Origin: Escherichia phage phiEc_1
Sequence record: LC768462.1
DNA: 64,000 nucleotides
Strand: one strand, 5' to 3'
In this document: positions 1 to 64,000 of the stretch, piece after piece
Layout of the letters: each line of letters starts with the position of its first letter
How positions within the stretch are numbered: the first letter of the stretch is position 1
Program-made: the position numbers and the translations under genes
The notes under the pieces: generated by a model
The model's database searches: none
The model's input: the letters and a program-made list of their open reading frames with translations, nothing else
What the model was told of the DNA's origin: nothing

Positions 1-1
1 G

Positions 2-226
2 CATAATTACGGTGGCGTTACGTTATCCTTTGATGAATCAGCCGACGTTGGCTATTTGTCTTTTCTTTCCAAAGGTGAGATACAAAATATACGCTTTCCT
101 ATTGTCTGTTTAGTGCAAGATTATATAACCGTTGGGAAGTATTTAGCCCAACGCGGGATTCTCCTGTCGCTGGAAGAAGTGGAACAGATTAGCGTAGCAT
201 TTTTTGGTGAGGATAGCAACCAATGA
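2..226 (+). CDS. hypothetical protein, 3' fragment (5' end upstream of window)
   Basis: Open frame from window edge to TGA 224-226; stop overlaps next ATG (ATGA). Confidence 0.3.
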   Translation, partial: HNYGGVTLSFDESADVGYLSFLSKGEIQNIRFPIVCLVQDYITVGKYLAQRGILLSLEEVEQISVAFFGEDSNQ

Positions 227-309
227 TTCATGATTATTTTTGGCGTTGCTTGTTCGTTGTTACAGTGGCGTTATTCGTCGCTGATATGCTTTATTCTTAC
301 ATTCTCTAA
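223..309 (+). CDS. small hydrophobic peptide (28 aa)
   Basis: ATG overlapping upstream stop, GAGG 10 nt upstream, hydrophobic product; short, so uncertain. Confidence 0.25.
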   Translation: MIHDYFWRCLFVVTVALFVADMLYSYIL

Positions 310-325
310 CTAAAGGTTTATTATC

Positions 326-691
326 ATGGGTGTTATCAAGTTTGTAGTGAAAGTATTTGTAGGCTTCTTTCTGGTTGTTCTCCTGTTAGGTGTCCTGCTG
401 TCATCTATGGGTAGCGTTAAGGCTGCAACATTTTCCCCTGATACGGTTGACGGTTTACAGTGCACCTATTTGATAGAAAACTATGAAACTGGTAAAAAGT
501 CACCTAAAGTTATTATTTTACATGTGAATGATTTCGAACATGTACAATCATACGATAAAACTATTCAACTGGTAAATGAAACTACCGGTAAACAAATTAC
601 GGTGGATCACTTGATGCGCTCATCGTTGACGCTCTTTGATGAGTCCATGAATGAAATGGCATCCGGTAACGGTCAATGTGTAAATCCATAG
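326..691 (+). CDS. secreted/periplasmic protein, unknown function
   Basis: ORF track; N-terminal hydrophobic signal-peptide-like segment ending SVKA. Confidence 0.55.
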   Translation: MGVIKFVVKVFVGFFLVVLLLGVLLSSMGSVKAATFSPDTVDGLQCTYLIENYETGKKSPKVIILHVNDFEHVQSYDKTIQLVNETTGKQITVDHLMRSSLTLFDESMNEMASGNGQCVNP

Positions 692-766
692 GCTTAATCT
701 TTCTCCTGTATTGTGCCGTAGTCATGCCTATGGTCATAATTTATCTGATTCTCTAATCCTTCCTGT

Positions 767-794
767 AAGCCTCCTAGTGAGGCTTTTCTCTTTT
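767..794 (+). terminator. rho-independent terminator
   Basis: Stem AAGCCTC / GAGGCTT with 5-nt loop then TTCTCTTTT. Confidence 0.6.
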
Positions 795-950
795 ATGAGG
801 TGATTGTATGCCTTACTCCCTTTTAGCTCGTTGTGATGCGTTTTAGGCCGCTAAATATCGCTTTACAAGCCGTTTTCTATGATGTATCGCGTGCGCCTGC
901 TCTTTTACCTTCCTATAGTGAAAAAGTTTAAAATAATTTGCTTTACCCTA

Positions 951-978
951 TTGCAACCTCATCTGATTAGCGTATACT
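951..978 (+). promoter_or_regulatory. sigma70-type promoter (TTGCAA-N16-TATACT)
   Basis: Hexamers and spacing read directly. Confidence 0.5.
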
Positions 979-1025
979 TCATTTCATCGGGTACGATGTA
1001 AAACATACAAGGCAAGAAATTGCCC

Positions 1026-1039
1026 CGCTCTTTAAAAAT
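1026..1039 (+). promoter_or_regulatory. boxA-like antitermination element
   Basis: CGCTCTTTAAAAAT; matches rrn boxA GCTCTTTAACAA and lambda nutL boxA CGCTCTTAAAAA. Confidence 0.55.
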
Positions 1040-1075
1040 CAGGCTAGAAAGTGAAAATATTCTCAAAAAAGAGTA

Positions 1076-1104
1076 TTGACACCGGAAAAAGCCTGATATA
1101 TAGT
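1076..1104 (+). promoter_or_regulatory. strong sigma70-type promoter (TTGACA-N17-TATAGT)
   Basis: Consensus -35, 17-bp spacer, near-consensus -10. Confidence 0.7.
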
Positions 1105-1134
1105 GAGCATAGTCAGCGATGACTTAAAAAATCC

Positions 1135-1148
1135 CGCTCTTTAAAAAT
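1135..1148 (+). promoter_or_regulatory. boxA-like antitermination element
   Basis: CGCTCTTTAAAAAT, about 25 nt downstream of predicted start site of promoter 1076-1104. Confidence 0.55.
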
Positions 1149-1406
1149 ATGATTTGTCTTACGGGTGGCGGCGACGTCATTACTATAAGGCGCTCAGTTA
1201 ATTGGTAGAATTGATTCCTGATTCATACGTGACGCAGGCGGACAATAAGCAATATCAATAAGCCTTATTTGTTCGATACTTTCAAAAGATTAATGCTTGA
1301 AAGCGCACTAGATTCCCTGAAAGACAAATCAGACTTATCATCTTGCCCTTTCGCATAGATTCACGCGAGATAAGGGAAAGGAATTAAAAGAAGATGATAA
1401 AAAGAG

Positions 1407-1435
1407 TTGCAAACGTGGTTAAAGTAGTCCATACT
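1407..1435 (+). promoter_or_regulatory. sigma70-type promoter (TTGCAA-N17-CATACT), weaker
   Basis: Hexamers and spacing read directly. Confidence 0.35.
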
Positions 1436-1594
1436 AACCACAAGTTAGCAAAACATCGCTAACTAGTTCCCAAATCAACGTATCGCGGGAAAGGTGGCAC
1501 ATAGTGCAGCGATTAGTTCAGGTGTAGGCGGCCTGTTAATGAATCAGTAAGCCTTCAATGTGACAGTGATTAGCAGACACTTTAAAAGGCTAAA

Positions 1595-1608
1595 CGCTCT
1601 TTAACAAT
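1595..1608 (+). promoter_or_regulatory. boxA-like antitermination element
   Basis: CGCTCTTTAACAAT; 12/12 match to rrn boxA core GCTCTTTAACAA. Confidence 0.6.
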
Positions 1609-1708
1609 ATGAGTCATAAGTTAAGCCTCACCGCTTAATCTTCAATCAAATAAAGCTGATTGATATATCCTCCCAATAGCGGGAACGACGAAAAAGATTA
1701 AAAAGCGG

Positions 1709-1737
1709 TTGACAGCGAAAACAACATGATTCATAAT
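1709..1737 (+). promoter_or_regulatory. strong sigma70-type promoter (TTGACA-N17-CATAAT)
   Basis: Consensus -35, 17-bp spacer, 5/6 -10. Confidence 0.65.
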
Positions 1738-1827
1738 GAGCACTCACTAAGCAAATCATCGCTTCAGTGAAAAGCGTAACAACGGCTAACAGTTGCATAG
1801 TGTGAGAAAGCACACTGATAGATTTAC

Positions 1828-1841
1828 CGCTCTTTAATAAT
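1828..1841 (+). promoter_or_regulatory. boxA-like antitermination element
   Basis: CGCTCTTTAATAAT. Confidence 0.5.
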
Positions 1842-2660
1842 TTAAACATTCTCCTATATCGGTTGAATATGCTTGATGATAATAACCATCGGAAAGCATA
1901 CCAGATAAAACGGCGTAAAACTCCCTAAATTATCAGGGTAAACAGTTTTACATTCCCTTACTGGAAACGTCACCATTGATAAACGGATTCATTGAGTACA
2001 CGCAAAGACTTGAGCTAATCGCCCACGGTTAAGGGTAGCGGCGGTCATTGCTAACACGGTGCTACAGTGAAAGAAGTTAATCAGGGTAGGCAATCCCGAC
2101 GAATTAACGCTCAATTGAGAGCGGCGGGGAGTGGTTAAAAAGTGGCAAATTGCTATTTAACAATAAGGTTTAGTGTGAACGTTTACAATGTGAACGGCTT
2201 GAGATTCATCTTATGATGAAAGTACATAGTCGGTTTATGTAGTAAACTTGCCGAAAGATATAAAACGTCGGAACATTAGACGGTCAATGACTCTTTCGCA
2301 ATAGTATCCCGTAGTGGGCGATGACTAGCGATTGAGAGTTGATATAAAAGGATAGGCGAGAGCGAAAGCAAAGTAAACGATATTGCCGACGGTTACAATA
2401 ACGTAACTAATTAGAGTCGGACGCACTGCCTTATTGTGATGATTGATCATCGCTATCAGGTCGGCTTCGTTTATAGCGACTAATTAAAGATACCAGATGA
2501 AACATCACGGATAAGGGGGCGGCAAGGTTAACTCCTGATAAGACCGCCCCGCTTACCTATAACTACTTAACAACGAGTGGTTATAGTTAAGTTAATAGTG
2601 ACTTAAACAAGCTCATAGAGAGCGGGGCAATAGCGCCCTTACAATTGAAAGGTGAATATT

Positions 2661-3560
2661 ATGGCTAAAATCTTTACTCTGGTTAACGAATCCGGTTTTA
2701 ATGCTCTGGCTAACAACATTCGCAGTAATAACGCGGCGATCAAACAAGATGTTTCTAACTTCCTGTTAGGTCATTTGCAGCACTTTCGTAGCAACGGTAA
2801 GAAGTTAGATGTATTGCAGGCGGCGGTTGACTTCCTGTTAACCGAACGTTTCCGCGATATGGATGTTATTGCCACCGCGATTACTTTCTTAACTCCTATC
2901 AAGTTTAACACCGATGCGGCAAATGGTCGTAAAAAGTGGATTAATCTGGAAGGTGAGGCGAAAGCTAAAGAAGATGCGAAAGAAGCGCAAATTAAGGCCA
3001 AAATGGAACAAAACCGCGCTCGCTGGTCAAACGCTTTCGAAAACTTTGCATTAGGTCGTGCAATTGAAGTGGATAATCCTAACTTCTACAAAGGTTGCAA
3101 TGACAACGTGGCGGCACACCTGCAAATTCCGGCGAAAAACAAGGAAGATTTTAATCAGGATATTTACGCTTTGGTTGAACGCTTGAATGCAATCCGTATT
3201 GAAGCCAAATTACTGGCTGATGAGCGCAACGGCGCAACCAGCGATAACACTATCGCCCTGAGTGAAGAAGTTGGGAAGGTTAAAAAGTCCTTTGATTCAC
3301 TCATCAAGAAAATCACGGCCTCGACGGTAGCGATCTCGGATGATTATCTGATGAACGCATCAAGCAAGGAATTAGAATCACTCGATTCATACGCTGATGA
3401 AATGGAAAAGACTGTTGCAGCTATGCAGGAGAAGTTAGAAAGTCTGCGCGGTCGTATCTCTTCAACGGTTGCTACCCGTAGCGAACAAGCGGCGAAAGCA
3501 GAAGAGGAAGAAGTATTGCGTAAAGCGGCTGAAATTATGGCGGCACGTCAAGCGGCATAA
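2661..3560 (+). CDS. early protein, unknown function (first gene after leader)
   Basis: ORF track frame; ATG 2661 with AAAGGTG 7 nt upstream; helical, Lys/Glu/Ala-rich C-terminus. Confidence 0.7.
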   Translation: MAKIFTLVNESGFNALANNIRSNNAAIKQDVSNFLLGHLQHFRSNGKKLDVLQAAVDFLLTERFRDMDVIATAITFLTPIKFNTDAANGRKKWINLEGEAKAKEDAKEAQIKAKMEQNRARWSNAFENFALGRAIEVDNPNFYKGCNDNVAAHLQIPAKNKEDFNQDIYALVERLNAIRIEAKLLADERNGATSDNTIALSEEVGKVKKSFDSLIKKITASTVAISDDYLMNASSKELESLDSYADEMEKTVAAMQEKLESLRGRISSTVATRSEQAAKAEEEEVLRKAAEIMAARQAA

Positions 3561-3582
3561 GTAAGACAATTTAAATAAACAT

Positions 3583-3619
3583 AAGGCGCTATCTTAACGG
3601 GTAGCGCCTTTTCTTTTAT
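3583..3619 (+). terminator. rho-independent terminator
   Basis: Stem AAGGCGCTA / TAGCGCCTT then TTCTTTTAT. Confidence 0.65.
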
Positions 3620-3671
3620 CAGTGCATTGATTCAGTGCATTAATCAAAGAATCTAATTAAAGGTGACGATC

Positions 3672-3890
3672 ATGTTAATTACACATACCACGATCTATAG
3701 GAATCTTGTCAACGGTCAACATTACCGACTATCTAAAAAGTATGGCGTTGAATGTAAATGTGTTATTACCGGTGAATGGTATCCGTCGCCAATGAAGATT
3801 GAAACGTTGGAACGTGAAGCGATCAGCTATATTATCACGCAAGAAACAACGTTAGGTCGTATCTTAAGAAAGTTGGGATTGAGAAAATGA
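3672..3890 (+). CDS. small early protein
   Basis: ORF track frame; ATG 3672 with AAGG 9 nt upstream. Confidence 0.5.
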   Translation: MLITHTTIYRNLVNGQHYRLSKKYGVECKCVITGEWYPSPMKIETLEREAISYIITQETTLGRILRKLGLRK

Positions 3891-4111
3891 TATTCAGTAG
3901 CAATTTTGGCAAGTGTCCTATTTGTGAGAAACATCGCAGCACGGGAAACCATCGCAAATGTAGTAAGATATTACAGCGCCAACGTGATAACAAACATTGG
4001 GATACTGTACACACTAACCAGCGTAAAGAAGAAGTTAGGAAAATGGCTGTTAAAGCGTCATTTGCTCAATCCACCCGTATTGAACACATTCAAAGGTATC
4101 AAGCATTATGA
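3887..4111 (+). CDS. small early protein with CxxC-x-H zinc-finger-like motif
   Basis: ATGA overlap with upstream stop and with downstream start; CPICEKH motif. Confidence 0.5.
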   Translation: MIFSSNFGKCPICEKHRSTGNHRKCSKILQRQRDNKHWDTVHTNQRKEEVRKMAVKASFAQSTRIEHIQRYQAL

Positions 4112-4317
4112 TCACTAACATTTCAGAATTTAAGAAAGCACCTTCCCGCTTGTTAGGCCGTCGTGTTGTATATCTTTACAGCAATAAAGGTAAATGTACA
4201 ACTGGACGAATTACAACGGTGAGTAGTGCTAACAAGAAACTGTTAAAGTTATGCGTAGCTATGGATGACGGTACAATCCTGCTACGCAGTTGGAAATCGT
4301 TTAGTTTACTAGATTAA
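4108..4317 (+). CDS. small early protein
   Basis: ORF track; ATGA start/stop overlap. Confidence 0.5.
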   Translation: MITNISEFKKAPSRLLGRRVVYLYSNKGKCTTGRITTVSSANKKLLKLCVAMDDGTILLRSWKSFSLLD

Positions 4318-4386
4318 GTTATTTGTTCAAGCCTATCGCCTTGATGGGCTTGCCCGATATAACTTATCACTGAAAGGAATAAGATT

Positions 4387-4830
4387 GTGGCTAAATCTAA
4401 AATCAGCATGAAGGGCGGGCGTTGTTTTGCTATCTCTGAACTAGAGAAAGAGAAACCGAAGGCAACTAATCACGTTAGTAAGCGTAGTTTAAAACGTCGT
4501 GCTGCAAAGGCTGAGGCTGAATCCCATGTTCCTTCCAGTGTGGCAAAGCGTGTAGGCCATCGTGTCCATCGGGCTGATGCGTTGTTGTTGGCTGATCATA
4601 AACGTTCTTTGTTAAAGAGCGGGGGAGCTAAAACAGAAGAGGAGAAGAAGTTAGAAATCTTCTGTAATGGTCGCACCCGTGGTAAACAGAAGTTTAAAGG
4701 TAGCACGAAAGACCCGCAGGCTTTCCCTAAGACAAGCCAGTGTGCACCTGATGTTTTCTACGCAGATAGTAAACACAAGTGGGGCGTTGAAAAATACATT
4801 GACCCCATCAAAGAGGCAAGGGTTAAGTAG
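4387..4830 (+). CDS. basic protein, possibly nucleic-acid binding
   Basis: ORF track; GTG start with AAGGA 8 nt upstream; Lys/Arg-rich. Confidence 0.55.
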   Translation: MAKSKISMKGGRCFAISELEKEKPKATNHVSKRSLKRRAAKAEAESHVPSSVAKRVGHRVHRADALLLADHKRSLLKSGGAKTEEEKKLEIFCNGRTRGKQKFKGSTKDPQAFPKTSQCAPDVFYADSKHKWGVEKYIDPIKEARVK

Positions 4831-4900
4831 TAGGAATATAGCCCCCTCTTTTAGTACTATGACGCTCTTTCTGTAGCGTCGTGCCCTCTCCCCATTTGAA

Positions 4901-4927
4901 GCTTCCGCATAGCCGCCTTTGAGCGGC
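4901..4927 (+). terminator. rho-independent terminator
   Basis: Stem AGCCGC / GCGGCT then TTTTGCGTT. Confidence 0.5.
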
Positions 4928-5047
4928 TTTTTGCGTTGCTGTAAGTGCATTTGCGAGTGTATTTATAGCAACGGTCATGTGTTGCTTTCAGGTTTGCCCC
5001 GGCTACGGCTGGGGCTTTTTTATGTCTACTGTATAGGAATCTATGAA

Positions 5048-5782
5048 ATGAAAGCAATTGTATTATCCTCAATCCTAGCTCTGTCCGTAATGGCATCGCC
5101 TGTTTTTGCTAAAAGTGGAAACAATGGCAATGGCAATGGAGGTTGTGGTGTAGGTCAATCTACCAATGGTTGCGGTATCGGAGATTGGTTTAAAGGTGAA
5201 AAAGGTGATCAGGGAGAGAAAGGCGACACTGGCGCTAATGGCATTGATGGTAAAGATGGCATTGATGGTAAAGATGGCATTGATGGTAAAGATGGCATTG
5301 ATGGTAAAGATGGCATTGATGGAGAACAAGGCGCTCAAGGTGAAAAAGGTGATTCTGGTGCAGATGGTAAGAAAGGCGAAACTGGCCTAACTGGTGCAGC
5401 AGGTTTGAATGGCGTTGACGGATTAAATGGCAAAAACGGTAAAGATGCAGATATGTCTGCCGTTAATGCTAACGCCAAATCCATCAAAGCTCTGGAACAA
5501 TCCACCAATAAACGTTTTGCTTCTTTGCAAAAACAAGTAGACCGTAACCGTGATCATGCCTCTGCTGGTATTTCTGGCGTGGCTGCAATGGCTAACATCC
5601 CGCAAGTAAGTCAAGGATCTGCTTTCTCTGTTGGTGCTGGGGTAGGTGCTTACGATGGTGAATCTGCTCTTGCTATTGGTGTTAGTGCTCGTTTCAATGA
5701 AAACTTAGTAACTAAAGCATCAGTGGCAATGACTTCAGAGAGTGACGCTGTTCTGGGCGCTGGTGTAAGTTACGAGTGGTAA
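5048..5782 (+). CDS. trimeric-autotransporter-like protein: signal peptide, collagen-like Gly-X-Y stalk, YadA-type C-terminal anchor
   Basis: Signal peptide MKAIVLSSILALSVMASPVFA; ~30 Gly-X-Y triplets; C-terminus ...GISGVAAMANIPQV...LAIGVSARFNENLVTKASVA...GAGVSYEW matches YadA anchor pattern. Confidence 0.7.
   Translation: MKAIVLSSILALSVMASPVFAKSGNNGNGNGGCGVGQSTNGCGIGDWFKGEKGDQGEKGDTGANGIDGKDGIDGKDGIDGKDGIDGKDGIDGEQGAQGEKGDSGADGKKGETGLTGAAGLNGVDGLNGKNGKDADMSAVNANAKSIKALEQSTNKRFASLQKQVDRNRDHASAGISGVAAMANIPQVSQGSAFSVGAGVGAYDGESALAIGVSARFNENLVTKASVAMTSESDAVLGAGVSYEW
5240..5323 (+). repeat. perfect 18-bp tandem repeat (GGCATTGATGGTAAAGAT, about 4.6 copies) encoding GIDGKD
   Basis: Identical copies at 5240, 5258, 5276, 5294 plus a partial copy. 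Confidence 0.9.
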
Positions 5783-5789
5783 GATAGTG

Positions 5790-5816
5790 CCTCTCCCGAA
5801 AGGGAGGGGTGTTTCT
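5790..5816 (+). terminator. rho-independent terminator
   Basis: Stem CCTCTCCC / GGGAGGGG, GAAA loop, T-rich tail. Confidence 0.55.
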
Positions 5817-5892
5817 ATAAGCATCTTTTCGAGGGTGTTTATTGAAACAACAAAACAGGAGGTAGCAAGTTCTGATAACAACGGCACAGCTA

Positions 5893-6282
5893 ATGTTGAC
5901 ATTGACTATTTATTATGAGGCAGGGAATCAGCCAACCGCATGTAAGGCTTTAGTTGCGGATACCGTGATAAATAGAATGGCCCAACGAAAACTGACCGCT
6001 GAACAGGTGATAAGACAGAAGAACCAGTTTGAGTGGATTCCGGTACTATTAAAACAGGAGAAACCTTATAAACGTTATGTAAAGCTGATTCGTGATAAAA
6101 ATCCGATGACTAAGCAAGCCATTGGAGAAAGCGAGCGACTTGCTAAACGTGCCCTTAAGAAGAATTATGTTCCGCTGTACAGTGGGACTTACTTTCAGAG
6201 TAAGAGCGAAGGGGTGCCAAAATGGTATGCCAATCCTATGTATTGTGGTGATTTAGTGTTCGATAATAGCTCTAGGGAATAA
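5893..6282 (+). CDS. SleB/CwlJ-like cell-wall hydrolase domain protein
   Basis: TIYYEAGNQP...VADTVINRM...QFEW resembles Hydrolase_2 motifs; start uncertain (see findings). Confidence 0.5.
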   Translation: MLTLTIYYEAGNQPTACKALVADTVINRMAQRKLTAEQVIRQKNQFEWIPVLLKQEKPYKRYVKLIRDKNPMTKQAIGESERLAKRALKKNYVPLYSGTYFQSKSEGVPKWYANPMYCGDLVFDNSSRE

Positions 6283-6482
6283 TCACTAGTGCCAGATTTG
6301 ACAAACTAAATTCCTTTATAAACCAACCACTTAGTAAATTTATCGAAAAAGATGGTAGTATTCTGGGACTATGGGTAATGCTCTGTATATAGACCCTTTG
6401 AAAATTTCTTAGAAAATAAGTTTACTAAATATAACTTACTTAAATAATATTACTTTTAATCTCTGATAAAGGGTAAAATGAT

Positions 6483-6779
6483 ATGACTTTAGAAGTATAT
6501 AAATTCCTTTTTGTAAGCTGTTTAACTATCAGCGTTATAGGATTTATTGTTCTCAGAAACAAAGCAGCAAGCTGGGAAAGAATGTATAAATCCCTAGTTC
6601 GAGTGGATGAGATGTATAATGAGAAAGTTAAAGTAACACTCAACGATCTTATTATGCAAGTTGAAGACAGAAATAAGCGTCTTCAGAACCTCAACCATGA
6701 AGTATTACGACTTGCTCGTGCTAATGAAGACTTACGAGTGGCTATTGCTAAGCAGCAGGAGATTAACAGTGAAAGTTAA
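6483..6779 (+). CDS. membrane-anchored coiled-coil protein
   Basis: ORF track; N-terminal TM segment then heptad-rich region. Confidence 0.5.
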   Translation: MTLEVYKFLFVSCLTISVIGFIVLRNKAASWERMYKSLVRVDEMYNEKVKVTLNDLIMQVEDRNKRLQNLNHEVLRLARANEDLRVAIAKQQEINSES

Positions 6780-7005
6780 TATTAAATCCGATCGTACAAT
6801 GCTTCGCTTAAATAACATGAAGCCGGGCGTTCTATTTGAGCGTAAAGACTCTCTTTATATTAGAACCGACACACTATACGCAGATAACTATGTGAACTGT
6901 GTTGATGTGGTAACTGGAAAGCTCATGCCTTTTAAACGGGATGAAGTCTGCCAAGTACGTAGTGATCTTCACATAACCAACATAGAGGCTAAAGATGAAG
7001 ATTGA
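6769..7005 (+). CDS. small early protein, paralog family A
   Basis: GTG 6769 with AGGAG 8 nt upstream; shares G-x-F ... N/V-x-x-G ... P pattern with seven other ORFs. Confidence 0.5.
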   Translation: MKVNIKSDRTMLRLNNMKPGVLFERKDSLYIRTDTLYADNYVNCVDVVTGKLMPFKRDEVCQVRSDLHITNIEAKDED

Positions 7006-7246
7006 TCTTGAGATGAAAGCTAAAGAATTGTGTGTGGGTGATTTGAAACTTGGTGATGTATTCCAAGTTAAGGCAACATGTATTGATTATTACATGATCG
7101 TTCAGTTATATACACCACATGTGTCAGAGACTGATCTTCGGAATGGTTGTGTAGTGCTCAGTTTAAGCACCAATCAAGTAATGAAGCTAGATTCAAACTT
7201 ACCTGTTTCAGTTATCCATGATGCAGTAATTACCAATCGGAAGTGA
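6995..7246 (+). CDS. small early protein, paralog family A
   Basis: ORF track; family pattern. Confidence 0.5.
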   Translation: MKIDLEMKAKELCVGDLKLGDVFQVKATCIDYYMIVQLYTPHVSETDLRNGCVVLSLSTNQVMKLDSNLPVSVIHDAVITNRK

Positions 7247-7461
7247 ATATGAACATTGAAAAGAAGGTTGTTGACGAGGCTGTTCAGTTACGATCTCTTG
7301 AAACACATGATGTATTTGTGTGGGGAGGCAGTCTGTTTCAGAAATCTGCTTATGCTGTAGAGGGCGGGGTTCGTTGTTTTAATATCTTCAACAATGAGAT
7401 GCAAATCCTTCCTAACTTCGCTCATGTTAATAAACTTATCCACCTTTCTATATATCAATAA
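7243..7461 (+). CDS. small early protein, paralog family A (divergent)
   Basis: ORF track; ATGA overlap. Confidence 0.45.
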   Translation: MNMNIEKKVVDEAVQLRSLETHDVFVWGGSLFQKSAYAVEGGVRCFNIFNNEMQILPNFAHVNKLIHLSIYQ

Positions 7462-7471
7462 GGGCAATTAG

Positions 7472-7690
7472 ATGGAAATTAAAGTAGTTGATTATCCTAA
7501 ATATGCAAATGCAGAGGACGTTAAAGGTGGTGATGTTTTCTCTTATGATAAACGTTTCTGGCTGATGCTAGAAGATAAAACCCCTGATGGTTTGTGTAAG
7601 GCTGCTAACTTGAGCAGTGGTTCTGTTGAAGTCTTCGGTCTATCAACCACTGTTATGCCACGACCTGATCTGTGTTTATCCCAAAAGTAA
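7472..7690 (+). CDS. small early protein, paralog family A
   Basis: ORF track; GGDVF...FW...NLSSGSV...MPRPD. Confidence 0.55.
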   Translation: MEIKVVDYPKYANAEDVKGGDVFSYDKRFWLMLEDKTPDGLCKAANLSSGSVEVFGLSTTVMPRPDLCLSQK

Positions 7691-8048
7691 CACCGACTTA
7701 TAGCCCTTGTGTTTATCAGAGGGCTATGTGAGGGTGTTCCTCATTAACTTATTAATTCAGGCATATGCCACACCGCTAGGGAGAGCTTGCTCGAACATCC
7801 GGTGTTAGACTAAAACCTGTTAATTTTCGAAAGACTTTCCGATATGTAGGGGTACGTATTGGTTTGGGATTCAGGAGACTTCCTAGGGGTAGGGAGTCTT
7901 CACCAGTTGGAATAAGAGATAGCTCTAGAACCTGAACTCTTAGGCAGAGAAGGTCGGCAATGAGTACGCGGTCAGGGTTAGTCTACTGACTAGGGCTATC
8001 CCTTATATCAACTGGCAATAATGCCTCCACTAACAAAGAGAGATAGGT

Positions 8049-8189
8049 ATGAAAGTATCAACCAAACGTATGAACCGCCCTGAACGTATGGATGCAGTAG
8101 CTAATGGTGCTCTGAAACTGGAAGGCTTTTGGATTCATGCAATGTCAGCCATCCGTAACAAGCAAGGTAATTGGACGTATAACAGTTAA
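8049..8189 (+). CDS. small protein (46 aa)
   Basis: ATG 8049 to TAA 8187-8189, immediately followed by a terminator; below ORF-track size cutoff. Confidence 0.35.
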   Translation: MKVSTKRMNRPERMDAVANGALKLEGFWIHAMSAIRNKQGNWTYNS

Positions 8190-8197
8190 TAAATAAA

Positions 8198-8227
8198 AGG
8201 CTGCCTTCGGGTGGCCTTTGTTGTTTT
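8198..8227 (+). terminator. rho-independent terminator (UUCG loop)
   Basis: AGGCTGCC-TTCG-GGTGGCCT then TTGTTGTTTT. Confidence 0.7.
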
Positions 8228-8270
8228 AATTAAGGGACAACTCTTACTTAAACTAACAAGAGGTGCTTAT

Positions 8271-8624
8271 ATGAGACGCATGGTTAAAGATTGGGTCACT
8301 AAATCAGGTCTTCGTGCTGTGATTATGCACATGAACGACTCCCATTTTTGTGGATATGTAGAGCTACCAGACAGCTTAAAACATAAAAACTTCACCGGAT
8401 ATAACGGAAAGGAAGAGGTTTGTTATGTAAGTGTTCATGGTGGTGTCACATGGCAAGACACCCTTGAAGAGATGGGTGGTTTAGATACAATCGGATTTGA
8501 TTGTGCCCATGCAGGTGATAAGACACGGTTCAACCCTAACGGGATACCAAGAACAGAAGAGTTCTGCGTTAATGAATGCGAACAATTGGCTGAACAACTA
8601 AGAGATCTAGAATCAAATGTCTAA
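8271..8624 (+). CDS. hypothetical protein
   Basis: ORF track frame; ATG 8271 with AAGAGGTG upstream (track start at 8211 lies inside terminator). Confidence 0.55.
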   Translation: MRRMVKDWVTKSGLRAVIMHMNDSHFCGYVELPDSLKHKNFTGYNGKEEVCYVSVHGGVTWQDTLEEMGGLDTIGFDCAHAGDKTRFNPNGIPRTEEFCVNECEQLAEQLRDLESNV

Positions 8625-8793
8625 GCAAATAATCAAACATACGCAAGCTGGTTACTCTTATGTCAACTCTCCTTGCTGCGGTGCTCGTATTAGTCTGGTT
8701 AAGGAAGAGGTTCGTATTGTTCAGCGTGGCGCTACTGTTGTTCGTTCATGCTGTGTCTGTGGTAATGACATTTTTATCAAAGGTAAAGTATGA
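8617..8793 (+). CDS. small Cys-rich (zinc-ribbon-like) protein
   Basis: 58 codons; CC...CCxC pairs; overlaps neighbours. Confidence 0.4.
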   Translation: MSKQIIKHTQAGYSYVNSPCCGARISLVKEEVRIVQRGATVVRSCCVCGNDIFIKGKV

Positions 8794-9041
8794 AAAACTT
8801 CCAAGCTGCACCAATCACTAAAGTGATCGAAGTTGATGGTATAATGATGACTGTTCCTCTGAACACTCGTTACATTGCAATTGACAAGATGGGTTATGTA
8901 TGGGCTTGGAAGATCAAGCCTAGTTATAACGCATTGTTTGATGAGTTTGTTTGTACTGGAACTTACAGTCCCACATTCTTAGGTTTATTTGGAGAATTTG
9001 ATGGTAAGCATAAAATCATCACACTCCCTGCTTGTGCTTGA
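8790..9041 (+). CDS. hypothetical protein
   Basis: ORF track; ATGA overlap. Confidence 0.5.
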   Translation: MKNFQAAPITKVIEVDGIMMTVPLNTRYIAIDKMGYVWAWKIKPSYNALFDEFVCTGTYSPTFLGLFGEFDGKHKIITLPACA

Positions 9042-9048
9042 GGTTAAT

Positions 9049-9282
9049 ATGAAAGGAAAAGAGGTTAAATATTTTGGCGAAGTTGTTAAAGTGGACAGCT
9101 CTATAAGATATTTAGCAACTGATAGCAACGGCGAGGTATATGGGTTTACCCATAAGCCAGAAATTCGTGGGTATGCTTGGGCACTTCCTTATGGGACTCC
9201 GTTCGAGACGGGAGGAGCTGTTTATCTTAACGATAATGGACCTCTGTTTGCATGGAAAACATCTCTCGTTGAGGTGGTGTAA
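9049..9282 (+). CDS. hypothetical protein
   Basis: ORF track frame; ATG 9049 after GAGG. Confidence 0.5.
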   Translation: MKGKEVKYFGEVVKVDSSIRYLATDSNGEVYGFTHKPEIRGYAWALPYGTPFETGGAVYLNDNGPLFAWKTSLVEVV

Positions 9283-9284
9283 TT

Positions 9285-9449
9285 ATGTTCAAGTGGTTTA
9301 AACGTCTATTCCATCTGCATGATTGGGAGACAATAAAAGAAATTCGTTTACACATATATAATGAGATCGGTCAAATAGAAGACACAGGTACTCGTTATAT
9401 ACTTCGATGTAAAACATGTGGTCATATCACCAAACGAGATATGATCTAA
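9285..9449 (+). CDS. small protein with C-terminal CxxC
   Basis: GAGGTGG SD then ATG 9285; 54 codons. Confidence 0.4.
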   Translation: MFKWFKRLFHLHDWETIKEIRLHIYNEIGQIEDTGTRYILRCKTCGHITKRDMI

Positions 9450-9456
9450 ATCTTAT

Positions 9457-9532
9457 GCGCTCTTAGCTCAATGGATAGAGCAGTAGCCTTCTAAGCTATT
9501 GGTTACAGGTTCGAGTCCTGTAGGGCGCACCA
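9457..9532 (+). tRNA. tRNA-Arg(UCU): tRNA-Arg (anticodon UCU, reads AGA), encoded CCA
   Basis: Cloverleaf folded by hand: 7-bp acceptor stem, D stem GCTC/GAGC, anticodon loop CTTCTAA, T arm ACAGG-TTCGAGT-CCTGT, discriminator A, CCA. Confidence 0.9.
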
Positions 9533-9551
9533 AATCTAATAGGAGGTAATT

Positions 9552-9851
9552 ATGAGTTGGGGTGGTGTAATATCCTTAATCTGTATCTTCCTTGTCTGCA
9601 TAGCCCTTACAGGCTGCGTACAGAGCCGTCCTGATGGATGGTGTGCAGTAGCAGTGGAAGGTGTTTGTGTTTCTCGCTGGCATAAGGGTGAGAAGATTCC
9701 TTCTGGTGAAATTGATATGCGATGGAACGGAGCAACCTGTTCTAATGCTAACCCTTCTATCAACGAAGAGAAGTCTACACCGGATAATGTTGTTATTGAT
9801 ACAGCATTGTGGTGTGGTGGCTCTACGATTACAACCGGTAAGGAGTGGTGA
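9552..9851 (+). CDS. lipoprotein (Cys-rich)
   Basis: AGGAGG SD; signal peptide with lipobox LTGC (LICIFLVCIALTGC). Confidence 0.65.
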   Translation: MSWGGVISLICIFLVCIALTGCVQSRPDGWCAVAVEGVCVSRWHKGEKIPSGEIDMRWNGATCSNANPSINEEKSTPDNVVIDTALWCGGSTITTGKEW

Positions 9852-9852
9852 T

Positions 9853-10050
9853 ATGAATTACACATCTACAAAGGTGTTAATTGATTCGATTAATAACTCC
9901 TCAGAAACTGTACAGGAGCGTTTAATACAAGATGTTAGCAATGACATTAAGTTCTTTGTTAAGAGCCGCCTGTTAGGTTCTAAGGCTTATTACAGAGCTA
10001 AAGCAGAGCTTACAAAGAGGATGTTTCTTTTACATGGTTTGGTATATTAA
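9853..10050 (+). CDS. hypothetical protein
   Basis: ATG 9853 with AAGGAG upstream; same frame as track ORF 9661..10050 but non-overlapping start. Confidence 0.5.
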   Translation: MNYTSTKVLIDSINNSSETVQERLIQDVSNDIKFFVKSRLLGSKAYYRAKAELTKRMFLLHGLVY

Positions 10051-10059
10051 GGAACTTAT

Positions 10060-10281
10060 ATGAAACTAGACTCTAAGCAGTCACTTAAAACTGTTGAATT
10101 GTCCACGCTGCCAAACGGAAGTATTTTTGGTCATGATAAACACTTCTGGATTAAAACAGACATCATAGACGATGGATATATCACCTGTGTCAATCTTTGG
10201 AACGGCTCAGTGGATGGCTATCGCCCTAGTGCAAAAGTAGTCCCTCAGCCTGATGCAAAGGCTACAGGTTTAGTTTACTAA
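10060..10281 (+). CDS. small early protein, paralog family A
   Basis: ORF track; PNGSIF...FW...NLWNGSV...VPQPD. Confidence 0.55.
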   Translation: MKLDSKQSLKTVELSTLPNGSIFGHDKHFWIKTDIIDDGYITCVNLWNGSVDGYRPSAKVVPQPDAKATGLVY

Positions 10282-10290
10282 GGAGCCTGT

Positions 10291-10464
10291 ATGAGTTGTT
10301 TTGGTGGCGGTGAAGTAGATGACGATGATGACATGGAATCCAACGGTACATGTCCTGATTGTGGATGTGAGACGTTTGATGGGGTGTCTGTTTATCCTGC
10401 CTGTAGTTACTCACCAGTGATCTGTAAAACATGTGGTGATCAGCCGTGTGACCAATCTTGTTAA
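10291..10464 (+). CDS. small acidic Cys-rich (zinc-ribbon-like) protein
   Basis: AAGGAG SD; CPDCGC...CKTCGD. Confidence 0.4.
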   Translation: MSCFGGGEVDDDDDMESNGTCPDCGCETFDGVSVYPACSYSPVICKTCGDQPCDQSC

Positions 10465-10473
10465 GAGAATCTT

Positions 10474-10605
10474 ATGACTGAAGAATTTTTAGAGTGGTTT
10501 GGGAACACCTTCAAAGATTATCTATTCTCTCCAGAAGACTTTGAAGAACTGAAAACCTACACTTGGTTGGCTTGGAGAGATAGCCGACGAAAGTTGAACA
10601 AGTAA
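10474..10605 (+). CDS. small protein (43 aa)
   Basis: Short ORF between neighbours; weak support. Confidence 0.25.
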   Translation: MTEEFLEWFGNTFKDYLFSPEDFEELKTYTWLAWRDSRRKLNK

Positions 10606-10616
10606 GAGACGATTAA

Positions 10617-10874
10617 ATGGGTTTACTTGATATTTTTATCTCAGTTTACTTTATTGGAGTATTCCTTTCTGTCTTAGTGATGAAACTGCTATACAAGAAA
10701 GGTCTACTAAAAGGGGTCATTACAACAGGGTCTACCAGCTCTGAACCTGATGAGATGATGGTTGTTCTCTTAATTGTGTTGTGGCCTATCTCAATACTGT
10801 CAGGAGTTTTTTATCCAATAGGTTGGCTTCTGTTTAAAGCATATGATGCAGTTATGCATTTTATCTTTAAGTAA
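10617..10874 (+). CDS. membrane protein (two TM helices)
   Basis: ORF track; two hydrophobic segments. Confidence 0.55.
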   Translation: MGLLDIFISVYFIGVFLSVLVMKLLYKKGLLKGVITTGSTSSEPDEMMVVLLIVLWPISILSGVFYPIGWLLFKAYDAVMHFIFK

Positions 10875-11164
10875 TATCGTGAAGGATTCTTACGAGAGTC
10901 CTTTGAGATAGGACTTCAGATCTCCTATCAAACTAACATTCATGTAACTAGCCCATAAGGGCGTTACCCTTTAATAACCCAGCCCACTAAGGGGGCGGGA
11001 GTTTAGTGCTGGATTAGCATAACGCTTATTCCTACAAAGGCAACCGATTGTTAGATCTTACATGCAATATTAACTAATAGGATAAGGGAGGATTCGTCCC
11101 CTCCCCCTATTTTATTGAATCTTTATCTAAGCAAGTCTTATATAAACGTTTAATTGGAGGATGT

Positions 11165-11476
11165 ATGAAAGCACGAAGAACTATATGGACTCCGATGCAG
11201 ATTGAAAATCTTCGGAGACTGATCAAAGAGTACTCGGTTCAAGAAGTTGCTCAGATTATGAATGTAACGGAGAATGCTGTTAACACAGCTTGCACTAAAT
11301 TCGGAATATCAAGAGCTTCAATCCGAGTCAAGTGGTCTAAAGAAGAAGATCAGTTCCTTATCCGTAATGCCGGGTTTATGTCTATTCAGAGAATGGCTGA
11401 CATGCTTGGTAGAAGTTATGCTGCTGTACAGAACAGGGCATGTATGCACCTTAATATTAGCCTCAAACTTAAATAG
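11165..11476 (+). CDS. DNA-binding protein with two tandem HTH-like repeats
   Basis: Internal repeat W-[ST]-x-E-x-[LI]...S...A...G-[RI]-S. Confidence 0.5.
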   Translation: MKARRTIWTPMQIENLRRLIKEYSVQEVAQIMNVTENAVNTACTKFGISRASIRVKWSKEEDQFLIRNAGFMSIQRMADMLGRSYAAVQNRACMHLNISLKLK

Positions 11477-11484
11477 GAATCAAT

Positions 11485-11733
11485 ATGAAGATTACTCACA
11501 AGAAAGAAGAAGTGTCCACGGTTGATATCAACTCTCTTCCTAGTGGAGCAGTATTTAAATTCCCTGAGAGTTCTACTCTCTATGTCAAAGGGTCTGTGTC
11601 TGAAAGTCCTAATGTAACCGTTAACTCCGATCGAGCAATCACTCTTCGTCTATCTGATGGTAACGTAACAGCCCCTTCTATCTGGTGCCGAGTTGTCCCT
11701 GTATCGGCAGAACTTTTGGTGGATAATACATAA
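11485..11733 (+). CDS. small early protein, paralog family A
   Basis: ORF track; family pattern. Confidence 0.55.
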   Translation: MKITHKKEEVSTVDINSLPSGAVFKFPESSTLYVKGSVSESPNVTVNSDRAITLRLSDGNVTAPSIWCRVVPVSAELLVDNT

Positions 11734-11978
11734 TGAAAATCATCCCAAAGAAAAAGGATAATACGGTTCGATTGGAAACAATCATTCCCGGAAACCCCTT
11801 CGTAGTTCAGCACGGAAGTGCCTCTCCTCAGTATTATATGAGGGTTGAAAATGCTTCTGGTAACATCCGTATAGCCAGTGGCTGGGTTCCTGTAGTAAAT
11901 CTATCCACAGGTGCACTGTCTGTTAAAGGTCTTGATGATCAGGTAGAAATGATTCGTATGTCTGTGGTTCAGGAGTGA
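11733..11978 (+). CDS. small early protein, paralog family A
   Basis: ORF track; family pattern. Confidence 0.55.
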   Translation: MKIIPKKKDNTVRLETIIPGNPFVVQHGSASPQYYMRVENASGNIRIASGWVPVVNLSTGALSVKGLDDQVEMIRMSVVQE

Positions 11979-12226
11979 GAATGAGCACGATACATATTAA
12001 GGTTCACAACAAAGAAAAAAAGAAACTCTTTGTTAAAGATCTGTCAACCGCTGACATCTTTACTTTAAAAGATGATGACAGTCAGGTCATTTATTTGATG
12101 ATGCCTCTATCTGGTGGATATCGCAGAGCAGTTAATTTAGGTACAGGCGAACCTCGTCCTGTTTCTGACACTCTTGAAGTTGGCGAGAAGTTTGCCAAAG
12201 CAGAGATCATCTTAACTCCGATGTAA
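11975..12226 (+). CDS. small early protein, paralog family A
   Basis: ORF track; family pattern. Confidence 0.55.
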   Translation: MRMSTIHIKVHNKEKKKLFVKDLSTADIFTLKDDDSQVIYLMMPLSGGYRRAVNLGTGEPRPVSDTLEVGEKFAKAEIILTPM

Positions 12227-12459
12227 GGGTAAGTAAGTGAAAACAAAAGCATATTCTTATGATGATATGATCAACCAGAAAGGCTTCGGTCAACGCCAGC
12301 CTGACGGTTCAATTATCTGGTTTGTAAACGGACAGAAAAAGGTAGCTAAATAAGCCCTCTTCTCTCCTCCTTTTAGTACTATGACGCCTCTCTGTGGGCG
12401 GCCCAATTTGCGTAGGGAATTCCCTCTACGCAGCCATGACTTTTTAAGGAATTTCCCCT

Positions 12460-12693
12460 ATGTCTAAAGTAAGTGCAATTGATGCAATCCGTCAACCGTT
12501 CCAGTTCCAATCCAAATCAACCCAAACCTTCAGCGAACCTAAGCAAATTCGCTTGGGTGGCACAGAGAAAACTGTGTTCGATCTGGCTAAAAACAAGAGC
12601 GTTACCGTAGTTGATGGTGGCACTCTGGTTAACGTTTCTCATCGCATCCGCACTGGCAAAACTGCCAAAGATCGTGCTAAGAAAGGCGAGTAA
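12460..12693 (+). CDS. hypothetical protein
   Basis: ORF track. Confidence 0.5.
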   Translation: MSKVSAIDAIRQPFQFQSKSTQTFSEPKQIRLGGTEKTVFDLAKNKSVTVVDGGTLVNVSHRIRTGKTAKDRAKKGE

Positions 12694-12908
12694 TGATAAC
12701 ACTTGTGTCGATCGTTTACAGAATACACTACCGTCTAGACAAAGGTAAGACCTATAAGTGCAAGAGTAAGACAGGCAATAGATGCTCTGTAGAAAACAAC
12801 TCTGGTCAATGGGTGGATGTACCTTGTTGTTGGTTCAGGAAAGACTTGACTAACAAAGAAATTGACGAAATCCTTAGTGATGATTTTGTAAAATCAAGTG
12901 ATTTTTAG
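12693..12908 (+). CDS. hypothetical Cys-containing protein
   Basis: ORF track; TAATG overlap. Confidence 0.5.
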   Translation: MITLVSIVYRIHYRLDKGKTYKCKSKTGNRCSVENNSGQWVDVPCCWFRKDLTNKEIDEILSDDFVKSSDF

Positions 12909-13099
12909 TTGTAGTAACGCCTATAGCCTTCTTCGGAGGGCTATGTGAGTTATTCTGACTCAACTAACCTAATCTTAATATATTTCCCGTATGGGGCCGA
13001 TGCTAGGGAGAGGAACATTCCTCGAACATCCGTCGGATAGATATTTTAAGAGCAGGTTATCCACAGATATTGGGTAATATCTTTTTGTATTTAAAGCTT

Positions 13100-13126
13100 G
13101 ACTCTTTTCGGAGAGTCCTTTTTTAA
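13100..13126 (+). terminator. rho-independent terminator (UUCG loop)
   Basis: GACTCTT-TTCG-GAGAGTC then CTTTTTT. Confidence 0.6.
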
Positions 13127-13143
13127 ATTCAACGAGAGGAAAT

Positions 13144-13296
13144 ATGTCTAAATTAGATTTAAAACTGCTAGCAGCAGCGGTAGTGATTTGTGCACTAGCA
13201 CTGGTAACGCAGAGAACATCTGGATTTATTCAGTGTTTCTTTTCTGGGCAATCCACTTATCAGTGGGTTATTGACGAGTGTAAACAACAGGAGTAA
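13144..13296 (+). CDS. small membrane protein (50 aa)
   Basis: GAGAGGAAAT then ATG; hydrophobic core. Confidence 0.4.
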   Translation: MSKLDLKLLAAAVVICALALVTQRTSGFIQCFFSGQSTYQWVIDECKQQE

Positions 13297-13298
13297 GT

Positions 13299-13661
13299 AT
13301 GAATACACGTCCCATCAAGGGCAACGTTAATATTGAAACTCTGAACAAGGTTGCATCAAACCTCGGTGGTATGTCCAACGAAGAGCTTGAGCAAGAACTT
13401 GCTTGGATTGCAAATGGTATCAAGGTTGCTAAAGGTAAGATTGCTCGTGAGCAAAGTAACATGAAAGCTCATAAGTATCTAATCCATCGTGCAAACGTGT
13501 TACCGGAGCGGGTTGTACATCTTGCCCGTAAAAACTACGCAGAAGCAAAGAAAGCTCTGGAAGAAGCTGAGTTCCAGAAGCATCAATTTATGAACAACTA
13601 TCGAAACTTCCGAGATATTCTTTATATTCGTAAGTCGATTGAGTTGATTAAAAACCAATAG
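13299..13661 (+). CDS. hypothetical protein
   Basis: ORF track. Confidence 0.55.
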   Translation: MNTRPIKGNVNIETLNKVASNLGGMSNEELEQELAWIANGIKVAKGKIAREQSNMKAHKYLIHRANVLPERVVHLARKNYAEAKKALEEAEFQKHQFMNNYRNFRDILYIRKSIELIKNQ

Positions 13662-13672
13662 AGGTTGGTATA

Positions 13673-14872
13673 ATGTTTCCAGTAACATTAGAAGATACTG
13701 AAGGTAATGTTTTAACAGTCAACCCTCCTTGTTATGGGTTCCTTCAGCTTCGCAACTATAACGGTGGCGTTGATGAAGACGATGAAGAGTATGATGACTA
13801 CTTCGACCCTAACATGTATGAGGCAACTCATGGATGGAATATGCACGTTCGAGTGTGGCATGAAGAAGCTAACGTTCGTAGTGCTGATGGGGAAGAGTTC
13901 CTGTTAAGCCGAGAGATGGATATGTGTAAAATCAAGCATATCTGGAACTCTGGAACTCATATGAAGATGTTAGGTTTTAGACGTTGGCGTGATGAAAAGC
14001 ATGTAGCTGAAGCTTTAAGTTGGTGTTCGTATGAAGATGAAGACACGCCCCCTAAGAACAACATCGAACGTTGGAACGACAAAAACCCTGAGCATCGAAC
14101 CACACCTCGTGCTGTACTGGAAGCTATGGAAGCATTTGTGGACAAAGATCGTCCCTCCTGTTTACGCTGGCACGATAAAGGTTTTATGGGGGTAGCAACT
14201 GAGAATATCCCTGCTGATCGTTGTCTGTTCTATTTGATGTTAGACCGAATCTTCTATTGTGAAGATGAAGAGAGTCAAGTTGAAACCTTCCTCCATAAAT
14301 GGTTGGTTGAAGGCTGGACAATCCTTCAGGCTTATGTTTACTCACGAATGGTTAGCACTTACACTAACCTCTTAGGGGAAACGAAAGCAACTCTGGTTGG
14401 TAATGATTGGGATGCTTGTATCTTCCCAGCGTCGCTGTTTACAGTTGGCATGGCTAATAAATACGCTGAAGCATTTCAAGTGCCTTGGCGTCAACAGTCA
14501 TATAGAGATGGATGCGGTCATTTCCGTGATGAAGACTTTAAGTGGATTCATTACGAGAATGATGAAACAGCAGAATTACGAGTTAACAACTCAATGTTCT
14601 TGCCAGTGATGCACCCCGATCTAGTAAAAGACGGGTCAGAGACACTTAAAGGTGATAATCTTTTGGTTAACTTTACCCGTCGCGTGTCTAAAAATGAGAA
14701 AACAGCTAACAGGTTAATCTACGGCATTCGTGCCGAGGCTAAAGACCTGTTCAACATCTACAACATCATTCAGCGATTTAGTAGTGGAACTCTGGACCAA
14801 AGTTCGGAGTATTCAGTGATTCCGTCCTCTGAGTGGGATGGTATTATGAGCGGATTATTTTTAGGAAAATAA
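13673..14872 (+). CDS. acidic hypothetical protein (first gene of enzyme cluster)
   Basis: ORF track; GAGG SD. Confidence 0.6.
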   Translation: MFPVTLEDTEGNVLTVNPPCYGFLQLRNYNGGVDEDDEEYDDYFDPNMYEATHGWNMHVRVWHEEANVRSADGEEFLLSREMDMCKIKHIWNSGTHMKMLGFRRWRDEKHVAEALSWCSYEDEDTPPKNNIERWNDKNPEHRTTPRAVLEAMEAFVDKDRPSCLRWHDKGFMGVATENIPADRCLFYLMLDRIFYCEDEESQVETFLHKWLVEGWTILQAYVYSRMVSTYTNLLGETKATLVGNDWDACIFPASLFTVGMANKYAEAFQVPWRQQSYRDGCGHFRDEDFKWIHYENDETAELRVNNSMFLPVMHPDLVKDGSETLKGDNLLVNFTRRVSKNEKTANRLIYGIRAEAKDLFNIYNIIQRFSSGTLDQSSEYSVIPSSEWDGIMSGLFLGK

Positions 14873-14882
14873 AAGGTTAGTT

Positions 14883-15854
14883 ATGTCAATCTCCACAACG
14901 ATCGTACCTCTTAATCTTCAACAGGATTTAGGGGAACAGAAGTTCTTAGGTCGTGGGTGCTTCGGTATCCACAACTACATGCAAGGTCAAGTCGTATATG
15001 ATGTTAATGACGAATGTGTAATGGAAGATGGGCGCCATAAACGCTTCAACCGTGACATTAACTTGCAATTGGAGATGTTGAATTACTGGACCCACTCTTT
15101 TCATGGTCATGTTCCATCTGATATTGAAAAGAACTTGATTGAAACAGCAGACATTATGAATTCTATGTCTTGCTATCGTGATGTATTTACTATCACTTCA
15201 GCGAACAGTGTTGCTGTCAATCTTCGTGAGCATCCAGCAGATCAGATCTTCACAGGACTTATGCTCTTCCGTAGTATTCTGGAAGGGCAATATCGTGGAA
15301 TGGATTTCCTAGCAGAAGGAATTGAAGACAGGGAAGAGTGGCTGAAGCGTAAACGCATCGGCATCGCTCTAGTGTTAGCTGGGTTGGGTCGTGACTTCTT
15401 CGGTGGGTGGTCTCAACGAGGAAGAGCCAATGGGAGTAGCGAGAGCACCTCTATTGTTATTAACAACAATATGTCAGCAGCAGCTTTCCTTCCTTTGGTT
15501 GTAGACTCTGATGAATATACGAAGCAAGTATGGGTTCAAAACCCCTTCGGTGTTGGCGACAATGAGAATGGTTATGTTCGTAACCACAACCAAGATGCCT
15601 TACGAAGATTTGCTCGTGCTAAAGATCAAGACCCAGACGAGTATGAAACAATGTCAGAGTGGTTAAGACTCTGGTCCAACTGTTATGGTCACAAACGTGA
15701 AGCAATAGACGACAAGTTGGGAAACATTACGGTACAAAACTTTACATCCCGACTGATTCAAAGAACTGGAGCAGATTCCGGTCTTACTCTTGAAGAAGTT
15801 GGTAACACAATCTCATCTCTCTTTTCTGAACTAGTGGAGTATTACAATGACTAA
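14883..15854 (+). CDS. hypothetical protein (cluster-associated)
   Basis: ORF track; tightly spaced with neighbours. Confidence 0.6.
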   Translation: MSISTTIVPLNLQQDLGEQKFLGRGCFGIHNYMQGQVVYDVNDECVMEDGRHKRFNRDINLQLEMLNYWTHSFHGHVPSDIEKNLIETADIMNSMSCYRDVFTITSANSVAVNLREHPADQIFTGLMLFRSILEGQYRGMDFLAEGIEDREEWLKRKRIGIALVLAGLGRDFFGGWSQRGRANGSSESTSIVINNNMSAAAFLPLVVDSDEYTKQVWVQNPFGVGDNENGYVRNHNQDALRRFARAKDQDPDEYETMSEWLRLWSNCYGHKREAIDDKLGNITVQNFTSRLIQRTGADSGLTLEEVGNTISSLFSELVEYYND

Positions 15855-16653
15855 GCGCAAATTCCTCATCGGCTCTGACCCTGAAATGTTCGTTCGTACT
15901 AGTAATGGTATCATCACTTCTGTAGCCGGTTTATTAGGCTGCTCTAAGGACGATAAGATCGCTCTGGCTAAGGATGTTCGTCTCCAAGAGGACAACGTAC
16001 TGGCTGAGTTTGATATTGACCCACAGAGCGGTTTTGAAGCGTTTAACGATAACATGCAACGTGGTATTGATCTCACCAATAATGTCCTGAACAAACTGGA
16101 CATGGAAACAGCTCCGGGTGTTAGCTCTCACATCTTCACTGAAGAAGAGATGAAGACCTTTAACGAATCAGCGTTCATCTTCGGGTGCACTCCTGATTTC
16201 AACGCCTTCACTGGTCAGAAAAACCCATCCCCGACTTCTCAGAATAAGGGACTTCGTACTGCCGGTGGTCACGTACATCTTGGCGTAGTTGGTGCTTTGG
16301 ATATCACTCTGCAAACTCAGATGATACTGGGTGTGTTGTGTGACTACTTCCTGTCTCTCCCAGCAGTAATTATGGACAAAGATACTCGCCGTAAAGAACT
16401 CTACGGTAAAGCATCTGCAATCCGTTATAAAGACTATGGTATTGAATACCGCTCTCTGTCTAACTTCTGGATTAGTGATCGTGAAAACCGTAAGTTTGTT
16501 TACGATCAGGTTGACAAGGTTGTTCAGCAGTGTGATATGTCCACTCTGATGGCATTGCACTCTCGCCTTCCGATTGAGAAGCTTCATGAAATCATTAACG
16601 GGAACAACGTTAAAGAAGCTGACCAGCAGATCAAACTCCTTCAGGTAGCATAA
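15847..16653 (+). CDS. putative COOH-NH2 ligase (amidoligase)-like protein
   Basis: GSDPEMF near N-terminus and GGHVHLG motif, reminiscent of phage-type amidoligases; weaker than 17277 call. Confidence 0.4.
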   Translation: MTKRKFLIGSDPEMFVRTSNGIITSVAGLLGCSKDDKIALAKDVRLQEDNVLAEFDIDPQSGFEAFNDNMQRGIDLTNNVLNKLDMETAPGVSSHIFTEEEMKTFNESAFIFGCTPDFNAFTGQKNPSPTSQNKGLRTAGGHVHLGVVGALDITLQTQMILGVLCDYFLSLPAVIMDKDTRRKELYGKASAIRYKDYGIEYRSLSNFWISDRENRKFVYDQVDKVVQQCDMSTLMALHSRLPIEKLHEIINGNNVKEADQQIKLLQVA

Positions 16654-16662
16654 GAGGTTATC

Positions 16663-17280
16663 GTGAGCTTAGTAGCTGATTTTTCTCATTACTATAATGG
16701 TACATGGATTGCTAAACGAGCAGGCAATATCAACCTTCCGTGTTTTGTGATTGGTGTTGAGCAGAGCGGTAACTTCCGCAGCGATGACTTCTCGCATGAA
16801 GCAGAACAGGCTCTGTATTTTGTTGTAGAGCAGTGGTACAAGAATGAGCATGGGAATCTCCGAAACACTACGATGAATATTCCAGTGTTCGACCCAACCT
16901 TGATTCTTGAATCACCTGATGTTGGTTATCTGTTCCATAACGGTAACACTGTAAGCTGGACTCATATCAATCCTGTTCGTCAGAGAGCGAAGGGTTTGAT
17001 GGGTAACAAGATTCGAAACGCTCCTGGGATTGGTCGTTCGATCTCTGGTGAAATGGTTTACAGTCTGTTCAATCCTGAATTTGATGGATTGGTTACTCGT
17101 TATATTTACATCAATCCTACAGATGGTAAAGTGCATTATAAAGGTGCACTGGTAGGTCAGGTAGATCTGGAAGCGCCTCGTGACTCTTACGGTCAACAAC
17201 CGATGCGACTTCTGGAGCATTTTCATCACATCTCTGAAAACCTTAGCAATTATAATATTACGTTGGTGGATTCGTTATGA
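16663..17280 (+). CDS. hypothetical protein (cluster-associated)
   Basis: ORF track. Confidence 0.55.
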   Translation: MSLVADFSHYYNGTWIAKRAGNINLPCFVIGVEQSGNFRSDDFSHEAEQALYFVVEQWYKNEHGNLRNTTMNIPVFDPTLILESPDVGYLFHNGNTVSWTHINPVRQRAKGLMGNKIRNAPGIGRSISGEMVYSLFNPEFDGLVTRYIYINPTDGKVHYKGALVGQVDLEAPRDSYGQQPMRLLEHFHHISENLSNYNITLVDSL

Positions 17281-27136: not shown

Positions 27137-27670
27137 ATGAGTTTACTAGGAAGTATTGAACTGCATGATGTAATTGACAATGGCTATCTGGATGCGGAGC
27201 ATAAGTATGTTAACGCTGCTAGTGTGGATATCCGTATTGGTGATACTATCCTTGTTGAAGAACAGGCTGATGGCATCGTTGATATTGATGCGAAAGAGAA
27301 TCTTCAGTGGAAGGAAGTAAAGATTCCTGAAGAGGGTTTGGTTATCACTCCGGGTCAGTTCTTCTTGGCTCACTCTATGGAGGAGTTTAATCTTCCAGAT
27401 AACATCTCAAGTCTGTTTGTTCTGCGTTCGTCTATGGCTCGTTGTGGTTTGAACCACCTTCACGCCGGTTGGGCAGATGCAGGATTTAATAGTAGTAAGC
27501 TGACATTTGAATTCCATAACGTAACCAAGCACCACAGCTTACGAGTTCGTGCTGGTATGCGTGTTGGTCAGATGGTTATGTTTGAGCACTCTCATGCAGG
27601 GGAACATTCCTACGCAGTGAAGGGTCGTTATAATAACTCTGAAGGTGTGGTTGCATCTAAAGGTGTGTAA
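27137..27670 (+). CDS. dcd: dCTP deaminase
   Basis: VDIRIGD..., LRSSMARCGL, AGWADAGFN, GMRVGQMVMFEH align with E. coli Dcd motifs. Confidence 0.8.
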   Translation: MSLLGSIELHDVIDNGYLDAEHKYVNAASVDIRIGDTILVEEQADGIVDIDAKENLQWKEVKIPEEGLVITPGQFFLAHSMEEFNLPDNISSLFVLRSSMARCGLNHLHAGWADAGFNSSKLTFEFHNVTKHHSLRVRAGMRVGQMVMFEHSHAGEHSYAVKGRYNNSEGVVASKGV

Positions 27671-27868
27671 ATGAAAAAGTGGATTGTTCGTGTACATGAT
27701 AACACGACTGGAGAGTTAGTAGCTGTAGATTTTGTTAAGACTCGAGAACACGCACGTAGGGTCAAAAATCAATACAAGTCTACTTTTAGACTTAACAAGG
27801 TTACAATTGGAAAAGCTATTGTGAATAGCGAAGGTGCTTTTTTTGCCAACAGTAAGGTTTATTATTAA
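27671..27868 (+). CDS. small protein, paralog family B
   Basis: ORF track; tandem with two similar ORFs ending in ...KV-x-YY. Confidence 0.5.
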   Translation: MKKWIVRVHDNTTGELVAVDFVKTREHARRVKNQYKSTFRLNKVTIGKAIVNSEGAFFANSKVYY

Positions 27869-28077
27869 TGAGACCGATCACCATGAGACAATTTTGGTTA
27901 GCAAAGATTAAGTGGGCATCAGGTGGCATGACTATGACTGCACTACCCACTCGCCAACAAGCTCGAGATTTTAAAAAGACTATGCTTACTGGTGACGTGG
28001 TTAATAGTATCAGTATCCATAAGGCCAAGGAGTATTCTTCTGGTCGTGTTTATATCAGCGGAAAGGTACATTACTAA
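27868..28077 (+). CDS. small protein, paralog family B
   Basis: ORF track; ATGA overlap. Confidence 0.5.
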   Translation: MRPITMRQFWLAKIKWASGGMTMTALPTRQQARDFKKTMLTGDVVNSISIHKAKEYSSGRVYISGKVHY

Positions 28078-28286
28078 TGAAAAAGATGTGGGCTATTCAT
28101 GTTGTTTGGGATCTTGAGCAACACATGAGAAAAGATAACATCAAATTGTTTGATACTCGCAAAGAGGCTCGTATTGCTAAGAAACAGTTGAAGACTCTGG
28201 GCACAATAGTAAAAAGCGCTGACATACATCGCTGGTATGAAGACCCTAACACTGGTTCTTTTATGTCTAAAGTAATTTACTACTGA
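28077..28286 (+). CDS. small protein, paralog family B
   Basis: ORF track; ATGA overlap. Confidence 0.5.
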   Translation: MKKMWAIHVVWDLEQHMRKDNIKLFDTRKEARIAKKQLKTLGTIVKSADIHRWYEDPNTGSFMSKVIYY

Positions 28287-28311
28287 TTGGTAGTAGATAT
28301 GGTAACTCTCA

Positions 28312-28320
28312 AATGTATAT
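28312..28320 (+). promoter_or_regulatory. candidate phage-sigma promoter element (AAATGTATA)
   Basis: One-mismatch copy of recurrent TAATGTATA, 39 bp upstream of ATG 28359. Confidence 0.35.
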
Positions 28321-28358
28321 AGAGTACAATAAGAATTTGTATTTTACAGGAGAGAGTT

Positions 28359-28688
28359 ATGTTAGATTTGAGTAAAGTGGCCCCGCCCACTGAAGAGATT
28401 ACAAAATCCAAGGTGATGCAACAGTTTTATCATCGTGATATGCTTGGTCGCTTTATCAAGAATCGTGATGTTGTTGCTTGGTCTATTGGTAATCAGGGAT
28501 ATCTGTTGAAGGTTCTTCAGGTTACAGGTTCAACTGCTAAGCGAGTTAAGGTGTATGACCCTGAAATGGGGCGTTCTAAGTCAGTAGACCCACAGAACTG
28601 CATCGTAATTACCCAGCAGGTAATGGATAATATTGCACGTAACGTTGCTAACTCAGTTGAACTTGATGGAGAAAACCCAAATGCATAA
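28359..28688 (+). CDS. hypothetical protein
   Basis: ORF track. Confidence 0.55.
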   Translation: MLDLSKVAPPTEEITKSKVMQQFYHRDMLGRFIKNRDVVAWSIGNQGYLLKVLQVTGSTAKRVKVYDPEMGRSKSVDPQNCIVITQQVMDNIARNVANSVELDGENPNA

Positions 28689-29244
28689 GAATGTCTTTGA
28701 TTTACCTGAGATTGGTCGTGACAGCTATAGCATGTTAGACCGGTCTGATCTTTCAATCTCTCGCCTTGAAACAATGCAAGGCATGATTAGTGCAAACAGC
28801 CTAGAACACATCCTGAGCTGCTTACAAGCTAACATGGAACTCTTGCATATCAAAGCTAAAAACTACCACTGGAACGTCTCTGGTGCAGGATTTCAGGGTG
28901 TTCATGGTATGTTTGATGAGCTGGAAGATTACGCACGACAGGTAGGAGATCATATTGCTGAACGTATGCGTTACCACTGCGTTAAAGTGGACGCTACAGC
29001 AGCTAACTATCTTTCTCATGCTTGGTTCTCAGAGGGTAATGCTGACCTAGATATGGACGGTATGCTCTCTGATATGTGCATGACCTTGATGTGTATTATT
29101 GAGAAGATGGATGAGTTTGATGGTGATTTAGCCACCTACCCTGTTGATCAGAGTATGCTTCAAGAAATTAATGAAGGTCTTGGCAAGTATTGCTACTTCG
29201 TCAAGAGCAACATGTCCCATTCAAGTGGTGACGTGTCTTACTAA
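28681..29244 (+). CDS. dps: Dps-family ferritin-like protein
   Basis: KAKNYHWNVSGAGFQGVHGMFDE...D.IAER and C-terminal KYCYFVKSN align with E. coli Dps; ATG 28681 in track frame. Confidence 0.8.
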   Translation: MHKNVFDLPEIGRDSYSMLDRSDLSISRLETMQGMISANSLEHILSCLQANMELLHIKAKNYHWNVSGAGFQGVHGMFDELEDYARQVGDHIAERMRYHCVKVDATAANYLSHAWFSEGNADLDMDGMLSDMCMTLMCIIEKMDEFDGDLATYPVDQSMLQEINEGLGKYCYFVKSNMSHSSGDVSY

Positions 29245-29304
29245 AACCTCCGCCCTGTCTCCTAACCCGAGGTGGGGCGAACTTATTTATAAGGATATAG
29301 ATAT

Positions 29305-29484
29305 ATGTTATCAGCAATCGTATGGGGTATTTGGGCTATCTTTATTGGTGGTGGTATTTATTGGGCTTCTGGTAAGCTTATTGAAGAAACCCCTGATAAG
29401 AAAGGTGAGATTCAAACAGCATCAACTATCATGGTTATCGTAGCTGTTGTTATCCCATTCCTGCTTCACCTCCTGACTGCATAA
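29305..29484 (+). CDS. small membrane protein (2 TM), paralog of 29494..29679
   Basis: AAGGA SD; hydrophobic-charged-hydrophobic pattern; preferred over track ORF 29144..29443. Confidence 0.45.
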   Translation: MLSAIVWGIWAIFIGGGIYWASGKLIEETPDKKGEIQTASTIMVIVAVVIPFLLHLLTA

Positions 29485-29493
29485 GGATTTGAT

Positions 29494-29679
29494 ATGATTT
29501 CACTGATTGTGTGGGCCGTGTGGTCGTTAATAGTTGGTACTGTTATATATAAAGCTCGAAATTTAGCAATTAAAGAAAACCCAGCAGAAGAGGATGTTAA
29601 AGCTATCAAGCTAGGTAGTGTTGTTCTGGTACATTTTGCTATAACACTACCTCTTGTTATTATTCTTTGTATGCTATAA
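29494..29679 (+). CDS. small membrane protein (2 TM)
   Basis: ORF track; similar to 29305..29484. Confidence 0.5.
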   Translation: MISLIVWAVWSLIVGTVIYKARNLAIKENPAEEDVKAIKLGSVVLVHFAITLPLVIILCML

Positions 29680-29691
29680 GGAATCCAAAGA

Positions 29692-29868
29692 GTGAAACTA
29701 AACCTACCTGAAGAATTACAAGCACATGCCATTATCGTTAGTGGCTGTGTGATGGGTCTTGGTCAGACAAAGAAGATTGCTCATGACCTAGCAAAAGGTC
29801 AGTATAAATCTTTTATTGTTGTTCCTGCTACCCAGCGTCATATCAACCTGTTTATTAACAAGGAATAG
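29692..29868 (+). CDS. small protein (58 aa)
   Basis: GTG start with AAGGA 9 nt upstream. Confidence 0.3.
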   Translation: MKLNLPEELQAHAIIVSGCVMGLGQTKKIAHDLAKGQYKSFIVVPATQRHINLFINKE

Positions 29869-29869
29869 A

Positions 29870-30145
29870 ATGAGTAAAGTAATTAAGTTTTATAGTGATC
29901 AGTGTGCTCCATGTAAAGCAATGGCTCCTACCTTTGAGAAGGTTGTTAAGGAGTTTGATGTAGAAGTGGAAGAGATTAACATCCTTGAAGGTGATGGTCG
30001 TGAGCAAGCTGTTAAGTATGGTGTACGAAGTATCCCTGCTTTCGTTGTGCCTGACCGTAACAGTGGTGCACACTATAGCCTCTCTGGTATGCAGACTGAA
30101 GCAAACCTGAAAGCATTTTTGGACACAGCCCTGAGCAATAAGTAA
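29870..30145 (+). CDS. thioredoxin-like protein
   Basis: CAPC active-site motif in thioredoxin context; SIPAFVV cis-Pro region; ATG 29870. Confidence 0.7.
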   Translation: MSKVIKFYSDQCAPCKAMAPTFEKVVKEFDVEVEEINILEGDGREQAVKYGVRSIPAFVVPDRNSGAHYSLSGMQTEANLKAFLDTALSNK

Positions 30146-30160
30146 TAAGGATATTCACGG

Positions 30161-30817
30161 ATGAATGAACAACTACAAGCAACATTAATCGAAGCTATGG
30201 GAAGTGATCGTAGCGTAGTAAACGCAGCTCGAGTTTCCTTTGGCGTAACCCGTGAAGGTGATTTAAATGAACGTGATGAACGTCTCATCAACTTCCTCGC
30301 AAGAGAGAAGCATGTTACCCCATTCCGACACCCGCAAGTCAGTTTCCGATGCAAAGCACCTATTGCAATTGCGAGACAGTTGGGCAAGCATCAGGTTGGA
30401 TTCTCGTGGAACGAAATGTCCCGGCGGTATAAAGATGGAGCAGTTGAAGTCTTCATCCCTAAAGAGATTTTTGCGAGACCTTCGGACCTCCATGCAGGTT
30501 CAGGGATTCAACTCATCGACGGAGAGCGAGCTGAAGCATTAATGCTGATTAACGATGCATATGAAGCTTCTCTAGCAGCATATGACAAGTTGATTGAATT
30601 TATTGCACCAGAGCAAGCTCGATTTGTTCTTCCTCAGGGGATGATCACTGAGTGGGTGTGGACCGGTTCTTTGTATGGCTGGTTTGAGTTGTGTCGTCAG
30701 CGACTCTCCTCTCACGCTCAATATGAAGTTCGAGTGTTTGCTAAATCTGTAGACGAAGAGATAGCTAAGATCTACCCAATCTCGTGGGCAGCTCTGAAGA
30801 AAACATTGGAGATTTAA
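30161..30817 (+). CDS. thyX: flavin-dependent thymidylate synthase
   Basis: FRHPQVSF...SxRY ThyX signature. Confidence 0.8.
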   Translation: MNEQLQATLIEAMGSDRSVVNAARVSFGVTREGDLNERDERLINFLAREKHVTPFRHPQVSFRCKAPIAIARQLGKHQVGFSWNEMSRRYKDGAVEVFIPKEIFARPSDLHAGSGIQLIDGERAEALMLINDAYEASLAAYDKLIEFIAPEQARFVLPQGMITEWVWTGSLYGWFELCRQRLSSHAQYEVRVFAKSVDEEIAKIYPISWAALKKTLEI

Positions 30818-30963
30818 TATTGGAAGAAGATGACGACGTGTTCTGTACCAAGTGCGGAATGACAGTGGATGATGCATATGACCCAAGTGTAGAAATTTGT
30901 CCATGTTGCGGGGTATGTGAGTATTGCTGTTCTCATAATCCAGAGGATTAGCAGGAATTTCTG

Positions 30964-31197
30964 ATGAAAATCAAACATATTACAGATATTCAGGAGGCAT
31001 TTAGGATGCTTCCTCGAAGAGAGAAGGATAAGATTAAAAAGCTTATTCAAGTTTATGGTCATACATCTAAAGATGATGTAGACTATATGCCTTCTACTTT
31101 CGTAGAGTGTGGGATTGCTCGCGGTTTCACATTCGACCATAAAGTGTTTCAGCAATTCGTTGACCACTGGAGAAAAGATGGAAAAGAAAATCTGTAG
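30964..31197 (+). CDS. hypothetical protein
   Basis: ORF track. Confidence 0.5.
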   Translation: MKIKHITDIQEAFRMLPRREKDKIKKLIQVYGHTSKDDVDYMPSTFVECGIARGFTFDHKVFQQFVDHWRKDGKENL

Positions 31198-31363
31198 CTT
31201 CTGTAAGAAAGAGAAACCTATCGCCAACTTCAAACCTAACCCTGTAACCGGTCTGACCCATGTCATGTGCCACTCTTGCAGGATATATCTTGAAACAAAG
31301 CACACTATCAATAGGTTGCACTATTATCACCCAACAACATTCAAATTTAAGGTTGTGAAATGA
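31178..31363 (+). CDS. small zinc-ribbon protein
   Basis: CSFCKK...CHSC; ATG 31178 with GGAG upstream; track start 31109 rejected. Confidence 0.4.
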   Translation: MEKKICSFCKKEKPIANFKPNPVTGLTHVMCHSCRIYLETKHTINRLHYYHPTTFKFKVVK

Positions 31364-31683
31364 TTGACAGTAATACATTTAGGACTTCAAATGGAAGTGA
31401 AATAAGTCCCGCTGAAGTAATCAATCGGCATAGAAGGCAATTGATCATCCATTCCTATTTGTATTACTGGTTGGATGACCCTATCTGGTCTGATGATAAA
31501 TGGCAACAAGTTGCTAATGATCTAGTGGAGCTGCAAGCTCTGTATCCAGAACCTACTGGAGTCTTTGACAACGAGTTTAAAGATTGGGATGGTTCTACAG
31601 GTATGCATCTCCCACATAACGAAGCTGTTGCTTGTATGGCGACAGCTGTTTACAGACTTCATAAAGAGGTTAACGTCGCATGA
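31360..31683 (+). CDS. hypothetical protein
   Basis: ORF track; ATGA overlap. Confidence 0.55.
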   Translation: MIDSNTFRTSNGSEISPAEVINRHRRQLIIHSYLYYWLDDPIWSDDKWQQVANDLVELQALYPEPTGVFDNEFKDWDGSTGMHLPHNEAVACMATAVYRLHKEVNVA

Positions 31684-31880
31684 GCGTAGTTTATGTTCTA
31701 GAAAGATACGCTGAAGATCACAACAGTATTGTTGCCATATTTAAATATGCCCCGGATGTTGAGGACATTTTGAATGTGACTCACTTAACTGATGTTGATA
31801 AAATCAAAGACCTCATCAGGAATGACAATGCCCACATAGGTGACTCTCTGTGGTCTCTTACTGAATGGACATTGTGGTGA
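31680..31880 (+). CDS. hypothetical protein
   Basis: ORF track. Confidence 0.5.
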   Translation: MSVVYVLERYAEDHNSIVAIFKYAPDVEDILNVTHLTDVDKIKDLIRNDNAHIGDSLWSLTEWTLW

Positions 31881-32062
31881 AGTGCTCTAAATGTGAAGGA
31901 ACAAACCTTCACTTAAGTAACAAGGTTATCAGAGAGCTTGCCAAAGGCTCTCCAACCAAAGGGAAGAACAAACGATTTACTAACGTCAGGGTTTATACAG
32001 CAATCTGTAAAGACTGCTTAACTACTGAATGTCATTACGAAGAAATTGGAGAGCGTAAATGA
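31865..32062 (+). CDS. small zinc-ribbon protein
   Basis: CSKCEG...CKDC. Confidence 0.5.
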   Translation: MDIVVKCSKCEGTNLHLSNKVIRELAKGSPTKGKNKRFTNVRVYTAICKDCLTTECHYEEIGERK

Positions 32063-32796
32063 GTCGTCGTCAATCACGGAAAGAATCACGGAAAGACCTT
32101 CGTCGAGAAGCACTTGTTACTCGTAAGGGTAAGCGAGAGTATGAAGAGGTGGTTTTAGCAAAGCCTGTAGTCCCTCAGAACCAGTTTCAGTCTGAGCTAC
32201 TTAATGCTATCAAGACTAAACAAGTTGTGTTCACAGACGCTCCTGCGGGCTGTGGTAAGACCTTTGTAATCACTTCCACGGTTATTGATGCACTGAAGAG
32301 TGGTAAGATTCAGAAGATCATCTTGAGTCGACCTTCAGTTGGCATGGGTAACTCTCTTGGGTTACTTCCGGGAGGGATGCGTGAGAAGTTTGAACCGTAC
32401 CTTATGCCTATTATTGATGTTATTACTCAGCGATATGGTAAGGGGTTCTATGAATGCCAAATCGGAAATGGTAATATTGAATTTGTACCTCTGGAATATC
32501 TCCGTGGTCGTTCCTTCAATGATGCCATTGTTATCGTGGATGAGTTCCAGAACACCACTAAAGAGGAAGCCTTCTCCATCATGACTCGATTGGGAGAAAC
32601 CTCTCAGCTGTTCTGCATGGGTGATACAAACCAGCATGATATGCGTGGTCGTGAGAGTGGCCTCACTTGGGCTACTAACTTTATTGATGAACACGATCTG
32701 TATGAGTTTGCTGAGATTGTAGACGGTGAATCGGATGATATTGTTCGTTCTGGTTTCTGTAAGGCGATTGTTAAAGCAATGGAAAAGAAAGCTTAA
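32059..32796 (+). CDS. phoH: PhoH-like ATPase
   Basis: Walker A APAGCGKTF, ILSRPSVGMGNSLGLLPGG, VIVDEFQNTT, GDTNQHDM match PhoH. Confidence 0.9.
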   Translation: MSRRQSRKESRKDLRREALVTRKGKREYEEVVLAKPVVPQNQFQSELLNAIKTKQVVFTDAPAGCGKTFVITSTVIDALKSGKIQKIILSRPSVGMGNSLGLLPGGMREKFEPYLMPIIDVITQRYGKGFYECQIGNGNIEFVPLEYLRGRSFNDAIVIVDEFQNTTKEEAFSIMTRLGETSQLFCMGDTNQHDMRGRESGLTWATNFIDEHDLYEFAEIVDGESDDIVRSGFCKAIVKAMEKKA

Positions 32797-32807
32797 ACAG
32801 TAACTTA

Positions 32808-32816
32808 TAATGTATA
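32808..32816 (+). promoter_or_regulatory. candidate phage-sigma promoter element (TAATGTATA)
   Basis: Exact 9-mer 37 bp upstream of ATG 32853. Confidence 0.45.
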
Positions 32817-32852
32817 CTCCTTAGTGTACACTGATATATTAAGGAGTTCTAA

Positions 32853-33170
32853 ATGGCAGACCATGTAGGAAAGAGAGATTATGCACAAGAAAGACGTACC
32901 GCAATTGCCCGTGGTGAGACAGGCGTTGGGAGCAAGAGCGGAGATGCTCAGCGCCACCGTGCACGTCGCATCGTTGAAAAGCGCGATGGAAAAGCTGCTG
33001 TCAGAGGTAAAGATGTTGGACACAAACGAGCTGTCAAGTCTGGAGGCTCTAATGCGTCAAGCAACTTACGTGTTGAACCAGTCAGCTCAAACCGTTCAAA
33101 CGGCGGCAAAAGTGGTGATCGCGCTGGAAAAGCAGCTGGAGCACGCAAAGGAGCTTTAAGCTCATCGTAA
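32853..33170 (+). CDS. basic low-complexity protein
   Basis: AAGGAG 8 nt upstream of ATG. Confidence 0.5.
   Translation: MADHVGKRDYAQERRTAIARGETGVGSKSGDAQRHRARRIVEKRDGKAAVRGKDVGHKRAVKSGGSNASSNLRVEPVSSNRSNGGKSGDRAGKAAGARKGALSSS
32881..33159 (+). CDS. alternative-frame helical protein embedded in 32853..33170
   Basis: 92-codon open frame with amphipathic-helix-like composition; weaker SD. Confidence 0.3.
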   Translation: MHKKDVPQLPVVRQALGARAEMLSATVHVASLKSAMEKLLSEVKMLDTNELSSLEALMRQATYVLNQSAQTVQTAAKVVIALEKQLEHAKEL

Positions 33171-33174
33171 TATG

Positions 33175-33205
33175 AGGCTGCCCACTTGGGTGGCCTTTTC
33201 TTTTA
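33175..33205 (+). terminator. rho-independent terminator
   Basis: GGCTGCCCA / TGGGTGGCC stem then TTTTCTTTTAT. Confidence 0.6.
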
Positions 33206-33238
33206 TATAAACCAAACTAAACTTCCTAGGTAATAAAT

Positions 33239-33493
33239 ATGTCTATTGTAAAAATCGTAAATATCATTGATGTAACTCGTACCGGTAAAACTATCAGTTG
33301 GAAATTCACCAATAAGCATAGAGGTTCAGAGAACATCATTCGTTCTATGATTCAACAAAACCCAAATACAGCTCGCACTAACGTACTCCTTCGCGGAGCT
33401 GATGGAAAATTTATCTCTTATAAGAATAAGAACGTAGAAAAATCTTTCCGTGTTGCAGTAGAAAATCTCATCCCATTCACTAAAGGAGTTTAA
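33239..33493 (+). CDS. small protein, paralog family C
   Basis: ORF track; shares ART.V.LR...GKFISY...PF.KG with next ORF. Confidence 0.55.
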   Translation: MSIVKIVNIIDVTRTGKTISWKFTNKHRGSENIIRSMIQQNPNTARTNVLLRGADGKFISYKNKNVEKSFRVAVENLIPFTKGV

Positions 33494-33494
33494 T

Positions 33495-33779
33495 ATGAAT
33501 AAGTTAGCTATGGTACAGATTCGAGATACATACCCCAACCGCCCGGAGCAGAAACCTCGTACTTGGTCCTATCTGCTAGTAGGGAGTAAGACTATTAATT
33601 CATGCTCTGTAGGAATTGATACTATCCCAACCAGTATCACTTTGCTTCCTCACAAAACAGCCAGAACCCATGTGATGTTACGTGACAGCAAAGGTAAGTT
33701 TATCTCTTATCGTGATTCACGAATTAATAACGAGATTAAATCTGCTATGGAATTTTTGATGCCATTCCCAAAAGGTTAA
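33495..33779 (+). CDS. small protein, paralog family C
   Basis: ORF track. Confidence 0.55.
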   Translation: MNKLAMVQIRDTYPNRPEQKPRTWSYLLVGSKTINSCSVGIDTIPTSITLLPHKTARTHVMLRDSKGKFISYRDSRINNEIKSAMEFLMPFPKG

Positions 33780-33782
33780 ATA

Positions 33783-33941
33783 ATGAAAGAATATGTTTAC
33801 GTAGGACAGCGCTGGTTCGGTGACGAATGGGAAGGTGGGTACAATGTTGTGAAAGCTTTTAAGTCTGAAGAAGATGCCAAGGCATGGGTCTTAAAAGATG
33901 ACGTTGGCGAGAGAACTTACATTGAAGTAGAGGTGGAGTAG
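33783..33941 (+). CDS. small protein (52 aa)
   Basis: Short ORF filling gap; weak SD. Confidence 0.3.
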   Translation: MKEYVYVGQRWFGDEWEGGYNVVKAFKSEEDAKAWVLKDDVGERTYIEVEVE

Positions 33942-33942
33942 A

Positions 33943-34356
33943 ATGCCATTACCAGCTAGACACCAAAACCGTTTCCTAGTTCTCAAGTGGGATGATATTG
34001 AAATGAATCTCACTGAACATGAACTGGACTTGTTTCATGAATTATTATCAGAAATTCGCTCTGGTATTCCTGAACGTCAGTATGTGGTTATAAGCGATAA
34101 GCACCCTCAAGAGTTTGAAGAAGCTTGGGGTATGAAACTGGCTTACATCCAAAGAGCTATTCGAGAAAGAGAAGAAGTTGCTAATCAAAGAGTTGTGGCT
34201 CATCTAGTCAGAGAACAGCCTCGTGAAGTTAGGTCTTCTTATTCTCCATCTACTTGGGCACAAACAAATGCAGCAATGAGAACATACGCTGTTGATTCCA
34301 CATCCTTGGATGTAGTAGAAGATAACCAAGCATTTACAGATTTACTTTACCAATAA
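33943..34356 (+). CDS. hypothetical protein
   Basis: ORF track. Confidence 0.55.
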   Translation: MPLPARHQNRFLVLKWDDIEMNLTEHELDLFHELLSEIRSGIPERQYVVISDKHPQEFEEAWGMKLAYIQRAIREREEVANQRVVAHLVREQPREVRSSYSPSTWAQTNAAMRTYAVDSTSLDVVEDNQAFTDLLYQ

Positions 34357-34372
34357 TTTAAAGGAGTATAAA

Positions 34373-36217
34373 GTGAGCAACCCGGACGCTCTTCCATTTT
34401 TGACAGAGATGACTGTCGCTGATATAATCTCTAAGCAAGCAAAGCACGGAGTGAGTTTCAACCGAAGAAATGCTCGGTGGTATGTTCACCTCCTTAAAGA
34501 GATTATTGTTAATATTGACAGAGAGTTGATTCCTCTCTTACCTAAGATGAGATTAGATGGCTCTACTTACATGAAGCCGTTTAAGAAGTCTGGAGCTTTA
34601 CAGAAGTGGCCTCAAGCCTATTGTGATAGGGTTGGGCTGAAGAGAGAAGACATTGGTGGAGCTTTCACCTGTGTCGAATACGTAGACTTTGACCCATCGA
34701 AAGATGCACGAGTTAAAGAAGCTCTTATGGATGAGGGCTTTCTTCCTCCAGAGTTTAACGTATCTAAGAAGCCTTGGAATACTTTCGAAATTAAGAAAGA
34801 TATGAGAAAGTATGGAACATACCAAGCATGGTATACTGCTTGGATGCGAGGAAATGCTAAGCAGAAGCAGACAGCCGAGATGGTTGACGCTGATATTAAG
34901 AAGTTCTTAGAAAAGCATTTTAGGTTTAAAACTAAGAACTATATGAAGGCTTACGTATTTGGTTTGGGATTAAACCCGAATCGTCGTAATCCTGTAACGT
35001 TTGATGAGATTAAGAAAGCGCTAGCCACATCAAACAAGTGGCCTACAGCTCCTACAAACCTCGAGGAGACTCTTGAAGAAGGGTTAGGGGGTGAGCTAGG
35101 GAGTGTCGGAAGTTTGCTTAAGAGACGCGTTGTAGCGGCTCACAGGCTAGGTCTTATCAGTGGACTTATAGCAAAGGAACGCGAAGATGGTAAACTTTCG
35201 GCAGAAGCTAACAGCTGCGCTACGCCGACTTTTCGATTCAAACATCGTATCGTTGTTAATATTCCCTCCCGTGGTTTGTTTGGTCATGAGTGTCGCAGTT
35301 TGTTTGAGTCTGACTATAACTCAGACAGTGATCATTCTCGTCCTTTCGTTATTACTAACGTTGTTCCTGATGGTTGTTATATACGAAAAGGTACTAACGT
35401 AATTTACGAGAAAGGTAAGCCGGGGAAGAAAGACAAACCTGTAGGTGCTTACAAATATTACATACCCGCTGGTAAAGAAGTATTCTTAGGGTATGATGGT
35501 TCTGGACTTGAACTTCGTATGCTCGCTCACTACCTCATTAAAGAGTGTAGGGATATGCTTGCTGAGGCTATCGAAGAGAACAACCCAGCTAAGAAAGCTC
35601 TGGCAGAACGTGGTTTAGCTTCTGCTATTATGTATCGTGATATTCTCCTTGAAGGTGATATCCACTCCCACAACCAGAAACTTGCTGGTCTTCCTACTCG
35701 TGACAACGCTAAAACGTTTATCTATGCATTCAACTACGGTGCTGGCGATGCTAAGCTTGGTTCAATTGTAGGTGGTGGGGCTGACGAAGGTTCAGTGATG
35801 CGAGCACGTTTCTTAGCAGAGAACCCATGTATTGCAATCCTCATTGATCGTATGACAGAGAAAGCTGCTCAAGGATACTTGATTGGAGTTGATGGTCGTA
35901 AGATTACAATGAGACGGGATGCCACTGGTAAGGTTATGGTTCATAAAGCCCTTAACACACTCCTGCAATGTGCTGGTGCTGTTGTTATGAAATATGCTAT
36001 GATGTTCCTTAACAAGTGGATTGAGAAAGATAAGGTTCGTTGTGCTAAGGTAATTGATATGCACGATGAAGGTCAATTCTCAGTAAACCGTAATGATGTA
36101 CAGAAACTCAAAGAGCACACCGAGCTTTGTGTTAAGAAGGCTGGTGAGTATTTGAACATGGAATGCCCTCTGGCTTCTGATTGTCAGATTGGACTTAACT
36201 GGATGCACACACACTAA
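34373..36217 (+). CDS. DNA polymerase, family A, polymerase domain only
   Basis: Motif A DGSGLELRMLAHY, motif B RDNAKTFIYAFNYG, motif C HDEGQF; GTG start after AAGGAG; no exonuclease motifs in this ORF. Confidence 0.85.
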   Translation: MSNPDALPFLTEMTVADIISKQAKHGVSFNRRNARWYVHLLKEIIVNIDRELIPLLPKMRLDGSTYMKPFKKSGALQKWPQAYCDRVGLKREDIGGAFTCVEYVDFDPSKDARVKEALMDEGFLPPEFNVSKKPWNTFEIKKDMRKYGTYQAWYTAWMRGNAKQKQTAEMVDADIKKFLEKHFRFKTKNYMKAYVFGLGLNPNRRNPVTFDEIKKALATSNKWPTAPTNLEETLEEGLGGELGSVGSLLKRRVVAAHRLGLISGLIAKEREDGKLSAEANSCATPTFRFKHRIVVNIPSRGLFGHECRSLFESDYNSDSDHSRPFVITNVVPDGCYIRKGTNVIYEKGKPGKKDKPVGAYKYYIPAGKEVFLGYDGSGLELRMLAHYLIKECRDMLAEAIEENNPAKKALAERGLASAIMYRDILLEGDIHSHNQKLAGLPTRDNAKTFIYAFNYGAGDAKLGSIVGGGADEGSVMRARFLAENPCIAILIDRMTEKAAQGYLIGVDGRKITMRRDATGKVMVHKALNTLLQCAGAVVMKYAMMFLNKWIEKDKVRCAKVIDMHDEGQFSVNRNDVQKLKEHTELCVKKAGEYLNMECPLASDCQIGLNWMHTH

Positions 36218-36222
36218 GGTGA

Positions 36223-36591
36223 GTGATGAAAGAAACTAATATAATCTATAGAACACTTAGGTGTTTATTCAAGGAGAGAGGGATGGAAGATTTCCTCCTC
36301 CAGTATTATCATATAACTCAAACAGAAGAGTGTCCTCCTTGGTTTAACGAAGATCACGGACTATGCTTCAACTTCCGCTGTTATAAGAAGTATTATTATT
36401 TCACAAAACATCTAGACGTGGATGACATGAAGAATATGTTTAACCAAGATAAATTCTCGGACCATACATACCCTTTTGGCTGTGACCAATATTTCAGAGA
36501 TAGAGATAACAGATCACACCACAAGAACCAAAAACGAATTACTTGGATTAAAGATACACTGAAAACTCTATATAATATTGAGGTTGAGTGA
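36223..36591 (+). CDS. hypothetical protein
   Basis: ORF track. Confidence 0.5.
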   Translation: MMKETNIIYRTLRCLFKERGMEDFLLQYYHITQTEECPPWFNEDHGLCFNFRCYKKYYYFTKHLDVDDMKNMFNQDKFSDHTYPFGCDQYFRDRDNRSHHKNQKRITWIKDTLKTLYNIEVE

Positions 36592-36782
36592 TGAGTGTTC
36601 GTGGTTATTATGAATCTTGGGCCGTCTTCAGCGGTGGCTCCACTCTCGTAGCATTAAATGGTCAACTGTGTATCTTTGAGACAGAGAACTTAGCAATAAC
36701 CAAAGCAGCAGAGCTAGTTCGAAAGTTTCCAAACAAGATATTCACAGTTAAACGGATAGAAGTACCTGCATTGGTAGAGTGA
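36588..36782 (+). CDS. hypothetical protein
   Basis: ORF track; ATGA overlap. Confidence 0.5.
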   Translation: MMSVRGYYESWAVFSGGSTLVALNGQLCIFETENLAITKAAELVRKFPNKIFTVKRIEVPALVE

Positions 36783-36965
36783 ATAAATAAGACGAATGAA
36801 CTATTCTTATTGATTGGTTCATAACAAGGAGATTGAAGTGGAAGAGATGCCATCGGATTGGTGTTATCGTCAGAGCGCCATCTGTAATGAACAAGGTCGT
36901 CCTGATGAGGCTGAGTTCTATCTAGAGCTAGCCGAACTGTGGAAAGAGCGAGAGGAGAAAGAGTG

Positions 36966-37133
36966 ATGGAAGGTATTTACCGTAAGCCACCTCCGAAATA
37001 TAACATCCTTTATACTGATGCAACAGGTGAGTTTAGAAGTGTGTTAGTTTACACGGATGAAGAACGAAACCAAATGGTTGCTGCTATTGAAGCCAATGGT
37101 GGTACAATCATGCGAATTTATAACATAACATAA
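36966..37133 (+). CDS. small protein
   Basis: ATG 36966 in track frame. Confidence 0.4.
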   Translation: MEGIYRKPPPKYNILYTDATGEFRSVLVYTDEERNQMVAAIEANGGTIMRIYNIT

Positions 37134-37142
37134 GGAATATCA

Positions 37143-37319
37143 ATGACTGCTTCTGAATTAAAAGAAACCCTATCCACTGAAGAAGGTAAAGCTTTCTTCT
37201 TATCTCAAGTACACTCTATGGGTAAAGATGCCCTTCGCCAAGCAGTCGTTGAGCTTACTGGTGTAGTGATTGACTTGAGTATTGAAAACGAAACACTTGA
37301 AGCTAAAGTGAACAGTTAA
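37143..37319 (+). CDS. small protein (58 aa)
   Basis: AAGGA SD; followed by terminator. Confidence 0.4.
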   Translation: MTASELKETLSTEEGKAFFLSQVHSMGKDALRQAVVELTGVVIDLSIENETLEAKVNS

Positions 37320-37324
37320 ATAAG

Positions 37325-37350
37325 AAGCTGCCTTCGGGCGGCTTTTCTTG
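37325..37350 (+). terminator. rho-independent terminator (UUCG loop)
   Basis: AAGCTGCC-TTCG-GGCGGCTT then TTCTTGTCT. Confidence 0.65.
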
Positions 37351-37365
37351 TCTAAAGGATTTGAC

Positions 37366-37758
37366 ATGAATATTGGTTTAGATTATGATGACACTTACAC
37401 AGCAGACAGACGACTGTGGAGAGATGTGATAGGCTTGATGAAAGGGTATGGGCATGATGTAAGATTCGTGACTTTCCGTTTCTCAGAGCCTAACGGTTAT
37501 GATAACGTGGATATCTTCTATGATGCAGAGACCCTGCAAATCCCTGTCATCTTTTGTAATGGCGTACAGAAGGATGAGGTGTGTCGACAGTTAGGTTTCT
37601 TCGTCGATATCTGGATTGATGACTTCCCTGTTGGAATCCCCAAAAAGGATCACCTAGACGGTATGCTGAAGGGCGTAAGACTTAATGACCTTAGGGCAGC
37701 ACCTCCTGTAGAAATAGCCGCTCCTGTGTACTCTGAAGAGCCTTTGGTGATTCGATGA
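37366..37758 (+). CDS. HAD-superfamily phosphatase, possibly a 5'(3')-deoxyribonucleotidase
   Basis: N-terminal IGLDYDDTYT fits HAD motif I (DxDxT); ATG 37366 in track frame. Confidence 0.45.
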   Translation: MNIGLDYDDTYTADRRLWRDVIGLMKGYGHDVRFVTFRFSEPNGYDNVDIFYDAETLQIPVIFCNGVQKDEVCRQLGFFVDIWIDDFPVGIPKKDHLDGMLKGVRLNDLRAAPPVEIAAPVYSEEPLVIR

Positions 37759-37931
37759 AAAAGATAATCCTTTGGGCTTTAGGTATAGCTCTTTTCCTGT
37801 ATCTGATTGATCTCGGAGGAGATGCCAGTAGAGAAGACTGTGAAGTGAGATTGTCTCAGGAATTTAAGTCAGAGACAAAGTGGGTTAACGGTCGATGCTA
37901 TGTAAAAGATTGGGGAAGAACTTCTCGATGA
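37755..37931 (+). CDS. small membrane/secreted protein
   Basis: ATGA overlaps; N-terminal hydrophobic segment. Confidence 0.4.
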   Translation: MKKIILWALGIALFLYLIDLGGDASREDCEVRLSQEFKSETKWVNGRCYVKDWGRTSR

Positions 37932-38095
37932 AAAAGTATAGTGTATGGTTTAACGAAGTAGAAGAAGGTTTTGATGAAGTTGGAGGATGGGTAAATATCC
38001 TAAACACTGACGACATAGAAGAGGCCGAGAAGTGCGCCCTAAACTACAACTCTGGGTATTATGAAAGAAATTGGGAATATGAGGAAGAGGTATGA
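37928..38095 (+). CDS. small acidic protein
   Basis: ATG 37928 in track frame; ATGA overlap. Confidence 0.4.
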   Translation: MKKYSVWFNEVEEGFDEVGGWVNILNTDDIEEAEKCALNYNSGYYERNWEYEEEV

Positions 38096-38235
38096 TTTGG
38101 ATTCACACTTATAAGATTGGAAAGAAAGAGATCACCGTTGTACATCACTCTGAAGAAAGTGCAAATGCCTCTCAGGAAGTATTGAAAGGTGAAGTTAAAA
38201 CATATGTTGAAGTAAAAGCTAAATCTTGGTCATAA
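38092..38235 (+). CDS. small protein (47 aa)
   Basis: GAGGAAGAGG SD; ATGA overlap. Confidence 0.35.
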   Translation: MIWIHTYKIGKKEITVVHHSEESANASQEVLKGEVKTYVEVKAKSWS

Positions 38236-38251
38236 TGATAGGGAGTGTAAA

Positions 38252-38467
38252 ATGGAATATATCGATAAATACTCAAGCGAAGACTCAACCAACGCTGAAG
38301 TTTTGTTCGTACTAAAAACAGACTGCCTCGAACATGGTCAGCTCATTAACTTTATGGAGTTGGCAAAACTTAAAGAAGAGATTGATCAACTATACAGCGA
38401 TGAGCAATCCAGATTACTTTCCCTGTCCCTGCTAGGTGACTTAACTTGTGATGGGTGTACTATCTAA
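38252..38467 (+). CDS. hypothetical acidic protein
   Basis: ORF track. Confidence 0.5.
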   Translation: MEYIDKYSSEDSTNAEVLFVLKTDCLEHGQLINFMELAKLKEEIDQLYSDEQSRLLSLSLLGDLTCDGCTI

Positions 38468-38476
38468 GAGGTCTTT

Positions 38477-38980
38477 ATGGCTGAAGTTTATTTTGCAGGA
38501 GATGGTCACTTAGGTCATCGCAACATCTGTAGTTTTCGTAAGCAATTTAAAACCATCGAAGAGCATGACAAAGCAATTCTAGCTGCATTTGATCATGTAA
38601 CTAAGCGAGACAAAATCTTCTTTACCGGTGATTGGGTGTTTGAAAAGTATGCCCTTGATATCATCGCTGAAGTAAAAGGAGAGAAGCATCTAGTCTTAGG
38701 GAACCATGACAGGTTAGAACTTCTCCCTGATATGATGAAAGTCTTCCGTAGAATCTCTGGTGATTATAAATATAAAGAGTTTTGGGTAACTCATATCCCT
38801 ATTCACACTGATGAGATGAGAGGAAAGTTTAACATTTATGCTCATACACACAACCATGTAATTGATGATTGGAGATATTTCTGTACATCAATGGAGCAAA
38901 TTAACTATAAAGCTGTTTCTCTGCAAGAGATTAGGAAGGTCTTTGATGAAAGAAGAAAAGAACAAGATCTCGTTATTTAA
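38477..38980 (+). CDS. calcineurin-like metallophosphoesterase
   Basis: GDGHLGH, FFTGDWV, LGNHD, AHTHNH motifs. Confidence 0.7.
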   Translation: MAEVYFAGDGHLGHRNICSFRKQFKTIEEHDKAILAAFDHVTKRDKIFFTGDWVFEKYALDIIAEVKGEKHLVLGNHDRLELLPDMMKVFRRISGDYKYKEFWVTHIPIHTDEMRGKFNIYAHTHNHVIDDWRYFCTSMEQINYKAVSLQEIRKVFDERRKEQDLVI

Positions 38981-39458
38981 AGAACCTGTAGTACATAAAG
39001 ACTCTATCAGAGATCAATATAATGAGATGTTAAAGAAACAAGCTGATTCTAATCTTCGTTATCAGAGGATAGTAGAACAATCTAACTTTAAAGGTTTACT
39101 TGAATGGTAACTTATATTGTTTACTTCTTAGCTTTCTTAGGAATAATCTTTTTATCTATTCTTATTGAATTTGGTTTAAGTAAGTTAGTTAATTATTTAG
39201 GTAATAAGTAATTATTATTCTTTTAAATAGAGAATCAAAGTCCCTAGGAGTCCCTACAACCTAAATCAAGGATTCCTTAATTCTCTATTTTTATCTCGCA
39301 GGTGGCTCCTGCCCTTCGGTACTTGCAAGGGATTCTGTGAATTGCCCAATATACAAGCCTGCAATAACTTTATCAGCTATACAATATATACATTACTAGT
39401 GTGTTATATCTACTACCAAAGATACTTATATTATATAGTACTCTTATCGGTATAAGCG

Positions 39459-39467
39459 TAATGTATA
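39459..39467 (+). promoter_or_regulatory. candidate phage-sigma promoter element (TAATGTATA)
   Basis: Exact 9-mer 60 bp upstream of SSB start, inside an AT-rich intergenic region. Confidence 0.45.
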
Positions 39468-39526
39468 CTATACATAACCGCTCAAAGAGAGCAACAATCT
39501 TTCAAATTAAATAAGGAAATTACAAT

Positions 39527-40273
39527 ATGTCTATGATTCCAACTATCGCAACTGCTTCCCGTAAATCCAACTACGATGTAATCCCTGATGGTGAATACGA
39601 AGCACGTATCGTTCGTGTAGTAGGTTTGGGTGTTCACAATCGTGACCCTTGGATTGACCCGAAGACCAAAGCAGTAACTCCTAAGAATCCGGCTTTCCGT
39701 ATGGATTTAGCTTTCGAGCTGATTGGTGTTGATGCTACTGGTAAAGATTCCGATGGTAAGGCATTAGAACCACGTCCGGCTTGCCAGTTCAAGAGCTATG
39801 ATGTAAACCCACGAGCTAAAAACTCTGGTATTCTTGATCTTTGCAAAATGATTGACCCAAGTATTCAAGCACTGAAAGGTGATCTGTCTTGGTTCAAGGA
39901 TGTTCTGTTAGGTCAGCCTGTTAACATTCTGGTTAACTCTTATACTAACAAAGCTGGTGAAGTTAAAAACTCCATCAAGACCATTTCTCCAATCCCAACC
40001 AAATATCGTGCAGCAGTTGGTGAAGCTCGTAGTCCTCTGGTATTCTTCGAACCGTATGCTGAAACCGATGAGAACGTAGCATCCTATCAACTGATGTTCC
40101 CGTTCCAGCGCAACCTGCTTACTCAAGCTAATGACGCTAAGAACATGCCTCTGGCTGGTCGTGAAATTACTCGTGCTTCTGAAACAGAGCAGAAAGAAGC
40201 TACTCCTTCAATCCCTACGATTGATAAAGAGCCTGCTTCTACTTACGAAGACGACAACGATAGCCCATTCTAA
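39527..40273 (+). CDS. ssb: single-stranded DNA-binding protein (T7 gp2.5-like)
   Basis: Acidic C-terminal tail ...YEDDNDSPF ending in Phe; position in replication module. Confidence 0.6.
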   Translation: MSMIPTIATASRKSNYDVIPDGEYEARIVRVVGLGVHNRDPWIDPKTKAVTPKNPAFRMDLAFELIGVDATGKDSDGKALEPRPACQFKSYDVNPRAKNSGILDLCKMIDPSIQALKGDLSWFKDVLLGQPVNILVNSYTNKAGEVKNSIKTISPIPTKYRAAVGEARSPLVFFEPYAETDENVASYQLMFPFQRNLLTQANDAKNMPLAGREITRASETEQKEATPSIPTIDKEPASTYEDDNDSPF

Positions 40274-40294
40274 TAACTCTCCTTGTTATAGCTT

Positions 40295-40319
40295 AGCCAC
40301 CTCCGGGTGGCTTTTTTCG
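40295..40319 (+). terminator. rho-independent terminator
   Basis: AGCCACC-TCCG-GGTGGCT then TTTTTTCG. Confidence 0.7.
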
Positions 40320-40330
40320 TTGGAGACAAC

Positions 40331-40681
40331 ATGCAAAACACATTAAGTGATAACTTAGGGTTTATCGTTTTCTCAGCTCTTGTATTCTTTGGTGGTATGA
40401 AGTTTAACGAATATCAAACAGACAGCAGTAATCTGGACAAAGAGAAGCACCAGCAAGAGTTAGAGATTGAAAGAAGTAGAGCAGCTGATGAAGTTGCTCA
40501 GAGAGTTCTTACCGGTTTATCTAACTGGAAGAAGAACACGGAAACCGTTTATAAAGAGATGCATTATGAGAAAACTAAACCAGTTTTTTATAATGTCTGC
40601 GCTAGTGATGAGTATGTCAGCTTGTTCAACGAGCGACAACAGCAGGCAATCAATGCCCTTACCAACAAACCTAAAAGCTGA
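40331..40681 (+). CDS. i-spanin (Rz-like)
   Basis: N-terminal TM LGFIVFSALVFFGG then coiled-coil domain; embedded out-of-frame lipoprotein gene. Confidence 0.55.
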   Translation: MQNTLSDNLGFIVFSALVFFGGMKFNEYQTDSSNLDKEKHQQELEIERSRAADEVAQRVLTGLSNWKKNTETVYKEMHYEKTKPVFYNVCASDEYVSLFNERQQQAINALTNKPKS

Positions 40682-40825
40682 ATGTAGGGTTGACCTACCT
40701 CTTTTAGAAAGTGCTCAAGGAAAAGCACTAGCCACTACGTTGGAGTGGTATCAGGACCAGTACACAGAATGTGCTGCTAATCACAATGGATTGTTAGAAG
40801 CTCTGAAAGAGCGTGGAATAGAATA

Positions 40826-40826
<1 letters not shown>
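40566..40826 (+). CDS. o-spanin (Rz1-like lipoprotein), overlapping the 3' end of the i-spanin gene in another frame
   Basis: Lipoprotein signal MRKLNQFFIMSALVMSMSAC; Pro-containing mature part; starts inside 40331..40681 and extends past its stop. Confidence 0.5.
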
Positions 40827-42312
<1,486 letters not shown>

Positions 42313-42322
<10 letters not shown>

Positions 42323-43212
42323 ATGAAGAGGTAAAAGCTTTAAAGAAAGCTCTTGCAATTAAAATCAAACATTTAAATTTCGTCAGAGATGAGTTGGAGG
42401 AGCTATCCAACTTATCAGGATATGAGTTACAGAATGAGCTTGTAGAGTTTCAAATCAATATTGATGGCGGTAAATACGTAGAAACAACTAGAGCGATTTT
42501 ACCTAAAGTTACTGGTAACAAAACTTCTCCAGTAGACTACTCACATGACCACACGGAGCAATTAGAAATGGCATCTCAAGGCAATCCAGCACTGACCAAC
42601 ATGGTGGGAGATTCCCATAATAAGCCTTTAGTAGTAATTCTTAATGGGCCTCCGGGTTGTGGTAAAGATACGATAGCCAATGCTTGGGTCAATGCCCATT
42701 CATACCATCACAATTATTCAACCAAATCCTTCAAGGAGCCAATGTACAAGGTAGCTGCTGCTGCAATAGGCATACCTCTAGAAAACTTTCTAGCACGCTA
42801 TGAAGACCGTGAATGGAAAGAAAAACCTAGACCAGAATGGGGAGGGAAATCTGTAAGAGATTTGATGATTTCTACAAGTGAAGACTTCTTAAAACCTATG
42901 TTTGGCAACAGCCATATGGGGGATCTTGCTGTAAAAAGCATCAAACAAGAAGGGTTAGGTCAGGATGATATTGTCATGTTTACTGACGGAGGTTTTGATG
43001 CAGAGGTACGAGAACTAGAAAAGAATTTCCATGTCCAAGTTGTCCAAGTTCTTAGAGATGGTTGCTCTTTTGATGGAGACTCTCGCTCTTATATTGAAGG
43101 CGAACAGAGAAAAACATATCTACTGTTTAATGACTCAACTATTGAATCAGCAGTATCAGATCTAGATTGGATTATTGCTCAAGCTCAGGATGATATTTAT
43201 GGAAGAAGTTAA
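42313..43212 (+). CDS. P-loop kinase, dNMP-kinase-like, with N-terminal coiled-coil extension
   Basis: Walker A ILNGPPGCGKDT resembling T4 gp1 (SGKDT). Confidence 0.5.
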
Positions 43213-44017
43213 GCTCCCTGAAGTTGCTATAGTGGATGCTGACGTTCTTCGATATGAAGTGGGTGCTCTTACTCAGGAGCATCCCTTCCTTGACACAGGA
43301 CGTGTTCCAGTTGATTACAATTTCATGATTGAACGACTTCAGTACAAGATCGATACAATCATAGCTCGCTCGGGTTGTAGTAAGGTTGTATTCTACTTCA
43401 GCGAAGGTGGTAACTTTCGTTTCGATGTTGCTAAGCAACAAGACTACAAGGCAAATAGACCTCCCGGAGAAAGACCTTTTCACTGGCAAAACGTTGGTGA
43501 TTATATTAAAGCCAAGTACGAATATATTGAGGTCTTTGGGAGAGAAGCTGATGATGCACTAGCTGAAAGACAACGTAGGGATAAGAATACTATCATCTGT
43601 ACTAGAGACAAGGATTTGTTGATAACTCCCGGATGGCATTATCGCTGGGCTTGTGGAGAAAGACAGAAAGAAGTCCCTCCTCACTATGTATCCGATTTAG
43701 TCTCATGGCAAAACTTCTTCTATCAAATGTTGATTGGAGATGGTACGGATAATATCCCCGGATGTGGGGAACGTAAAGAAGTTATGTGGGGCGGTAAGCT
43801 TCAGCTTCGACGCCAAGGAATAGGGAAGAAGGCAGCAGCTAAATTACTAGCTGGTGTTACAGATAAGTGGACCATGTATCATATAGTACGAATGGAATAT
43901 TATAAGAAGTTCGATACTGAAGATGAAGAGAAGATGCTCGAGAATGCTCGGCTTCTCTTTGTTGGTCAGACTCCGGAAGACCTGTTCGACTGGACATGGT
44001 TAGATAAATCTTGGTAA
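43199..44017 (+). CDS. 5'-3' exonuclease / flap endonuclease (FEN family)
   Basis: H3TH motif GDGTDNIPG...IGKKAAAKLLAG and acidic clusters; ATG 43199 in track frame. Confidence 0.8.
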   Translation: MEEVKLPEVAIVDADVLRYEVGALTQEHPFLDTGRVPVDYNFMIERLQYKIDTIIARSGCSKVVFYFSEGGNFRFDVAKQQDYKANRPPGERPFHWQNVGDYIKAKYEYIEVFGREADDALAERQRRDKNTIICTRDKDLLITPGWHYRWACGERQKEVPPHYVSDLVSWQNFFYQMLIGDGTDNIPGCGERKEVMWGGKLQLRRQGIGKKAAAKLLAGVTDKWTMYHIVRMEYYKKFDTEDEEKMLENARLLFVGQTPEDLFDWTWLDKSW

Positions 44018-44030
44018 TAAGGATATTATA

Positions 44031-44210
44031 ATGGGTAAATTTGATTATCGTTCATATGATGAAAACTCCTCAAATCGTGAATCTCGTAAAGACCAAAAGA
44101 TCAAGCATCAGCTGTTTGATCAGCGTACTGGTCGTATTCCTCGTGAGGGCAAAGTAAGTCATCGTGTAAACAAACGAGTTTGGGAAGAAGCTGATTATGG
44201 CGAAGTCTGA
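44031..44210 (+). CDS. small basic protein (59 aa)
   Basis: AAGGA SD then ATG 44031. Confidence 0.4.
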   Translation: MGKFDYRSYDENSSNRESRKDQKIKHQLFDQRTGRIPREGKVSHRVNKRVWEEADYGEV

Positions 44211-44598
44211 GAAGACTCGCTGTAGTGGAATGTGGACTGAAGCTCGTTACAACTCTTTCATCAAGTCAGGGATTCGTTCTCTGACTAGAAAGTGGAAGCC
44301 CATGTTCGATGCACTAGCAGACGCCAAGACAGAGCAGAAGATTAATCCAAAGACAGGAAGACTGGCAATGCACTTTAAGTGTGCCATGTGTGGTTCTGAC
44401 CACCCTGTAAAGGATATGGCTATTGACCACATAGAGCCTATAGTTCCCTTAGATCACGAAGCAACTTGGGATGAAATCATCTCTCGTGCCCTGTGTGAGA
44501 AAGAGGGTTTTCAGGTTCTGTGTAAAGACCCTTGTCATAAGATTAAAACTAAGATGGAAAATGATGCAAGAAAACAATTCAAAAAAGGAAATGAGTGA
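44197..44598 (+). CDS. HNH endonuclease
   Basis: CxxC ... DHIEPIV ... CxxxCH pattern. Confidence 0.7.
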   Translation: MAKSEKTRCSGMWTEARYNSFIKSGIRSLTRKWKPMFDALADAKTEQKINPKTGRLAMHFKCAMCGSDHPVKDMAIDHIEPIVPLDHEATWDEIISRALCEKEGFQVLCKDPCHKIKTKMENDARKQFKKGNE

Positions 44599-44818
44599 TG
44601 ATCAAAAATCTACGCAACAAGTGCTTCGCTTTCGCTATCGCAATTGGAGAGGCGAGATTGCTGACCGGTCCGTTATTCCACTCCGAACCTCCGTTGCTAG
44701 CTCCCGTTTTCATAACGGTGGCAAACCTTGTTGGATTATGACAGCAATTGATGTAGAGAAAGATGAGATTCGAGAGTTCAAACTCTCTGACATTATCCAG
44801 TATTACGATTTGATTTAG
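44591..44818 (+). CDS. hypothetical protein
   Basis: ATG 44591 in track frame, overlapping HNH stop. Confidence 0.5.
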   Translation: MSDDQKSTQQVLRFRYRNWRGEIADRSVIPLRTSVASSRFHNGGKPCWIMTAIDVEKDEIREFKLSDIIQYYDLI

Positions 44819-44826
44819 GAAATAAC

Positions 44827-44988
44827 ATGATCACACAGTCAGATAAAAACAAACTCTTCGACTTAATCCATGACCTACTAGAAGCTCAGAGTTTTATTGA
44901 CAACGCACACACTTGGGAGATGGAATCAGCTGGAAAAGCTTTTGATGAAAGTGAAGAGAAGCTTATTAATTTTATAAACACAATCTAG
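44827..44988 (+). CDS. small acidic protein (53 aa)
   Basis: Short ORF before the convergent terminator. Confidence 0.35.
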   Translation: MITQSDKNKLFDLIHDLLEAQSFIDNAHTWEMESAGKAFDESEEKLINFINTI

Positions 44989-45140
44989 GGGGGTTATATG
45001 AATGAAGAAGTTGTTATTCTTGGCAGTAAATCAGATTGGTTCTACGGAGGCATCTCAGGATGCTTTGAAGATGAACATCCAGACTTCTGAAGAGAATTGG
45101 GATGTATGACGAATTTGATGGTTTTTAAAACTTAGAAACA

Positions 45141-45180
45141 AATAAAGCCCCTTCCTTTCGGTTGGGGCTTTTCTTTTATC
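45141..45180. terminator. bidirectional rho-independent terminator at the convergent module junction
   Basis: Stem AAGCCCC / GGGGCTT flanked by AAATAAA upstream and TTCTTTTAT downstream. Confidence 0.75.
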
Positions 45181-48100
45181 ACTCCTTAGGTCGAACTCTT
45201 ACACGGAGTCTCGATTGACGCTTACTGCGTTCAAGCTTCTCTGACAATGAGCCACGTTTAATCTTAGGCTTCCCTTCGTCATTAAACTTCTCCAAGAACT
45301 GCAAGTACTCAGTACGATTCGTTGTCTTGTAAGAAGGAATCTTAATATCAGGGTTCTCTTCAATTACACGTCTCATCTTCGCTACATCATCCCTACCAAG
45401 CAACTTACTCTTAGCCTGTTCAGCTGTAGAACCAAAGATCTTCTCCAGTGCTCTGGATTTGTTACCACCTGCGGAAGAAGCACCAAGTTTAGCAATGGCA
45501 GAGTAATCATCAGCACTAAACCAAGCTACTGGATTATCACCATACTTCTTCTTGTTTTCAGCAGCAGTCTGCAATGCACGTACAAAGCGACGGTTGTTAC
45601 CAGCCTTATCTGCACCATGAACCCTGTCTAAAACTTCAGCCACACTAGCCAACTCATCCAAGCTCTTCCCACTCAAGAAAGCTTTCTCTACTTTATCAGC
45701 AAAGACCTCTTCCTGTTGTTTAATGCTTTCCAAGATATCAGAATTTGCTTGAGATCTTTCATCGTCAGGCAGAGCAGAACGAATCTTCTCCATCTCCAAT
45801 TCTTCCTCTTGCAGTTTCTTAATATCAGAGTCAACCTTCTGAGCTTCCTCAATAGCCTTCCTAGTATCCGCATCCAAGTTATCAAGCTTACCTTCAGTAT
45901 CTCCAGTAACCTTAACAATCTCTTTCTCGATAGGGGTCATTGATTCGTACTTCTTAGCAAACTTCTCAACATCAGCTTCGATACGAGAACGAGCATTCTG
46001 ATGTTCAGTAGGAGTCATAGGCTTCTCAAGAAGTGCATAACGGTTATCCATATAGGAACCAGCAAATGCTTCAGCATCCTCTCTAGATATGCCCTTATCT
46101 TCCATAGTACGCATCAGGCGGCGATGAATGTCATCACGTTGACGTTGTACTGCCATAAGGTCATTCTCACGCTCTTGGGCCGCTTTAAGCTCTTCACTGC
46201 GCTTAACTCTCTTGTCCACATCAAACTTACGGTTCATTTCTTCCGCTTGCTCATACATCTTGTTCCACTTGGCCTGACGAGCGTCTTCCTCTGCATCAGT
46301 TAAACGACGCTGACGATCAAGGTAATCTGACTCGGCGTTGTGGATACGTTCAATGTAACTACGGAACTTCTCTGGAGGAACTGGAGAGTTCTTGTCATGG
46401 TGAGCAGCCAACTGTTTCAATGTACGAGATTCCTGAGCCTCACGAACAGGTTTAGGTAAACCTTCCATCATCTTCTCAATCTCACTCTTCTGAGCTGCAA
46501 TAGCCTCTAGAGTTTTACGTTCATTCTCAACAGCAGCCTTAGCATCTGAACGAGCCTGAGCCTTTTTCCTGAGGGTAGCAAGACGTTCTTCACGAGCCTG
46601 TAAATGCTTAGCAGCAGCTTCGTACTGAGAGTTCTTGTTAGCTTTGTTGAAGGCATTCACTTCTCTGTTATAGGTGTTAATAAACCCATCCCAAATATCC
46701 TTCATCTGACCAACTTCCAAAGCCTCTTTCCTACCAGCCTTCTCTGAAGATTTAAACTTCCCATCTACAAAGTCATTCATCAGCTTACGCATAGCATCTT
46801 TCTGAGCAGGACGTAAAGGTTCTGAATCAATCAAAGCATCAATCTCAGACTGAAGCTCTTTCTTCTGGTCAACCAGTTTAGGAGCATCTTTCTTATCGAA
46901 AGCTTTGTTCTCTTCTAGAGCTTGTTGATACAGTCTATCAAACTCATCCTCACGCTGCTTCTGATACAACCTTTCAGCACGACGTTTCAGACTATCCAAG
47001 TTAGTTACGTTCCCACCTAAACCTTTCTCTTCAGCACGTAATGCCTTAGTAGCAATGTCTTCTGGCAGACCACGTTCCTTAACCCATTCAGCAAAATTAG
47101 TTCGTACAGTGTTGTTCTTAGCAGTAGCAATACCTTGCTGAGAAGCCAGCTGGTTACGAGCCATTTCTTCATGACGTTCAGTGTTGATAGCATTGTCTTC
47201 CTGACGAATACGACGCATCAATTCCTTAGGATCACCTTTATAAGCCAAGAAGTTTTCAGCAGTAGCTTTAGCCTTAGCAGCCTTAGAGTACAGAGAACGA
47301 GCAAAACGTTCTGCACGATCTTTAGTAGACTGACGAGCAGCACTAGACATAGCAGCTAAACGTTCTACACCACTTGCCGGTTTAACGTCCTGTACAGCTT
47401 CCTTAGGAGCTTTAGGAGCACGGGCAGGTAATGGCTCAGCTTTGACTGTTGGTTCCTCTACAGTGGGTTCTGGAGCCTGTGCGGCCTCTTCTTGAGCACG
47501 TTGCTGTTCCATTGCACGACGCTCCTCTAAAGGGTTACGAGCAGGGAGAGGTTCAGCCTGTGGAGCTTGTTCGACTGGAGCTTCTTGAGCAGCAGCTGCC
47601 TCTTCTTCAGCGCGACGCTGTTCAGCCTGACGGATAGCACGTCTTTGCGCAACTAAATCACGAGCTGTAAGAGGAGTTTCTTGAGGAGTAGAAGAAGGAA
47701 GATTTTCTTCCATCACAGTACTAGAAGAAGGCTCCCGAACCGGTTCGGTTTCCGCGTCATTTTGCGTCTTAAATTTAACGTCATCAACAACTGGTTCTTC
47801 TTCCATCTTAGCACGAGCTTCATCAGCAGTCGACTTAGCACGAGCAACTTCCAAATCACCGCGAGCTAGAGAGCGGATAGCTTCACTGTTAGATTCTTGT
47901 TGCTTAACACGTTGAGAGCGAGCACGCTGAGAAGAGAAGCGATTCAGAGCATACTTAGCAGCACCGAGAGTGTTCATTACCAGACTAGGTGAAGAAGCCT
48001 CACGGAATCCATCATCAGTCAGGGAAGTCCAACCACGATCTTGGTTGCTCATGAATTTAGCTGTATTGTTCAGAGTGTAAGCATCTTGGATAGGATTAAA

Positions 48101-49600
48101 ACCTTCAGGCATACCTTTCAGTTTCTTCAACCCACCGATAGCTTTCTTCATCTCTGGAGAAACATTATCAGCCATCTTCTGTAGTTCAGCAGCTTTCTCT
48201 ACAAAGTTATTAAAGTCTTCACCATCACGAGCTTTGAATCGATTTGCTTCATTGTAGAAAGTCTTGTAAGCATCAATGAAATCACGGTCGGCTTGTGTAC
48301 GGTTCTTAATATCAATCGGACTACCAGTAAAATCACCAGAAGCTCGGAGAGAAGTTAATTCACGGTCTAGGTTATCTAGAACATCTGTAAGAGCTTTCGT
48401 ATTGTCTTTGGTGTAATCAGCCATTGCATCCTTCATAGCAACAGCCTGCTTCTGGTTGTGCTCGTTGTCAGCGAATGCTTTACCACGAGTCTTAGCAGGA
48501 GAAGCTAAAGGGTTGAGGCCCGGAATGTTGGAATGTTCTTTCTGAACGGAAGCAGCTTTCTCAGCACGAGCTTGGTCAGTATTAAGAATACGCTGAGCAG
48601 CAGGGGAGTCTACAGCAACAGCATCTGTAATACGGAATCCATTCTCATCCAGAAGGTTCAGAGCAGAAGCAGCGTTAGCAGTTTCAGCTTTAGAGTAGGC
48701 TTCTTTCAGTTCATCAATATTCTTAGCACTGCGAATTAGTTCGTCATCAGCAGCAATATCAGTCTTCGCATACTCTGGAGTATTCTTAAAGACAGTAGAG
48801 TCTGGACGGCTAATCAAACCATGAACCCCACCAACTGCACCACCAAATGCAGCACCCATAGCACCTTCTTCGATAGCACCCTCTAATACATTAGCAAAGG
48901 TTGTACCATCTCCATGCTTGTTCTGAGCTTCAGCAGCACCTACAAGAGCGCCACCTTTAGCACCAGCCACTGCGTTACTAGCAACGTTCTGACCGATACG
49001 TCCAAGTGTGGACTCAGCTGTACCAACAGCACCCGGAAGGATTCTCTGAGCCGCATAGTTAGCACCACCAACTAAGGCTGCATCTAGAATAGATTTATCT
49101 TCCCCCTCTTCAGGGGTTTGGTCTGCATATGCACGACCTGTCTCACGACCTGCGATGATAGCAGCAGCAGCCAATGGGTTAGCAACTGTCAAACCGATAT
49201 CACCAGCAACGCCAGCATACTGACCGACAGTTTTACCAATCCCATCCTCAATCTTATCCATACGTTCTTTAAGAAGGTTCTGAGAGTTCTCTTGGATACG
49301 CTTACCATAACTAGTTTGTGCTCCAGCTAGATTCTCACCAATCTCAACTAAACCACCAATACCTTTAGCAGCACTAGCTGCAATATTTGCACCACCAGAT
49401 TGAAGAGCATTTGACACACCTTGAGCAAACTCACCTATAGCACCACGTTCTTCTTGTTGTGGTTGTGCTACTGGCTGTTCCTCAGGAATAGAGCCACCTG
49501 CTGCCTTATATTGTTCTCTCATTTGAGCTTGTTGCTCCGGAGAGGCATTCAGATACGCAGGAGCTTTGGAAGCTTCTTCCCACGGTTTAATGTTAGCCAT
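45179..49600 (-). CDS. large internal virion/ejection protein (about 1473 aa, Ala/Glu-rich, coiled-coil)
   Basis: ATG at 49600 with AAGGAG SD (track's upstream Met at 49645 lies in the promoter-like motif). Confidence 0.6.
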   Translation of the reverse strand: MANIKPWEEASKAPAYLNASPEQQAQMREQYKAAGGSIPEEQPVAQPQQEERGAIGEFAQGVSNALQSGGANIAASAAKGIGGLVEIGENLAGAQTSYGKRIQENSQNLLKERMDKIEDGIGKTVGQYAGVAGDIGLTVANPLAAAAIIAGRETGRAYADQTPEEGEDKSILDAALVGGANYAAQRILPGAVGTAESTLGRIGQNVASNAVAGAKGGALVGAAEAQNKHGDGTTFANVLEGAIEEGAMGAAFGGAVGGVHGLISRPDSTVFKNTPEYAKTDIAADDELIRSAKNIDELKEAYSKAETANAASALNLLDENGFRITDAVAVDSPAAQRILNTDQARAEKAASVQKEHSNIPGLNPLASPAKTRGKAFADNEHNQKQAVAMKDAMADYTKDNTKALTDVLDNLDRELTSLRASGDFTGSPIDIKNRTQADRDFIDAYKTFYNEANRFKARDGEDFNNFVEKAAELQKMADNVSPEMKKAIGGLKKLKGMPEGFNPIQDAYTLNNTAKFMSNQDRGWTSLTDDGFREASSPSLVMNTLGAAKYALNRFSSQRARSQRVKQQESNSEAIRSLARGDLEVARAKSTADEARAKMEEEPVVDDVKFKTQNDAETEPVREPSSSTVMEENLPSSTPQETPLTARDLVAQRRAIRQAEQRRAEEEAAAAQEAPVEQAPQAEPLPARNPLEERRAMEQQRAQEEAAQAPEPTVEEPTVKAEPLPARAPKAPKEAVQDVKPASGVERLAAMSSAARQSTKDRAERFARSLYSKAAKAKATAENFLAYKGDPKELMRRIRQEDNAINTERHEEMARNQLASQQGIATAKNNTVRTNFAEWVKERGLPEDIATKALRAEEKGLGGNVTNLDSLKRRAERLYQKQREDEFDRLYQQALEENKAFDKKDAPKLVDQKKELQSEIDALIDSEPLRPAQKDAMRKLMNDFVDGKFKSSEKAGRKEALEVGQMKDIWDGFINTYNREVNAFNKANKNSQYEAAAKHLQAREERLATLRKKAQARSDAKAAVENERKTLEAIAAQKSEIEKMMEGLPKPVREAQESRTLKQLAAHHDKNSPVPPEKFRSYIERIHNAESDYLDRQRRLTDAEEDARQAKWNKMYEQAEEMNRKFDVDKRVKRSEELKAAQERENDLMAVQRQRDDIHRRLMRTMEDKGISREDAEAFAGSYMDNRYALLEKPMTPTEHQNARSRIEADVEKFAKKYESMTPIEKEIVKVTGDTEGKLDNLDADTRKAIEEAQKVDSDIKKLQEEELEMEKIRSALPDDERSQANSDILESIKQQEEVFADKVEKAFLSGKSLDELASVAEVLDRVHGADKAGNNRRFVRALQTAAENKKKYGDNPVAWFSADDYSAIAKLGASSAGGNKSRALEKIFGSTAEQAKSKLLGRDDVAKMRRVIEENPDIKIPSYKTTNRTEYLQFLEKFNDEGKPKIKRGSLSEKLERSKRQSRLRVRVRPKE

Positions 49601-49638
49601 AACGTCTCCTTTTATAAATAAAAATGTCCTACCCCCTA

Positions 49639-49647
49639 TATACATTA
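49639..49647 (-). promoter_or_regulatory. candidate phage-sigma promoter element (TAATGTATA on - strand)
   Basis: Reverse complement of TATACATTA, 39 bp upstream of the 49600 start. Confidence 0.45.
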
Positions 49648-49667
49648 TAGAAGGCAGGACTTAGGTC

Positions 49668-51323
49668 TTATTGAGTAAACCAGCTAGTGTCTTCGACAGC
49701 TGATAAAGCACCATTAAGCTTAGGATTGGTTGCTGCACCACCAACTGCTTCTTCTGCTTGTTCAGAGAAAACACCTAGAGGGTCATAGAAACCACCAGAA
49801 GGGATTGCACGGTTAACCAATGCAGTAGCTCTCTTCTTATCCATACCAGAACCGATGTAAGCTTCAATCGTAGCTCTCTTAGCATCAGCAACACCTTTCA
49901 TTGCAGAGGTGTGACCAACGTTAGCTTGCTTACGAGCATAAGCAAGAGCAGAATCAGTAGGACGCCATCCAGATTTCAGTGCAAACTTGTTGCCAACACG
50001 AATGAAGATTGATGGGTCTTCTGCAAAGTGCCCCAAGTCTTCTTCGGTAAGAGAACGAGTAGCACCGATTTCAGCCCTTGCGGAGTTCATGATAGCCTGC
50101 ATGTAAGCAGAACGAGCTGTCTGATAGTCTTTATCCTTAACAGCCTTATCAGCCAAATCCAAGTCTTTGTTAGACTGGTTAAACAGGCCACCTTTCTCTG
50201 CCCACTGCTTAGCAACCGTACCTTCAGCTGTATTCTGAGCAAGACGAACTTCTTTCGGGTTAAAGTTAAAACTCTGAGCAGCTTGTTCAGCACGTTCAGC
50301 CTTAACCTTATCACGATAACCAATCAACTCTTTCTGACGTTCAAAGTTCATGTTAGCCCTTTCTTCATCAGCACGACGAGTTTCATCAGCACGCTCACGC
50401 ATAGTTTGCTCTTGAATCTGTTGACGTCTATCCCATTCAGCATTTTGTCGTTCTTCACGAGCAGCATACAACGCTTCTTTCTGAGCAGGGTCTACAGCTC
50501 TCATCTTCAGTAGAGATGGGTCTCCGTTAGCAATAGCAGCTGCAATCGAGTCTTGAGAGAAGCCTTGTTCAATCAGAGCATCACGGTTAGCTTCCAGTTG
50601 CTTCTTAGTCTCATCTTGATTAGCCATTCCCTGACCAATCTGGAAAGCTTCAATAGGAGACTTACCTGACATAATGGAAAGACCTACACCCATCAAACCT
50701 GTGTAGAAACTAGAGTTCTGATAGAATGGTTCTTTCTGTAGCTTGTTCCAAGCTTCCGAAGGGTCTTTAGCTTTCGCAACTTGCAAGATATCATTGTTAA
50801 CACGTTCCTGATCTTTAGCACGAGTAGCAGCAGCCATTCCATCACCAGTATCTTGTCCTTGAGCAAGAGTATTAATCACACCTTGTGCCTGTTCCACCTG
50901 AGAAGGAGTAAACTCCATAGGACCAGCTTCTAACGGTTTAGTAGGAGGTGTTACCGGAAGAGGGTCACTAGGCATAAGCCCAGCATCCTGTAAACCTTGA
51001 TCAGTGGATAGGTTAGGGTTAGACGCTACAGGGGCCGGTGCTCCAATATCAATACCTTGAAGACTTGTAGGAGTTCCTTGATTCTGCTGTTCCATAAGAC
51101 GTTGCTGGAATCCCGGATTAACCATAGCAGTCTGATCTTCTTCTGCCTGAGAGACAAGACCCGCAAGAGATGAAGGTACAGCAGGACGTTGATACATAGA
51201 AATATCTGCTGTCTGAGTTGGTCTAGCCATATAAGGAGAGGCCGAAGCCGCTCCCGGATTAACACCATAGAAAGTATTTCTCGGGTCACGACTTCTGACC
51301 TGAGCGTAAGTTGTCTGTTGCAT
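49668..51323 (-). CDS. virion internal protein
   Basis: ORF track; AGGAG SD; Gln/Ala-rich with charged coiled-coil centre. Confidence 0.55.
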   Translation of the reverse strand: MQQTTYAQVRSRDPRNTFYGVNPGAASASPYMARPTQTADISMYQRPAVPSSLAGLVSQAEEDQTAMVNPGFQQRLMEQQNQGTPTSLQGIDIGAPAPVASNPNLSTDQGLQDAGLMPSDPLPVTPPTKPLEAGPMEFTPSQVEQAQGVINTLAQGQDTGDGMAAATRAKDQERVNNDILQVAKAKDPSEAWNKLQKEPFYQNSSFYTGLMGVGLSIMSGKSPIEAFQIGQGMANQDETKKQLEANRDALIEQGFSQDSIAAAIANGDPSLLKMRAVDPAQKEALYAAREERQNAEWDRRQQIQEQTMRERADETRRADEERANMNFERQKELIGYRDKVKAERAEQAAQSFNFNPKEVRLAQNTAEGTVAKQWAEKGGLFNQSNKDLDLADKAVKDKDYQTARSAYMQAIMNSARAEIGATRSLTEEDLGHFAEDPSIFIRVGNKFALKSGWRPTDSALAYARKQANVGHTSAMKGVADAKRATIEAYIGSGMDKKRATALVNRAIPSGGFYDPLGVFSEQAEEAVGGAATNPKLNGALSAVEDTSWFTQ

Positions 51324-51336
51324 ATTTATCTCCTAA

Positions 51337-52305
51337 TTAAGTACTAGCCAACCCACCGATTACACCCCCAGCTAATGCACCCCAAGGTCCAAAGGAAGAG
51401 CCAGCTGCTGCACCACTCATAGCTCCACCAAGGAAACCACCTTTGCCACCAGATGTTTTAGTAGTTGTAGTTTGTCCGAGAGCACCGTTAAGTACACCTG
51501 CTGCACCGAGTTGGTTATTGATATCTTGCCATCCCCAATTAGCTGCGTTCTGAGCATTCTGGTAGGCATTATCATATTCATTCTGTTGTTGCTGTTGTTG
51601 CTGCAACCCTGCATTCCATTGATTCATTATTTGCTGTTGAGACAAATTAGCACCCTGCTGACCTAGGTTAGAAAGGTTAGAACCAATATTAGAAAGACCA
51701 GAGAGAGCAGCTGCCTGATTCTGTCTATTACCAGAGAGGATGCTTTCAGCTTGGCTAATAGCCGAGTTATAGGCACTATTGGTAATATCTGTTGCTTGGC
51801 CTTGCATCTGATTCAGAGCATCACCTTGGGCAAAAGACTTAGCCATACGAGCACCTGAACCTTGTTGACCAGCAAACTGTTGAGCTAACTGAGGAAGAGC
51901 ATTACGTGCCAAGTTCTGTTGAACCTGTTCATTATTAGCTGTAATGGCTGCTTGCACAGCGTCATCATCATACAGTTGACCAGCGAGAGCACCAATCTGC
52001 TCTCCAGTAATCCCACCTTGTCCAGAGAGGCTCTGATAACCTTTATAGGCATTATCTAGATAACCCAAGCCTTGACCTGCTGCATCCATATACTGCTGTG
52101 AGAGAGTACCTAGAGCGCCAGATTGTGCTAGGTTGTTAAGTGCCTCTGTCTGATTGTTATTAAACCCTACATTGTCACGATAAACATAATCCCCTGAACT
52201 AGTATTACCAATCTGTTGGTTAAGCTGGTCAATATACTGTTGAATGTATTCAGGGCGAATCATTTGGGAAGTAGTTTTACTACCCCCTCCTCCGAAAAGT
52301 CCCAT
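51337..52305 (-). CDS. Gln/Asn/Gly-rich low-complexity virion protein
   Basis: ORF track; AGGAG SD; poly-Q run. Confidence 0.55.
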   Translation of the reverse strand: MGLFGGGGSKTTSQMIRPEYIQQYIDQLNQQIGNTSSGDYVYRDNVGFNNNQTEALNNLAQSGALGTLSQQYMDAAGQGLGYLDNAYKGYQSLSGQGGITGEQIGALAGQLYDDDAVQAAITANNEQVQQNLARNALPQLAQQFAGQQGSGARMAKSFAQGDALNQMQGQATDITNSAYNSAISQAESILSGNRQNQAAALSGLSNIGSNLSNLGQQGANLSQQQIMNQWNAGLQQQQQQQNEYDNAYQNAQNAANWGWQDINNQLGAAGVLNGALGQTTTTKTSGGKGGFLGGAMSGAAAGSSFGPWGALAGGVIGGLAST

Positions 52306-52317
52306 ATCAAATCTCCT

Positions 52318-53370
52318 TTAGTTTGCTCCAAATGCCCCTAAGACACCACCTAAGATATTACTACCTGCTGTGGATAACCAGTTAGACTGACCTTTCTGTT
52401 GAGAAAGATTAGAACCACCAATCATAGGACCAGCCATTCCAGATTGCCCACCTGAGTTGTTATAGGAACTCCAAGCATTCTGAGTCTGTTGATTAGGAGA
52501 GAAAGCACCCATACGACCTGCAATACCTAATCCAGTGATACCAGCACCTAGGAGCTGTTGTCCAGTATTAACCCCCGGAGCAGCATTCTTAATCGTGTAC
52601 CCAGCCATTGGGCTTACACTATTTAATACATTAAGTTGGTTGTTAAGCTGATTCCACCCATACTGTTGAGAGCCAATAGCATTCTGCCAATTAATATCAG
52701 CTTGAGCTTGGGCTTGTTGCTGTTGTAGATTACCAGCCATGAGTTGATTCTGGATAGCTTGTTGAGTTGCCTGAACACCTTGAGCACCAAGGTTGAGATT
52801 CTGTCCAGCCAATCCTGACTGAGCACCAAGTAATCCCCTCTGGAAGTTTTGGTCTTGTTGAAGAGCACTGATTCCCATATTCTTGCCACTGATAGTACGA
52901 GCTAAGTTTGTATTAGCACTGTTCAGAGCAGCACCTTGAGCAGCAGCTCTACGGAGAGAGCCTGAATCAGAACCATTTCCGAGGGATACATTGGAAGCTG
53001 CCTTACTAGTCGCTTGAGCAAGAGCTGAGTTATTCAATCCTTTACTAAAGTTATTAACACCATCAGCAGTTAGACCACCACCATTGACAATATTCTGATA
53101 CTGCTGTGCAAGAGAGTTTAATTGGTCCAACCCTTGCTGTGTACGAGGCGTGTACATATCAGCCAATTGCTTCTGAGTAGTAGAAGCTGCTAAGTTGTTC
53201 AGAGCACCCTGTTGGTTGCCATTAAACCCAGCCAGTTGTTGGGAGATGAATCCCGGATCGTTGTTCTGCATATTCTGAGCATTAGCAACAATCTGCTTCA
53301 GCAGGGCATCAACCTGAGAGGAAGGGGCCACTGTGGTTTTGCTAGAAGCTGATTTTCCAAATAAAGACAT
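52318..53370 (-). CDS. Gln/Asn/Gly-rich low-complexity virion protein
   Basis: ORF track; AAGGAGG SD. Confidence 0.55.
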   Translation of the reverse strand: MSLFGKSASSKTTVAPSSQVDALLKQIVANAQNMQNNDPGFISQQLAGFNGNQQGALNNLAASTTQKQLADMYTPRTQQGLDQLNSLAQQYQNIVNGGGLTADGVNNFSKGLNNSALAQATSKAASNVSLGNGSDSGSLRRAAAQGAALNSANTNLARTISGKNMGISALQQDQNFQRGLLGAQSGLAGQNLNLGAQGVQATQQAIQNQLMAGNLQQQQAQAQADINWQNAIGSQQYGWNQLNNQLNVLNSVSPMAGYTIKNAAPGVNTGQQLLGAGITGLGIAGRMGAFSPNQQTQNAWSSYNNSGGQSGMAGPMIGGSNLSQQKGQSNWLSTAGSNILGGVLGAFGAN

Positions 53371-53389
53371 AAGTCCTCCTTAAAGATTA

Positions 53390-54172
53390 TTACTTTACAC
53401 CAATGCTAGCCAGACGTCTGAGCACTGCTTGTGTTTGTGGACTGTACTGAGAACCTGCTGCATGTGGTGCACTTGCCCTCTGAACTGTTTGAGAAGTGGG
53501 AGGTTTACCAGCAAGCATAGCAGCTACCCCTAATACTGCATTACCAAAGTTCTGTTGAGGTTTCTGATTTTCGCCTTCCTGCACTTCATCAGAGTAAAAC
53601 TCTACTGGATTTCCACCTAAAGCACCTGTCTTAGAAGCAGCAATCTCTGCCTGAGTTGGAGCTTGTGCGGCCTTCTCTCTATCTAACAAGTCAGGACTAA
53701 ACTGATTGACTGGTTGAACAGCTTGCAAAGCTCCAACAGGGTTAGCAATCTGAGAAGCTGCATCACCATAGAAAGGAAGAAAGTGTTTATTGTTCATGGA
53801 GTCAAGAGCTTGTGGAGTAAACCCCTTTTTACCAGCGAACATTTGCTTAGCTCCACCGATACCTTCTGAATAACCAACCATTGCTTTCTTAACATCACCA
53901 TTAAAAGCTTTTAAGTTATCTCTTATGTAACGAGCGCCCATATCAATATTCTTTGCTGGGTCAAGTCTATCTTCTAGTTTGTAACCGTAATCTTTAGCCA
54001 ACCCTTTACTGATCTGCATTAAACCTACAGGACCAGTTCCAGAGGCCACTGTAGGACGACCACTGGACTCTCTTTGGATGACAGCATGAATCAAAGCAGC
54101 AGGAATCCCATACTTCTTTGAAGCTTGCTGTACCATTGGGTCTAGTTCTTCGATACCCATTCTGATTGCCAT
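53390..54172 (-). CDS. lytic transglycosylase (SLT domain)
   Basis: HAVIQRESSGRP...GPVGLMQI matches SLT catalytic region. Confidence 0.8.
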   Translation of the reverse strand: MAIRMGIEELDPMVQQASKKYGIPAALIHAVIQRESSGRPTVASGTGPVGLMQISKGLAKDYGYKLEDRLDPAKNIDMGARYIRDNLKAFNGDVKKAMVGYSEGIGGAKQMFAGKKGFTPQALDSMNNKHFLPFYGDAASQIANPVGALQAVQPVNQFSPDLLDREKAAQAPTQAEIAASKTGALGGNPVEFYSDEVQEGENQKPQQNFGNAVLGVAAMLAGKPPTSQTVQRASAPHAAGSQYSPQTQAVLRRLASIGVK

Positions 54173-54181
54173 AATATCTCC

Positions 54182-55216
54182 TTATTGTATACTCCTGAAT
54201 ATCTTTCTAGCATCTAATATTGGAATACTTAACCCGAGGGCACCACCCCCTCCTAAATCATATTGACTACTCCAAGAGTAAATCATCCTTCCGAAACCTG
54301 TACCGAAAGAAGAGCCATTCATCATGTGAGATCTTGTGTGTTGAAAATACCAACCACTAGCCTTGCCCCTTATTGCTCCTGCTCCGTAAGATAGTGGTAT
54401 CATTGGATAGGCCAGAGATGTGTTACCGCCACTCATAGGCATAAATCCCTCAACACTAAAAGGGGTTCTATATGTAGAAAATACACACTGAGACCCATTT
54501 GGAGAGAAGATATTTAAACCCCCATTGTGGGTTGGTACTCCAGAACCATCACAGAAGACGGCAATTCTAACACCACCAATGTATCCTGTTTGGTTTGTGT
54601 TACCATTATCATGAGATCTGTTCTGGTACACATAAACAACCCTATTGGATGGATTGTATAGCAGCCCTGCTCCACCGTTACTCCAATTCGCGTAGACAGT
54701 TGCTCGGCTCATATCAAAACCACCAATATCTGGTATTTGAAGAGAACCATTTATGTCACCCTCCCAAGCCCAAATACATTGACCAACAACCCCAGAATCG
54801 GATATTGAGAAATAGTCAGCAGAGTTGGAGAATGTGATTCCATAATTCCTGTTAGCTCTAGGCCATATTTGATACACATTAAAAGCCATATCAAATACCC
54901 AACCGTTTACATTATAGTCCATAGTAACTCTGAAGGTTGAGTTATTAATAACAGATATATCCGTTATCCAATACACATCAGACGTTACGTTAGGAGGTAT
55001 GTATCTCTCCCAAACAACAGACCCTGTTGGAACTACAACTATCTGACCACTACCATCCCAACCACTTATAGGCAAGTCACAGGTATTTCCACTAAAAGAG
55101 AAATTCCCACTGACTCTATTTCTGAGTTGAGGGAATGTGCTACCACTATCGATGTAAATATCAGCAGGTGCCGCTGGACCCGGACCAACCGGGCGTGTCC
55201 ATATTCCATATGCCAT
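54182..55216 (-). CDS. tail fibre / receptor-binding protein (beta-rich)
   Basis: ORF track; Gly/Ser/Asn-rich beta-like composition; adjacent to fibre-like gene. Confidence 0.45.
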   Translation of the reverse strand: MAYGIWTRPVGPGPAAPADIYIDSGSTFPQLRNRVSGNFSFSGNTCDLPISGWDGSGQIVVVPTGSVVWERYIPPNVTSDVYWITDISVINNSTFRVTMDYNVNGWVFDMAFNVYQIWPRANRNYGITFSNSADYFSISDSGVVGQCIWAWEGDINGSLQIPDIGGFDMSRATVYANWSNGGAGLLYNPSNRVVYVYQNRSHDNGNTNQTGYIGGVRIAVFCDGSGVPTHNGGLNIFSPNGSQCVFSTYRTPFSVEGFMPMSGGNTSLAYPMIPLSYGAGAIRGKASGWYFQHTRSHMMNGSSFGTGFGRMIYSWSSQYDLGGGGALGLSIPILDARKIFRSIQ

Positions 55217-55217
55217 G

Positions 55218-56186
55218 TTACCAACTCCCTATTCTTATGCGAAGAGTTCCACTCCCATCATAAAAATCTATTCTATTACCATTCATCCACAACTGAGAAC
55301 CACCTGTACCACCCATAACAAAATCACCACCAACAGTAAGTCTCCAGTTAGAACCCCACATAGAACCAGCAGTGATTTTATCCGCTGATAAGTTCTGAAT
55401 CTGAGCATTGGAGATAGATACGTTATCAATCTGTGCCCATTGGATCCTAGCGTTGGCAATCTGAGCAGTTGTGATGTTGACGTTCTTTATGTCAGCGAAT
55501 TCCATCCTAGCTCGCCCACCCTCAAATACGAAGGGGGTATTCCCAGAGCTGCCATCACCAACAATAAATTTGTTAGCTGTTACTTGGAATTGACTGTTTG
55601 TTCCGTTGTTAGTTAACTTGACCCCAGCATATCTTCCGTTGACTGTAGAGTTAACACCCCACGTAGCTTCATACTCAGAGAGTTTCATATACTGAGAAAG
55701 GCTTCCGTTGATATTTTGCAGTTCTGTCTGAACAAGAGCAATCTCTTGACCTTGATCGTTAACAATACCTTCTACTGTCTGAATTTTAGTTGTGTTACCT
55801 TCGATGCTGGTCTTAAAACCAGATACAGTGCTTTCTAGCTTCACAGGGGGTTGAACAGAATTATCCCAAATGTCCTCAGTGGACAGGTTCCCCATCTGGG
55901 TTTGGATATCTGCAATAGCTGTTTCTATCTCTGTAGTAATTCTATTCTCAAGCTCATCAAATTGTAGATTCATTGCATTAAGAGCTTTAATACGAACATC
56001 AATCTCTTCGTGAATTTCATCTATAGCTTGGAACATTTGGTTAGTAGCTGTGCTAACTTTTTGTAATTCATCATACACGGCTACGTTATATGTTTCTGTG
56101 TCCTGTACATTATTGAGAAACCCAACGTTGTACGGGAGTGTGGTGTTGTTGCGACCAGTATTCTTACGAAAACCACCTGCACCCAT
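55218..56186 (-). CDS. tail fibre protein
   Basis: ATG at 56186 with GGAGG SD (track start 56252 overlaps upstream gene); coiled-coil N-terminus, fibre-like C-terminal repeats. Confidence 0.5.
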   Translation of the reverse strand: MGAGGFRKNTGRNNTTLPYNVGFLNNVQDTETYNVAVYDELQKVSTATNQMFQAIDEIHEEIDVRIKALNAMNLQFDELENRITTEIETAIADIQTQMGNLSTEDIWDNSVQPPVKLESTVSGFKTSIEGNTTKIQTVEGIVNDQGQEIALVQTELQNINGSLSQYMKLSEYEATWGVNSTVNGRYAGVKLTNNGTNSQFQVTANKFIVGDGSSGNTPFVFEGGRARMEFADIKNVNITTAQIANARIQWAQIDNVSISNAQIQNLSADKITAGSMWGSNWRLTVGGDFVMGGTGGSQLWMNGNRIDFYDGSGTLRIRIGSW

Positions 56187-56229
56187 AAGTTCCTCCAAAA
56201 CAATAAAAGGGGCACGAAGCCCCTTGTTG

Positions 56230-59200
56230 TTATCTCCGCCCGCCAACAGCAAACTCTATCGTTAAACCATTGATAGCAGCATTACTATTAACATCATTAT
56301 CTATAACATTATAGAAAAGGTATGGATGGTTCAGTCTCACCGAGACATGCCTGTCAACACCGATCGTATATGTCTTAGATGTGTGTGGGTGTCCATATTC
56401 ATTTGAGAATTGACTACCACCAGCTTCAAATATGTAAGTACCTGAACCAGTTGTCTGAGGTCGGAACCTGTTAATATGCTTCTGATTCCACTCATTCGTC
56501 ACATTATCAAAATCTATACCAGTCCTCTCCAACCTCATTTCCAGAGGCTTCTCTATAACAACATCATTTAGCCTGTCATAGAAGTAATCAAGAGCACCCA
56601 CATCCACTTGATAGAATCCCTTCAAGAATGAACCTACTATCGTAACCCTCTGTCTAAAGTTTGTTGCATCCTTTCTCCAAACGAGTTCTTTAATAGATGG
56701 GTCATCCCAAGTGATTTCTTGGAAGTCGGACCAGATTGGACCTCTTTCTAAAACAGGAGGATCAACCAGACCAATACACTGAGCATATGGGATAGTACGG
56801 AAGGACCAAGTATCAAACTCGTAGTTCCATACAGCAGCTTTAGTACAAGCGAAGCTTTCTTTTGGCTCCCCCGGACCTACATACAGAACCCAAACCTCTT
56901 TCTTATCCTGATGCAAGTGTACTCGAGTTGCTAAAGGATTAACCAGACACACCTCGTTAATCAGCATGTTCTTGACACGGTTAGATGCAATTGATTTCTT
57001 AGTTGCACCGTTGTGTAAGATTACATCGTTCTGAGTAACTACGAAGTGACTACCTTCTACTTCAACCACACACTCAGGAGCAAGGATACCAGAGTCGTTA
57101 AAAAGCTTCTTGAACATTAGAGGTTGGTACGTGTTATTAGTTGGAGAACCAATATACGTTTCAAACTCTGTATAAACAAACAAGTAGTCTTTAAGAGGTA
57201 GGATATCAATCAAGCTACCATTAGAGTCAGCTAGGTCAATGTAACCAGCATACCCATTCTCTAGAGCCTGAGTCTGCCCTACGATATTAGAAGCTAAGTC
57301 CGAAGACACAACTCGATCATAGGCAAAGTCATCCCACAGTGTAGGAGCCTTGTTCTCATTGGCAAAGTTAGACCAACGAAGACGAAGCGGGTAGTTAGTG
57401 GTAACACCAGAAGCATTAGCCTCTCTCATATTCAGAGCAAAAAGACGGTTGTTAAAAGATCTTACTCTCTCACATTTCCAGTTAAACTTCTTGACTGAAG
57501 GGTTTCCATCATTATCAACAACTGTTTGCTCACCCCACCCCGGAAGGTCTACAAAGTATTCTGATTCGAATTCTTTTACCTGAGGAGTTTCATAGTGAGT
57601 TGTAGCAACTGCACAGTTAGAGATAACAGCGTGATACCAAGGATAGTCATCAAAAGCATCGTAATCTTTCTGAGTCATCTGACTAACAGTACAAGTTACA
57701 TTAATCTCCCCTTTACGGAGAGCAACCAGTTTGATAGATTTACCAGTGACTGAAGTTGTAGAAACATAGCCAGTTTTATCAACAGACCATTGATAAGAAT
57801 AATCACCTTCTGGAGAAGCCGTAGCTGTAATGACAATCTCTTCACCAACATCAAGTGAGGCGCTGACAACATCTAAGGTTACAGATGACAAAGGGGTTGC
57901 CAGTAAAGAAGCTCTTGCAAAACCTTCAATGTCATTCACGTTAGAGTAGTCATAGAAGTTATTACCTTCGTACATCCCTGACGTATCAATACCGGATGTA
58001 GGCTCAGCAAAATAAACCGTCTCTTCACTTTCAGGAGGAGTTACTACTTCTTCCTCTTGAGTTTCTACTGGCTCTGACACAGGAGCAGCAAATGCCATAG
58101 CACTTGTCCTCATTGTCCTTCCAGCTAAATCCACACGTACAGTACAGACAGCAACTCTGTTACCTTCTTCAGTGGTAGCTGTAATCTCAGTAAAACCAGC
58201 AAGTAGAGCGTTGATCGTCCCTTGTGTGCTAGTCCCTGATACTGTTGCAATATTTGGATTAGAAGAGGTCCAAGTAATATTTTGATTAGGGGCGTTAGCA
58301 GGAGAAAGGGTAGCAGTTAAGATATACTGAGAACCTCTACTCACAGTAACATCTGACTGGCTTAAAGAGATACTATCAATCTGAGGGATGGAAACAACCT
58401 CACAAGAAGCAGTCTTAGTTCCGTTATCAGCAGTGATTGTTACATTACCTTCTCCATTCGCTGTAATGACAGCAGTTAAAGAGTTGGCGTTAGGGGTTAC
58501 GGATACAATAGAAGCATTATTGCTGGACCAAGTTACAGGGGTCTTGCCAGTAACAGCCGTGAGAGTAGTAGTCCCTCCTTTACGAATTGTAACAGTATCT
58601 TGACTCAAGAAGATACCTGAATCACCATCGATAATATTAACAGCAATCTGAGCCACTACGGATTCGTTGGCAGTAGAGATAGTTACTACAAGATTACCCT
58701 CTTTCTCAAAAGATGTTAGAGTAGCAAGTTTAGAGTCACCAGGGTCTACCGTAATACTTCCATAGGATGAGTTACTAACCTCCCAAATAAGATCAGTGTT
58801 GTTAGCATCAGCAGGGAGAAGAGAAACCTCTAGATTCTTGGTCTGATTGAAGTTCATTGAGATAGTTGATTCTTTAGGAACAATCTGAGAAACAACTGGA
58901 TAAATCTTAATTGAGGCAGAAGCCTTCTTAGTGACTGTAGCAACCTTACGGCTAATATCAGTCAAGCTTTCATCTGTCAGTTTATATAACTTCTTATCCG
59001 TACCTACAACAAGAAAGCTATTACCTGCGCTATAATAATCGAAAGGCATAGAAACGAAAGACAGAGGGGTTAAATCCTTATCTTCATCTACATAAGAAAG
59101 AGGGGCATTGCCCCCCGTCTTAAATACTCTCTGCTCAACAAATCGAGCATTTATAGCATTAGTGAAAGCATTAGGAGCTAAGTCTGTCGGAGCCTGATCA

Positions 59201-59247
59201 GCGATAACGCCTACAGCACCTAGTGACTTTATTGGATACAGCGCCAT
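56230..59247 (-). CDS. large structural protein with bacterial Ig-like (Big_2-type) domains
   Basis: Three repeated ~80-aa segments with Big_2-like pattern. Confidence 0.55.
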   Translation of the reverse strand: MALYPIKSLGAVGVIADQAPTDLAPNAFTNAINARFVEQRVFKTGGNAPLSYVDEDKDLTPLSFVSMPFDYYSAGNSFLVVGTDKKLYKLTDESLTDISRKVATVTKKASASIKIYPVVSQIVPKESTISMNFNQTKNLEVSLLPADANNTDLIWEVSNSSYGSITVDPGDSKLATLTSFEKEGNLVVTISTANESVVAQIAVNIIDGDSGIFLSQDTVTIRKGGTTTLTAVTGKTPVTWSSNNASIVSVTPNANSLTAVITANGEGNVTITADNGTKTASCEVVSIPQIDSISLSQSDVTVSRGSQYILTATLSPANAPNQNITWTSSNPNIATVSGTSTQGTINALLAGFTEITATTEEGNRVAVCTVRVDLAGRTMRTSAMAFAAPVSEPVETQEEEVVTPPESEETVYFAEPTSGIDTSGMYEGNNFYDYSNVNDIEGFARASLLATPLSSVTLDVVSASLDVGEEIVITATASPEGDYSYQWSVDKTGYVSTTSVTGKSIKLVALRKGEINVTCTVSQMTQKDYDAFDDYPWYHAVISNCAVATTHYETPQVKEFESEYFVDLPGWGEQTVVDNDGNPSVKKFNWKCERVRSFNNRLFALNMREANASGVTTNYPLRLRWSNFANENKAPTLWDDFAYDRVVSSDLASNIVGQTQALENGYAGYIDLADSNGSLIDILPLKDYLFVYTEFETYIGSPTNNTYQPLMFKKLFNDSGILAPECVVEVEGSHFVVTQNDVILHNGATKKSIASNRVKNMLINEVCLVNPLATRVHLHQDKKEVWVLYVGPGEPKESFACTKAAVWNYEFDTWSFRTIPYAQCIGLVDPPVLERGPIWSDFQEITWDDPSIKELVWRKDATNFRQRVTIVGSFLKGFYQVDVGALDYFYDRLNDVVIEKPLEMRLERTGIDFDNVTNEWNQKHINRFRPQTTGSGTYIFEAGGSQFSNEYGHPHTSKTYTIGVDRHVSVRLNHPYLFYNVIDNDVNSNAAINGLTIEFAVGGRR

Positions 59248-59256
59248 AATTCCTCC

Positions 59257-60060
59257 TTAGCTAATACGTCTCCAAATGTGAGCTGCTCTGAATGGTGGCA
59301 AAGTGTTAATAGGTTGACGAGAGATATCATCACGACCAAGACTTACACTACCAGAGATTGTATGAGTGTGAGTGTCGCTATCAGTTCTCTGACTGTAACC
59401 ACCACCCGGACTATACCAGTTTGGTGAGCTGTTATGACCACTAGCATCTCCACGACCAAACACCATATTGTGACTGTGAGTGTTACTGGATAGAGAGAAG
59501 CTGGAGCCATTAACTGTCATCAGAGGTACGTTCTCAGTTCGAATGGTATTGAAGACACGACCACCAGTACCACCTGCTTGGAACTCAACTCTCTGAGCAT
59601 TAGGGACAGAACCATCAGGGTTTACTACACCAGTACCCATAATGACACCAGTCACTTTAGCCCAAGAACCAAACCCTAAGGAGATAGAATCACCGGGGTT
59701 AATATCTTCTTCAGTGATGTAGTAAGAACCAATTCGATAGAGCTTATTCTCCATCCAGTTCTTCATGAACGCTTCCATCTGACCTTTAGTAACAACATCC
59801 TTGTCACCAGTTCCCGGAGTAACGTTCTTGATCATAAGACCACCAACATCCATTGCATCACCAGTAAACTTGAGCTTCTCTGACATAATCTTAAAGGTGT
59901 CAGAATCTATATCAACCGGTTCTGTAACATTGGGGAATGTGTTCTGTAACGTTTGTTTAATGAGGCGGATTTGAGCCGCCCCTTCGTAGATGTAATCCCT
60001 GTCTCTAGGATAGAGTGGGTTTAAGTCGGTAATAACTACCGCATTAGTTTCGATAGCCAA
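59257..60060 (-). CDS. tail fibre protein with His-rich HxH tip motifs
   Basis: TTG start with GGAGGTG SD; THSHNM...THTHT motifs. Confidence 0.5.
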   Translation of the reverse strand: MAIETNAVVITDLNPLYPRDRDYIYEGAAQIRLIKQTLQNTFPNVTEPVDIDSDTFKIMSEKLKFTGDAMDVGGLMIKNVTPGTGDKDVVTKGQMEAFMKNWMENKLYRIGSYYITEEDINPGDSISLGFGSWAKVTGVIMGTGVVNPDGSVPNAQRVEFQAGGTGGRVFNTIRTENVPLMTVNGSSFSLSSNTHSHNMVFGRGDASGHNSSPNWYSPGGGYSQRTDSDTHTHTISGSVSLGRDDISRQPINTLPPFRAAHIWRRIS

Positions 60061-60072
60061 AAGGCACCTCCA

Positions 60073-60564
60073 TTAATATTTACCTTCGGTGTAAAGATTA
60101 GCTTCTGCAACTCTTCTATTATGAAGACCCTGACTTCTCTGCTTCTCTCCCTTGACCGTTATTTTATCCCAACGAAGAAATTCGGAATAAACATCCCCCT
60201 TAACATCTCCATTGATTACCTTCCTTAACTTAGATGTGCTCAAAGCCCCACTGCCAACATTGAAGTTGAAAGAAGTGAGTGCATCAAACTCATGAACTAG
60301 TAAAGGAACCTTTATGTTCTTCTGAGTAGCACGAACAGAGTCTTGTGTGTCTCTATCTAGCAGAGCTAGACAATCCTCTATAGAATACGTTAATCCTTGT
60401 CTAACCGGATAACCATTCATATCGCGCGTAGCCCCTACACATATAGTCCAGATACCTGCGGAATCTTTATAAGCCTTTGTTCTCATACCCTCATGCTTCA
60501 TGATGAATTCCATTCCAGCTGGGCTTAAGTTTAGTTGTACAGGTGGCAATGCGACGTTATCCAT
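60073..60564 (-). CDS. endolysin, GH24 lysozyme (T4-lysozyme-like)
   Basis: EGMRTKAYKDSAGIWTICVGAT catalytic motif; FDALTSFNFNVG. Confidence 0.85.
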   Translation of the reverse strand: MDNVALPPVQLNLSPAGMEFIMKHEGMRTKAYKDSAGIWTICVGATRDMNGYPVRQGLTYSIEDCLALLDRDTQDSVRATQKNIKVPLLVHEFDALTSFNFNVGSGALSTSKLRKVINGDVKGDVYSEFLRWDKITVKGEKQRSQGLHNRRVAEANLYTEGKY

Positions 60565-60593
60565 TTCTAACCTCCTTTTGTAGTCCCTTTAAA

Positions 60594-60812
60594 TTAAGGT
60601 AGTATCTTTCTCAGAGCGTTAGATTCAGCATCAGGGCAAATAACAACTAAGTTATTTTGAATTGTTCTCTGCTTGCATTGAGAGCTAAGCTTCTCTACTG
60701 GAGCAGGGACAGTTACTAATGGATGAACTGCGCCTACAGGAACTGCGGTGGATACCACAACACCTGCGCCTAAACATATTAAACCATATGCAGCTTGTTT
60801 CATCATTTTCAT
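60594..60812 (-). CDS. small Pro-rich membrane protein adjacent to endolysin (possible holin or lysis accessory)
   Basis: AGGAG SD; single N-terminal hydrophobic segment; no canonical lipobox. Confidence 0.4.
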   Translation of the reverse strand: MKMMKQAAYGLICLGAGVVVSTAVPVGAVHPLVTVPAPVEKLSSQCKQRTIQNNLVVICPDAESNALRKILP

Positions 60813-60904
60813 TTGAGTGTCTCCTATATATTAACCTCTTGGGATATATTAGTTTCATTACTTACTAAGGGTACTCACTACTAAAGCCCCCGAAGGGGCT
60901 TATA

Positions 60905-63103
60905 TTACCTCTCTGCTAGTTTTGCTTCTAGAACTTCAATACGCTTCAGAAGGTCTTGAACAACCTGCATAGTATCAAGGAGCATAGGAGCTGAGTCTAG
61001 CTCTTTCTGTTCTTGCTCTACACCATCATTGTCGTGGAACCTACGAGTCTTAACATAAAGAGGTTCTACCTTTTCTGCTTGCTGTGCAATAACACCGCGA
61101 CGAGTTCTTCCTTGTTCATCACTGTTGTACACAAACGATTTGAAATCCAAACCTTTGATAGCCTTGATAGCTTTCTCAGGGGAAATATCTTGGATATTAT
61201 GTTTTAACCTTTCATCTGACACAGGATTCAAGGCAAGGGTATATGTTCCAGTAGAGCTGGGTTGCCAAGTATAATAGAAAATCTCATTCCTGTTTGGTCG
61301 AAGGGTTAGGCGACAACCGTATTTGTTGTCTTCATCACCTGCAACGTGCCAGCAAGAATCGGCAAAAGTTCCGGCGTCGTTGTGAATCATGCCAACATGA
61401 GTGGTGGTCTTGTATCCCCCACTAGATGTTTGAGAAGCACTTAGTATGGAATTGAAGGAGAAGTTAGACCCTATCCCTTGGTTGTCCATGGAGAATGTTC
61501 CTTTCCTAGCTCCTGTTTCACTCCAAGACATCAAAGTGCCAAATCTAGAAACATACCTATCAGAATTCAGTGTACCAGAATCGTCGAAAGCTAACTGCTT
61601 GGTAACTCCTTTAGTTTTATTATAGACGTCAATGATTCCATAGTAAGCTCCGTTGATGTAGGCATCAGTTTTGAGAGTAGTAGAAGCTTCTACTTCTGAA
61701 CCGATTTTATACTCAGAGACAACTGACCCACTAGAAACTTTCGTTCCGTTGGAAGGTCGTGTGGTGTCACTATTAATAACAGACCAAGAAGTATTAGCAG
61801 CAACAAATCCACCATGAGCACGAATAGTCCAAACCCCCACAAAGTTTCTCGGTATAATGTTGTCAGAGATACTATAACGACCATAAACTGGGTTGGACTG
61901 GCTTGCGTCGAAGACTAGAGTATTATTACGTCCACCAACTGCACCGGACCCCGGAGGTATAGTGTCCCCTCCACCAGCCGGATACAAACTGTTATCCGTA
62001 TAGAATGAATCTTGCACAGACGTCCCGAATATCCCTGCATAAGTCCCGGCTGATACACCAGCGACCTTACCTTTGATATTAGGTGCAGCAGAATCATAGA
62101 TAACACCATCGTTGGATGATGTACCACCATCACCGCGACCAAATAGCTCCCTAATAGAACCGACCTGAACCCCGTTGCGGTCTGGAACGCGGAAAGTAGT
62201 AGAACCATCACCAGTAGAGTACTGTCCACGTTTTTGGGCATCACTAAGCCATTCAGAATCTGAGATAGGGGATAACAGCTGTGCATAAGCCCAGAGATCT
62301 GGGTACTCTGAACGATTAAGAAGCTGACCGTCTGACGTTACCTCAAAAGCTGGAATAAAAGCTCGACTGTCACGTAAATGGAAATCACCAATACCAAAGT
62401 TAGAGATACCGCTCATCGTAGGACCACCAGAGCCACCACCACTGTTTCGAAGCTGTCTCAAAGTAACCGCATCATAATCACCAACTGCATCAGGGACAGT
62501 TACTGGTTGAGTGAAAGTAACTTTCTGTGTGAGCTGTTTGATATCAGAGTTAATCCCTGTACGAGTAACACCTACCGTACGACCTTTAGAGTCTTTAACA
62601 TAAGAACCAATTGCAGCAAAAGGCAAATCCTCAATCTCAGGACGGTAACGTTTAGAATAAACTGGATACTTAGTTTCTACCCCAGAGTCATTCTGGTCAA
62701 CAACCTGAAGACGACCAGCAGAATGAATCTCTACACCTTGAACTGAAGAGGCATAACTACCAATCTTGATTGAGTTATCAGTAGTAACTTTCATCATATC
62801 AACTGATTCTACACCATTAGCTCCAGTAGAACGGAATGGGGTATCATTAACAACCCAAGGGTCTTCTCGGAACAGCGCACCAGACATAATAGGTTGAATC
62901 GAATCCAGCACAAAATCTTTAGATGCACCCTCTGTTTTAGTTTGATAGGTAGCAGCTGCGTCGGTTTTCTGTAAATATTTTCCGGTGAGGTTAATAGCTC
63001 CAGCCTGTCCATCTACAGTAGAAACCCCAACAACAGCCGCGTCTCTGGTTACAACCACATGAGGCATCATTATACCAGATTTGGGCATTAATTCTCTAGA
63101 CAT
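60905..63103 (-). CDS. tail fibre/spike with C-terminal intramolecular chaperone (peptidase S74-like) domain
   Basis: C-terminal SDERLKHNIQDIS...GVIAQQAEKV...LEAKLAER matches the chaperone signature. Confidence 0.75.
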   Translation of the reverse strand: MSRELMPKSGIMMPHVVVTRDAAVVGVSTVDGQAGAINLTGKYLQKTDAAATYQTKTEGASKDFVLDSIQPIMSGALFREDPWVVNDTPFRSTGANGVESVDMMKVTTDNSIKIGSYASSVQGVEIHSAGRLQVVDQNDSGVETKYPVYSKRYRPEIEDLPFAAIGSYVKDSKGRTVGVTRTGINSDIKQLTQKVTFTQPVTVPDAVGDYDAVTLRQLRNSGGGSGGPTMSGISNFGIGDFHLRDSRAFIPAFEVTSDGQLLNRSEYPDLWAYAQLLSPISDSEWLSDAQKRGQYSTGDGSTTFRVPDRNGVQVGSIRELFGRGDGGTSSNDGVIYDSAAPNIKGKVAGVSAGTYAGIFGTSVQDSFYTDNSLYPAGGGDTIPPGSGAVGGRNNTLVFDASQSNPVYGRYSISDNIIPRNFVGVWTIRAHGGFVAANTSWSVINSDTTRPSNGTKVSSGSVVSEYKIGSEVEASTTLKTDAYINGAYYGIIDVYNKTKGVTKQLAFDDSGTLNSDRYVSRFGTLMSWSETGARKGTFSMDNQGIGSNFSFNSILSASQTSSGGYKTTTHVGMIHNDAGTFADSCWHVAGDEDNKYGCRLTLRPNRNEIFYYTWQPSSTGTYTLALNPVSDERLKHNIQDISPEKAIKAIKGLDFKSFVYNSDEQGRTRRGVIAQQAEKVEPLYVKTRRFHDNDGVEQEQKELDSAPMLLDTMQVVQDLLKRIEVLEAKLAER

Positions 63104-63143
63104 TTAAATCTCCTTAAAGCCCCCCGAAGGGAGCATTGTTAAA

Positions 63144-64000
63144 TTACTCAGAAGGCATTTCAACACGAACTGAAATAAAAGCATCACTCGGGATATCAAT
63201 AGGATCACCGTCAGAAAAACCTTCTATCTCATTTCTAGCAAAAACCGGAGAGGTTGGATGGGTTCTGTGATAGGTTTTAACTAAAATAGAACCATCTTCT
63301 TTAATCTCATAGTCCAGCCAAACCCTAGGTTGTTTGTTGCGGTCAGTAGGGATTTCAAAGCCGCCGTCAATGCCTCCCCATTTTGCATCTGCGTTTAAGC
63401 CAAGGCAACCGGTAATCAAGTACTCACCAACACCTTGCCGAATGACATTAACCCCCTCAGATTCCTCGTTCGTCTCATATCGACCGTCGGAGTAAATATG
63501 AACTACCGGAGATGCCGCTTTGATAAATCCGTTTACATCAACAGTGGTGTTTTTGTTTGTAAGACAATGGACATATTTTATTGTTCCGTCTGCAATCTTT
63601 ATTGCGTAAGATATGCGACCGTATTGTGAGGCTTCGCCACCAGACCCTGCATATGACACACCGTGGGCAATCCAGAAGTTAGTATCCTCTGGCTGCATAT
63701 ACCAGTAGCAGTTAAACAAGTCTAAAGTAAACAGGCCGTTCCCGGAGGCATGTTGGACACGATCCCCAGTACCACCTACGCCTGAATTTGCTGGGGTGTT
63801 ACTTAGCGCTCCAATATTGAACCTTGCACCAGCAGCATCTCCAGCCCCTGTCCCACCATTAGCAATAGGTACATTATCCAGAGTAGAAACACTTCCCAAC
63901 CCTAGATTAGAACGAGCACCAGCAGCATCTCCAGCCCCTGTCCCACCATTAGCAATAGGTACATTATCCAGAGTAGAAACACTTCCCAACCCTAGATTAG
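63144..64000 (-). CDS. tail fibre protein, partial (N-terminus beyond window)
   Basis: Open frame runs off the window edge; N-terminal repeats LGLGSVSTLDNVPIANGGTGAGDAAGAR. Confidence 0.65.
   Translation of the reverse strand, partial: NLGLGSVSTLDNVPIANGGTGAGDAAGARSNLGLGSVSTLDNVPIANGGTGAGDAAGARFNIGALSNTPANSGVGGTGDRVQHASGNGLFTLDLFNCYWYMQPEDTNFWIAHGVSYAGSGGEASQYGRISYAIKIADGTIKYVHCLTNKNTTVDVNGFIKAASPVVHIYSDGRYETNEESEGVNVIRQGVGEYLITGCLGLNADAKWGGIDGGFEIPTDRNKQPRVWLDYEIKEDGSILVKTYHRTHPTSPVFARNEIEGFSDGDPIDIPSDAFISVRVEMPSE
63829..64000 (-). repeat. near-perfect 90-bp tandem repeat inside the tail fibre gene, truncated by window edge
   Basis: 63829-63910 is identical to 63919-64000. Confidence 0.85.

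What the first reader, a model, noticed from the sequence alone, without database searches (positions are those of the whole stretch)
9552..9851. Early Cys-rich lipoprotein, candidate receptor-blocking or superinfection-exclusion factor
The ORF has a strong SD and a signal peptide with the lipobox LTGC, followed by a small mature domain with several Cys. Small early lipoproteins in lytic phages, such as the T5 Llp class, inactivate the phage's own receptor to prevent superinfection.
Basis: partly seen in the sequence, partly recalled or inferred. Interest (0 to 1): 0.4.

Follow-up and report, generated by a model that had tools for sequence, protein, structure and literature searches.

The report
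Phage lipoprotein that likely blocks LptD
This small early gene of a phiEco32-like (Kuravirus) E. coli phage encodes a relative of Rtp45, a phage lipoprotein known to clamp the LPS-export channel LptDE from inside so that no further phage can dock, and the same genome also carries the matching LptD-binding tail protein, which points to a receptor not yet reported for this phage group.

Summary
ORF 9552-9851 (+) encodes 99 aa, has an AGGAGG Shine-Dalgarno site, a hydrophobic signal peptide, the lipobox L-T-G-C22, and four more Cys. It is under strong purifying selection (dN/dS 0.025).

The window is a Kuravirus (phiEco32/SU10-like podovirus). The ORF is the ortholog of phiEco32 gene 106 and lies in the early gene block.

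The protein belongs to Pfam PF24052 (E 7e-35). It is homologous in sequence and predicted fold to Rtp45 (PDB 9RPS). Rtp45 is the superinfection-exclusion lipoprotein of siphophage Rtp. It binds LptDE from the periplasm and displaces an LptD surface loop so the phage receptor-binding protein cannot dock. The Rtp45 disulfide Cys pair and hairpin motifs are conserved here.

The same window encodes a homolog of the cognate LptD-binding protein (DUF6453; ORF 54182-55216, minus strand; Foldseek 9RPT E 2e-12). This gene sits directly after the tail-needle gene, and the needle carries the same tip domain as siphophage J proteins.

Best reading: an early LptDE-blocking exclusion factor. It implies that LptD is the unreported terminal receptor of Kuraviruses. 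Nothing has been tested experimentally. Interest is moderate.

The parts
9457..9532 (+). tRNA-Arg(TCT) immediately upstream of the lipoprotein gene. The synteny is conserved in phiEco32, Bas90 and SU7.
   Evidence: ARAGORN; annotations.
9541..9546 (+). Shine-Dalgarno sequence AGGAGG, 5 nt upstream of the ATG.
   Evidence: Read directly from the sequence.
9552..9851 (+). Coding sequence of the 99-aa prolipoprotein, a member of PF24052 (the Rtp45 family). It is the ortholog of phiEco32 phi32_106 and is identical to Bas90_0100.
9552..9614 (+). Signal peptide, residues 1-21. The n-region is uncharged and the core is hydrophobic.
   Evidence: Rule-based check; AF2 predicts a helix over residues 3-22.
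9606..9617 (+). Lipobox L-T-G-C22. Cys22 is the predicted acylated first residue of the mature protein. The +2 residue is Val, which predicts outer-membrane sorting.
   Evidence: C22 is invariant in 39 family sequences. The +2 rule is established knowledge.
9627..9731 (+). Conserved core, residues 26-60 (RPDGWCAVAVEGVCVSRWHKGEKIPSGEIDMRWNG). It contains the Cys31-Cys39 pair, equivalent to the Rtp45 Cys30-Cys38 disulfide. It also contains the beta-hairpin that in Rtp45 inserts up the LptD lumen.
   Evidence: Alignments (invariant G29 W30 C31 C39 G52 D55 R57 G60). Rtp45 structure description. AF2 strands 31-35, 38-44, 47-50 and 52-64.
9738..9815 (+). Variable insert bounded by Cys63 and Cys88, absent from Rtp45 and the Oekolampad exclusion protein. 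Total protein length varies among the Kuravirus-type variants retrieved (93, 98, 99 or 108 aa), but both Cys are kept. A second disulfide closing a loop is inferred.
   Evidence: Alignment; low-confidence coil over residues 65-86 in AF2.
9819..9848 (+). Conserved C-terminal strand G-S-x-x-T-x-G-K-E-W, shared with Rtp45 and the Oekolampad exclusion protein.
   Evidence: Alignments (G90 and W99 invariant).
54182..55216 (-). 344-aa homolog of the LptD-binding receptor-binding proteins Rtp44 and RBP-Oekolampad (Pfam DUF6453). It corresponds to SU10 CDS19, and to Bas90_0015 and SU7 gp018, both annotated 'membrane protein'. It is the inferred partner whose docking the lipoprotein would block.
   Evidence: tblastn E 4e-15 and 2e-10. 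phmmer against 9rpt_C E 1.7e-9. Pfam E 1.2e-24 and PHROG 1265 E 3.7e-106. AF2 pLDDT 84 and Foldseek 9rpt_C E 2.3e-12, TM 0.80.
55218..56186 (-). Tail needle, 322 aa from the ATG at 56186, equivalent to SU10 gp18. Its C-terminal part is a Phage_Tail_Tip domain (PF09327). The same domain ends the J-like central fibre of LptD-targeting siphophages, and it is the inferred docking platform for the DUF6453 protein.
   Evidence: PDB 7z4b_EA E 1e-209; Pfam; BLASTP against the Oekolampad J C-terminus E 3e-8.

Best explanation
The ORF encodes a small outer-membrane-anchored periplasmic lipoprotein of the Rtp45 family. Transcription is presumably early, by host RNA polymerase. The precursor would be exported, acylated at Cys22 and sent to the inner leaflet of the outer membrane. 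Cys31-Cys39, and probably Cys63-Cys88, would be oxidised in the periplasm. By analogy with Rtp45, the conserved core pairs as a beta-strand with the base of LptD strand 6. Its hairpin pushes up the lumen of closed LptDE, displaces extracellular loop 4, and locks a conformation the phage's DUF6453 receptor-binding protein cannot enter. An infected cell, and later its envelope debris, would then no longer accept DNA ejection from phages of the same kind or from other LptD-targeting phages. What is shown: the gene is real, it belongs to the family, the Rtp45 structural motifs are conserved, and the cognate receptor-binding protein homolog and tip domain are present in the same genome. What is inferred: export and lipidation, LptDE binding, exclusion, early timing, and LptD being this phage's terminal receptor.
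For: Family and homology: Pfam PF24052 E 7.4e-35 and PHROG 4281 E 1.6e-33. These are the same families as Rtp45 and the Oekolampad exclusion protein. phmmer against PDB 9rps_D gives E 8.9e-14, and the family profile gives 5.6e-40 with no other real hit. The AF2 model's only meaningful PDB match by Foldseek is 9rps_D (probability 1.00, TM 0.68 normalised to the target). Motifs: the lipidated Cys, the Rtp45 disulfide pair, the hairpin residues and the C-terminal KEW strand are invariant or nearly so across 39 sequences. [quoted passage not shown] Cognate partner in the same genome: ORF 54182-55216 is a DUF6453 homolog of Rtp44 and RBP-Oekolampad. It lies directly downstream of a needle that carries the Phage_Tail_Tip domain found at the end of siphophage J proteins. 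Co-occurrence: both genes appear in the same siphophage records, mostly adjacent. Both are in phiEco32, Bas90, Bas91, Bas92 and SU7. Roughly 100 Gordonclarkvirinae records hold each gene, against 98 that hold the nozzle protein. Selection: dN/dS is 0.025. Timing: the gene sits in the early block and has no phage-sigma promoter nearby. Plausibility of a missed receptor: Kuraviruses need O-antigen and their terminal receptor is not established. lptD is essential, so knockout screens cannot find it.
Against: No experiment exists for this protein or any Kuravirus ortholog. The signal peptide has no Lys or Arg in its n-region, so a standard lipoprotein rule is not fully met. The gene is about 44 kb from the receptor-binding protein gene, whereas in most siphophages the two are adjacent. 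Lipoprotein and receptor-binding protein alleles do not co-vary: Bas90 has an identical lipoprotein but a receptor-binding protein only 62% identical. The receptor-binding protein homolog (SU10 CDS19) was not among the 34 proteins found by LC-MS in SU10, although its neighbours CDS16-18 and CDS20-24 were. It is also not named in the SU10 cryo-EM study. The AF2 model of the lipoprotein has only moderate confidence (pLDDT 70). The effect of the 26-residue insert on LptDE binding is unknown.
Confidence: 0.68

Rival explanations
1. Cross-exclusion only. The lipoprotein blocks LptD to keep competing LptD-targeting siphophages (Rtp-like, Dhillonvirus and others) out of the infected cell. The Kuravirus itself does not use LptD.
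For: The gene is unlinked to the receptor-binding protein homolog, and their alleles assort independently. The DUF6453 protein was not detected in SU10 virions. LptD-targeting siphophages are common in the same sewage and gut habitats.
Against: The genome keeps a full-length DUF6453 homolog with a confident fold match to the LptD-bound protein. It sits in the tail gene block right after a needle with a J-type tip domain, and this arrangement is conserved across genera. That is hard to explain if LptD is not used.
Confidence: 0.13
2. Host take-over rather than exclusion. By binding LptDE the lipoprotein stops or alters LPS and O-antigen export. This would remodel or weaken the outer membrane for the phage's benefit, for example by easing lysis or limiting new primary receptor.
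For: Rtp45 occupies the LptD lumen of the closed translocon next to LptE and LptM. Kuraviruses depend on O-antigen. The Kuravirus-specific Cys-bounded insert could add a function.
Against: The only documented role in the family is exclusion. Cells tolerated co-overexpression of Rtp45 with LptDE. Within a short lytic cycle, blocking export would not remove LPS already on the surface (inference).
Confidence: 0.08
3. Lysis component: an outer-membrane spanin-like lipoprotein.
For: It is a small lipoprotein with Cys residues. No spanin genes are annotated next to the holin and endolysin genes in Bas90 or SU7.
Against: It lies about 50 kb from the lysis genes, in the early block. It has no partner inner-membrane spanin gene overlapping or adjacent and no C-terminal transmembrane segment. 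It is not Pro-rich. It is homologous to Rtp45, which is a structurally defined LptD binder.
Confidence: 0.02
4. A decaying or non-exported remnant with no current function, because of the uncharged signal-peptide n-region.
For: No Lys or Arg in the first seven residues, unlike all other family members examined.
Against: Strong purifying selection (dN/dS 0.025). The 'MSWGGVISL' leader is conserved across genera, the gene is retained in roughly all Gordonclarkvirinae, and the Shine-Dalgarno site is strong.
Confidence: 0.04

Closest known systems
Rtp45, the superinfection-exclusion lipoprotein of siphophage Rtp (PDB 9RPS chain D; Pfam PF24052)
   Same: Same Pfam and PHROG family. Lipobox signal peptide. 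Conserved RPDGWC...GVC disulfide hairpin, the W/G/P/GE/D/R hairpin residues and the C-terminal G-S...K-E-W strand. The predicted fold matches. The +2 residue is compatible with outer-membrane sorting. A DUF6453 receptor-binding protein is encoded in the same genome.
   Different: About 44% identity. A 26-residue variable insert closed by two extra Cys. An uncharged signal-peptide n-region. The gene lies in the early block of a podovirus, about 44 kb from the receptor-binding protein gene, instead of directly upstream of it. No functional or structural data exist.
Oekolampad exclusion lipoprotein (bas18_0026) and the many Dhillonvirus, Rogunavirus and Webervirus homologs
   Same: Same family and same association with DUF6453 receptor-binding proteins.
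   Different: 30-45% identity. The siphophage proteins are 73-81 aa and lack the Cys-bounded insert. In Klebsiella Weberviruses the two genes are also about 10 kb apart, so adjacency is not universal.
T5 Llp (FhuA-blocking early lipoprotein)
   Same: Same concept. A small lipoprotein made early, anchored in the outer membrane on the periplasmic side and disulfide-stabilised. It makes the phage's own receptor unusable and protects progeny from debris.
   Different: No detectable sequence, profile or fold similarity. The target is a TonB-dependent transporter, and the mechanism is long-range allostery rather than physical loop displacement.
Cor (phi80, T1, N15) exclusion lipoproteins
   Same: Small phage lipoproteins that block an outer-membrane receptor (FhuA).
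   Different: No PHROG or Pfam match for the window protein. Only the Oekolampad exclusion protein's signal peptide weakly touches the Cor PHROG.
phiEco32 gene 106, annotated 'putative phage lipoprotein'
   Same: Ortholog, with the same position after tRNA-Arg in the early block.
   Different: The 93-aa form has a shorter insert. The annotation gives no function, receptor or link to LptD.

Membership tests
PF24052 / Rtp45-type exclusion lipoproteins | Match to the family profile above the curated threshold | tested here: met
   Pfam 119.2 bits against a cut-off of 27, E 7.4e-35, full-length 1-80/80. PHROG 4281 E 1.6e-33.
PF24052 / Rtp45-type exclusion lipoproteins | N-terminal lipoprotein signal peptide with a lipobox Cys | tested here: met
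   L-T-G-C22 and a hydrophobic core. The Cys is invariant in 39 sequences.
PF24052 / Rtp45-type exclusion lipoproteins | Conserved Cys pair forming the Rtp45 Cys30-Cys38 disulfide | tested here: met
   C31 and C39 align to Rtp45 C30 and C38 and are invariant. The disulfide itself is inferred.
PF24052 / Rtp45-type exclusion lipoproteins | Beta-hairpin fold of Rtp45 | tested here: met
   The AF2 model (pLDDT 70) matches 9rps_D in Foldseek with probability 1.00 and TM 0.68 normalised to the target. It is the sole hit below E 1.
PF24052 / Rtp45-type exclusion lipoproteins | Gene adjacent to a DUF6453 (LptD-type) receptor-binding protein gene | tested here: not met
   The DUF6453 gene is present but about 44 kb away, at 54182-55216 on the minus strand. 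Adjacency is seen in Rtp, Oekolampad and others (against 57). It is also broken in a Klebsiella Webervirus.
PF24052 / Rtp45-type exclusion lipoproteins | Binds LptDE and excludes LptD-dependent phage | not testable with these tools
   This needs expression, plating and adsorption assays, and pull-down or cryo-EM.
T5 Llp family | Sequence or fold similarity to Llp | tested here: not met
   No Llp chain appears among PDB hits at E up to 10 with the single sequence or the profile, nor in Foldseek. That Llp chains are present in the PDB copy is assumed from the published FhuA-Llp structure (PMC9586334).
T5 Llp family | Early expression | tested here: inconclusive
   Positional only: the gene is inside the block classed as early in phiEco32 and SU10, with no phage-sigma promoter consensus nearby. 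The sigma-70 pattern scan was uninformative.
Bacterial-type lipoprotein signal (PROSITE PS51257 rule) | Lipobox pattern with the Cys at position 15-35 | tested here: met
   The regex match ends at C22.
Bacterial-type lipoprotein signal (PROSITE PS51257 rule) | At least one Lys or Arg in the first seven residues | tested here: not met
   MSWGGVI has none. The same holds for P0001-P0009, while the other family members have 1-2.
Outer-membrane spanin (Rz1-like) | Gene embedded in or next to an inner-membrane spanin gene in the lysis cassette, with a Pro-rich mature part | tested here: not met
   The flanking ORFs are small soluble early proteins. The holin and endolysin genes lie near 60 kb in the window.
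DUF6453 LptD-binding receptor-binding proteins (for the partner ORF 54182-55216) | Profile match and fold match to RBP-Oekolampad bound to LptDE | tested here: met
   Pfam PF20051 87.6 bits against a cut-off of 25. PHROG 1265 E 3.7e-106. Foldseek 9rpt_C E 2.3e-12, TM 0.80.
DUF6453 LptD-binding receptor-binding proteins (for the partner ORF 54182-55216) | Present in the virion at the tail tip | not testable with these tools
   Published SU10 proteomics did not list CDS19, and the cryo-EM paper does not mention it. The question is open.

The most novel reading that the evidence does not exclude
[quoted passage not shown] After the long fibres bind O-antigen, a DUF6453 protein (SU10 gp19, so far unassigned) mounted on the Phage_Tail_Tip domain of the tail needle would dock into open LptD. 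The early lipoprotein at 9552-9851 would be the cognate exclusion factor. On this reading, the tip domain, receptor-binding protein and exclusion lipoprotein of small siphophages have been transplanted as a set onto a short-tailed phage. The exclusion gene has moved into the early operon.
Probability: 0.5. Interest if true: 0.68.

Novelty: new member of a known kind. Interest (0 to 1): 0.5.

Why it matters
The protein itself is an ordinary member of a family whose mechanism was solved in 2025. Its value lies in what its presence implies.

- **An open receptor question.** Kuraviruses are frequently isolated, resist restriction-modification systems and are being considered for therapy. Their terminal receptor is nevertheless not established. 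The BASEL authors only infer a cell-surface target for the short fibres.
- **A concrete, cheap prediction.** An LptD-blocking lipoprotein, an LptD-type receptor-binding protein and a J-type tip domain in every genome checked point to LptDE as that receptor.
- **Why it could have been missed.** lptD is essential, so knockout screens could not have found it.
- **Consequences if true.** LptD targeting would extend from small siphophages to podoviruses. A function would be assigned to SU10 gp19. It would also bear on cocktail design, because cross-exclusion with LptD-dependent siphophages would be expected.

Tried and rejected
- **T5 Llp or Cor membership.** Rejected. There is no sequence, profile or fold similarity.
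- **N4-like identity of the phage.** This was my first guess from the hit list. The taxonomy of the hits (Kuravirus, Gordonclarkvirinae) rules it out.
- **Sigma-70 promoter and terminator scan of 5500-14000.** Promoter-like sites were fewer than in shuffles, so no promoter could be assigned. Two terminator-like hairpins (8196-8219 and 11086-11105) bracket the unit, but nothing more can be said.
- **phiEco32 phage-sigma consensus.** Overall counts are at chance. Exact copies occur only in the middle and late regions.
- **NCBIfam and PADLOC.** No hits for either protein.
- **Exhaustive representative search.** Only 15 clusters were found. One, P0105, is a 476-aa repeat protein whose 'GTLDLRWNS' repeats mimic the GEIDMRWNG motif and is not a homolog.
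- **Context of the distant homolog P0094.** The contigs are too short to be useful.
- **Residue-level Rtp45-LptD contacts.** The contact table in the supplement is an image and could not be read.
- **The original Rtp paper.** It is not held in the library.
- **Co-variation of lipoprotein and receptor-binding protein alleles.** None was found.
- **Literature link.** A search for any link between Kuravirus, Gordonclarkvirinae or phiEco32 and LptD found none.

Full report
**1. The observation**

- The ORF at 9552-9851 (+) is real and matches the description. It encodes 99 aa. AGGAGG lies 5 nt upstream of the ATG, and an in-frame stop at 9540 excludes a longer N-terminus.
- Residues 6-20 are strongly hydrophobic. 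L19-T20-G21-C22 fits the lipoprotein lipobox pattern.
- The 78-aa mature part has four more Cys: C31, C39, C63 and C88.
- The gene is not a chance ORF. It matches Pfam PF24052 'Phage lipoprotein family' at E 7.4e-35, full-length, and PHROG 4281.
- Against the ortholog in phage FS2B it differs by 19 synonymous and only 2 non-synonymous changes, giving dN/dS 0.025.
- The 109-aa antisense ORF 9536-9865 is therefore a shadow of the real gene.
- One oddity: the n-region MSWGG has no Lys or Arg. This is true of every Kuravirus ortholog, whereas every other family representative has one or two.

**2. Where the window comes from**

- The region is 99% identical to Escherichia phages SkaterBoy_Bas90 and DE5, and matches about 100 phiEco32-like phages. 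The taxonomy of the hits is Gordonclarkvirinae, genus Kuravirus.
- The best overall match for both proteins discussed here is phage Ec3-ASingh, at 100%.
- The ORF equals Bas90_0100 ('hypothetical') and is the ortholog of phiEco32 gene 106 ('putative phage lipoprotein'). In both phages, and in SU7 of the genus Suseptimavirus, it follows a tRNA-Arg.
- It lies in the block that is the early, host-sigma-70 class in phiEco32 and SU10.
- Exact copies of the phiEco32 phage-sigma promoter element occur only at 32808, 39387, 39459 and 49639, not near this gene.
- 'Early' is thus a positional inference.

**3. What the protein is**

- A phmmer search of the PDB gave one real hit: 9rps chain D, 'Phage lipoprotein', E 8.9e-14. 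A profile of 39 family members raised this to 5.6e-40, with nothing else significant.
- 9RPS is the cryo-EM structure of Shigella LptDE-LptM with Rtp45, the superinfection-exclusion lipoprotein of siphophage Rtp (Dunbar et al., PNAS 2025, PMC12685063).
- In that structure Rtp45 sits at the periplasmic outer-membrane interface between LptE and LptM. Residues 30-35 pair as a beta-strand with LptD residues 318-323.
- Rtp45 has a Cys30-Cys38 disulfide. It sends a long hairpin up the LptD lumen and displaces extracellular loop 4 by up to 20 A, so the receptor-binding protein cannot dock.
- In the window protein, the lipidated Cys, the disulfide pair (C31, C39), the hairpin residues (W43, G46, P50, G52, E53, D55, R57, G60) and the C-terminal G-S...K-E-W strand are all conserved. 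Most are invariant across the family.
- An AlphaFold2 model (pLDDT 70) is all-beta after the signal helix. Its only meaningful PDB match is 9rps_D (Foldseek probability 1.00, TM 0.68 on the target).
- T5 Llp never appears in sequence, profile or fold searches. The protein works like Llp in concept but is not a member of that family.
- The Kuravirus proteins differ from Rtp45 by a variable insert (residues about 61-89). Total length is 93, 98, 99 or 108 aa among the Kuravirus-type variants retrieved. The insert is bounded by two extra, always conserved Cys, which suggests a second disulfide closing a loop. AF2 gives low confidence for this loop.

**4.

- In siphophages the exclusion gene directly precedes the gene for the LptD-binding receptor-binding protein: rtp45 then rtp44, and bas18_0026 then bas18_0025. 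I therefore searched the window with Rtp44 and RBP-Oekolampad.
- Both hit one ORF, 54182-55216 on the minus strand (344 aa), at E 4e-15 and 2e-10 over nearly the full length.
- This ORF matches PDB 9rpt_C, the protein bound to open LptDE, at E 1.7e-9.
- It belongs to the same Pfam (DUF6453, E 1.2e-24) and the same PHROG (1265, E 3.7e-106) as Rtp44 and RBP-Oekolampad.
- It gives a confident AF2 model (pLDDT 84), whose sole significant PDB match is 9rpt_C (E 2.3e-12, TM 0.80).
- Public genomes annotate it 'membrane protein' or 'moron'. That label looks like one transferred from the PHROG.
- It lies directly downstream of the tail-needle gene, which is 99% identical to SU10 gp18 (PDB 7z4b), and upstream of the transglycosylase ejection protein.
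- The needle carries the Pfam Phage_Tail_Tip domain (E 9e-27). This is the same domain that ends the J-like central fibres of Rtp and Oekolampad (E 2e-35 and 8e-39; pairwise BLASTP E 3e-8). In siphophages, separately encoded receptor-binding proteins are thought to attach there.
- So three parts are shared between LptD-targeting siphophages and this podovirus: the tip domain, the DUF6453 protein and the PF24052 lipoprotein.

**5. Distribution**

- Records seen in both tblastn listings carry both genes, usually adjacent. Examples are TheodorHerzl, WFI, PH1062, T145P1 and phiJLA23. In a Klebsiella Webervirus the two are about 10 kb apart.
- In Gordonclarkvirinae both genes are present in phiEco32, Bas90, Bas91, Bas92 and SU7 in conserved positions.
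- Rank-sampled lists imply roughly 100 records for each gene, against 98 records with a full-length nozzle protein. This is an estimate, not a census.
- The alleles do not co-vary. The window and Bas90 have identical lipoproteins but receptor-binding proteins only 62% identical. Bas90's receptor-binding protein is 89% identical to that of SU7, whose lipoprotein is only 57% identical.
- This is expected if the lipoprotein acts on the receptor rather than on the receptor-binding protein. It also gives no positive evidence of coupling.

**6. Most likely mechanism**

- The protein is made early and exported. It is acylated at Cys22 and sorted to the outer membrane (Val at +2; the +2 rule is established knowledge). 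It is oxidised in the periplasm.
- It then binds closed LptDE as Rtp45 does and locks a surface conformation that the DUF6453 protein cannot enter.
- This would exclude further phages of the same kind and other LptD-targeting phages. As argued for T5 Llp, it would also spare progeny from adsorbing to debris.
- Shown: gene reality, family membership, conservation of the Rtp45 structural motifs, and presence of the partner genes.
- Inferred: every biochemical step, and the claim that LptD is this phage's terminal receptor.

**7. Evidence against, and open points**

- The uncharged n-region may reduce or change export.
- The SU10 homolog of the receptor-binding protein (CDS19) is absent from the 34 proteins detected by LC-MS, although CDS16-18 and CDS20-24 were found. 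It is not mentioned in the SU10 cryo-EM paper or its supplement.
- The protein has only 8 tryptic peptides of convenient size. It would be present in at most a few copies, and the needle was reconstructed at 15 A with threefold symmetry. Non-detection is therefore weak evidence, but it is real.
- The lptD mutants of the first BASEL study were tested only on phages that do not need O-antigen, so Kuraviruses were never challenged.

**8. Known or new**

- The family and its mechanism are known (2025). The phiEco32 ortholog has been labelled 'putative phage lipoprotein' since the genome was deposited.
- In the searchable literature I found no paper linking Kuravirus, Gordonclarkvirinae or phiEco32 to LptD, and none assigning a role to this lipoprotein or to the DUF6453 gene.
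- The finding itself is therefore a new member of a known kind, in an unusual setting: a podovirus, an early operon, no linkage to the receptor-binding protein gene, and an extra disulfide loop.
- The more novel reading is that LptDE is the terminal receptor of this whole subfamily and that gp19 on the needle is the terminal receptor-binding protein. I give it about even odds. It is cheaply testable.

**9. Verdict**

Confidence in the exclusion mechanism is about 0.68. Interest is 0.5.

Noticed in passing
window 54182-55216 (-): A 344-aa ORF annotated 'membrane protein' or 'moron' in related genomes is a DUF6453 homolog of the LptD-binding receptor-binding proteins of phages Rtp and Oekolampad. 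It corresponds to SU10 CDS19, which has no assigned role.
   Followed up: yes
window 55218-56186 (-): The tail needle (SU10 gp18 equivalent) carries a Phage_Tail_Tip (PF09327) domain. The same domain ends the J-like central fibres of siphophages. The listed ORF starts 22 codons upstream at a TTG, but the solved SU10 protein starts at the ATG at 56186.
   Followed up: yes
window 54182-55216 compared with L005:18137-19168 and L010:6348-7379: The receptor-binding protein homolog is mosaic across the subfamily. The window's allele is only 62-63% identical to those of Bas90 and SU7. Those two are 89% identical to each other despite belonging to different genera. The adjacent needle is 99% identical between the window and Bas90. 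This suggests horizontal exchange of the allele. The N-terminal 30 residues and residues 120-150 are the best conserved.
   Followed up: partly
window 9552-9572: All Kuravirus-type lipoproteins start MSWGGVISL, with no basic residue in the signal-peptide n-region. Every other family member examined has one or two. The consequence for export is unknown.
   Followed up: partly
window 7472-7690 and 10060-10281 (+): Two small early ORFs (72 and 73 aa) are paralogs, 40% identical over 47 aa (E 2e-9). Their function is unknown.
   Followed up: partly
window 10291-10464 (+): A 57-aa ORF is very rich in Cys (CPDCGC...C...CKTCGDQPCDQSC) and acidic at its N-terminus. It looks like a small metal-binding early protein.
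   Followed up: no
window 10617-10874 (+): An 85-aa ORF has two strongly hydrophobic segments and may be a small membrane protein. The corresponding stretch in Bas90 (L001, about 5740-5997) has no annotated gene.
   Followed up: no
window 8196-8219 and 11086-11105 (+): Two strong terminator-like hairpins followed by T-runs bracket the group of small genes that includes the lipoprotein gene.
   Followed up: no
L007:6001-6285 (Logan contig SRR28250349_233, 50 kb): A 94-aa family member (P0093, 47% identical, also with an extra Cys pair) sits among KilA-N, TerB, TerC, PRPP-synthetase and NAMPT-like genes of what looks like a different, larger phage. No DUF6453 gene lies within 6 kb. This is another case where the lipoprotein gene is not next to a DUF6453 gene.
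   Followed up: partly
protein P0105 (476 aa, metagenomic): This protein matched the query in ten stretches because it has tandem 'GTLDLRWNS'-type repeats resembling the GEIDMRWNG motif. It has no lipobox and is probably not homologous.
   Followed up: partly
window 32808 (+), 39387 (-), 39459 (+), 49639 (-): These are exact copies of the phiEco32 phage-sigma promoter element TAATGTATA. They lie in the middle and late regions, including a divergent pair around 39.4 kb.
   Followed up: no

What the first reader, a model, noticed from the sequence alone, without database searches (positions are those of the whole stretch)
28681..29244. Phage-encoded Dps (DNA-binding ferritin-like protein)
The ORF aligns convincingly with bacterial Dps across the ferroxidase-site helix (NYHWNV.G..F..VH..FDE) and the C-terminus. 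Dps is a host stress protein that condenses DNA and sequesters iron. A phage copy could protect replicating phage DNA from oxidative damage or remodel the nucleoid.
Basis: partly seen in the sequence, partly recalled or inferred. Interest (0 to 1): 0.5.

Follow-up and report, generated by a model that had tools for sequence, protein, structure and literature searches.

The report
Dps mini-ferritin gene of a Kuravirus phage
The ORF is a real, strongly conserved Dps-type iron-oxidising mini-ferritin carried by a phiEco32-like E. coli phage, but it was already described in these phages in 2014 and 2021, and its sequence gives no support for the "DNA-binding" label.

Summary
Window 28681-29244 (+) is a 187-aa ORF with a GGAG ribosome-binding site. 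It belongs to the Dps branch of the ferritin superfamily: Pfam PF00210 is above its cut-off, a profile of it and its relatives matches solved Dps structures at E 2e-38, and the AlphaFold model superposes on solved Dps chains at rmsd 1.3-1.7 A. All six ferroxidase-site residues of E. coli Dps are conserved. The window is a Kuravirus (phiEco32-like podophage) 99.6% identical to phage MN03. The gene is under strong purifying selection (dN/dS about 0.05). It is the second gene of a conserved two-gene unit: a 109-aa protein of unknown function, then Dps. This unit starts the middle (replication and nucleotide-metabolism) gene cluster, between dCTP deaminase and thioredoxin/ThyX. The most likely role is a dodecameric ferroxidase that removes Fe2+ and H2O2 while phage DNA is made; this role is inferred, not shown. 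DNA binding or nucleoid condensation is not supported, because the protein is acidic (pI 4.7) and has no basic tail. None of this is new: SU10 CDS67 (2014) and Privateer (2021) are published as Dps-domain proteins, and hundreds of viral contigs encode Dps relatives. The function is still untested. One open lead is that the protein was detected by mass spectrometry in virion preparations of two phages.

The parts
28311..28321 (+). AAATGTATATA, a one-mismatch match to the phiEco32/SU10 phage-sigma promoter motif tAATGTATAtA. It lies 38 nt upstream of the 109-aa ORF and is the likely first middle promoter.
   Evidence: locates the motif, but 3 matches in the window is not significant on its own. 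The SU10 paper places a middle promoter upstream of CDS68, the orthologue of the 109-aa ORF. Sequence read.
28359..28688 (+). 109-aa protein of unknown function (phrog_10984; SU10 CDS68 orthologue). It is the conserved upstream partner of Dps and its stop overlaps the Dps start by 8 nt.
   Evidence: phrog_10984 E 1.9e-64. It is homologous to the genes directly upstream of Dps in Proteus phage Privateer (37% identity, E 5e-16) and Aeromonas phage LAh_9 (31%, E 2e-18). The same 109-aa gene and 8-nt overlap occur in metagenomic relatives L007 and L009 and in EK010. There is no Pfam or PADLOC hit. The AF2 model is poor (pLDDT 47).
28681..29244 (+). Dps-family mini-ferritin gene: 187 aa, 21.2 kDa, pI 4.7.
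28681..28812 (+). Clade-specific N-terminal extension (residues 1-44). It is acidic, predicted with low confidence, starts with the conserved motif MH(K/N)N(V/P)FDLP, and contains a conserved S-x-x-R-L-E-x-M helix at residues 25-37.
   Evidence: Alignments; AF2 pLDDT 43-57 for residues 1-40. Its pN is 0.28 against 0.066 for the core. In 78 other viral Dps relatives the median N-terminal tail is 7 aa.
28813..29211 (+). Dps core (residues 45-177): helices A 41-65, B 72-98, a short BC helix 107-112, C 125-145 and D 154-176.
   Evidence: AF2 model with core pLDDT 77-95. Foldseek against PDB puts Dps chains first (1jig, 2d5k, 1ji5, 2chp, 2z90) with target-normalised TM 0.80-0.92 and rmsd 1.3-2.5 A.
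28867..28962 (+). Ferroxidase-site block: H63, W64, H75, D79, D90, E94.
   Evidence: These align one-to-one with E. coli K-12 Dps H51, W52, H63, D67, D78, E82, using the real dps gene fetched from NC_000913.3. They are invariant in 12 close phage homologues. H75, D90 and E94 are invariant in 78 viral relatives.
29251..29279 (+). Terminator-like GC-rich hairpin 7 nt after the Dps stop, with a weak T-rich tail. It may end or attenuate the two-gene unit.
   Evidence: Consensus scan. Folding gives -15.9 kcal/mol but z = -1.26 against shuffles, so this is suggestive only.

Best explanation
The ORF encodes a phage Dps, a small ferritin-like protein. It most likely assembles into a hollow 12-subunit shell, as every characterised Dps does. 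Ferroxidase centres at the dimer interfaces would be formed by H63, H75 and D79 of one subunit and D90 and E94 of the neighbour. These centres oxidise Fe2+, preferentially with H2O2, and deposit the Fe3+ inside the shell. The gene is transcribed with an upstream 109-aa partner as the first unit of the middle (replication and nucleotide-metabolism) genes, next to dCTP deaminase, thioredoxin, ThyX, PhoH and the DNA polymerase. The protein would therefore lower free iron and peroxide in the infected cell while phage DNA and dNTPs are made. This limits Fenton damage to replicating phage DNA and to redox-sensitive enzymes. Shown here: family membership, the fold, the intact and invariant ferroxidase ligands, purifying selection and conserved synteny. 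Shown in the literature: the protein is expressed. Inferred: dodecamer formation, iron oxidation and the protective role. Direct DNA binding is not expected, because the protein and both of its tails are acidic.
For: Family and fold:
- Pfam PF00210 is above its gathering score.
- The profile matches PDB Dps chains over their full length at E 2e-38.
- The AF2 model has the four-helix bundle plus the short BC-loop helix typical of Dps, and its best PDB matches are all Dps (TMt 0.8-0.92, rmsd 1.3-1.7 A).

Catalytic site:
- There is a one-to-one match to E. coli Dps H51/W52/H63/D67/D78/E82.
- These residues are invariant across the phage clade.

Selection:
- dN/dS is about 0.05 against Suseptimavirus EK010, with pN 0.066 in the core.
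- The gene is present in 97 of about 98 related Escherichia phage records.

Context:
- The order dCTP deaminase, 109-aa gene, Dps, thioredoxin, ThyX holds in the window and in relatives of 53-56% identity, which also carry NrdD nearby.
- In Privateer, SE131 and LAh_9 the Dps gene also lies among dCTP deaminase, thioredoxin, ThyX, PhoH and anaerobic ribonucleotide reductase genes.

Expression:
- SU10 CDS67 was detected with 35.8% coverage and 6 peptides.
- The middle promoter is published upstream of CDS68.

From my own knowledge, not tested here: ThyX has an NAD(P)H-oxidase side reaction that makes H2O2, and Dps enzymes prefer H2O2 as oxidant. This would make the ThyX/Dps/thioredoxin neighbourhood functionally coherent.
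Against: - There is no biochemical or genetic test of any phage Dps in the literature I could search.
- The NCBIfam Dps equivalog models score far below their cut-offs (35 bits against 114), so this is a divergent branch and not an orthologue of host Dps (19% identity).
- Oligomeric state could not be predicted with the tools available.
- The Trp conserved in 75 of 78 viral relatives (E. coli W160) is Tyr here.
- The 44-aa N-terminal extension and the conserved 109-aa partner have no explanation under this model.
- Detection in CsCl-purified Privateer virions hints at a location other than the cytoplasm.
Confidence: 0.6

Rival explanations
1. Virion-associated Dps. The protein is packaged in, or bound to, the prolate capsid of C3-morphotype podophages. 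There it could protect the packaged genome from iron or peroxide damage outside the cell, or be delivered with the DNA. The clade-specific N-terminal extension could be a targeting signal.
For: The Privateer Dps was detected by MS in particles purified by a CsCl step gradient plus equilibrium centrifugation, alongside ten structural proteins. The SU10 Dps was detected with 6 peptides in a concentrated phage preparation. The Dps gene is conserved in all C3 podophages compared. In BFVD, some uncultured-phage proteins with a Dps fold are annotated 'prohead protease' or are long fusions. The conserved N-terminal MHNNxFDLP motif has no known role.
Against: The gene is in the middle (replication) cluster on the strand opposite the late structural genes. 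The SU10 preparation also contained DNA polymerase, thioredoxin, PhoH, a sigma factor and other non-structural proteins, so it was not clean. The SU10 cryo-EM study's list of structural and ejection proteins (gp20-24 and others) does not include it. Privateer's Dps lacks the N-terminal extension, at 154 aa. As an inference, an iron-loaded Dps particle is dense and could co-band with phage in CsCl. The one long fusion I examined (L040, 743 aa) carries DUF5824 and not a protease domain.
Confidence: 0.12
2. Iron store or donor. The shell buffers iron and releases it to iron-dependent enzymes of dNTP synthesis, such as the Fe-S activase of anaerobic ribonucleotide reductase in relatives or the host class I reductase here. 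In this model its main role is not antioxidant.
For: The Dps gene lies next to NrdD, NrdG or stand-alone ATP-cone genes in relatives. A thioredoxin gene is its neighbour in all lineages. The ferroxidase site is intact.
Against: This window has no NrdD or ATP-cone homologue (tblastn) and I found no other iron enzyme in the cluster. Dps proteins are generally poor iron donors compared with maxi-ferritins (my own knowledge). There is no Bfd-like reductase partner: the 109-aa partner has a single Cys.
Confidence: 0.12
3. Nucleoid protein, as in E. coli Dps. It binds and compacts phage or host DNA, or interferes with host Dps-DNA complexes.
For: Database labels read 'DNA binding protein' (PHROG 3636; GenBank records). 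The family includes DNA-binding members.
Against: The labels are transferred by homology and not tested. The protein has net charge -16 and pI 4.7. Its N-terminal tail has net charge -3 with one Lys, and its C-terminal tail has net charge -1. E. coli Dps relies on K5, K8 and K10 in its N-terminal tail (sequence; mechanism from my own knowledge). Identity to host Dps is only 19%, which makes mixed oligomers unlikely.
Confidence: 0.08
4. Functionless passenger gene recently acquired from a host.
For: None beyond the general frequency of morons in phage genomes.
Against: dN/dS is about 0.05 with synonymous sites near saturation. The gene is conserved with its synteny across Gordonclarkvirinae, Grimontviridae and Lahexavirus. 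Only 7 representative clusters score at or below E 1e-30, followed by a gap to 1e-19, so this is an old and distinct phage clade. Identity to E. coli Dps is 19%.
Confidence: 0.02

Closest known systems
SU10 CDS67 / phiEco32-group 'DNA-binding protein with DPS domain' (Mirzaei et al. 2014, PMC4281155); BFVD A0A0B4N267
   Same: It is the same gene at the same genome position, 96% identical, 21.2 kDa, among the middle genes and preceded by CDS68, the orthologue of the 109-aa ORF. It was reported as conserved in all five C3 podophages then sequenced and was detected by MS.
   Different: Nothing material. The closest record to the window (MN03) labels it 'hypothetical protein', and other records label it 'integrase', 'ferric iron binding protein' or 'DNA binding protein'.
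[quoted passage not shown]
   Same: They share the same clade of phage Dps (41-45% identity over the core). Privateer has the same upstream partner gene. Both sit in the same nucleotide-metabolism neighbourhood.
   Different: They are shorter (154 and 146 aa) and lack the 44-aa N-terminal extension. They are followed by a stand-alone ATP-cone protein that this window does not have.
Bacterial Dps without DNA-binding tails: Bacillus anthracis Dlp-1/Dlp-2 (1ji5, 1jig), S. aureus Dps (2d5k), B. subtilis MrgA (2chp), M. smegmatis Dps2 (2z90), P. aeruginosa PA0962 (8ff9)
   Same: They share the fold (TMt 0.8-0.92, rmsd 1.3-2.5 A), the ferroxidase ligands and overall acidity. They are also the best sequence matches in PDB.
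   Different: Identity is only 22-27%. The phage protein has a long acidic N-terminal extension, Tyr instead of the conserved C-terminal Trp, and 5 Cys plus 15 Met including a conserved DMCMTLMC stretch in helix C.
E. coli Dps (host protein; 1dps, 1f30)
   Same: It has the same family and the same six ferroxidase-site residues.
   Different: Identity is 19%. The NCBIfam equivalog model is far from satisfied (35 bits against 114). The phage protein has no lysine-rich N-terminal tail.
Dps-like genes reported in other phages (Lactobacillus plantarum myophages, PMC6669764; gut 'Gratiaviridae'/'Flandersviridae', PMC8008677)
   Same: These are phage-borne Dps genes placed near DNA-metabolism genes. 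The authors propose the same antioxidant or iron-sequestering role.
   Different: They come from different phage lineages and hosts and are only distantly related in sequence (13-24% identity in structural alignment).

Membership tests
Dps (mini-ferritin) family, ferritin-like superfamily | Significant sequence match to the Ferritin/Dps profile | tested here: met
   Pfam PF00210 scores 29.3 bits against a cut-off of 24.5, but covers only residues 55-109. A profile of 30 homologues matches full-length PDB Dps chains at E 2e-38. The profile also retrieves 2054 proteins, all of those listed carrying PF00210 and many named Dps.
Dps (mini-ferritin) family, ferritin-like superfamily | Four-helix bundle with a short helix in the long B-C loop | tested here: met
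   The AF2 model has helices 41-65, 72-98, 107-112 (short BC), 125-145 and 154-176, with core pLDDT 77-95. The top 50 PDB matches by Foldseek are all Dps-type chains.
Dps (mini-ferritin) family, ferritin-like superfamily | Inter-subunit ferroxidase ligands (His, His, Asp/Glu on helices A/B; Asp, Glu on helix B) plus the adjacent Trp | tested here: met
   H63, W64, H75, D79, D90 and E94 align with E. coli H51, W52, H63, D67, D78 and E82. They are invariant in the clade.
Dps (mini-ferritin) family, ferritin-like superfamily | Assembly into a hollow dodecamer with 23 symmetry | not testable with these tools
   Only monomer prediction is available, so assembly is inferred from the family.
Dps (mini-ferritin) family, ferritin-like superfamily | Acidic residues lining the ferritin-like three-fold iron-entry pore | tested here: inconclusive
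   D146, D148 and D156 lie at the helix C-D junction, and D156 is nearly invariant in the clade. The equivalent column is variable among viral relatives, and no oligomer model was available to place these residues in a pore.
Dps (mini-ferritin) family, ferritin-like superfamily | Fe2+ oxidation by H2O2/O2 and iron-core formation | not testable with these tools
   This requires biochemistry.
E. coli-type DNA-binding Dps (NCBIfam NF006975 equivalog) | Score above the equivalog cut-off | tested here: not met
   35.1 bits against a cut-off of 114. The DpsA models are also far below their cut-offs.
E. coli-type DNA-binding Dps (NCBIfam NF006975 equivalog) | Flexible basic (Lys/Arg-rich) N- or C-terminal tail that contacts DNA | tested here: not met
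   The N-terminal tail (1-44) has 1 K, 3 R, 4 D and 3 E, net -3. The C-terminal tail (178-187) has net -1. The whole protein has pI 4.70 and net charge -16.
Virion (structural or packaged) proteins of Kuravirus | Encoded in the late structural module and listed among virion or ejection proteins of purified particles | tested here: not met
   It is a middle gene on the + strand, while the structural genes lie at 45179-63989 on the - strand. It is absent from the SU10 structural protein table. MS detection in the SU10 and Privateer preparations keeps this question open.

The most novel reading that the evidence does not exclude
The Dps of prolate (C3) podophages, perhaps with its conserved 109-aa partner, is a true virion component. 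In that reading a mini-ferritin is carried inside or on the capsid and guards the packaged genome against iron or peroxide damage, or enters the cell with it. This would be functionally analogous to ferritin-like cargo in HK97-fold encapsulins. The clade-specific N-terminal extension with its conserved MHNNxFDLP motif would act as the targeting signal.
Probability: 0.1. Interest if true: 0.6.

Novelty: already known. Interest (0 to 1): 0.22.

Why it matters
The result corrects inconsistent database labels for this gene: 'hypothetical', 'integrase' and 'DNA binding protein' should read Dps-family ferroxidase, with DNA binding unproven. It also shows that the gene is a core, strongly constrained part of the replication and nucleotide-metabolism module of a whole group of prolate podophages, always paired with an uncharacterised 109-aa gene. 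If the proposed role is right, these lytic phages actively manage iron and peroxide chemistry in the infected cell. This is plausible in the gut or wastewater settings where these phages are found, but it has never been tested for any phage Dps. BASEL-collection Gordonclarkvirinae that plate on E. coli K-12 now exist, so a clean deletion test is feasible.

Tried and rejected
1. Structure of the 109-aa partner. AF2 with 14 homologues gave pLDDT 47 and pTM 0.31. This is too poor for a fold search, so none was run. The secondary structure suggests a helix, a small beta-barrel and a second helix, and nothing more can be said.

2. Pfam and PADLOC on the partner and the small neighbouring ORFs gave no hits. 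PHROGs gave only unknown-function families.

3. NrdD and ATP-cone homologues. These sit next to Dps in relatives, but tblastn found none in the window at E <= 0.01. My self-check query for the 109-aa protein was empty because of a scripting slip. That has no bearing on the NrdD and ATP-cone result.

4. Terminator after Dps. The hairpin is present but not better than shuffled sequence (z = -1.26), so I list it only as terminator-like.

5. Promoter motif. A single one-mismatch hit is not statistically meaningful by itself. I accept it only because it coincides with the published promoter position.

6. Dps fused to prohead protease. This is seen only as BFVD annotations. Among 80 IMG/VR loci, one long fusion (743 aa) was found, and it carries DUF5824 and not a protease. 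Long representatives P0133 and P0138 carry DUF6321 or a double ferritin domain. This gives no direct support for capsid targeting of the Kuravirus protein.

7. Literature search for an experimental study of any phage Dps found none.

8. R2-like (ribonucleotide reductase small subunit) identity was rejected. The ligands are the inter-subunit Dps set, not the intra-subunit ExxH pairs, and every sequence and structure match is to Dps.

Full report
**1. The observation**

Window 28681-29244 (+) is an ORF with an ATG start and a TAA stop, encoding 187 aa (21.2 kDa). A GGAG lies 9-10 nt upstream. The ATG overlaps the stop of the preceding ORF (28359-28688) by 8 nt.

**2. Where the window comes from**

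The 4-kb neighbourhood is 97-99.6% identical to Escherichia phages of the genus Kuravirus (Gordonclarkvirinae; phiEco32-like prolate 'C3' podophages). The best match is phage MN03. This ORF is annotated inconsistently in those records: 'hypothetical protein', 'DNA binding protein', 'integrase' and 'ferric iron binding protein'.

**3. What the protein is**

Sequence evidence:
- Pfam Ferritin PF00210 is above its gathering score (29.3 against 24.5 bits), although only residues 55-109 align.
- PHROG 3636 matches end to end at E 7e-55.
- phmmer against PDB returns dozens of Dps structures. The best are M. smegmatis Dps2 at E 3.6e-9, then B. subtilis MrgA and B. anthracis Dlp-2.
- An exhaustive profile search over 1.84 billion representatives finds 3015 relatives at E <= 1e-3. 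Only 7 score at or below 1e-30, and a gap down to 1e-19 follows. The protein therefore belongs to a small, distinct clade embedded in the large Dps family.
- A profile of the query and 29 homologues from that search matches PDB Dps chains over their whole length at E 2e-38. It also retrieves about 2000 PF00210 proteins, many of them named Dps.

Structural evidence:
- An AlphaFold2 model (mean pLDDT 78; core blocks 77-95) shows four long helices plus the short helix in the B-C loop that distinguishes Dps from other ferritin-like bundles.
- The top 50 Foldseek matches in PDB are all Dps-type chains, with target-normalised TM 0.80-0.92 and rmsd 1.3-2.5 A.

**4. The catalytic site**

I fetched the real host gene, E. 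coli K-12 dps, and aligned it with the phage protein. The correspondence is:

| E. coli Dps | Phage protein |
|---|---|
| H51 | H63 |
| W52 | W64 |
| H63 | H75 |
| D67 | D79 |
| D78 | D90 |
| E82 | E94 |

All six residues are invariant in 12 phage homologues that go down to 47% identity. H75, D90 and E94 are invariant in 78 further viral relatives; none of these three was part of the search pattern used to find those relatives. The site is intact.

**5. What does not fit a classical DNA-binding Dps**

- Identity to host Dps is 19%.
- The NCBIfam Dps equivalog scores 35 bits against a cut-off of 114.
- The protein is strongly acidic, with pI 4.70 and net charge -16. The 44-residue N-terminal extension has net charge -3 and a single lysine, and the C-terminal tail has net charge -1.
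- DNA binding by E. coli Dps depends on the lysines of its N-terminal tail (established knowledge; the tail sequence is visible). The 'DNA-binding' label on the phage protein is a transferred name and not a supported property.

Clade-specific features:
- The N-terminal extension is long, while the median in other viral Dps is 7 aa. It evolves faster than the core (pN 0.28 against 0.066). It nevertheless keeps an MH(K/N)N(V/P)FDLP start and an S-x-x-R-L-E-x-M helix.
- Tyr replaces the Trp that is conserved in 75 of 78 relatives.
- The protein contains 5 Cys and 15 Met, including a conserved DMCMTLMC stretch in helix C.

**6. Selection and distribution**

Against the orthologue in Suseptimavirus EK010 (83% amino-acid identity), pS is 0.73 and pN is 0.115, giving dN/dS of about 0.05. 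tblastn finds full-length copies in 97 phage records. That is essentially every Gordonclarkvirinae genome that matches the region. It also finds core-only homologues in the following phages, with identity to the query:
- Salmonella phages: 40-45%
- Proteus and Cronobacter phages: 39-41%
- Aeromonas Lahexavirus: 31%
- Streptomyces and Synechococcus phages: 27-28%

Phage-borne Dps genes are therefore common.

**7. Context**

In the window the gene order is:
- DnaB-like helicase
- 3'-5' exonuclease
- nucleotidyltransferase
- dCTP deaminase
- three small tandem paralogues
- the 109-aa ORF
- Dps
- two small membrane-protein paralogues
- a 58-aa ORF
- thioredoxin
- ThyX
- PhoH
- family-A DNA polymerase

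The 109-aa ORF (phrog_10984) is homologous to the gene directly upstream of Dps in Privateer (E 5e-16) and in LAh_9 (E 2e-18). The same 109-aa gene with the same 8-nt overlap is present in EK010 and in metagenomic relatives whose Dps is only 53-56% identical. In those relatives Dps is followed directly by thioredoxin and ThyX, with an anaerobic ribonucleotide reductase (NrdD) about 2 kb downstream.

In Privateer, SE131 and LAh_9, a stand-alone ATP-cone protein follows Dps. The window itself has no NrdD or ATP-cone homologue.

The SU10 paper places the start of the middle genes, with a promoter, upstream of CDS68, the orthologue of the 109-aa ORF. In the window an AAATGTATATA match to the phage-sigma motif lies at 28311-28321, 38 nt before that ORF. 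A GC-rich hairpin follows the Dps stop at 29251-29279, but it is not statistically better than shuffled sequence.

The picture is a two-gene unit, 109-aa protein then Dps, at the head of the middle (replication) genes.

**8. Mechanism**

The best-supported reading is a dodecameric Dps ferroxidase that consumes Fe2+ and H2O2 and stores Fe3+. It would be made while phage DNA and dNTPs are synthesised, and would limit Fenton damage.
- Shown here: family, fold, ligands, constraint and synteny.
- Shown in the literature: expression of the protein (SU10, 6 peptides, 35.8% coverage).
- Inferred: oligomer formation, catalysis and the physiological benefit.
- From my own knowledge and not tested: ThyX leaks H2O2 through an NAD(P)H-oxidase side reaction, and Dps prefers H2O2 as oxidant. 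This would make the neighbourhood chemically coherent.

I put about 0.85 on 'functional Dps-type ferroxidase' and about 0.6 on the full statement including the protective role.

**9. Rival explanations**

*(a) Virion association.* Privateer's Dps was found by MS in particles purified twice over CsCl, and SU10's Dps was found in a concentrated preparation. Against this:
- The SU10 sample also contained polymerase, thioredoxin, PhoH and a sigma factor.
- The SU10 cryo-EM study lists no such structural or ejection protein.
- The gene is not in the late module.
- Privateer's protein lacks the extension.
- A dense iron-loaded particle could co-band with phage in CsCl (inference).

*(b) Iron donor for Fe-dependent dNTP enzymes.* This is suggested by the NrdD and NrdG neighbours in relatives, but no such gene is present in the window.

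*(c) Nucleoid binding.* This is contradicted by the charge data.

*(d) Passenger gene.* This is contradicted by the dN/dS value and the deep synteny.

**10. Comparison with what is known, and novelty**

[quoted passage not shown] It was reported as conserved in all five C3 phages then known and was detected by MS. [quoted passage not shown] Dps-like genes have also been discussed for Lactobacillus phages and gut phages, with the same antioxidant rationale. The finding is therefore correct but already known.

This re-analysis adds four points:
- an explicit residue-level check against host Dps;
- evidence that DNA binding is not supported;
- the conserved 109-aa partner and two-gene organisation;
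- the clade-specific N-terminal extension.

No experimental study of any phage Dps turned up in the searchable literature.

**11. Verdict**

Novelty is 'already known'. Interest is low to moderate (0.22). The one lead that could raise it is true packaging in the virion, to which I give about 0.1.

Noticed in passing
window 28359-28688 (+): A 109-aa protein of unknown function (phrog_10984) always sits directly upstream of the Dps gene, with an 8-nt overlap. This holds in Kuravirus, Suseptimavirus, Privateer, Lahexavirus and metagenomic relatives. It was also detected by MS in SU10 (CDS68, 12.2 kDa). It may be a functional partner of Dps.
   Followed up: partly
window 27671-28286 (+): Three tandem paralogous small ORFs (65, 69 and 69 aa; all phrog_4939, E about 1e-28) lie between dCTP deaminase and the 109-aa gene. 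Each ends in ...KV(Y/H/I)Y. EK010 has two ORFs of similar size in the same interval, whose families were not checked.
   Followed up: partly
window 29305-29679 (+): Two tandem paralogous small hydrophobic proteins (59 and 61 aa; both phrog_9296) lie immediately downstream of Dps, and each appears to have two membrane-spanning segments. Their function is unknown.
   Followed up: no
window 18799-27670 (+): A cluster upstream of Dps contains a 563-aa protein annotated aminotransferase or glutamine amidotransferase, a 398-aa protein called an ATP-grasp enzyme in SU10, a gamma-glutamyl cyclotransferase-like protein (PF06094), a nucleotidyltransferase and a dCTP deaminase. The BASEL paper (PMC11990801) notes that Gordonclarkvirinae are unusually resistant to restriction-modification systems and speculates about an unknown DNA modification. 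This cluster is a candidate for that.
   Followed up: no
BFVD hits; L040:664-2895; P0133, P0138: Some uncultured-phage proteins carry a Dps fold inside much longer proteins of 290-777 aa. Several are annotated 'prohead protease' in BFVD. Those I scanned carry DUF5824 (L040), DUF6321 (P0133) or two ferritin domains (P0138). This raises the possibility of capsid- or particle-associated Dps fusions.
   Followed up: partly
L002:3398-3694, L003:3411-3707, L004:3429-3701: In Privateer, SE131 and LAh_9 a stand-alone ATP-cone protein of about 90-100 aa (PF03477) directly follows the Dps gene. This is a second conserved neighbour, and it is missing from the Kuravirus window.
   Followed up: partly
window 28681-29244, residues 128-138 and 171: The Kuravirus-clade Dps is rich in sulfur residues, with 15 Met and 5 Cys. 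It has a conserved DMCMTLMC stretch in helix C and a near-invariant Cys171, which are absent from typical Dps. I could not tell whether these form a metal site or are simply core packing.
   Followed up: no

What the first reader, a model, noticed from the sequence alone, without database searches (positions are those of the whole stretch)
32853..33170. Two long overlapping reading frames in one locus (candidate dual-coding region)
Frame A (32853-33170) has a consensus SD and encodes a basic, disordered 105-aa protein. Frame B (32881-33159) is fully embedded and encodes a 92-aa protein with a clean amphipathic-helix heptad pattern. Two stop-free frames of about 300 nt over the same DNA are unlikely by chance. 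A TAATGTATA element lies 37 bp upstream and a terminator directly downstream, so this is a discrete transcription unit.
Basis: seen in the sequence. Interest (0 to 1): 0.5.

Follow-up and report, generated by a model that had tools for sequence, protein, structure and literature searches.

The report
Candidate overlapping gene inside phage HNH gene
A small, conserved nuclease-like gene of a phiEco32-type coliphage carries a second 92-codon reading frame inside it; related phages have kept that frame open far longer than chance allows, so it is a credible but unproven second gene on the same DNA.

Summary
The window is a Kuravirus (phiEco32-like) coliphage. Both ORFs exist exactly as described.

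Frame A (32853-33170) is a real gene. It belongs to a widespread small HNH-fold family (phrog_4590). Its 103/105-identical SU10 orthologue (gp56) was detected by mass spectrometry. It is basic but not simply disordered.

Frame A is poor in hydrophobic residues, so only about 2.3-2.8 +1 stops are expected. P(open) is 0.06-0.09, and 5 of 48 other genes in the window have +1 open runs of at least 90 codons. The helical look follows largely from codon usage.

Comparative data nevertheless favour selection on B within one clade (A identity about 62-100%):
- The same ATG and stop are kept in 12 of 14 lineages (neutral simulation: P(≥10 of 14 open) ≤0.003).
- An equally long +1 run in neighbouring PhoH is broken in every relative.
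- No stop-creating Val/Ile/Leu codons occur, despite heavy third-position (wobble) turnover.
- Wobble composition is atypical only where B is open.
- Synonymous divergence is about half that of flanking genes.

Against B: two in-clade losses, absence outside the clade, only a weak ribosome-binding site, non-conservative replacements, and no homologues.

Verdict: probably (about 0.55) a clade-restricted overprinted gene. Translation is untested.

The parts
32808..32816 (+). TAATGTATA, the consensus element of promoters read by the phage sigma factor (phi32 gp36-type middle/late promoter)
   Evidence: Exact match, 4 in the window against 0.73 expected. PMC8948821 gives the consensus tAATGTAtA with the start site 6-8 bp downstream. 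The upstream intergenic region is 87-91% conserved between genera.
32840..32846 (+). Shine-Dalgarno TAAGGAG for frame A, with a 6-nt spacer
   Evidence: Sequence. Duplex with the 16S 3' end is -8.7 kcal/mol. A strong SD is present in nearly all relatives.
32853..33170 (+). Frame A: 105-aa basic (pI 11.5) HNH-fold protein, phrog_4590. This is the established gene.
32881..33159 (+). Frame B: 92-codon ORF in the +1 frame of A, predicted as an alpha-helical hairpin (helices 9-44 and 51-91). Candidate overprinted gene.
   Evidence: ORF. The same ATG and a stop-free span occur in 31 of 33 distinct sequences with A identity of 0.68 or more. Neutral simulation gives P(≥10 of 14 open) ≤0.003. No homologue exists outside this locus. 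AF2 mean pLDDT 73.
32867..32870 (+). AGGA, a weak SD-like element 10 nt before B's ATG
   Evidence: Duplex -4.2 kcal/mol. That is within the top ~17% of internal out-of-frame ATGs but far weaker than A's SD. It is not conserved in sequence across lineages.
32931..33023 (+). Core (A residues 27-57, B residues about 17-48) with the strongest synonymous conservation
   Evidence: The codon difference at identical residues is 0.376 here, against 0.47-0.55 elsewhere in the gene. This applies only in lineages with B open. Lineages with B closed show 0.51 and Pseudomonas lineages 0.63. The core is 90-96% identical between genera.
33021..33092 (+). HNH-type motif of frame A: H57 ... GG ... N71-L72 ... 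N80. The usual Asp before His is Gly in this phage, and there are no Zn-binding cysteines.
   Evidence: Invariant columns in the 41-sequence alignment. The spacing matches the D-H-x6-GG-x5-N-L-x7-N pattern (read from the sequence; the pattern itself is from general knowledge of HNH motifs).
33174..33207 (+). Intrinsic-terminator-like hairpin (10 bp, 6 GC) followed by a T-run
   Evidence: Terminator scan. A terminator is annotated at the same place in phage SU7.

Best explanation
The locus is one middle-gene transcription unit: a gp36-type promoter, a strong SD, a terminator. Its established product is frame A, a small HNH-fold, strongly basic protein. That family is conserved next to the replication genes of phiEco32-, 7-11- and LUZ24-like phages.

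Superimposed on it, in the +1 frame, is frame B. This is most likely a young overprinted gene. It would have arisen in the common ancestor of the Gordonclarkvirinae and a few related enterobacterial phage lineages.

B's ATG is made from the conserved Tyr10 codon TAT plus the G of the next codon. Its stop is made from a Leu codon (TTA, CTA or CTG) plus a following A. The frame stays open because every Val, Ile or Leu codon of A that precedes a purine ends in T or C.

B would be translated at a low level from the same mRNA through a weak SD-like AGGA. It would give a 10-kDa helical-hairpin protein of unknown partner.

Shown here: both ORFs exist; A's fold, conservation and translation (in SU10); retention of the B ORF beyond neutral expectation; reduced synonymous divergence.

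Inferred: that B is translated, that it is functional, and what it does.
For: 1. ORF retention. ATG plus a stop-free span is present in 25 of 25 distinct sequences at 0.80 or higher A identity, and in 6 of 8 at 0.68-0.80. It is also present in L035 and L142 at about 0.65.
2. Turnover is not lacking. Third-position (wobble) differences at control four-fold sites reach 0.27-0.59 between these lineages. A neutral wobble simulation on their tree, started from an open ancestor, predicts 2-4 of 14 tips open. P(≥10 open) is 0.003 or less even with branch lengths halved.
3. Empirical control. The 85-codon +1 run in the adjacent PhoH gene is broken by 1-3 stops in relatives with 92-99% PhoH identity, and by 6-9 stops in L075 and L143. 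B is intact in all of these.
4. Parsimony counts. Pyrimidine-to-purine wobble changes number 50 at 27 control sites, against 0 stop-creating changes at the Val/Ile/Leu sites of open lineages. In these genes, GTA occurs only upstream of B's ATG (0-1 per gene) and GTG never, whereas flanking genes use GTA plus GTG at 0.31-0.54.
5. Wobble composition of A is poor in T and rich in A and C relative to flanking genes in all 11 open lineages. It matches the flanks in closed lineages.
6. The proportion of synonymous differences (pS) of A is the lowest of all local genes in open-lineage pairs. The non-synonymous proportion (pN) tracks PhoH and DNA polymerase, so A is not simply younger. A's saturation level is only about 10% lower.
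7. Among A-nonsynonymous first-position changes, those that also change B occur at 0.65 times the rate of those silent in B in open lineages. The ratio is 1.8 in closed lineages.
8. No conserved RNA structure accounts for the constraint.
Against: - The single-genome test is not significant (P = 0.06-0.09).
- Two lineages nested in the clade have lost B while keeping A: L074 with 4 stops and L141 with 2.
- B is absent or unrecognisable in all more distant homologues. L036 has no ATG and a hydrophobic product. Grimontviridae, Lahexavirus and Proteus phage homologues have 3-7 stops.
- B's first ~20 residues are unconserved and proline-rich.
- A-synonymous changes are no more conservative for B than random ones. 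Mean BLOSUM62 is -0.95 against a null of -1.03 ± 0.14 (P = 0.29 in independent pairs).
- The SD-like signal is weak and not conserved.
- B has no homologue anywhere outside this locus among 1.8 billion representatives.
- There is no proteomic evidence. The SU10 study searched annotated CDS only.
- Gordonclarkvirinae alleles are recombinant mosaics, so the 98 genomes are few independent lineages.
- Several tests were chosen after seeing the data.
Confidence: 0.55

Rival explanations
1. Only frame A is a gene. Frame B is an untranslated or functionless by-product. A's Gly/Ala/Arg/Lys/Ser-rich sequence offers few chances for +1 stops. The ancestor happened to have none. The apparent maintenance reflects unmodelled codon-context bias, recombinational homogenisation, or limited independence of the lineages.
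For: - Only 13 of 105 codons can seed a +1 stop. P(open) is 0.06-0.09.
- Within-gene codon permutation across 42 family members gives 110 observed against 105.7 expected +1 stops.
- Long +1 runs are common in this genome, in 5 of 48 genes.
- The helical composition is reproduced by permuted codons, and also in L074 where B is broken.
- Variable sites by B codon position 1/2/3 number 9/45/23, and the frame-B dN/dS is 1.2-2.
- The BLOSUM test is not significant.
- B is lost in L074 and L141 and absent in distant relatives.
- Alleles are mosaic.
Against: - It does not explain why Val, Ile and Leu codons never take a purine at the third (wobble) position before a purine, in 12 lineages whose other four-fold sites changed about 1.85 times per site.
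- It does not explain why the PhoH control ORF decays at once in the same genomes.
- It does not explain why wobble composition departs from the flanks only where B is open.
- It does not explain why pS is halved while pN tracks neighbouring genes.
- The genome at large does not avoid GTA or GTG before purines (0.41-0.45).
Confidence: 0.33
2. The synonymous constraint comes from another element overlapping the middle of gene A. Candidates are an RNA or DNA signal, a protein-binding site, or a recognition site for one of the homing endonucleases that insert next to this gene. On this reading B's openness is a side effect.
For: - The constraint is concentrated in about 90 nt (32931-33023) rather than spread over all of B.
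- HNH, Endonuclease VII and HNH_3 homing-type genes sit immediately beside A in several relatives.
- Alleles recombine within the gene.
Against: - There is no conserved secondary structure. The consensus energy is -1.3 kcal/mol with essentially no covariation, and the single-sequence fold has z = -1.7.
- A local element does not explain stop-specific avoidance at Val/Ile/Leu codons outside the core (residues 61, 74, 77).
- It does not explain the gene-wide shift in wobble composition.
- Antisense frames show no comparable stop depletion.
Confidence: 0.08
3. The +1 frame is read not from its own ATG but by ribosomes that shift from frame A. The product would be a fusion of A's N-terminus with B's C-terminal part. 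This would explain the weak SD and B's unconserved N-terminal stretch.
For: It rests only on indirect points. The SD is weak and not conserved. B residues 1-20 are variable. The +1 frame is also open in Pseudomonas phage homologues that lack the ATG.
Against: No slippery or shift-prone motif was looked for or noticed. B's ATG is kept in every in-clade lineage. A +1-frame stop (TAG, 32866-32868) lies just upstream of it. The SU10 mass of 10.8 kDa fits unshifted A.
Confidence: 0.04

Closest known systems
Embedded +1-frame phage genes made by overprinting: lambda Rz1 inside Rz, and phiX174 E inside D (from established knowledge, not tested here)
   Same: A complete small ORF, with its own start and stop, lies wholly inside a longer gene in the +1 frame on the same mRNA. 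The older gene is widely conserved and the inner one is restricted to a sub-lineage. Synonymous change in the outer gene is reduced.
   Different: Rz1 and E have demonstrated products and lysis functions, and recognisable signals (a lipoprotein signal sequence, a TM helix). Frame B has no demonstrated product, no signal peptide or TM segment, no known function, and lies in a replication-gene cluster.
Small phage HNH proteins (Geobacillus phage GVE2 HNH, PDB 5h0o; Gme HNH nicking endonuclease, 4h9d; EcoKMcrA nuclease domain, 6ghc). This comparison is for frame A.
   Different: There are no Zn-binding cysteine pairs. The Asp before the catalytic His is Gly in this phage. The window's protein does not reach any Pfam HNH threshold. 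It has a long conserved basic N-terminal helix region (RGETGxGSxSGDAxRHRARR). The gene lies among replication genes, not next to the terminase.
phrog_4590, the uncharacterised phage protein family that frame A belongs to
   Same: Full-length match, E = 1.9e-40.
   Different: The family has no assigned function. The overlapping ORF is not a family-wide feature.

Membership tests
Overlapping (overprinted, dual-coding) gene pair | A second ORF with its own start and stop in another frame of the same DNA | tested here: met
   ATG at 32881 and TAA at 33157-33159, in the +1 frame of A.
Overlapping (overprinted, dual-coding) gene pair | The ORF is longer than expected given the primary frame's protein and codon usage (single-genome permutation or synonymous-recoding test, in the style of PMC6188560) | tested here: not met
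   P = 0.06-0.09. Within-gene permutation gives 2 observed against 1.47 expected stops.
Overlapping (overprinted, dual-coding) gene pair | The ORF is retained across diverged relatives beyond neutral expectation | tested here: met
   12 of 14 clade lineages are open, against 2-4 expected, P(≥10 open) ≤0.003. The PhoH +1 control ORF is broken in 14 of 14 relatives checked. B is not retained outside the clade.
Overlapping (overprinted, dual-coding) gene pair | Reduced synonymous divergence of the primary gene over the overlap | tested here: met
   pS of A is 0.36-0.66, against 0.53-0.93 in flanking genes of the same pairs. pN is comparable. The effect is confined to lineages with B open.
Overlapping (overprinted, dual-coding) gene pair | Purifying selection on the second frame's amino-acid sequence | tested here: inconclusive
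   The NN/NS rate ratio is 0.65 in open lineages against 1.8 in closed ones, but it comes from pseudo-replicated pairs. The BLOSUM test has P = 0.29.
Overlapping (overprinted, dual-coding) gene pair | Translation of the second frame (peptides or ribosome footprints) | not testable with these tools
   The SU10 proteomics searched predicted CDS only and found frame A's orthologue gp56.
Overlapping (overprinted, dual-coding) gene pair | A ribosome-binding site for the second start | tested here: inconclusive
   AGGA with a 10-nt spacer gives -4.2 kcal/mol. A's SD gives -8.7 and the background median is -2.1.
HNH (beta-beta-alpha-Me) nuclease superfamily, for frame A | Beta-beta-alpha fold | tested here: met
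HNH (beta-beta-alpha-Me) nuclease superfamily, for frame A | Conserved His (general base) and Asn/Asn or Asn/His at canonical spacing | tested here: met
   H57, N71 and N80 are invariant in 41 homologues. G64 is invariant and G65 is conserved in at least 90%.
HNH (beta-beta-alpha-Me) nuclease superfamily, for frame A | Match to a curated HNH profile above threshold | tested here: not met
   The window's protein has no HNH hit at E ≤ 1. Relatives hit PF01844 and PF13392 only weakly, best E = 5e-4 and 7.5e-5. A PDB profile search found nothing.
HNH (beta-beta-alpha-Me) nuclease superfamily, for frame A | Zn-binding CxxC pairs (present in many but not all HNH proteins), and metal-dependent nuclease activity | tested here: not met
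   The protein has no cysteine. Activity is not testable here.
phi32 gp36-dependent promoter | A single element tAATGTAtA upstream of a middle or late gene | tested here: met
   Exact TAATGTATA at 32808-32816. The consensus is from PMC8948821 and PMC4281155. The start site was not mapped here.

The most novel reading that the evidence does not exclude
Frame B is a genuine de novo gene, born by overprinting inside a conserved HNH-fold gene in the ancestor of the Gordonclarkvirinae and allied enterobacterial phages. It would encode a 10-kDa helical-hairpin protein, would still be kept by selection in most descendants, and would already have been lost in two. A further, weaker possibility is that the same scaffold was overprinted independently in LUZ24-like Pseudomonas phages. 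There the +1 frame is also stop-free and would encode a hydrophobic, membrane-like peptide.
Probability: 0.5. Interest if true: 0.65.

Novelty: new member of a known kind. Interest (0 to 1): 0.55.

Why it matters
Overprinted genes are a main route by which viruses invent proteins. Few are documented in tailed phages beyond the classic lysis examples, and gene callers never report them.

This candidate has several useful properties:
- A datable birth within one clade.
- Two natural losses.
- A clean internal control, the PhoH +1 ORF.
- It sits in an experimentally tractable model (phiEco32/SU10).
- Single A-synonymous point mutations can switch it off.

If confirmed, it would add an unannotated protein to about 100 sequenced therapeutic-type coliphages. 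It would also give a compact system for studying how a new protein evolves under the constraint of an older, highly conserved one.

If refuted, it is a useful warning. ORF retention, halved synonymous divergence and skewed wobble usage would then have arisen without a second product.

Tried and rejected
- **Pfam and PHROG scans of B.** Only sub-threshold noise: tropomyosin at E = 0.005, which is compositional.
- **Exhaustive protein searches with B.** Only same-locus ORFs called by gene finders (P0121, P0123, P0124), plus a spurious 2817-aa repeat translation, P0122.
- **RNA-structure explanation for the synonymous constraint.** RNAalifold found no consensus structure. The single-sequence fold has z = -1.7.
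- **'A was recently transferred, so it is simply younger'.** Rejected because A's non-synonymous divergence tracks PhoH and DNA polymerase pair by pair.
- **'The constraint is a family-wide property of A (translational accuracy at invariant residues)'.** Rejected because the core shows no wobble conservation in Grimontviridae or Pseudomonas homologues.
- **Genome-wide avoidance of off-frame stops or TpA.** Rejected. GTA plus GTG before purines is 0.41-0.45 in the window's genes, and +1 stops run at 5.2 per 100 codons.
- **Antisense ORFs (32948-33148 and 32805-33023, minus strand).** No clade-specific stop depletion comparable to the +1 frame.
- **Heptad or helix content as evidence.** Rejected as largely compositional.
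- **tblastn of B against 98 phage genomes.** It gives full-length single-piece matches. This cannot prove the absence of stops, so I relied on the 33 in-clade sequences actually fetched.
- **The metagenome scan.** It added few in-clade lineages.

Full report
**What the window is.** The 600 bases around the finding match 98 phage genomes at 80-99% identity. All are phiEco32-like coliphages (Kuravirus and related Gordonclarkvirinae). The finding lies between a PhoH-like ATPase gene (32059-32796) and, further downstream, the DNA polymerase gene (from 34373).

**Checking the observation.**
- ORF A (32853-33170, 105 aa) and ORF B (32881-33159, 92 aa, +1 frame, fully embedded) are exactly as described.
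- TAAGGAG sits 6 nt before A's ATG.
- TAATGTATA is at 32808-32816. Published work on phiEco32, 7-11 and SU10 gives tAATGTAtA as the sole recognition element of promoters read by the phage sigma factor gp36, with start sites 6-8 bp downstream (PMC8948821 and PMC4281155).
- A terminator-like hairpin with a T-run follows at 33174-33197.
- The 'discrete transcription unit' reading is therefore reasonable.

**Frame A is a real, conserved gene and is not just 'disordered'.**
- It matches phrog_4590 at E = 1.9e-40 and has at least 199 homologous clusters.
- tblastn finds it in 250 phage genomes: coliphages, Pseudomonas LUZ24-like phages, Aeromonas, Cronobacter, Salmonella 7-11-like, Proteus and Vibrio phages. 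It usually lies among replication genes.
- In a 41-sequence alignment, 26 positions are invariant. These include His57, Asn71 and Asn80, in the spacing typical of HNH nucleases.
- Of the relatives, 27 of 41 give weak Pfam HNH hits. The window's own copy gives none; it has Gly instead of Asp before the His.
- In phage SU10 the orthologue gp56 is 103/105 identical with a calculated mass of 10,827 Da. It was detected by mass spectrometry with two peptides and 18.3% coverage, which equals 19 of 104 residues.
- Substitutions among relatives fall at A's codon positions 1/2/3 as 23/9/45, with dN/dS 0.13-0.18.

- A +1 stop needs T at position 2 of an A codon. A has only 13 such codons out of 105.
- Recoding A's protein with the phage's own codon usage gives on average 2.6-2.8 +1 stops, against 2 observed. 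B's span is stop-free in 6-9% of recodings. This holds with plain usage and with usage conditioned on the next base.
- Five of 48 other long genes in the window have +1 open runs of 90-140 codons.
- B's richness in helix-forming residues is 0.62. Permuting A's own synonymous codons reproduces it (0.60 ± 0.02). It is also seen in L074, where B is broken.
- Only the helical hydrophobic moment is mildly high (P about 0.04-0.05).
- AlphaFold predicts two long helices at pLDDT 73, but that is expected for such a composition.
- On this evidence alone the finding would be ordinary.

**Comparative evidence changes the picture.** I collected frame A homologues with their DNA from GenBank phages, IMG/VR, metagenomes and Logan/ENA contigs.
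- In an NJ tree of A proteins, one clade holds four groups: the Gordonclarkvirinae; L071, L072, L073, L075, L143, L074 and L141; L076, L034 and L035; and L078, L142 and L093.
- Within this clade B keeps the same ATG and a stop-free span:
  - 25 of 25 distinct sequences at A identity 0.80 or higher;
  - 6 of 8 at 0.68-0.80;
  - also L035 and L142 at about 0.65.
- L078 is counted among the 12 open lineages although its frame ends a few codons early, at one stop near the end of the B span.
- B's ATG is built from Tyr10 TAT plus the G of codon 11. In most lineages its stop comes from a Leu codon followed by A.
- The clade is not short of wobble turnover. Control four-fold sites differ at 0.27-0.59 between lineages, and codons for identical residues differ at 0.37-0.61.

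**Six tests address phylogenetic inertia.**
1. *Neutral simulation.* Wobble evolution was simulated on the clade tree, starting from an open ancestor and using context-dependent codon usage. It predicts 2-4 open tips of 14. P(≥10 open) is 0.003 or less even with branch lengths halved. Expected total stops are 17-23, against 7 observed, and 6 of the 7 are in L074 and L141.
2. *Parsimony.* At 27 pyrimidine-majority control sites there are 50 pyrimidine-to-purine changes in the open lineages. At the Val/Ile/Leu sites there are no stop-creating changes. In these genes GTA appears only upstream of B's ATG (0-1 per gene) and GTG never, while flanking genes use GTA plus GTG at 0.31-0.54.
3. *Empirical control.* The neighbouring PhoH gene has an 85-codon +1 run in the window. 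It is interrupted in all 14 relatives checked, including those with 96-99% PhoH identity, and carries 6-9 stops in L075 and L143. B is intact in all of these.
4. *Wobble composition.* A's third positions are about A 0.36, C 0.23, G 0.09, T 0.32. Relative to each genome's flanking genes they are poor in T and rich in A and C, in all 11 open lineages. In L074, L141 and the outgroups they match the flanks.
5. *Synonymous divergence.* A has the lowest pS of all local genes in every open-lineage pair: 0.36-0.66, against 0.53-0.93. Its non-synonymous divergence tracks PhoH and DNA polymerase, so A is not merely a recent arrival. A's intrinsic saturation level is only about 10% lower. The excess conservation is strongest over A residues 27-57. 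It is absent from the same region in Grimontviridae and Pseudomonas homologues. No conserved RNA structure explains it.
6. *Selection on B's sequence.* Among A-nonsynonymous first-position changes, those that also change B occur at 0.65 times the rate of those silent in B in open lineages. The ratio is 1.8 in closed lineages. These counts are pseudo-replicated and were not tested for significance.

**Evidence against B.**
- Two lineages nested in the clade have lost it while keeping a conserved A (L074, L141).
- Outside the clade it does not exist as such:
  - L036 and L037 (A identity about 0.67-0.74) lack the ATG and would encode an unrelated hydrophobic peptide.
  - Aeromonas, Cronobacter, Salmonella and Proteus phage homologues carry 3-7 stops.
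- B's first ~20 residues are unconserved and proline-rich.
- B identity is 68-72% where A's is 88-93%.
- A-synonymous changes are no more conservative for B than random ones in independent pairs (P = 0.29).
- The SD-like AGGA is weak (-4.2 against -8.7 kcal/mol for A) and not conserved.
- B has no homologue outside this locus among 1.8 billion representative proteins or 5.8 billion clusters.
- Gordonclarkvirinae alleles are obvious mosaics of a few segment variants, so those ~98 genomes count as few lineages.
- Several of my tests were devised after looking at the alignments, so nominal P values are optimistic.

**Weighing.** The ORF-retention result, the PhoH control and the stop-specific codon avoidance are hard to explain without selection on the +1 frame. 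The weak start signal, radical replacements and repeated loss fit a young, weakly constrained, dispensable protein, but they fit a non-functional ORF equally well.

| Explanation | Confidence |
|---|---|
| B is a selected, translated, overprinted gene in this clade | about 0.55 |
| B is a by-product, with unmodelled biases | about 0.33 |
| Another overlapping element imposes the constraint | about 0.08 |
| The +1 frame is read through a frameshift, giving a fusion | about 0.04 |

**Comparison with known systems.**
- In architecture the candidate resembles the classic embedded +1 genes of phages, lambda Rz1 in Rz and phiX174 E in D. That comparison rests on general knowledge and was not tested here. 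Unlike those, B has no demonstrated product or function.
- Frame A is a divergent, cysteine-less member of the HNH fold class. It is filed under phrog_4590 with no known function.

**Verdict.** This is a good, cheap target for proteomic re-analysis and two point mutations.

Noticed in passing
L002, L003, L013, L044, L046-L048, L051, L052, L056, L058, L060 (Pseudomonas LUZ24-like and related phage homologues of frame A): The +1 frame is also stop-free over the B-equivalent span in most of these phages. It lacks the ATG at the B position and would encode a hydrophobic, TM-like peptide (for example LKMAVVTGILISASVVILLTLLMVVVWAIV). Observed +1 stops are 7 against 12.3 expected in four loci with good flank data, which is not significant. 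This could be a separate overlapping ORF or a by-product of GGT-rich codons.
   Followed up: partly
window 32339-32584 (+), inside PhoH: An 81-aa ORF (85-codon open run) lies in the +1 frame of PhoH. It is broken by 1-9 stops in every relative examined, so it is a chance ORF. It served as the control for frame B.
   Followed up: yes
window 33171-33238, and the same junction in relatives (L011 1821-2315, L151 434-558, L147 1-136, L071 1841-2248, L074 1830-2321): Free-standing HNH, Endonuclease VII or HNH_3 homing-type genes are inserted immediately downstream or upstream of frame A in several relatives, but not in the window. The gene borders look like a hotspot for mobile endonuclease insertion.
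   Followed up: no
window 33239-33493 and 33495-33779 (+): Two adjacent small genes (84 and 94 aa) both match phrog_6814 (E about 1e-37). They are a tandem paralogue pair of unknown function. Some GenBank records label the first 'autotransporter adhesin', which looks like a mis-annotation.
   Followed up: no
L145-L151, L086-L090 compared with window 32853-33170: Frame A alleles in Gordonclarkvirinae are mosaics. N-terminal (MADHVGK or MTDKAK), middle and C-terminal variants occur in different combinations. This indicates recombination within this 318-bp gene, around an almost invariant core.
   Followed up: partly
window 39387-39395 (-), 39459-39467 (+), 49639-49647 (-): Three further exact TAATGTATA elements. 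These are presumably the other gp36-dependent middle or late promoters, two of them divergent and only about 70 bp apart.
   Followed up: no
window 32853-33170, frame +2: Frame A uses far fewer T-ending codons than the rest of the genome (T3 0.31 against 0.45 expected; GGA 8 of 16 Gly, CGC 5 of 15 Arg, AGC 5 of 13 Ser). The +2 frame therefore has 6 stops against 13.7 expected (P = 0.003), although it is clearly not coding.
   Followed up: partly
window 33015-33023 (frame A residues 55-57): In Gordonclarkvirinae the HNH 'D-H' dyad reads G-H (VGH), whereas nearly all other family members have VDH. Whether the protein is still a nuclease in these phages is open.
   Followed up: no
P0122 (hit of the representative search with B): A 2817-aa 'protein' made of tandem repeats scored E = 9e-30 against B through four repeated stretches. 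It looks like a translated repeat array, not a homologue. It is a caution for automated readings of that search.
   Followed up: yes

What the first reader, a model, noticed from the sequence alone, without database searches (positions are those of the whole stretch)
39111..39526. 416-bp AT-rich intergenic region with inverted repeats upstream of SSB (candidate replication origin or regulatory hub)
This is the longest non-coding gap inside the replication module. It contains an 11-bp inverted repeat pair (AAATAGAGAAT ... ATTCTCTATTT) flanking a CCTAGG-centred palindrome, a GC-rich hairpin, runs of TATAC/ATATA, and the TAATGTATA element, directly before ssb.
Basis: seen in the sequence. Interest (0 to 1): 0.4.

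Follow-up and report, generated by a model that had tools for sequence, protein, structure and literature searches.

The report
Phage promoter hub with antisense RNA
This AT-rich gap in a phiEco32-like coliphage holds the already published promoter of the SSB-like gene 40. It also holds an apparently undescribed, strongly conserved opposite-strand promoter that probably makes a short structured non-coding RNA, and nothing positive marks it as a replication origin.

Summary
The window is a Kuravirus (phiEco32/SU10-like) genome. However, the first 101 nt are gene 41 (35 aa), so the true gap is 315 bp (39212-39526).

- **Known part.** TAATGTATA at 39459-39467 is the published gp36-sigma middle promoter P40 of phiEco32 (P37 in SU10). 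It drives gene 40, an OB-fold, SSB-like protein.
- **New promoter.** A second exact TAATGTATA lies on the minus strand (39387-39395). It is preceded by TGGTAGTA at the same 15-nt spacing as in validated promoter P68. Both boxes are conserved in about 18 distinct relatives, while the spacer between them varies.
- **New RNA.** Its predicted +1 (39380) is the first base of a hairpin with compensatory changes in 4 of 6 pairs. The G-U pairs in this hairpin work only on the minus strand. The roughly 160-nt transcript would run through the GC hairpin and the inverted repeat.
- **Invariant block.** 39221-39318 is 96% identical across relatives, against 79% for third codon positions of gene 40.
- **Origin tests.** GC skew, DnaA boxes and iterons give no support. 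Only low duplex stability fits an origin.

Verdict: a transcriptional hub, partly known, with a likely new divergent promoter and non-coding RNA. A transcription-primed origin remains a minority rival.

The parts
39104..39211 (+). Small ORF (35 aa, hydrophobic), homologue of phiEco32 gene 41.
   Evidence: ORF listing; phi32_41 annotation in NC_010324; PHROG 24970 E=2.9e-26. Replaced by other genes in some relatives.
39221..39318 (.). Near-invariant 98-bp non-coding block, made of the inverted-repeat hairpin H4, a T5 tract and the GC hairpin H3.
   Evidence: Mean pairwise identity 0.963 and 86/98 invariant columns in 19 distinct relatives, against 0.787 at gene-40 third codon positions. Present once in each of 98 Kuravirus-like records and nowhere else. 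Kept in lineages with SSB-like protein only 71% identical.
39225..39290 (.). Inverted-repeat hairpin H4. Arms are 39225-39235 and 39280-39290. The 44-nt interior holds CCTAGG and two AGTCCCTA repeats. On the plus strand it is an 11-bp stem followed by U5; on the minus strand it is a 15-bp stem using two G-U pairs.
   Evidence: The right flank TATTTTTATC is invariant, while the left flank varies without compensation.
39298..39312 (.). GC-rich hairpin H3 (GCAGG TGGCT CCTGC).
   Evidence: Predicted on both strands. There is one compensatory variant, GCTGG/CCAGC, in L029.
39319..39359 (.). Variable cassette. Three unrelated sequence types (A, B, C) occupy this slot in different lineages.
   Evidence: identity 0.67.
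39222..39380 (-). Candidate non-coding RNA of about 160 nt, ordered H1 - cassette - H3 - GAGAUAAAAAU - H4. The 5' end is predicted and the 3' end is uncertain.
   Evidence: No ATG-initiated ORF on this strand. Minus-strand MFE is lower than plus-strand MFE in 7/7 lineages. Structure.
39364..39380 (-). 5' hairpin H1 (AUAGCU GAUAA AGUUAU). It starts at the predicted +1 (A39380) and is followed by an invariant UGCA.
   Evidence: Seven sequence versions all fold in the same register. 96% of cells are paired, 4 of 6 pairs show changes on both sides, and 0/500 shuffles reach this. The G-U pairs are valid only on the minus strand.
39385..39395 (-). Minus-strand TAATGTATATA, an exact match to the gp36 promoter consensus ('P-as').
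   Evidence: Conserved in 18/19 distinct close sequences, with recognisable variants in L029, L031 and L032.
39411..39418 (-). Upstream box TGGTAGTA, 15 nt before the minus-strand motif. P68 has the same box at the same spacing.
   Evidence: All 3 TGGTAGTA copies in the window are followed at N15 by WAATG, which is 3 matches against 0.06 expected. The SU10 authors label this box '-35' at P68.
39459..39467 (+). TAATGTATA of promoter P40 (phiEco32) / P37 (SU10), the gp36-holoenzyme middle promoter of gene 40. Predicted +1 is about 39474.
   Evidence: Published lists in PMC8948821 Table S3 and PMC4281155 Table S2. Sequence is identical in phiEco32 (L002/L010). TSS rule.
39474..39526 (+). Conserved 5' leader of gene 40. 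It has a hairpin GCUC-AAAGA-GAGC (39480-39492), then an A/U-rich tract and the RBS AAGGAA (39513-39518).
   Evidence: Identity 0.90. The hairpin is kept as GUUC/GAAC in L029 and L031.
39527..40273 (+). Gene 40 homologue, an OB-fold SSB-like protein of 248 aa with an acidic C-terminus ending DSPF.

Best explanation
The gap is a transcription-control module of the middle-gene cluster. It is not demonstrably an origin.

1. **Shown by homology to experiments.** TAATGTATA at 39459-39467 is promoter P40. E. coli RNA polymerase carrying the phage sigma gp36 starts about 7 nt downstream and transcribes gene 40 (SSB-like) through a conserved leader.
2. **Inferred, with strong comparative support.** Back to back with P40, a second promoter on the minus strand fires leftward. 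It reads TGGTAGTA-N15-TAATGTATATA, a copy of the validated middle promoter P68. It would produce a non-coding RNA of about 150-190 nt. That RNA begins exactly with a covarying hairpin (H1), crosses a lineage-variable cassette and a GC hairpin (H3), and ends in or near the large inverted-repeat hairpin (H4).
3. **Inferred, weaker.** H4 has a short A tract on its left flank and a T5 tract on its right. It would act as a two-way transcription stop. It ends rightward transcripts from genes 58-41, which would explain why gene 40 needs its own promoter. It also keeps the leftward RNA from running antisense into gene 41.

The near-invariance of H4 and H3 would then come from constraints on both strands, from a bound factor, or both. 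What the RNA does is not known. It could be antisense to read-through transcripts, a trans-acting regulator, or a primer.
For: **Identity of the phage**
- The window is 98-99% identical to SU10, TH38 and phiEco32-like phages.

**P40**
- P40 is listed with exactly this sequence in PMC8948821 Table S3 and PMC4281155 Table S2.
- Published work places the TSS 6-8 nt downstream of the motif, with AATGTA centred at -11.5.

**Minus-strand promoter**
- There are only four exact TAATGTATA copies in 64 kb. Three sit at positions corresponding to published promoters (P58, P40 and P26 equivalents), and the fourth is the minus-strand copy.
- It shares TTGGTAGTAGATAT + N10 + AATGTATAT with P68.
- TGGTAGTA-N15-WAATG occurs three times, against 0.06 expected.
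- Both boxes and the spacer length are conserved in the roughly 18 distinct relatives. The spacer sequence varies: identity is 0.60, against 0.88-0.94 for the boxes.

**Hairpin H1**
- The seventh nucleotide after the motif is the first paired base in every lineage, and seven different stem sequences occur.
- 96% of cells are paired, 4 of 6 pairs have compensatory changes, 0/500 shuffles reach this, and slid controls give 24-51%.
- The G-U pairs would be A-C mismatches on the plus strand.

**Other support**
- Minus-strand MFE is lower than plus-strand MFE in 7/7 lineages.
- No conserved ORF lies on the minus strand.
- The H3/H4 block is 96% identical, against 79% at third codon positions.
- The T5 tract after H4 is invariant, and the element always begins within about 15 nt of the stop codon of whichever gene lies upstream.
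- P58 and P68 sit in gaps of only 58-72 bp without such elements.
Against: - No transcript data could be consulted. The primary phiEco32 transcription papers are not held, so activity of the minus-strand promoter is untested.
- H4 is not a canonical intrinsic terminator. It has a 44-nt interior and only 2-3 G-C pairs in the closing stem, and the scan did not call it. The same phage uses canonical GC-rich terminators at 33176-33205 and 40295-40312.
- The minus-strand tail after H4 has only U2-U4 followed by A's, so the 3' end of the RNA is uncertain.
- H4 itself shows no covariation because it hardly varies. The changes in its outer left arm are uncompensated.
- The alignment used was fitted to the structure by a covariance model, which favours pairing.
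- No target of the RNA was found.
Confidence: 0.5

Rival explanations
1. The region is a transcription-activated or transcription-primed replication origin, of the T7 primary-origin or T4 ori(uvsY)/ori(34) type. The divergent gp36 promoters open the very AT-rich DNA. The leftward non-coding transcript, or an R-loop it forms, primes DNA synthesis. The invariant H3/H4 block would be a processing or loading site.
For: - The gap lies inside the replication and nucleotide-metabolism cluster, with DNA polymerase upstream and the SSB-like gene and 5'-3' exonuclease downstream.
- Two of the three least stable 100-bp stretches in 64 kb lie here, one of them between the two promoters.
- A phage promoter with no gene downstream is what T4 and T7 origins look like (established knowledge, not tested here).
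- The strong sequence-level conservation of a non-coding block would fit a cis-acting replication site.
Against: - GC and AT skew show no step at 39.3 kb. The only sign change, at about 44 kb, coincides with the convergence of the two gene clusters.
- There are no DnaA boxes and no iteron array.
- The spacing between the two promoters is not kept: ES17-type phages carry a ~145-bp insertion there.
- AT-richness is equally expected of promoters.
- No experimental origin is known for this group in the papers I could search.
Confidence: 0.2
2. Only the plus strand matters. H4 plus U5 is the terminator or 3'-end stabiliser (or an RNase III-type processing site) of the gene 58-41 transcripts, and P40 restarts transcription. 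The minus-strand TAATGTATA is an inactive or irrelevant copy of P68.
For: - The element always sits right after the upstream stop codon, and its U5 flank is invariant.
- The published promoter lists contain six sites and not this one.
- The plus-strand fold of H4 is stable.
Against: - It does not explain the conservation of both minus-strand promoter boxes at fixed spacing with a variable spacer.
- It does not explain a covarying hairpin placed exactly at the predicted minus-strand +1, whose G-U pairs fail on the plus strand.
- It does not explain why a simple terminator would be conserved like second codon positions, including its 44-nt interior.
Confidence: 0.15
3. The invariant block is a double-stranded DNA binding site for a phage or host protein, for example an operator or architectural site that uses the 8-bp direct repeats 10 bp apart and the flanking inverted repeat. 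That protein would control P40 and the divergent promoter.
For: - Primary sequence is conserved in loops as well as stems.
- The two AGTCCCTA repeats are one helical turn apart.
- Both repeats change together, CCC to CC, in one haplotype.
Against: - The block is 70-240 bp from the promoters, and the intervening cassette varies in length between lineages.
- No other copy of any sub-motif lies near other promoters in the window.
- The concerted repeat change is a single haplotype and could reflect one recombination event.
Confidence: 0.1

Closest known systems
phiEco32 gp36-dependent middle/late promoters (P6, P13, P26, P40, P58, P68; consensus tAATGTAtA)
   Same: 39459-39467 is P40 itself, with sequence identical to phiEco32 and SU10. 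The minus-strand site has the full consensus plus the P68-type upstream box at identical spacing.
   Different: The minus-strand site points away from every annotated gene and is not among the six published promoters. Its activity is untested.
Lambda oop RNA / pO (short leftward non-coding RNA made from an intergenic promoter inside a rightward operon, next to the replication genes)
   Same: A small structured RNA is transcribed against the flow of the surrounding operon. It is complementary to the 3' part of upstream sense transcripts and lies in the replication region.
   Different: There is no sequence relation. The RNA here is about twice as long, the promoter uses a phage sigma, its terminator is atypical, and no function is known.
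T7 primary origin (phi1.1A/1.1B promoters plus an AT-rich stretch) and T4 ori(uvsY)/ori(34) (middle promoter plus DNA-unwinding element)
   Same: Phage-specific promoter(s) abut very AT-rich non-coding DNA within or near the replication genes.
   Different: There is no evidence of initiation here. The skew is flat, and the transcript is highly structured rather than forming an obvious R-loop over an unwinding element.
Bidirectional intrinsic terminators between bacterial transcription units
   Same: A hairpin is flanked by a short A tract and a T tract and lies between opposed transcription units.
   Different: The stem is A/U-rich with a 44-nt structured interior. The tail is U5 on one side but only U2-U4 on the other. 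Sequence conservation is far above what terminators need.
Rfam RF03084 DUF2815 RNA (leader motif of phage SSB-like genes)
   Same: A weak match lies in the leader of an SSB-like gene (39488-39529).
   Different: The score is 14.8 bits against a gathering score of 41.2. The model's central hairpin is absent, so only the RBS-proximal A/U-rich part matches. It is not a member.

Membership tests
gp36-dependent promoter of phiEco32-like phages | Single consensus element tAATGTAtA | tested here: met
   Exact matches at 39459-39467 (+) and 39387-39395 (-).
gp36-dependent promoter of phiEco32-like phages | Orthologous position to an experimentally mapped promoter | tested here: met
   This holds for the plus-strand site only. 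It is upstream of the phi32_40 homologue, and the sequence is identical in phiEco32 and SU10. The minus-strand site has no published counterpart.
gp36-dependent promoter of phiEco32-like phages | Transcript 5' end 6-8 nt downstream of the element, in vivo or in vitro | not testable with these tools
   No transcript data are available. Indirect support is that hairpin H1 starts at the seventh nucleotide after the motif in all lineages.
Intrinsic (Rho-independent) terminator | G+C-rich stem with a short loop (3-8 nt) | tested here: not met
   H4 has a 44-nt interior and 2-3 G-C pairs in the closing 8-11 bp. The scan did not call it.
Intrinsic (Rho-independent) terminator | U tract immediately 3' of the stem | tested here: inconclusive
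   The plus strand has U5, invariant in all relatives. The minus strand has only U2-U4 followed by A's.
Replication origin, initiator/iteron or DnaA type | Array of iterons or DnaA boxes | tested here: not met
   Only 2 x 8-bp direct repeats are present, and no DnaA box is found within 2 mismatches.
Replication origin (any type) | Compositional skew inflection at the site | tested here: not met
   Skew stays positive from 2 to 44 kb with no step at 39 kb. The sign change at about 44 kb coincides with gene orientation. This is a weak test in phages.
Replication origin (any type) | Easily melted AT-rich stretch | tested here: met
   39136-39235 and 39377-39476 rank second and third least stable of all 100-bp stretches in the window.
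Replication origin (any type) | Initiation mapped to the site | not testable with these tools
   This needs marker-frequency analysis or 2D gels.
Structured non-coding RNA gene | Own promoter, no ORF, and secondary structure supported by covariation | tested here: met
   Promoter. No ATG-initiated ORF. H1 covariation. One compensatory change in H3. H4 is invariant, so it gives no information.
Structured non-coding RNA gene | Defined 3' end and detectable transcript | not testable with these tools
   No RNA data are available, and the terminator on this strand is atypical.
Rfam RF03084 DUF2815 RNA | Score at or above the gathering threshold, with the central hairpin | tested here: not met
   14.8 bits against 41.2. 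The 23-nt hairpin segment is replaced by 3 nt.
Single-stranded DNA-binding protein (gene 40 product) | OB fold plus an acidic C-terminal tip | tested here: inconclusive
   The AF2 model has pLDDT 82. PDB matches are weak (best E=1e-3, TM 0.29/0.49) but are almost all SSB/PriB/RPA OB folds. The family consensus ends DDDxPF. There is no Pfam hit.

The most novel reading that the evidence does not exclude
The minus-strand promoter and the invariant H3/H4 module together encode a gp36- or sigma70-transcribed RNA that acts as the replication primer or activator of Kuravirus. This would resemble ColE1 RNA II or the T4 origin transcripts, and it would make this gap the first defined origin for the group. 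A variant reading is a trans-acting phage small RNA whose invariant loops contact a host factor.
Probability: 0.2. Interest if true: 0.65.

Novelty: new member of a known kind. Interest (0 to 1): 0.42.

Why it matters
phiEco32 is a reference system for phage-encoded sigma factors, and its transcription map is regarded as six gp36 promoters.

- **A seventh promoter.** A conserved promoter that points against the gene flow and makes a structured non-coding RNA would add an unrecognised layer to that map.
- **A use for the unexplained block.** It would give a function to a 98-bp block that is as conserved as protein-coding positions.
- **A testable origin candidate.** It would provide a concrete candidate for the still unknown origin or its control.
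- **Practical corrections.** The gap is 315 bp rather than 416 bp. The evidence also supports annotating gene 40 as an SSB-like OB-fold protein.

Tried and rejected
- **Rfam.** Nothing reached the gathering threshold in the region. At permissive E-values there were only a sub-threshold DUF2815 RNA match, limited to the RBS region, and a meaningless miRNA hit.
- **tRNA/tmRNA scan.** Nothing in the region.
- **Copies of the element.** No copies or complementary sites were found elsewhere in the window beyond chance: eight 11-mers against about six expected. There were none in E. coli genomes, in other phage genera or in IMG/VR. Of the 47 15-mer hits in IMG/VR, 42 were chance matches.
- **Target search.** Duplex prediction of the candidate RNA against 148 translation-initiation regions gave no outlier; the best z-score was -2.8.
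- **Structure prediction.** The single-sequence AF2 model of gene 40 was unusable at pLDDT 36. It was repeated with an alignment.
- **PDB sequence search.** No hit.
- **Alignment problems.** MAFFT misaligned the 3' arm of H1 in divergent lineages (A4). I used a covariance-model alignment instead, which missed L029.
- **Relatives that did not help.** L028 (SSB-like protein 76% identical) is cut 199 nt upstream of the gene and was uninformative. L007-L009 (67-70%) lack the element and have a different leader.
- **Literature.** Searches for Kuravirus transcriptomes or origins were unproductive. The two primary phiEco32 papers are not held. The svsR paper is unrelated to this locus.
- **Hypotheses considered and dropped.** These were a small protein on either strand of 39212-39400 (no conserved ORF), a tRNA-like element, a repeated mobile cassette (the element is single-copy) and a boxA/nut site (the resemblance is on the wrong strand only).

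Full report
**What the window is.** The 1.9 kb around the finding is 98-99% identical to Escherichia phages TH38, SU10, KM01 and other Kuravirus members. In all, 98 phage records match, all from Escherichia or Shigella. Locus L002/L010 is phiEco32 itself.

**Checking the observation.**
- The 11-bp inverted repeat lies at 39225-39235 / 39280-39290 and extends to 14 nt at 93%.
- CCTAGG lies at 39243, within two direct AGTCCCTA repeats.
- The GC hairpin lies at 39298-39312.
- TAATGTATA lies at 39459-39467.
- The stretch has 30% G+C against 42% for the window. It contains two of the three least stable 100-bp segments in 64 kb.

Three corrections are needed.
- The first 101 nt (39104-39211 overlaps 39111-39211) encode a 35-aa hydrophobic protein. 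It is annotated in phiEco32, SU7 and Ptacy1479 and matches PHROG 24970. The true gap is therefore 315 bp.
- An 11-bp perfect inverted repeat appears in 4% of dinucleotide shuffles, so on its own it is weak evidence.
- A second exact TAATGTATA sits on the minus strand at 39387-39395.

**The known part.** The phiEco32 literature defines six promoters read by E. coli RNA polymerase carrying the phage sigma gp36.
- The consensus is tAATGTAtA. Start sites lie 6-8 nt downstream, and AATGTA is centred at -11.5.
- One of the six is P40, called P37 in SU10. SU10 Table S2 prints 'aagcgtaatgtatactatacataaccgctcaaagagagcaa between CDS37 and CDS38', which is the window sequence at 39454-39494.
- Its leader (39474-39526) is conserved at 0.90 identity. 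It carries a small hairpin, GCUC-AAAGA-GAGC, which is kept as GUUC/GAAC in diverged lineages.

**The new part: a divergent promoter.** Only four exact TAATGTATA copies occur in 64 kb. Three sit at the positions of the published P58, P40 and P26, and the fourth is the minus-strand copy.
- The minus-strand copy is preceded by TTGGTAGTAGATAT at the same distance as in P68, where the SU10 authors call this box '-35'.
- All three TGGTAGTA copies in the window are followed 15 nt later by WAATG. That is 3 matches against 0.06 expected from shuffles.
- I examined 18-19 distinct relatives. They include metagenomic lineages whose gene-40 protein is only 71-82% identical. In all of them both boxes are kept and their spacing stays at 14-15 nt, while the spacer sequence is free to vary.
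- That pattern is the signature of a working bipartite promoter.
- No annotated gene and no ATG-initiated ORF lie downstream of it on that strand.

**The RNA it would make.** Applying the published spacing, +1 is A39380.
- In every lineage this base is the first paired base of a 5-6-bp hairpin (H1), which is immediately followed by UGCA. Seven different stem sequences occur.
- On a covariance-model alignment, 96% of cells pair and 4 of 6 pairs show changes on both sides. No shuffle out of 500 reaches this, and slid registers give 24-51%. The alignment was fitted to the structure, so this is somewhat favourable. The ten equal-length sequences, however, align without gaps and already show C-G/U-A/A-U and G-U/G-C exchanges.
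- The G-U pairs would be A-C mismatches on the plus strand, so the constraint is on a minus-strand RNA.
- Downstream come a cassette with three unrelated versions in different lineages, then the GC hairpin H3 (one compensatory variant), an invariant GAGAUAAAAAU linker, and the large hairpin H4.
- On the minus strand H4 forms a 15-bp stem using two G-U pairs.
- The minus-strand fold is more stable than the plus-strand fold in 7 of 7 lineages, although z-scores are modest at -1.8 to -3.7.

**The invariant block.** Positions 39221-39318 (H4, T5 and H3) are 96% identical, with 86 of 98 columns invariant. This equals second codon positions of gene 40 (0.957) and is far above third positions (0.787).
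- The block persists almost unchanged where the upstream gene, the cassette, the spacers and the leader have all changed.
- It occurs once per genome in all 98 records and in no other phage genus, IMG/VR contig or E. coli genome.
- Its right flank, TATTTTTATC, never varies. The outer left arm does vary, without compensation.
- The block always starts within about 15 nt of the preceding stop codon.
- I read this as a transcription stop for rightward transcripts, which would explain why gene 40 has its own promoter. By contrast, P58 and P68 sit in gaps of only 58-72 bp. It may also stop the leftward RNA.
- H4 is not a canonical terminator, and the phage has canonical ones at 33176-33205 and 40295-40312. 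Its extreme sequence conservation is therefore only partly explained. Function on both strands, or a bound factor, is likely.

**The origin hypothesis.** Nothing happens at 39.3 kb.
- There are no DnaA boxes and no iteron array.
- The positive features are low duplex stability and phage promoters facing non-coding DNA inside the replication gene cluster. These are also the anatomy of T7 and T4 origins (established knowledge, not tested here).
- The hypothesis survives as a rival at about 0.2, with the minus-strand transcript as the candidate primer or activator.

**The neighbour gene.** Gene 40 has no Pfam domain, and its PHROG family is of unknown function.
- An AF2 model built with 29 homologues is confident (pLDDT 82).
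- Its PDB matches are weak, but they are almost exclusively OB-fold ssDNA binders: PrgE, SSB, PriB and RPA.
- The family ends in DDDxPF, the hallmark tip of bacterial SSBs (knowledge).
- 'SSB-like' is reasonable but not proven.

**Verdict.**
- One component, P40, is already known.
- The divergent P68-like promoter, its covarying 5' hairpin and the ultra-conserved 98-bp block are not mentioned in any paper I could read.
- The finding is best classed as a new member of a known kind: a phage non-coding or antisense transcription unit with an insulating hairpin.

Noticed in passing
window 6283-6482 (motif at 6353-6380): A 200-bp AT-rich intergenic gap in the early region holds the third TGGTAGTA-N15-TAATG site of the window, here TAATGCTCT rather than the gp36 consensus. 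It also holds the least stable 100-bp stretch of all 64 kb (6404-6503). This is a candidate unlisted promoter upstream of ORF 6483-6779.
   Followed up: partly
L013 (ES17) 1733-1876; same place in L003, L016-L021, L034: A ~145-bp insertion lies between the minus-strand promoter box and P40. It carries a 47-aa basic ORF whose ATG abuts the TGGTAGTA box, and the ORF is frameshifted in L003. The spacing between the two promoters is therefore not conserved.
   Followed up: partly
window 39319-39359 and homologous slots in L003, L005, L029, L032: Three unrelated 'cassettes' (about 41, 67 and 32 nt) occupy the same slot between invariant flanks. This suggests recombination at conserved boundaries. 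The type C stem shows compensatory changes between L029 and L032.
   Followed up: partly
window 33176-33205 and 40295-40312: Canonical GC-rich intrinsic terminators lie inside the middle-gene cluster, after the first gene downstream of P58 and after gene 40. The second is annotated as a terminator in phage Paul.
   Followed up: partly
window 32808-32856: The leader of the P58-equivalent promoter contains CUCCUUA...UAAGGAG, which could sequester the Shine-Dalgarno sequence of the downstream gene.
   Followed up: no
window 9457-9532: A tRNA-Arg (anticodon TCT) gene, the only Rfam or ARAGORN hit in the window.
   Followed up: no
L007-L009, about 145 bp upstream of the gene-40 homologue: More distant relatives (67-70% protein identity) lack the whole module. 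They instead share a different conserved leader with GCTTAGCTT repeats and a hairpin next to the RBS, and they have no TAATGTATA motif.
   Followed up: no
window 39488-39529: A sub-threshold match to Rfam DUF2815 RNA, a leader motif of phage SSB-like genes. It covers only the A/U-rich RBS part. This hints at, but does not show, an SSB-type autoregulatory leader.
   Followed up: partly
window ~44000-45000: GC skew changes sign where the plus-strand (early/middle) and minus-strand (late) gene clusters converge.
   Followed up: no
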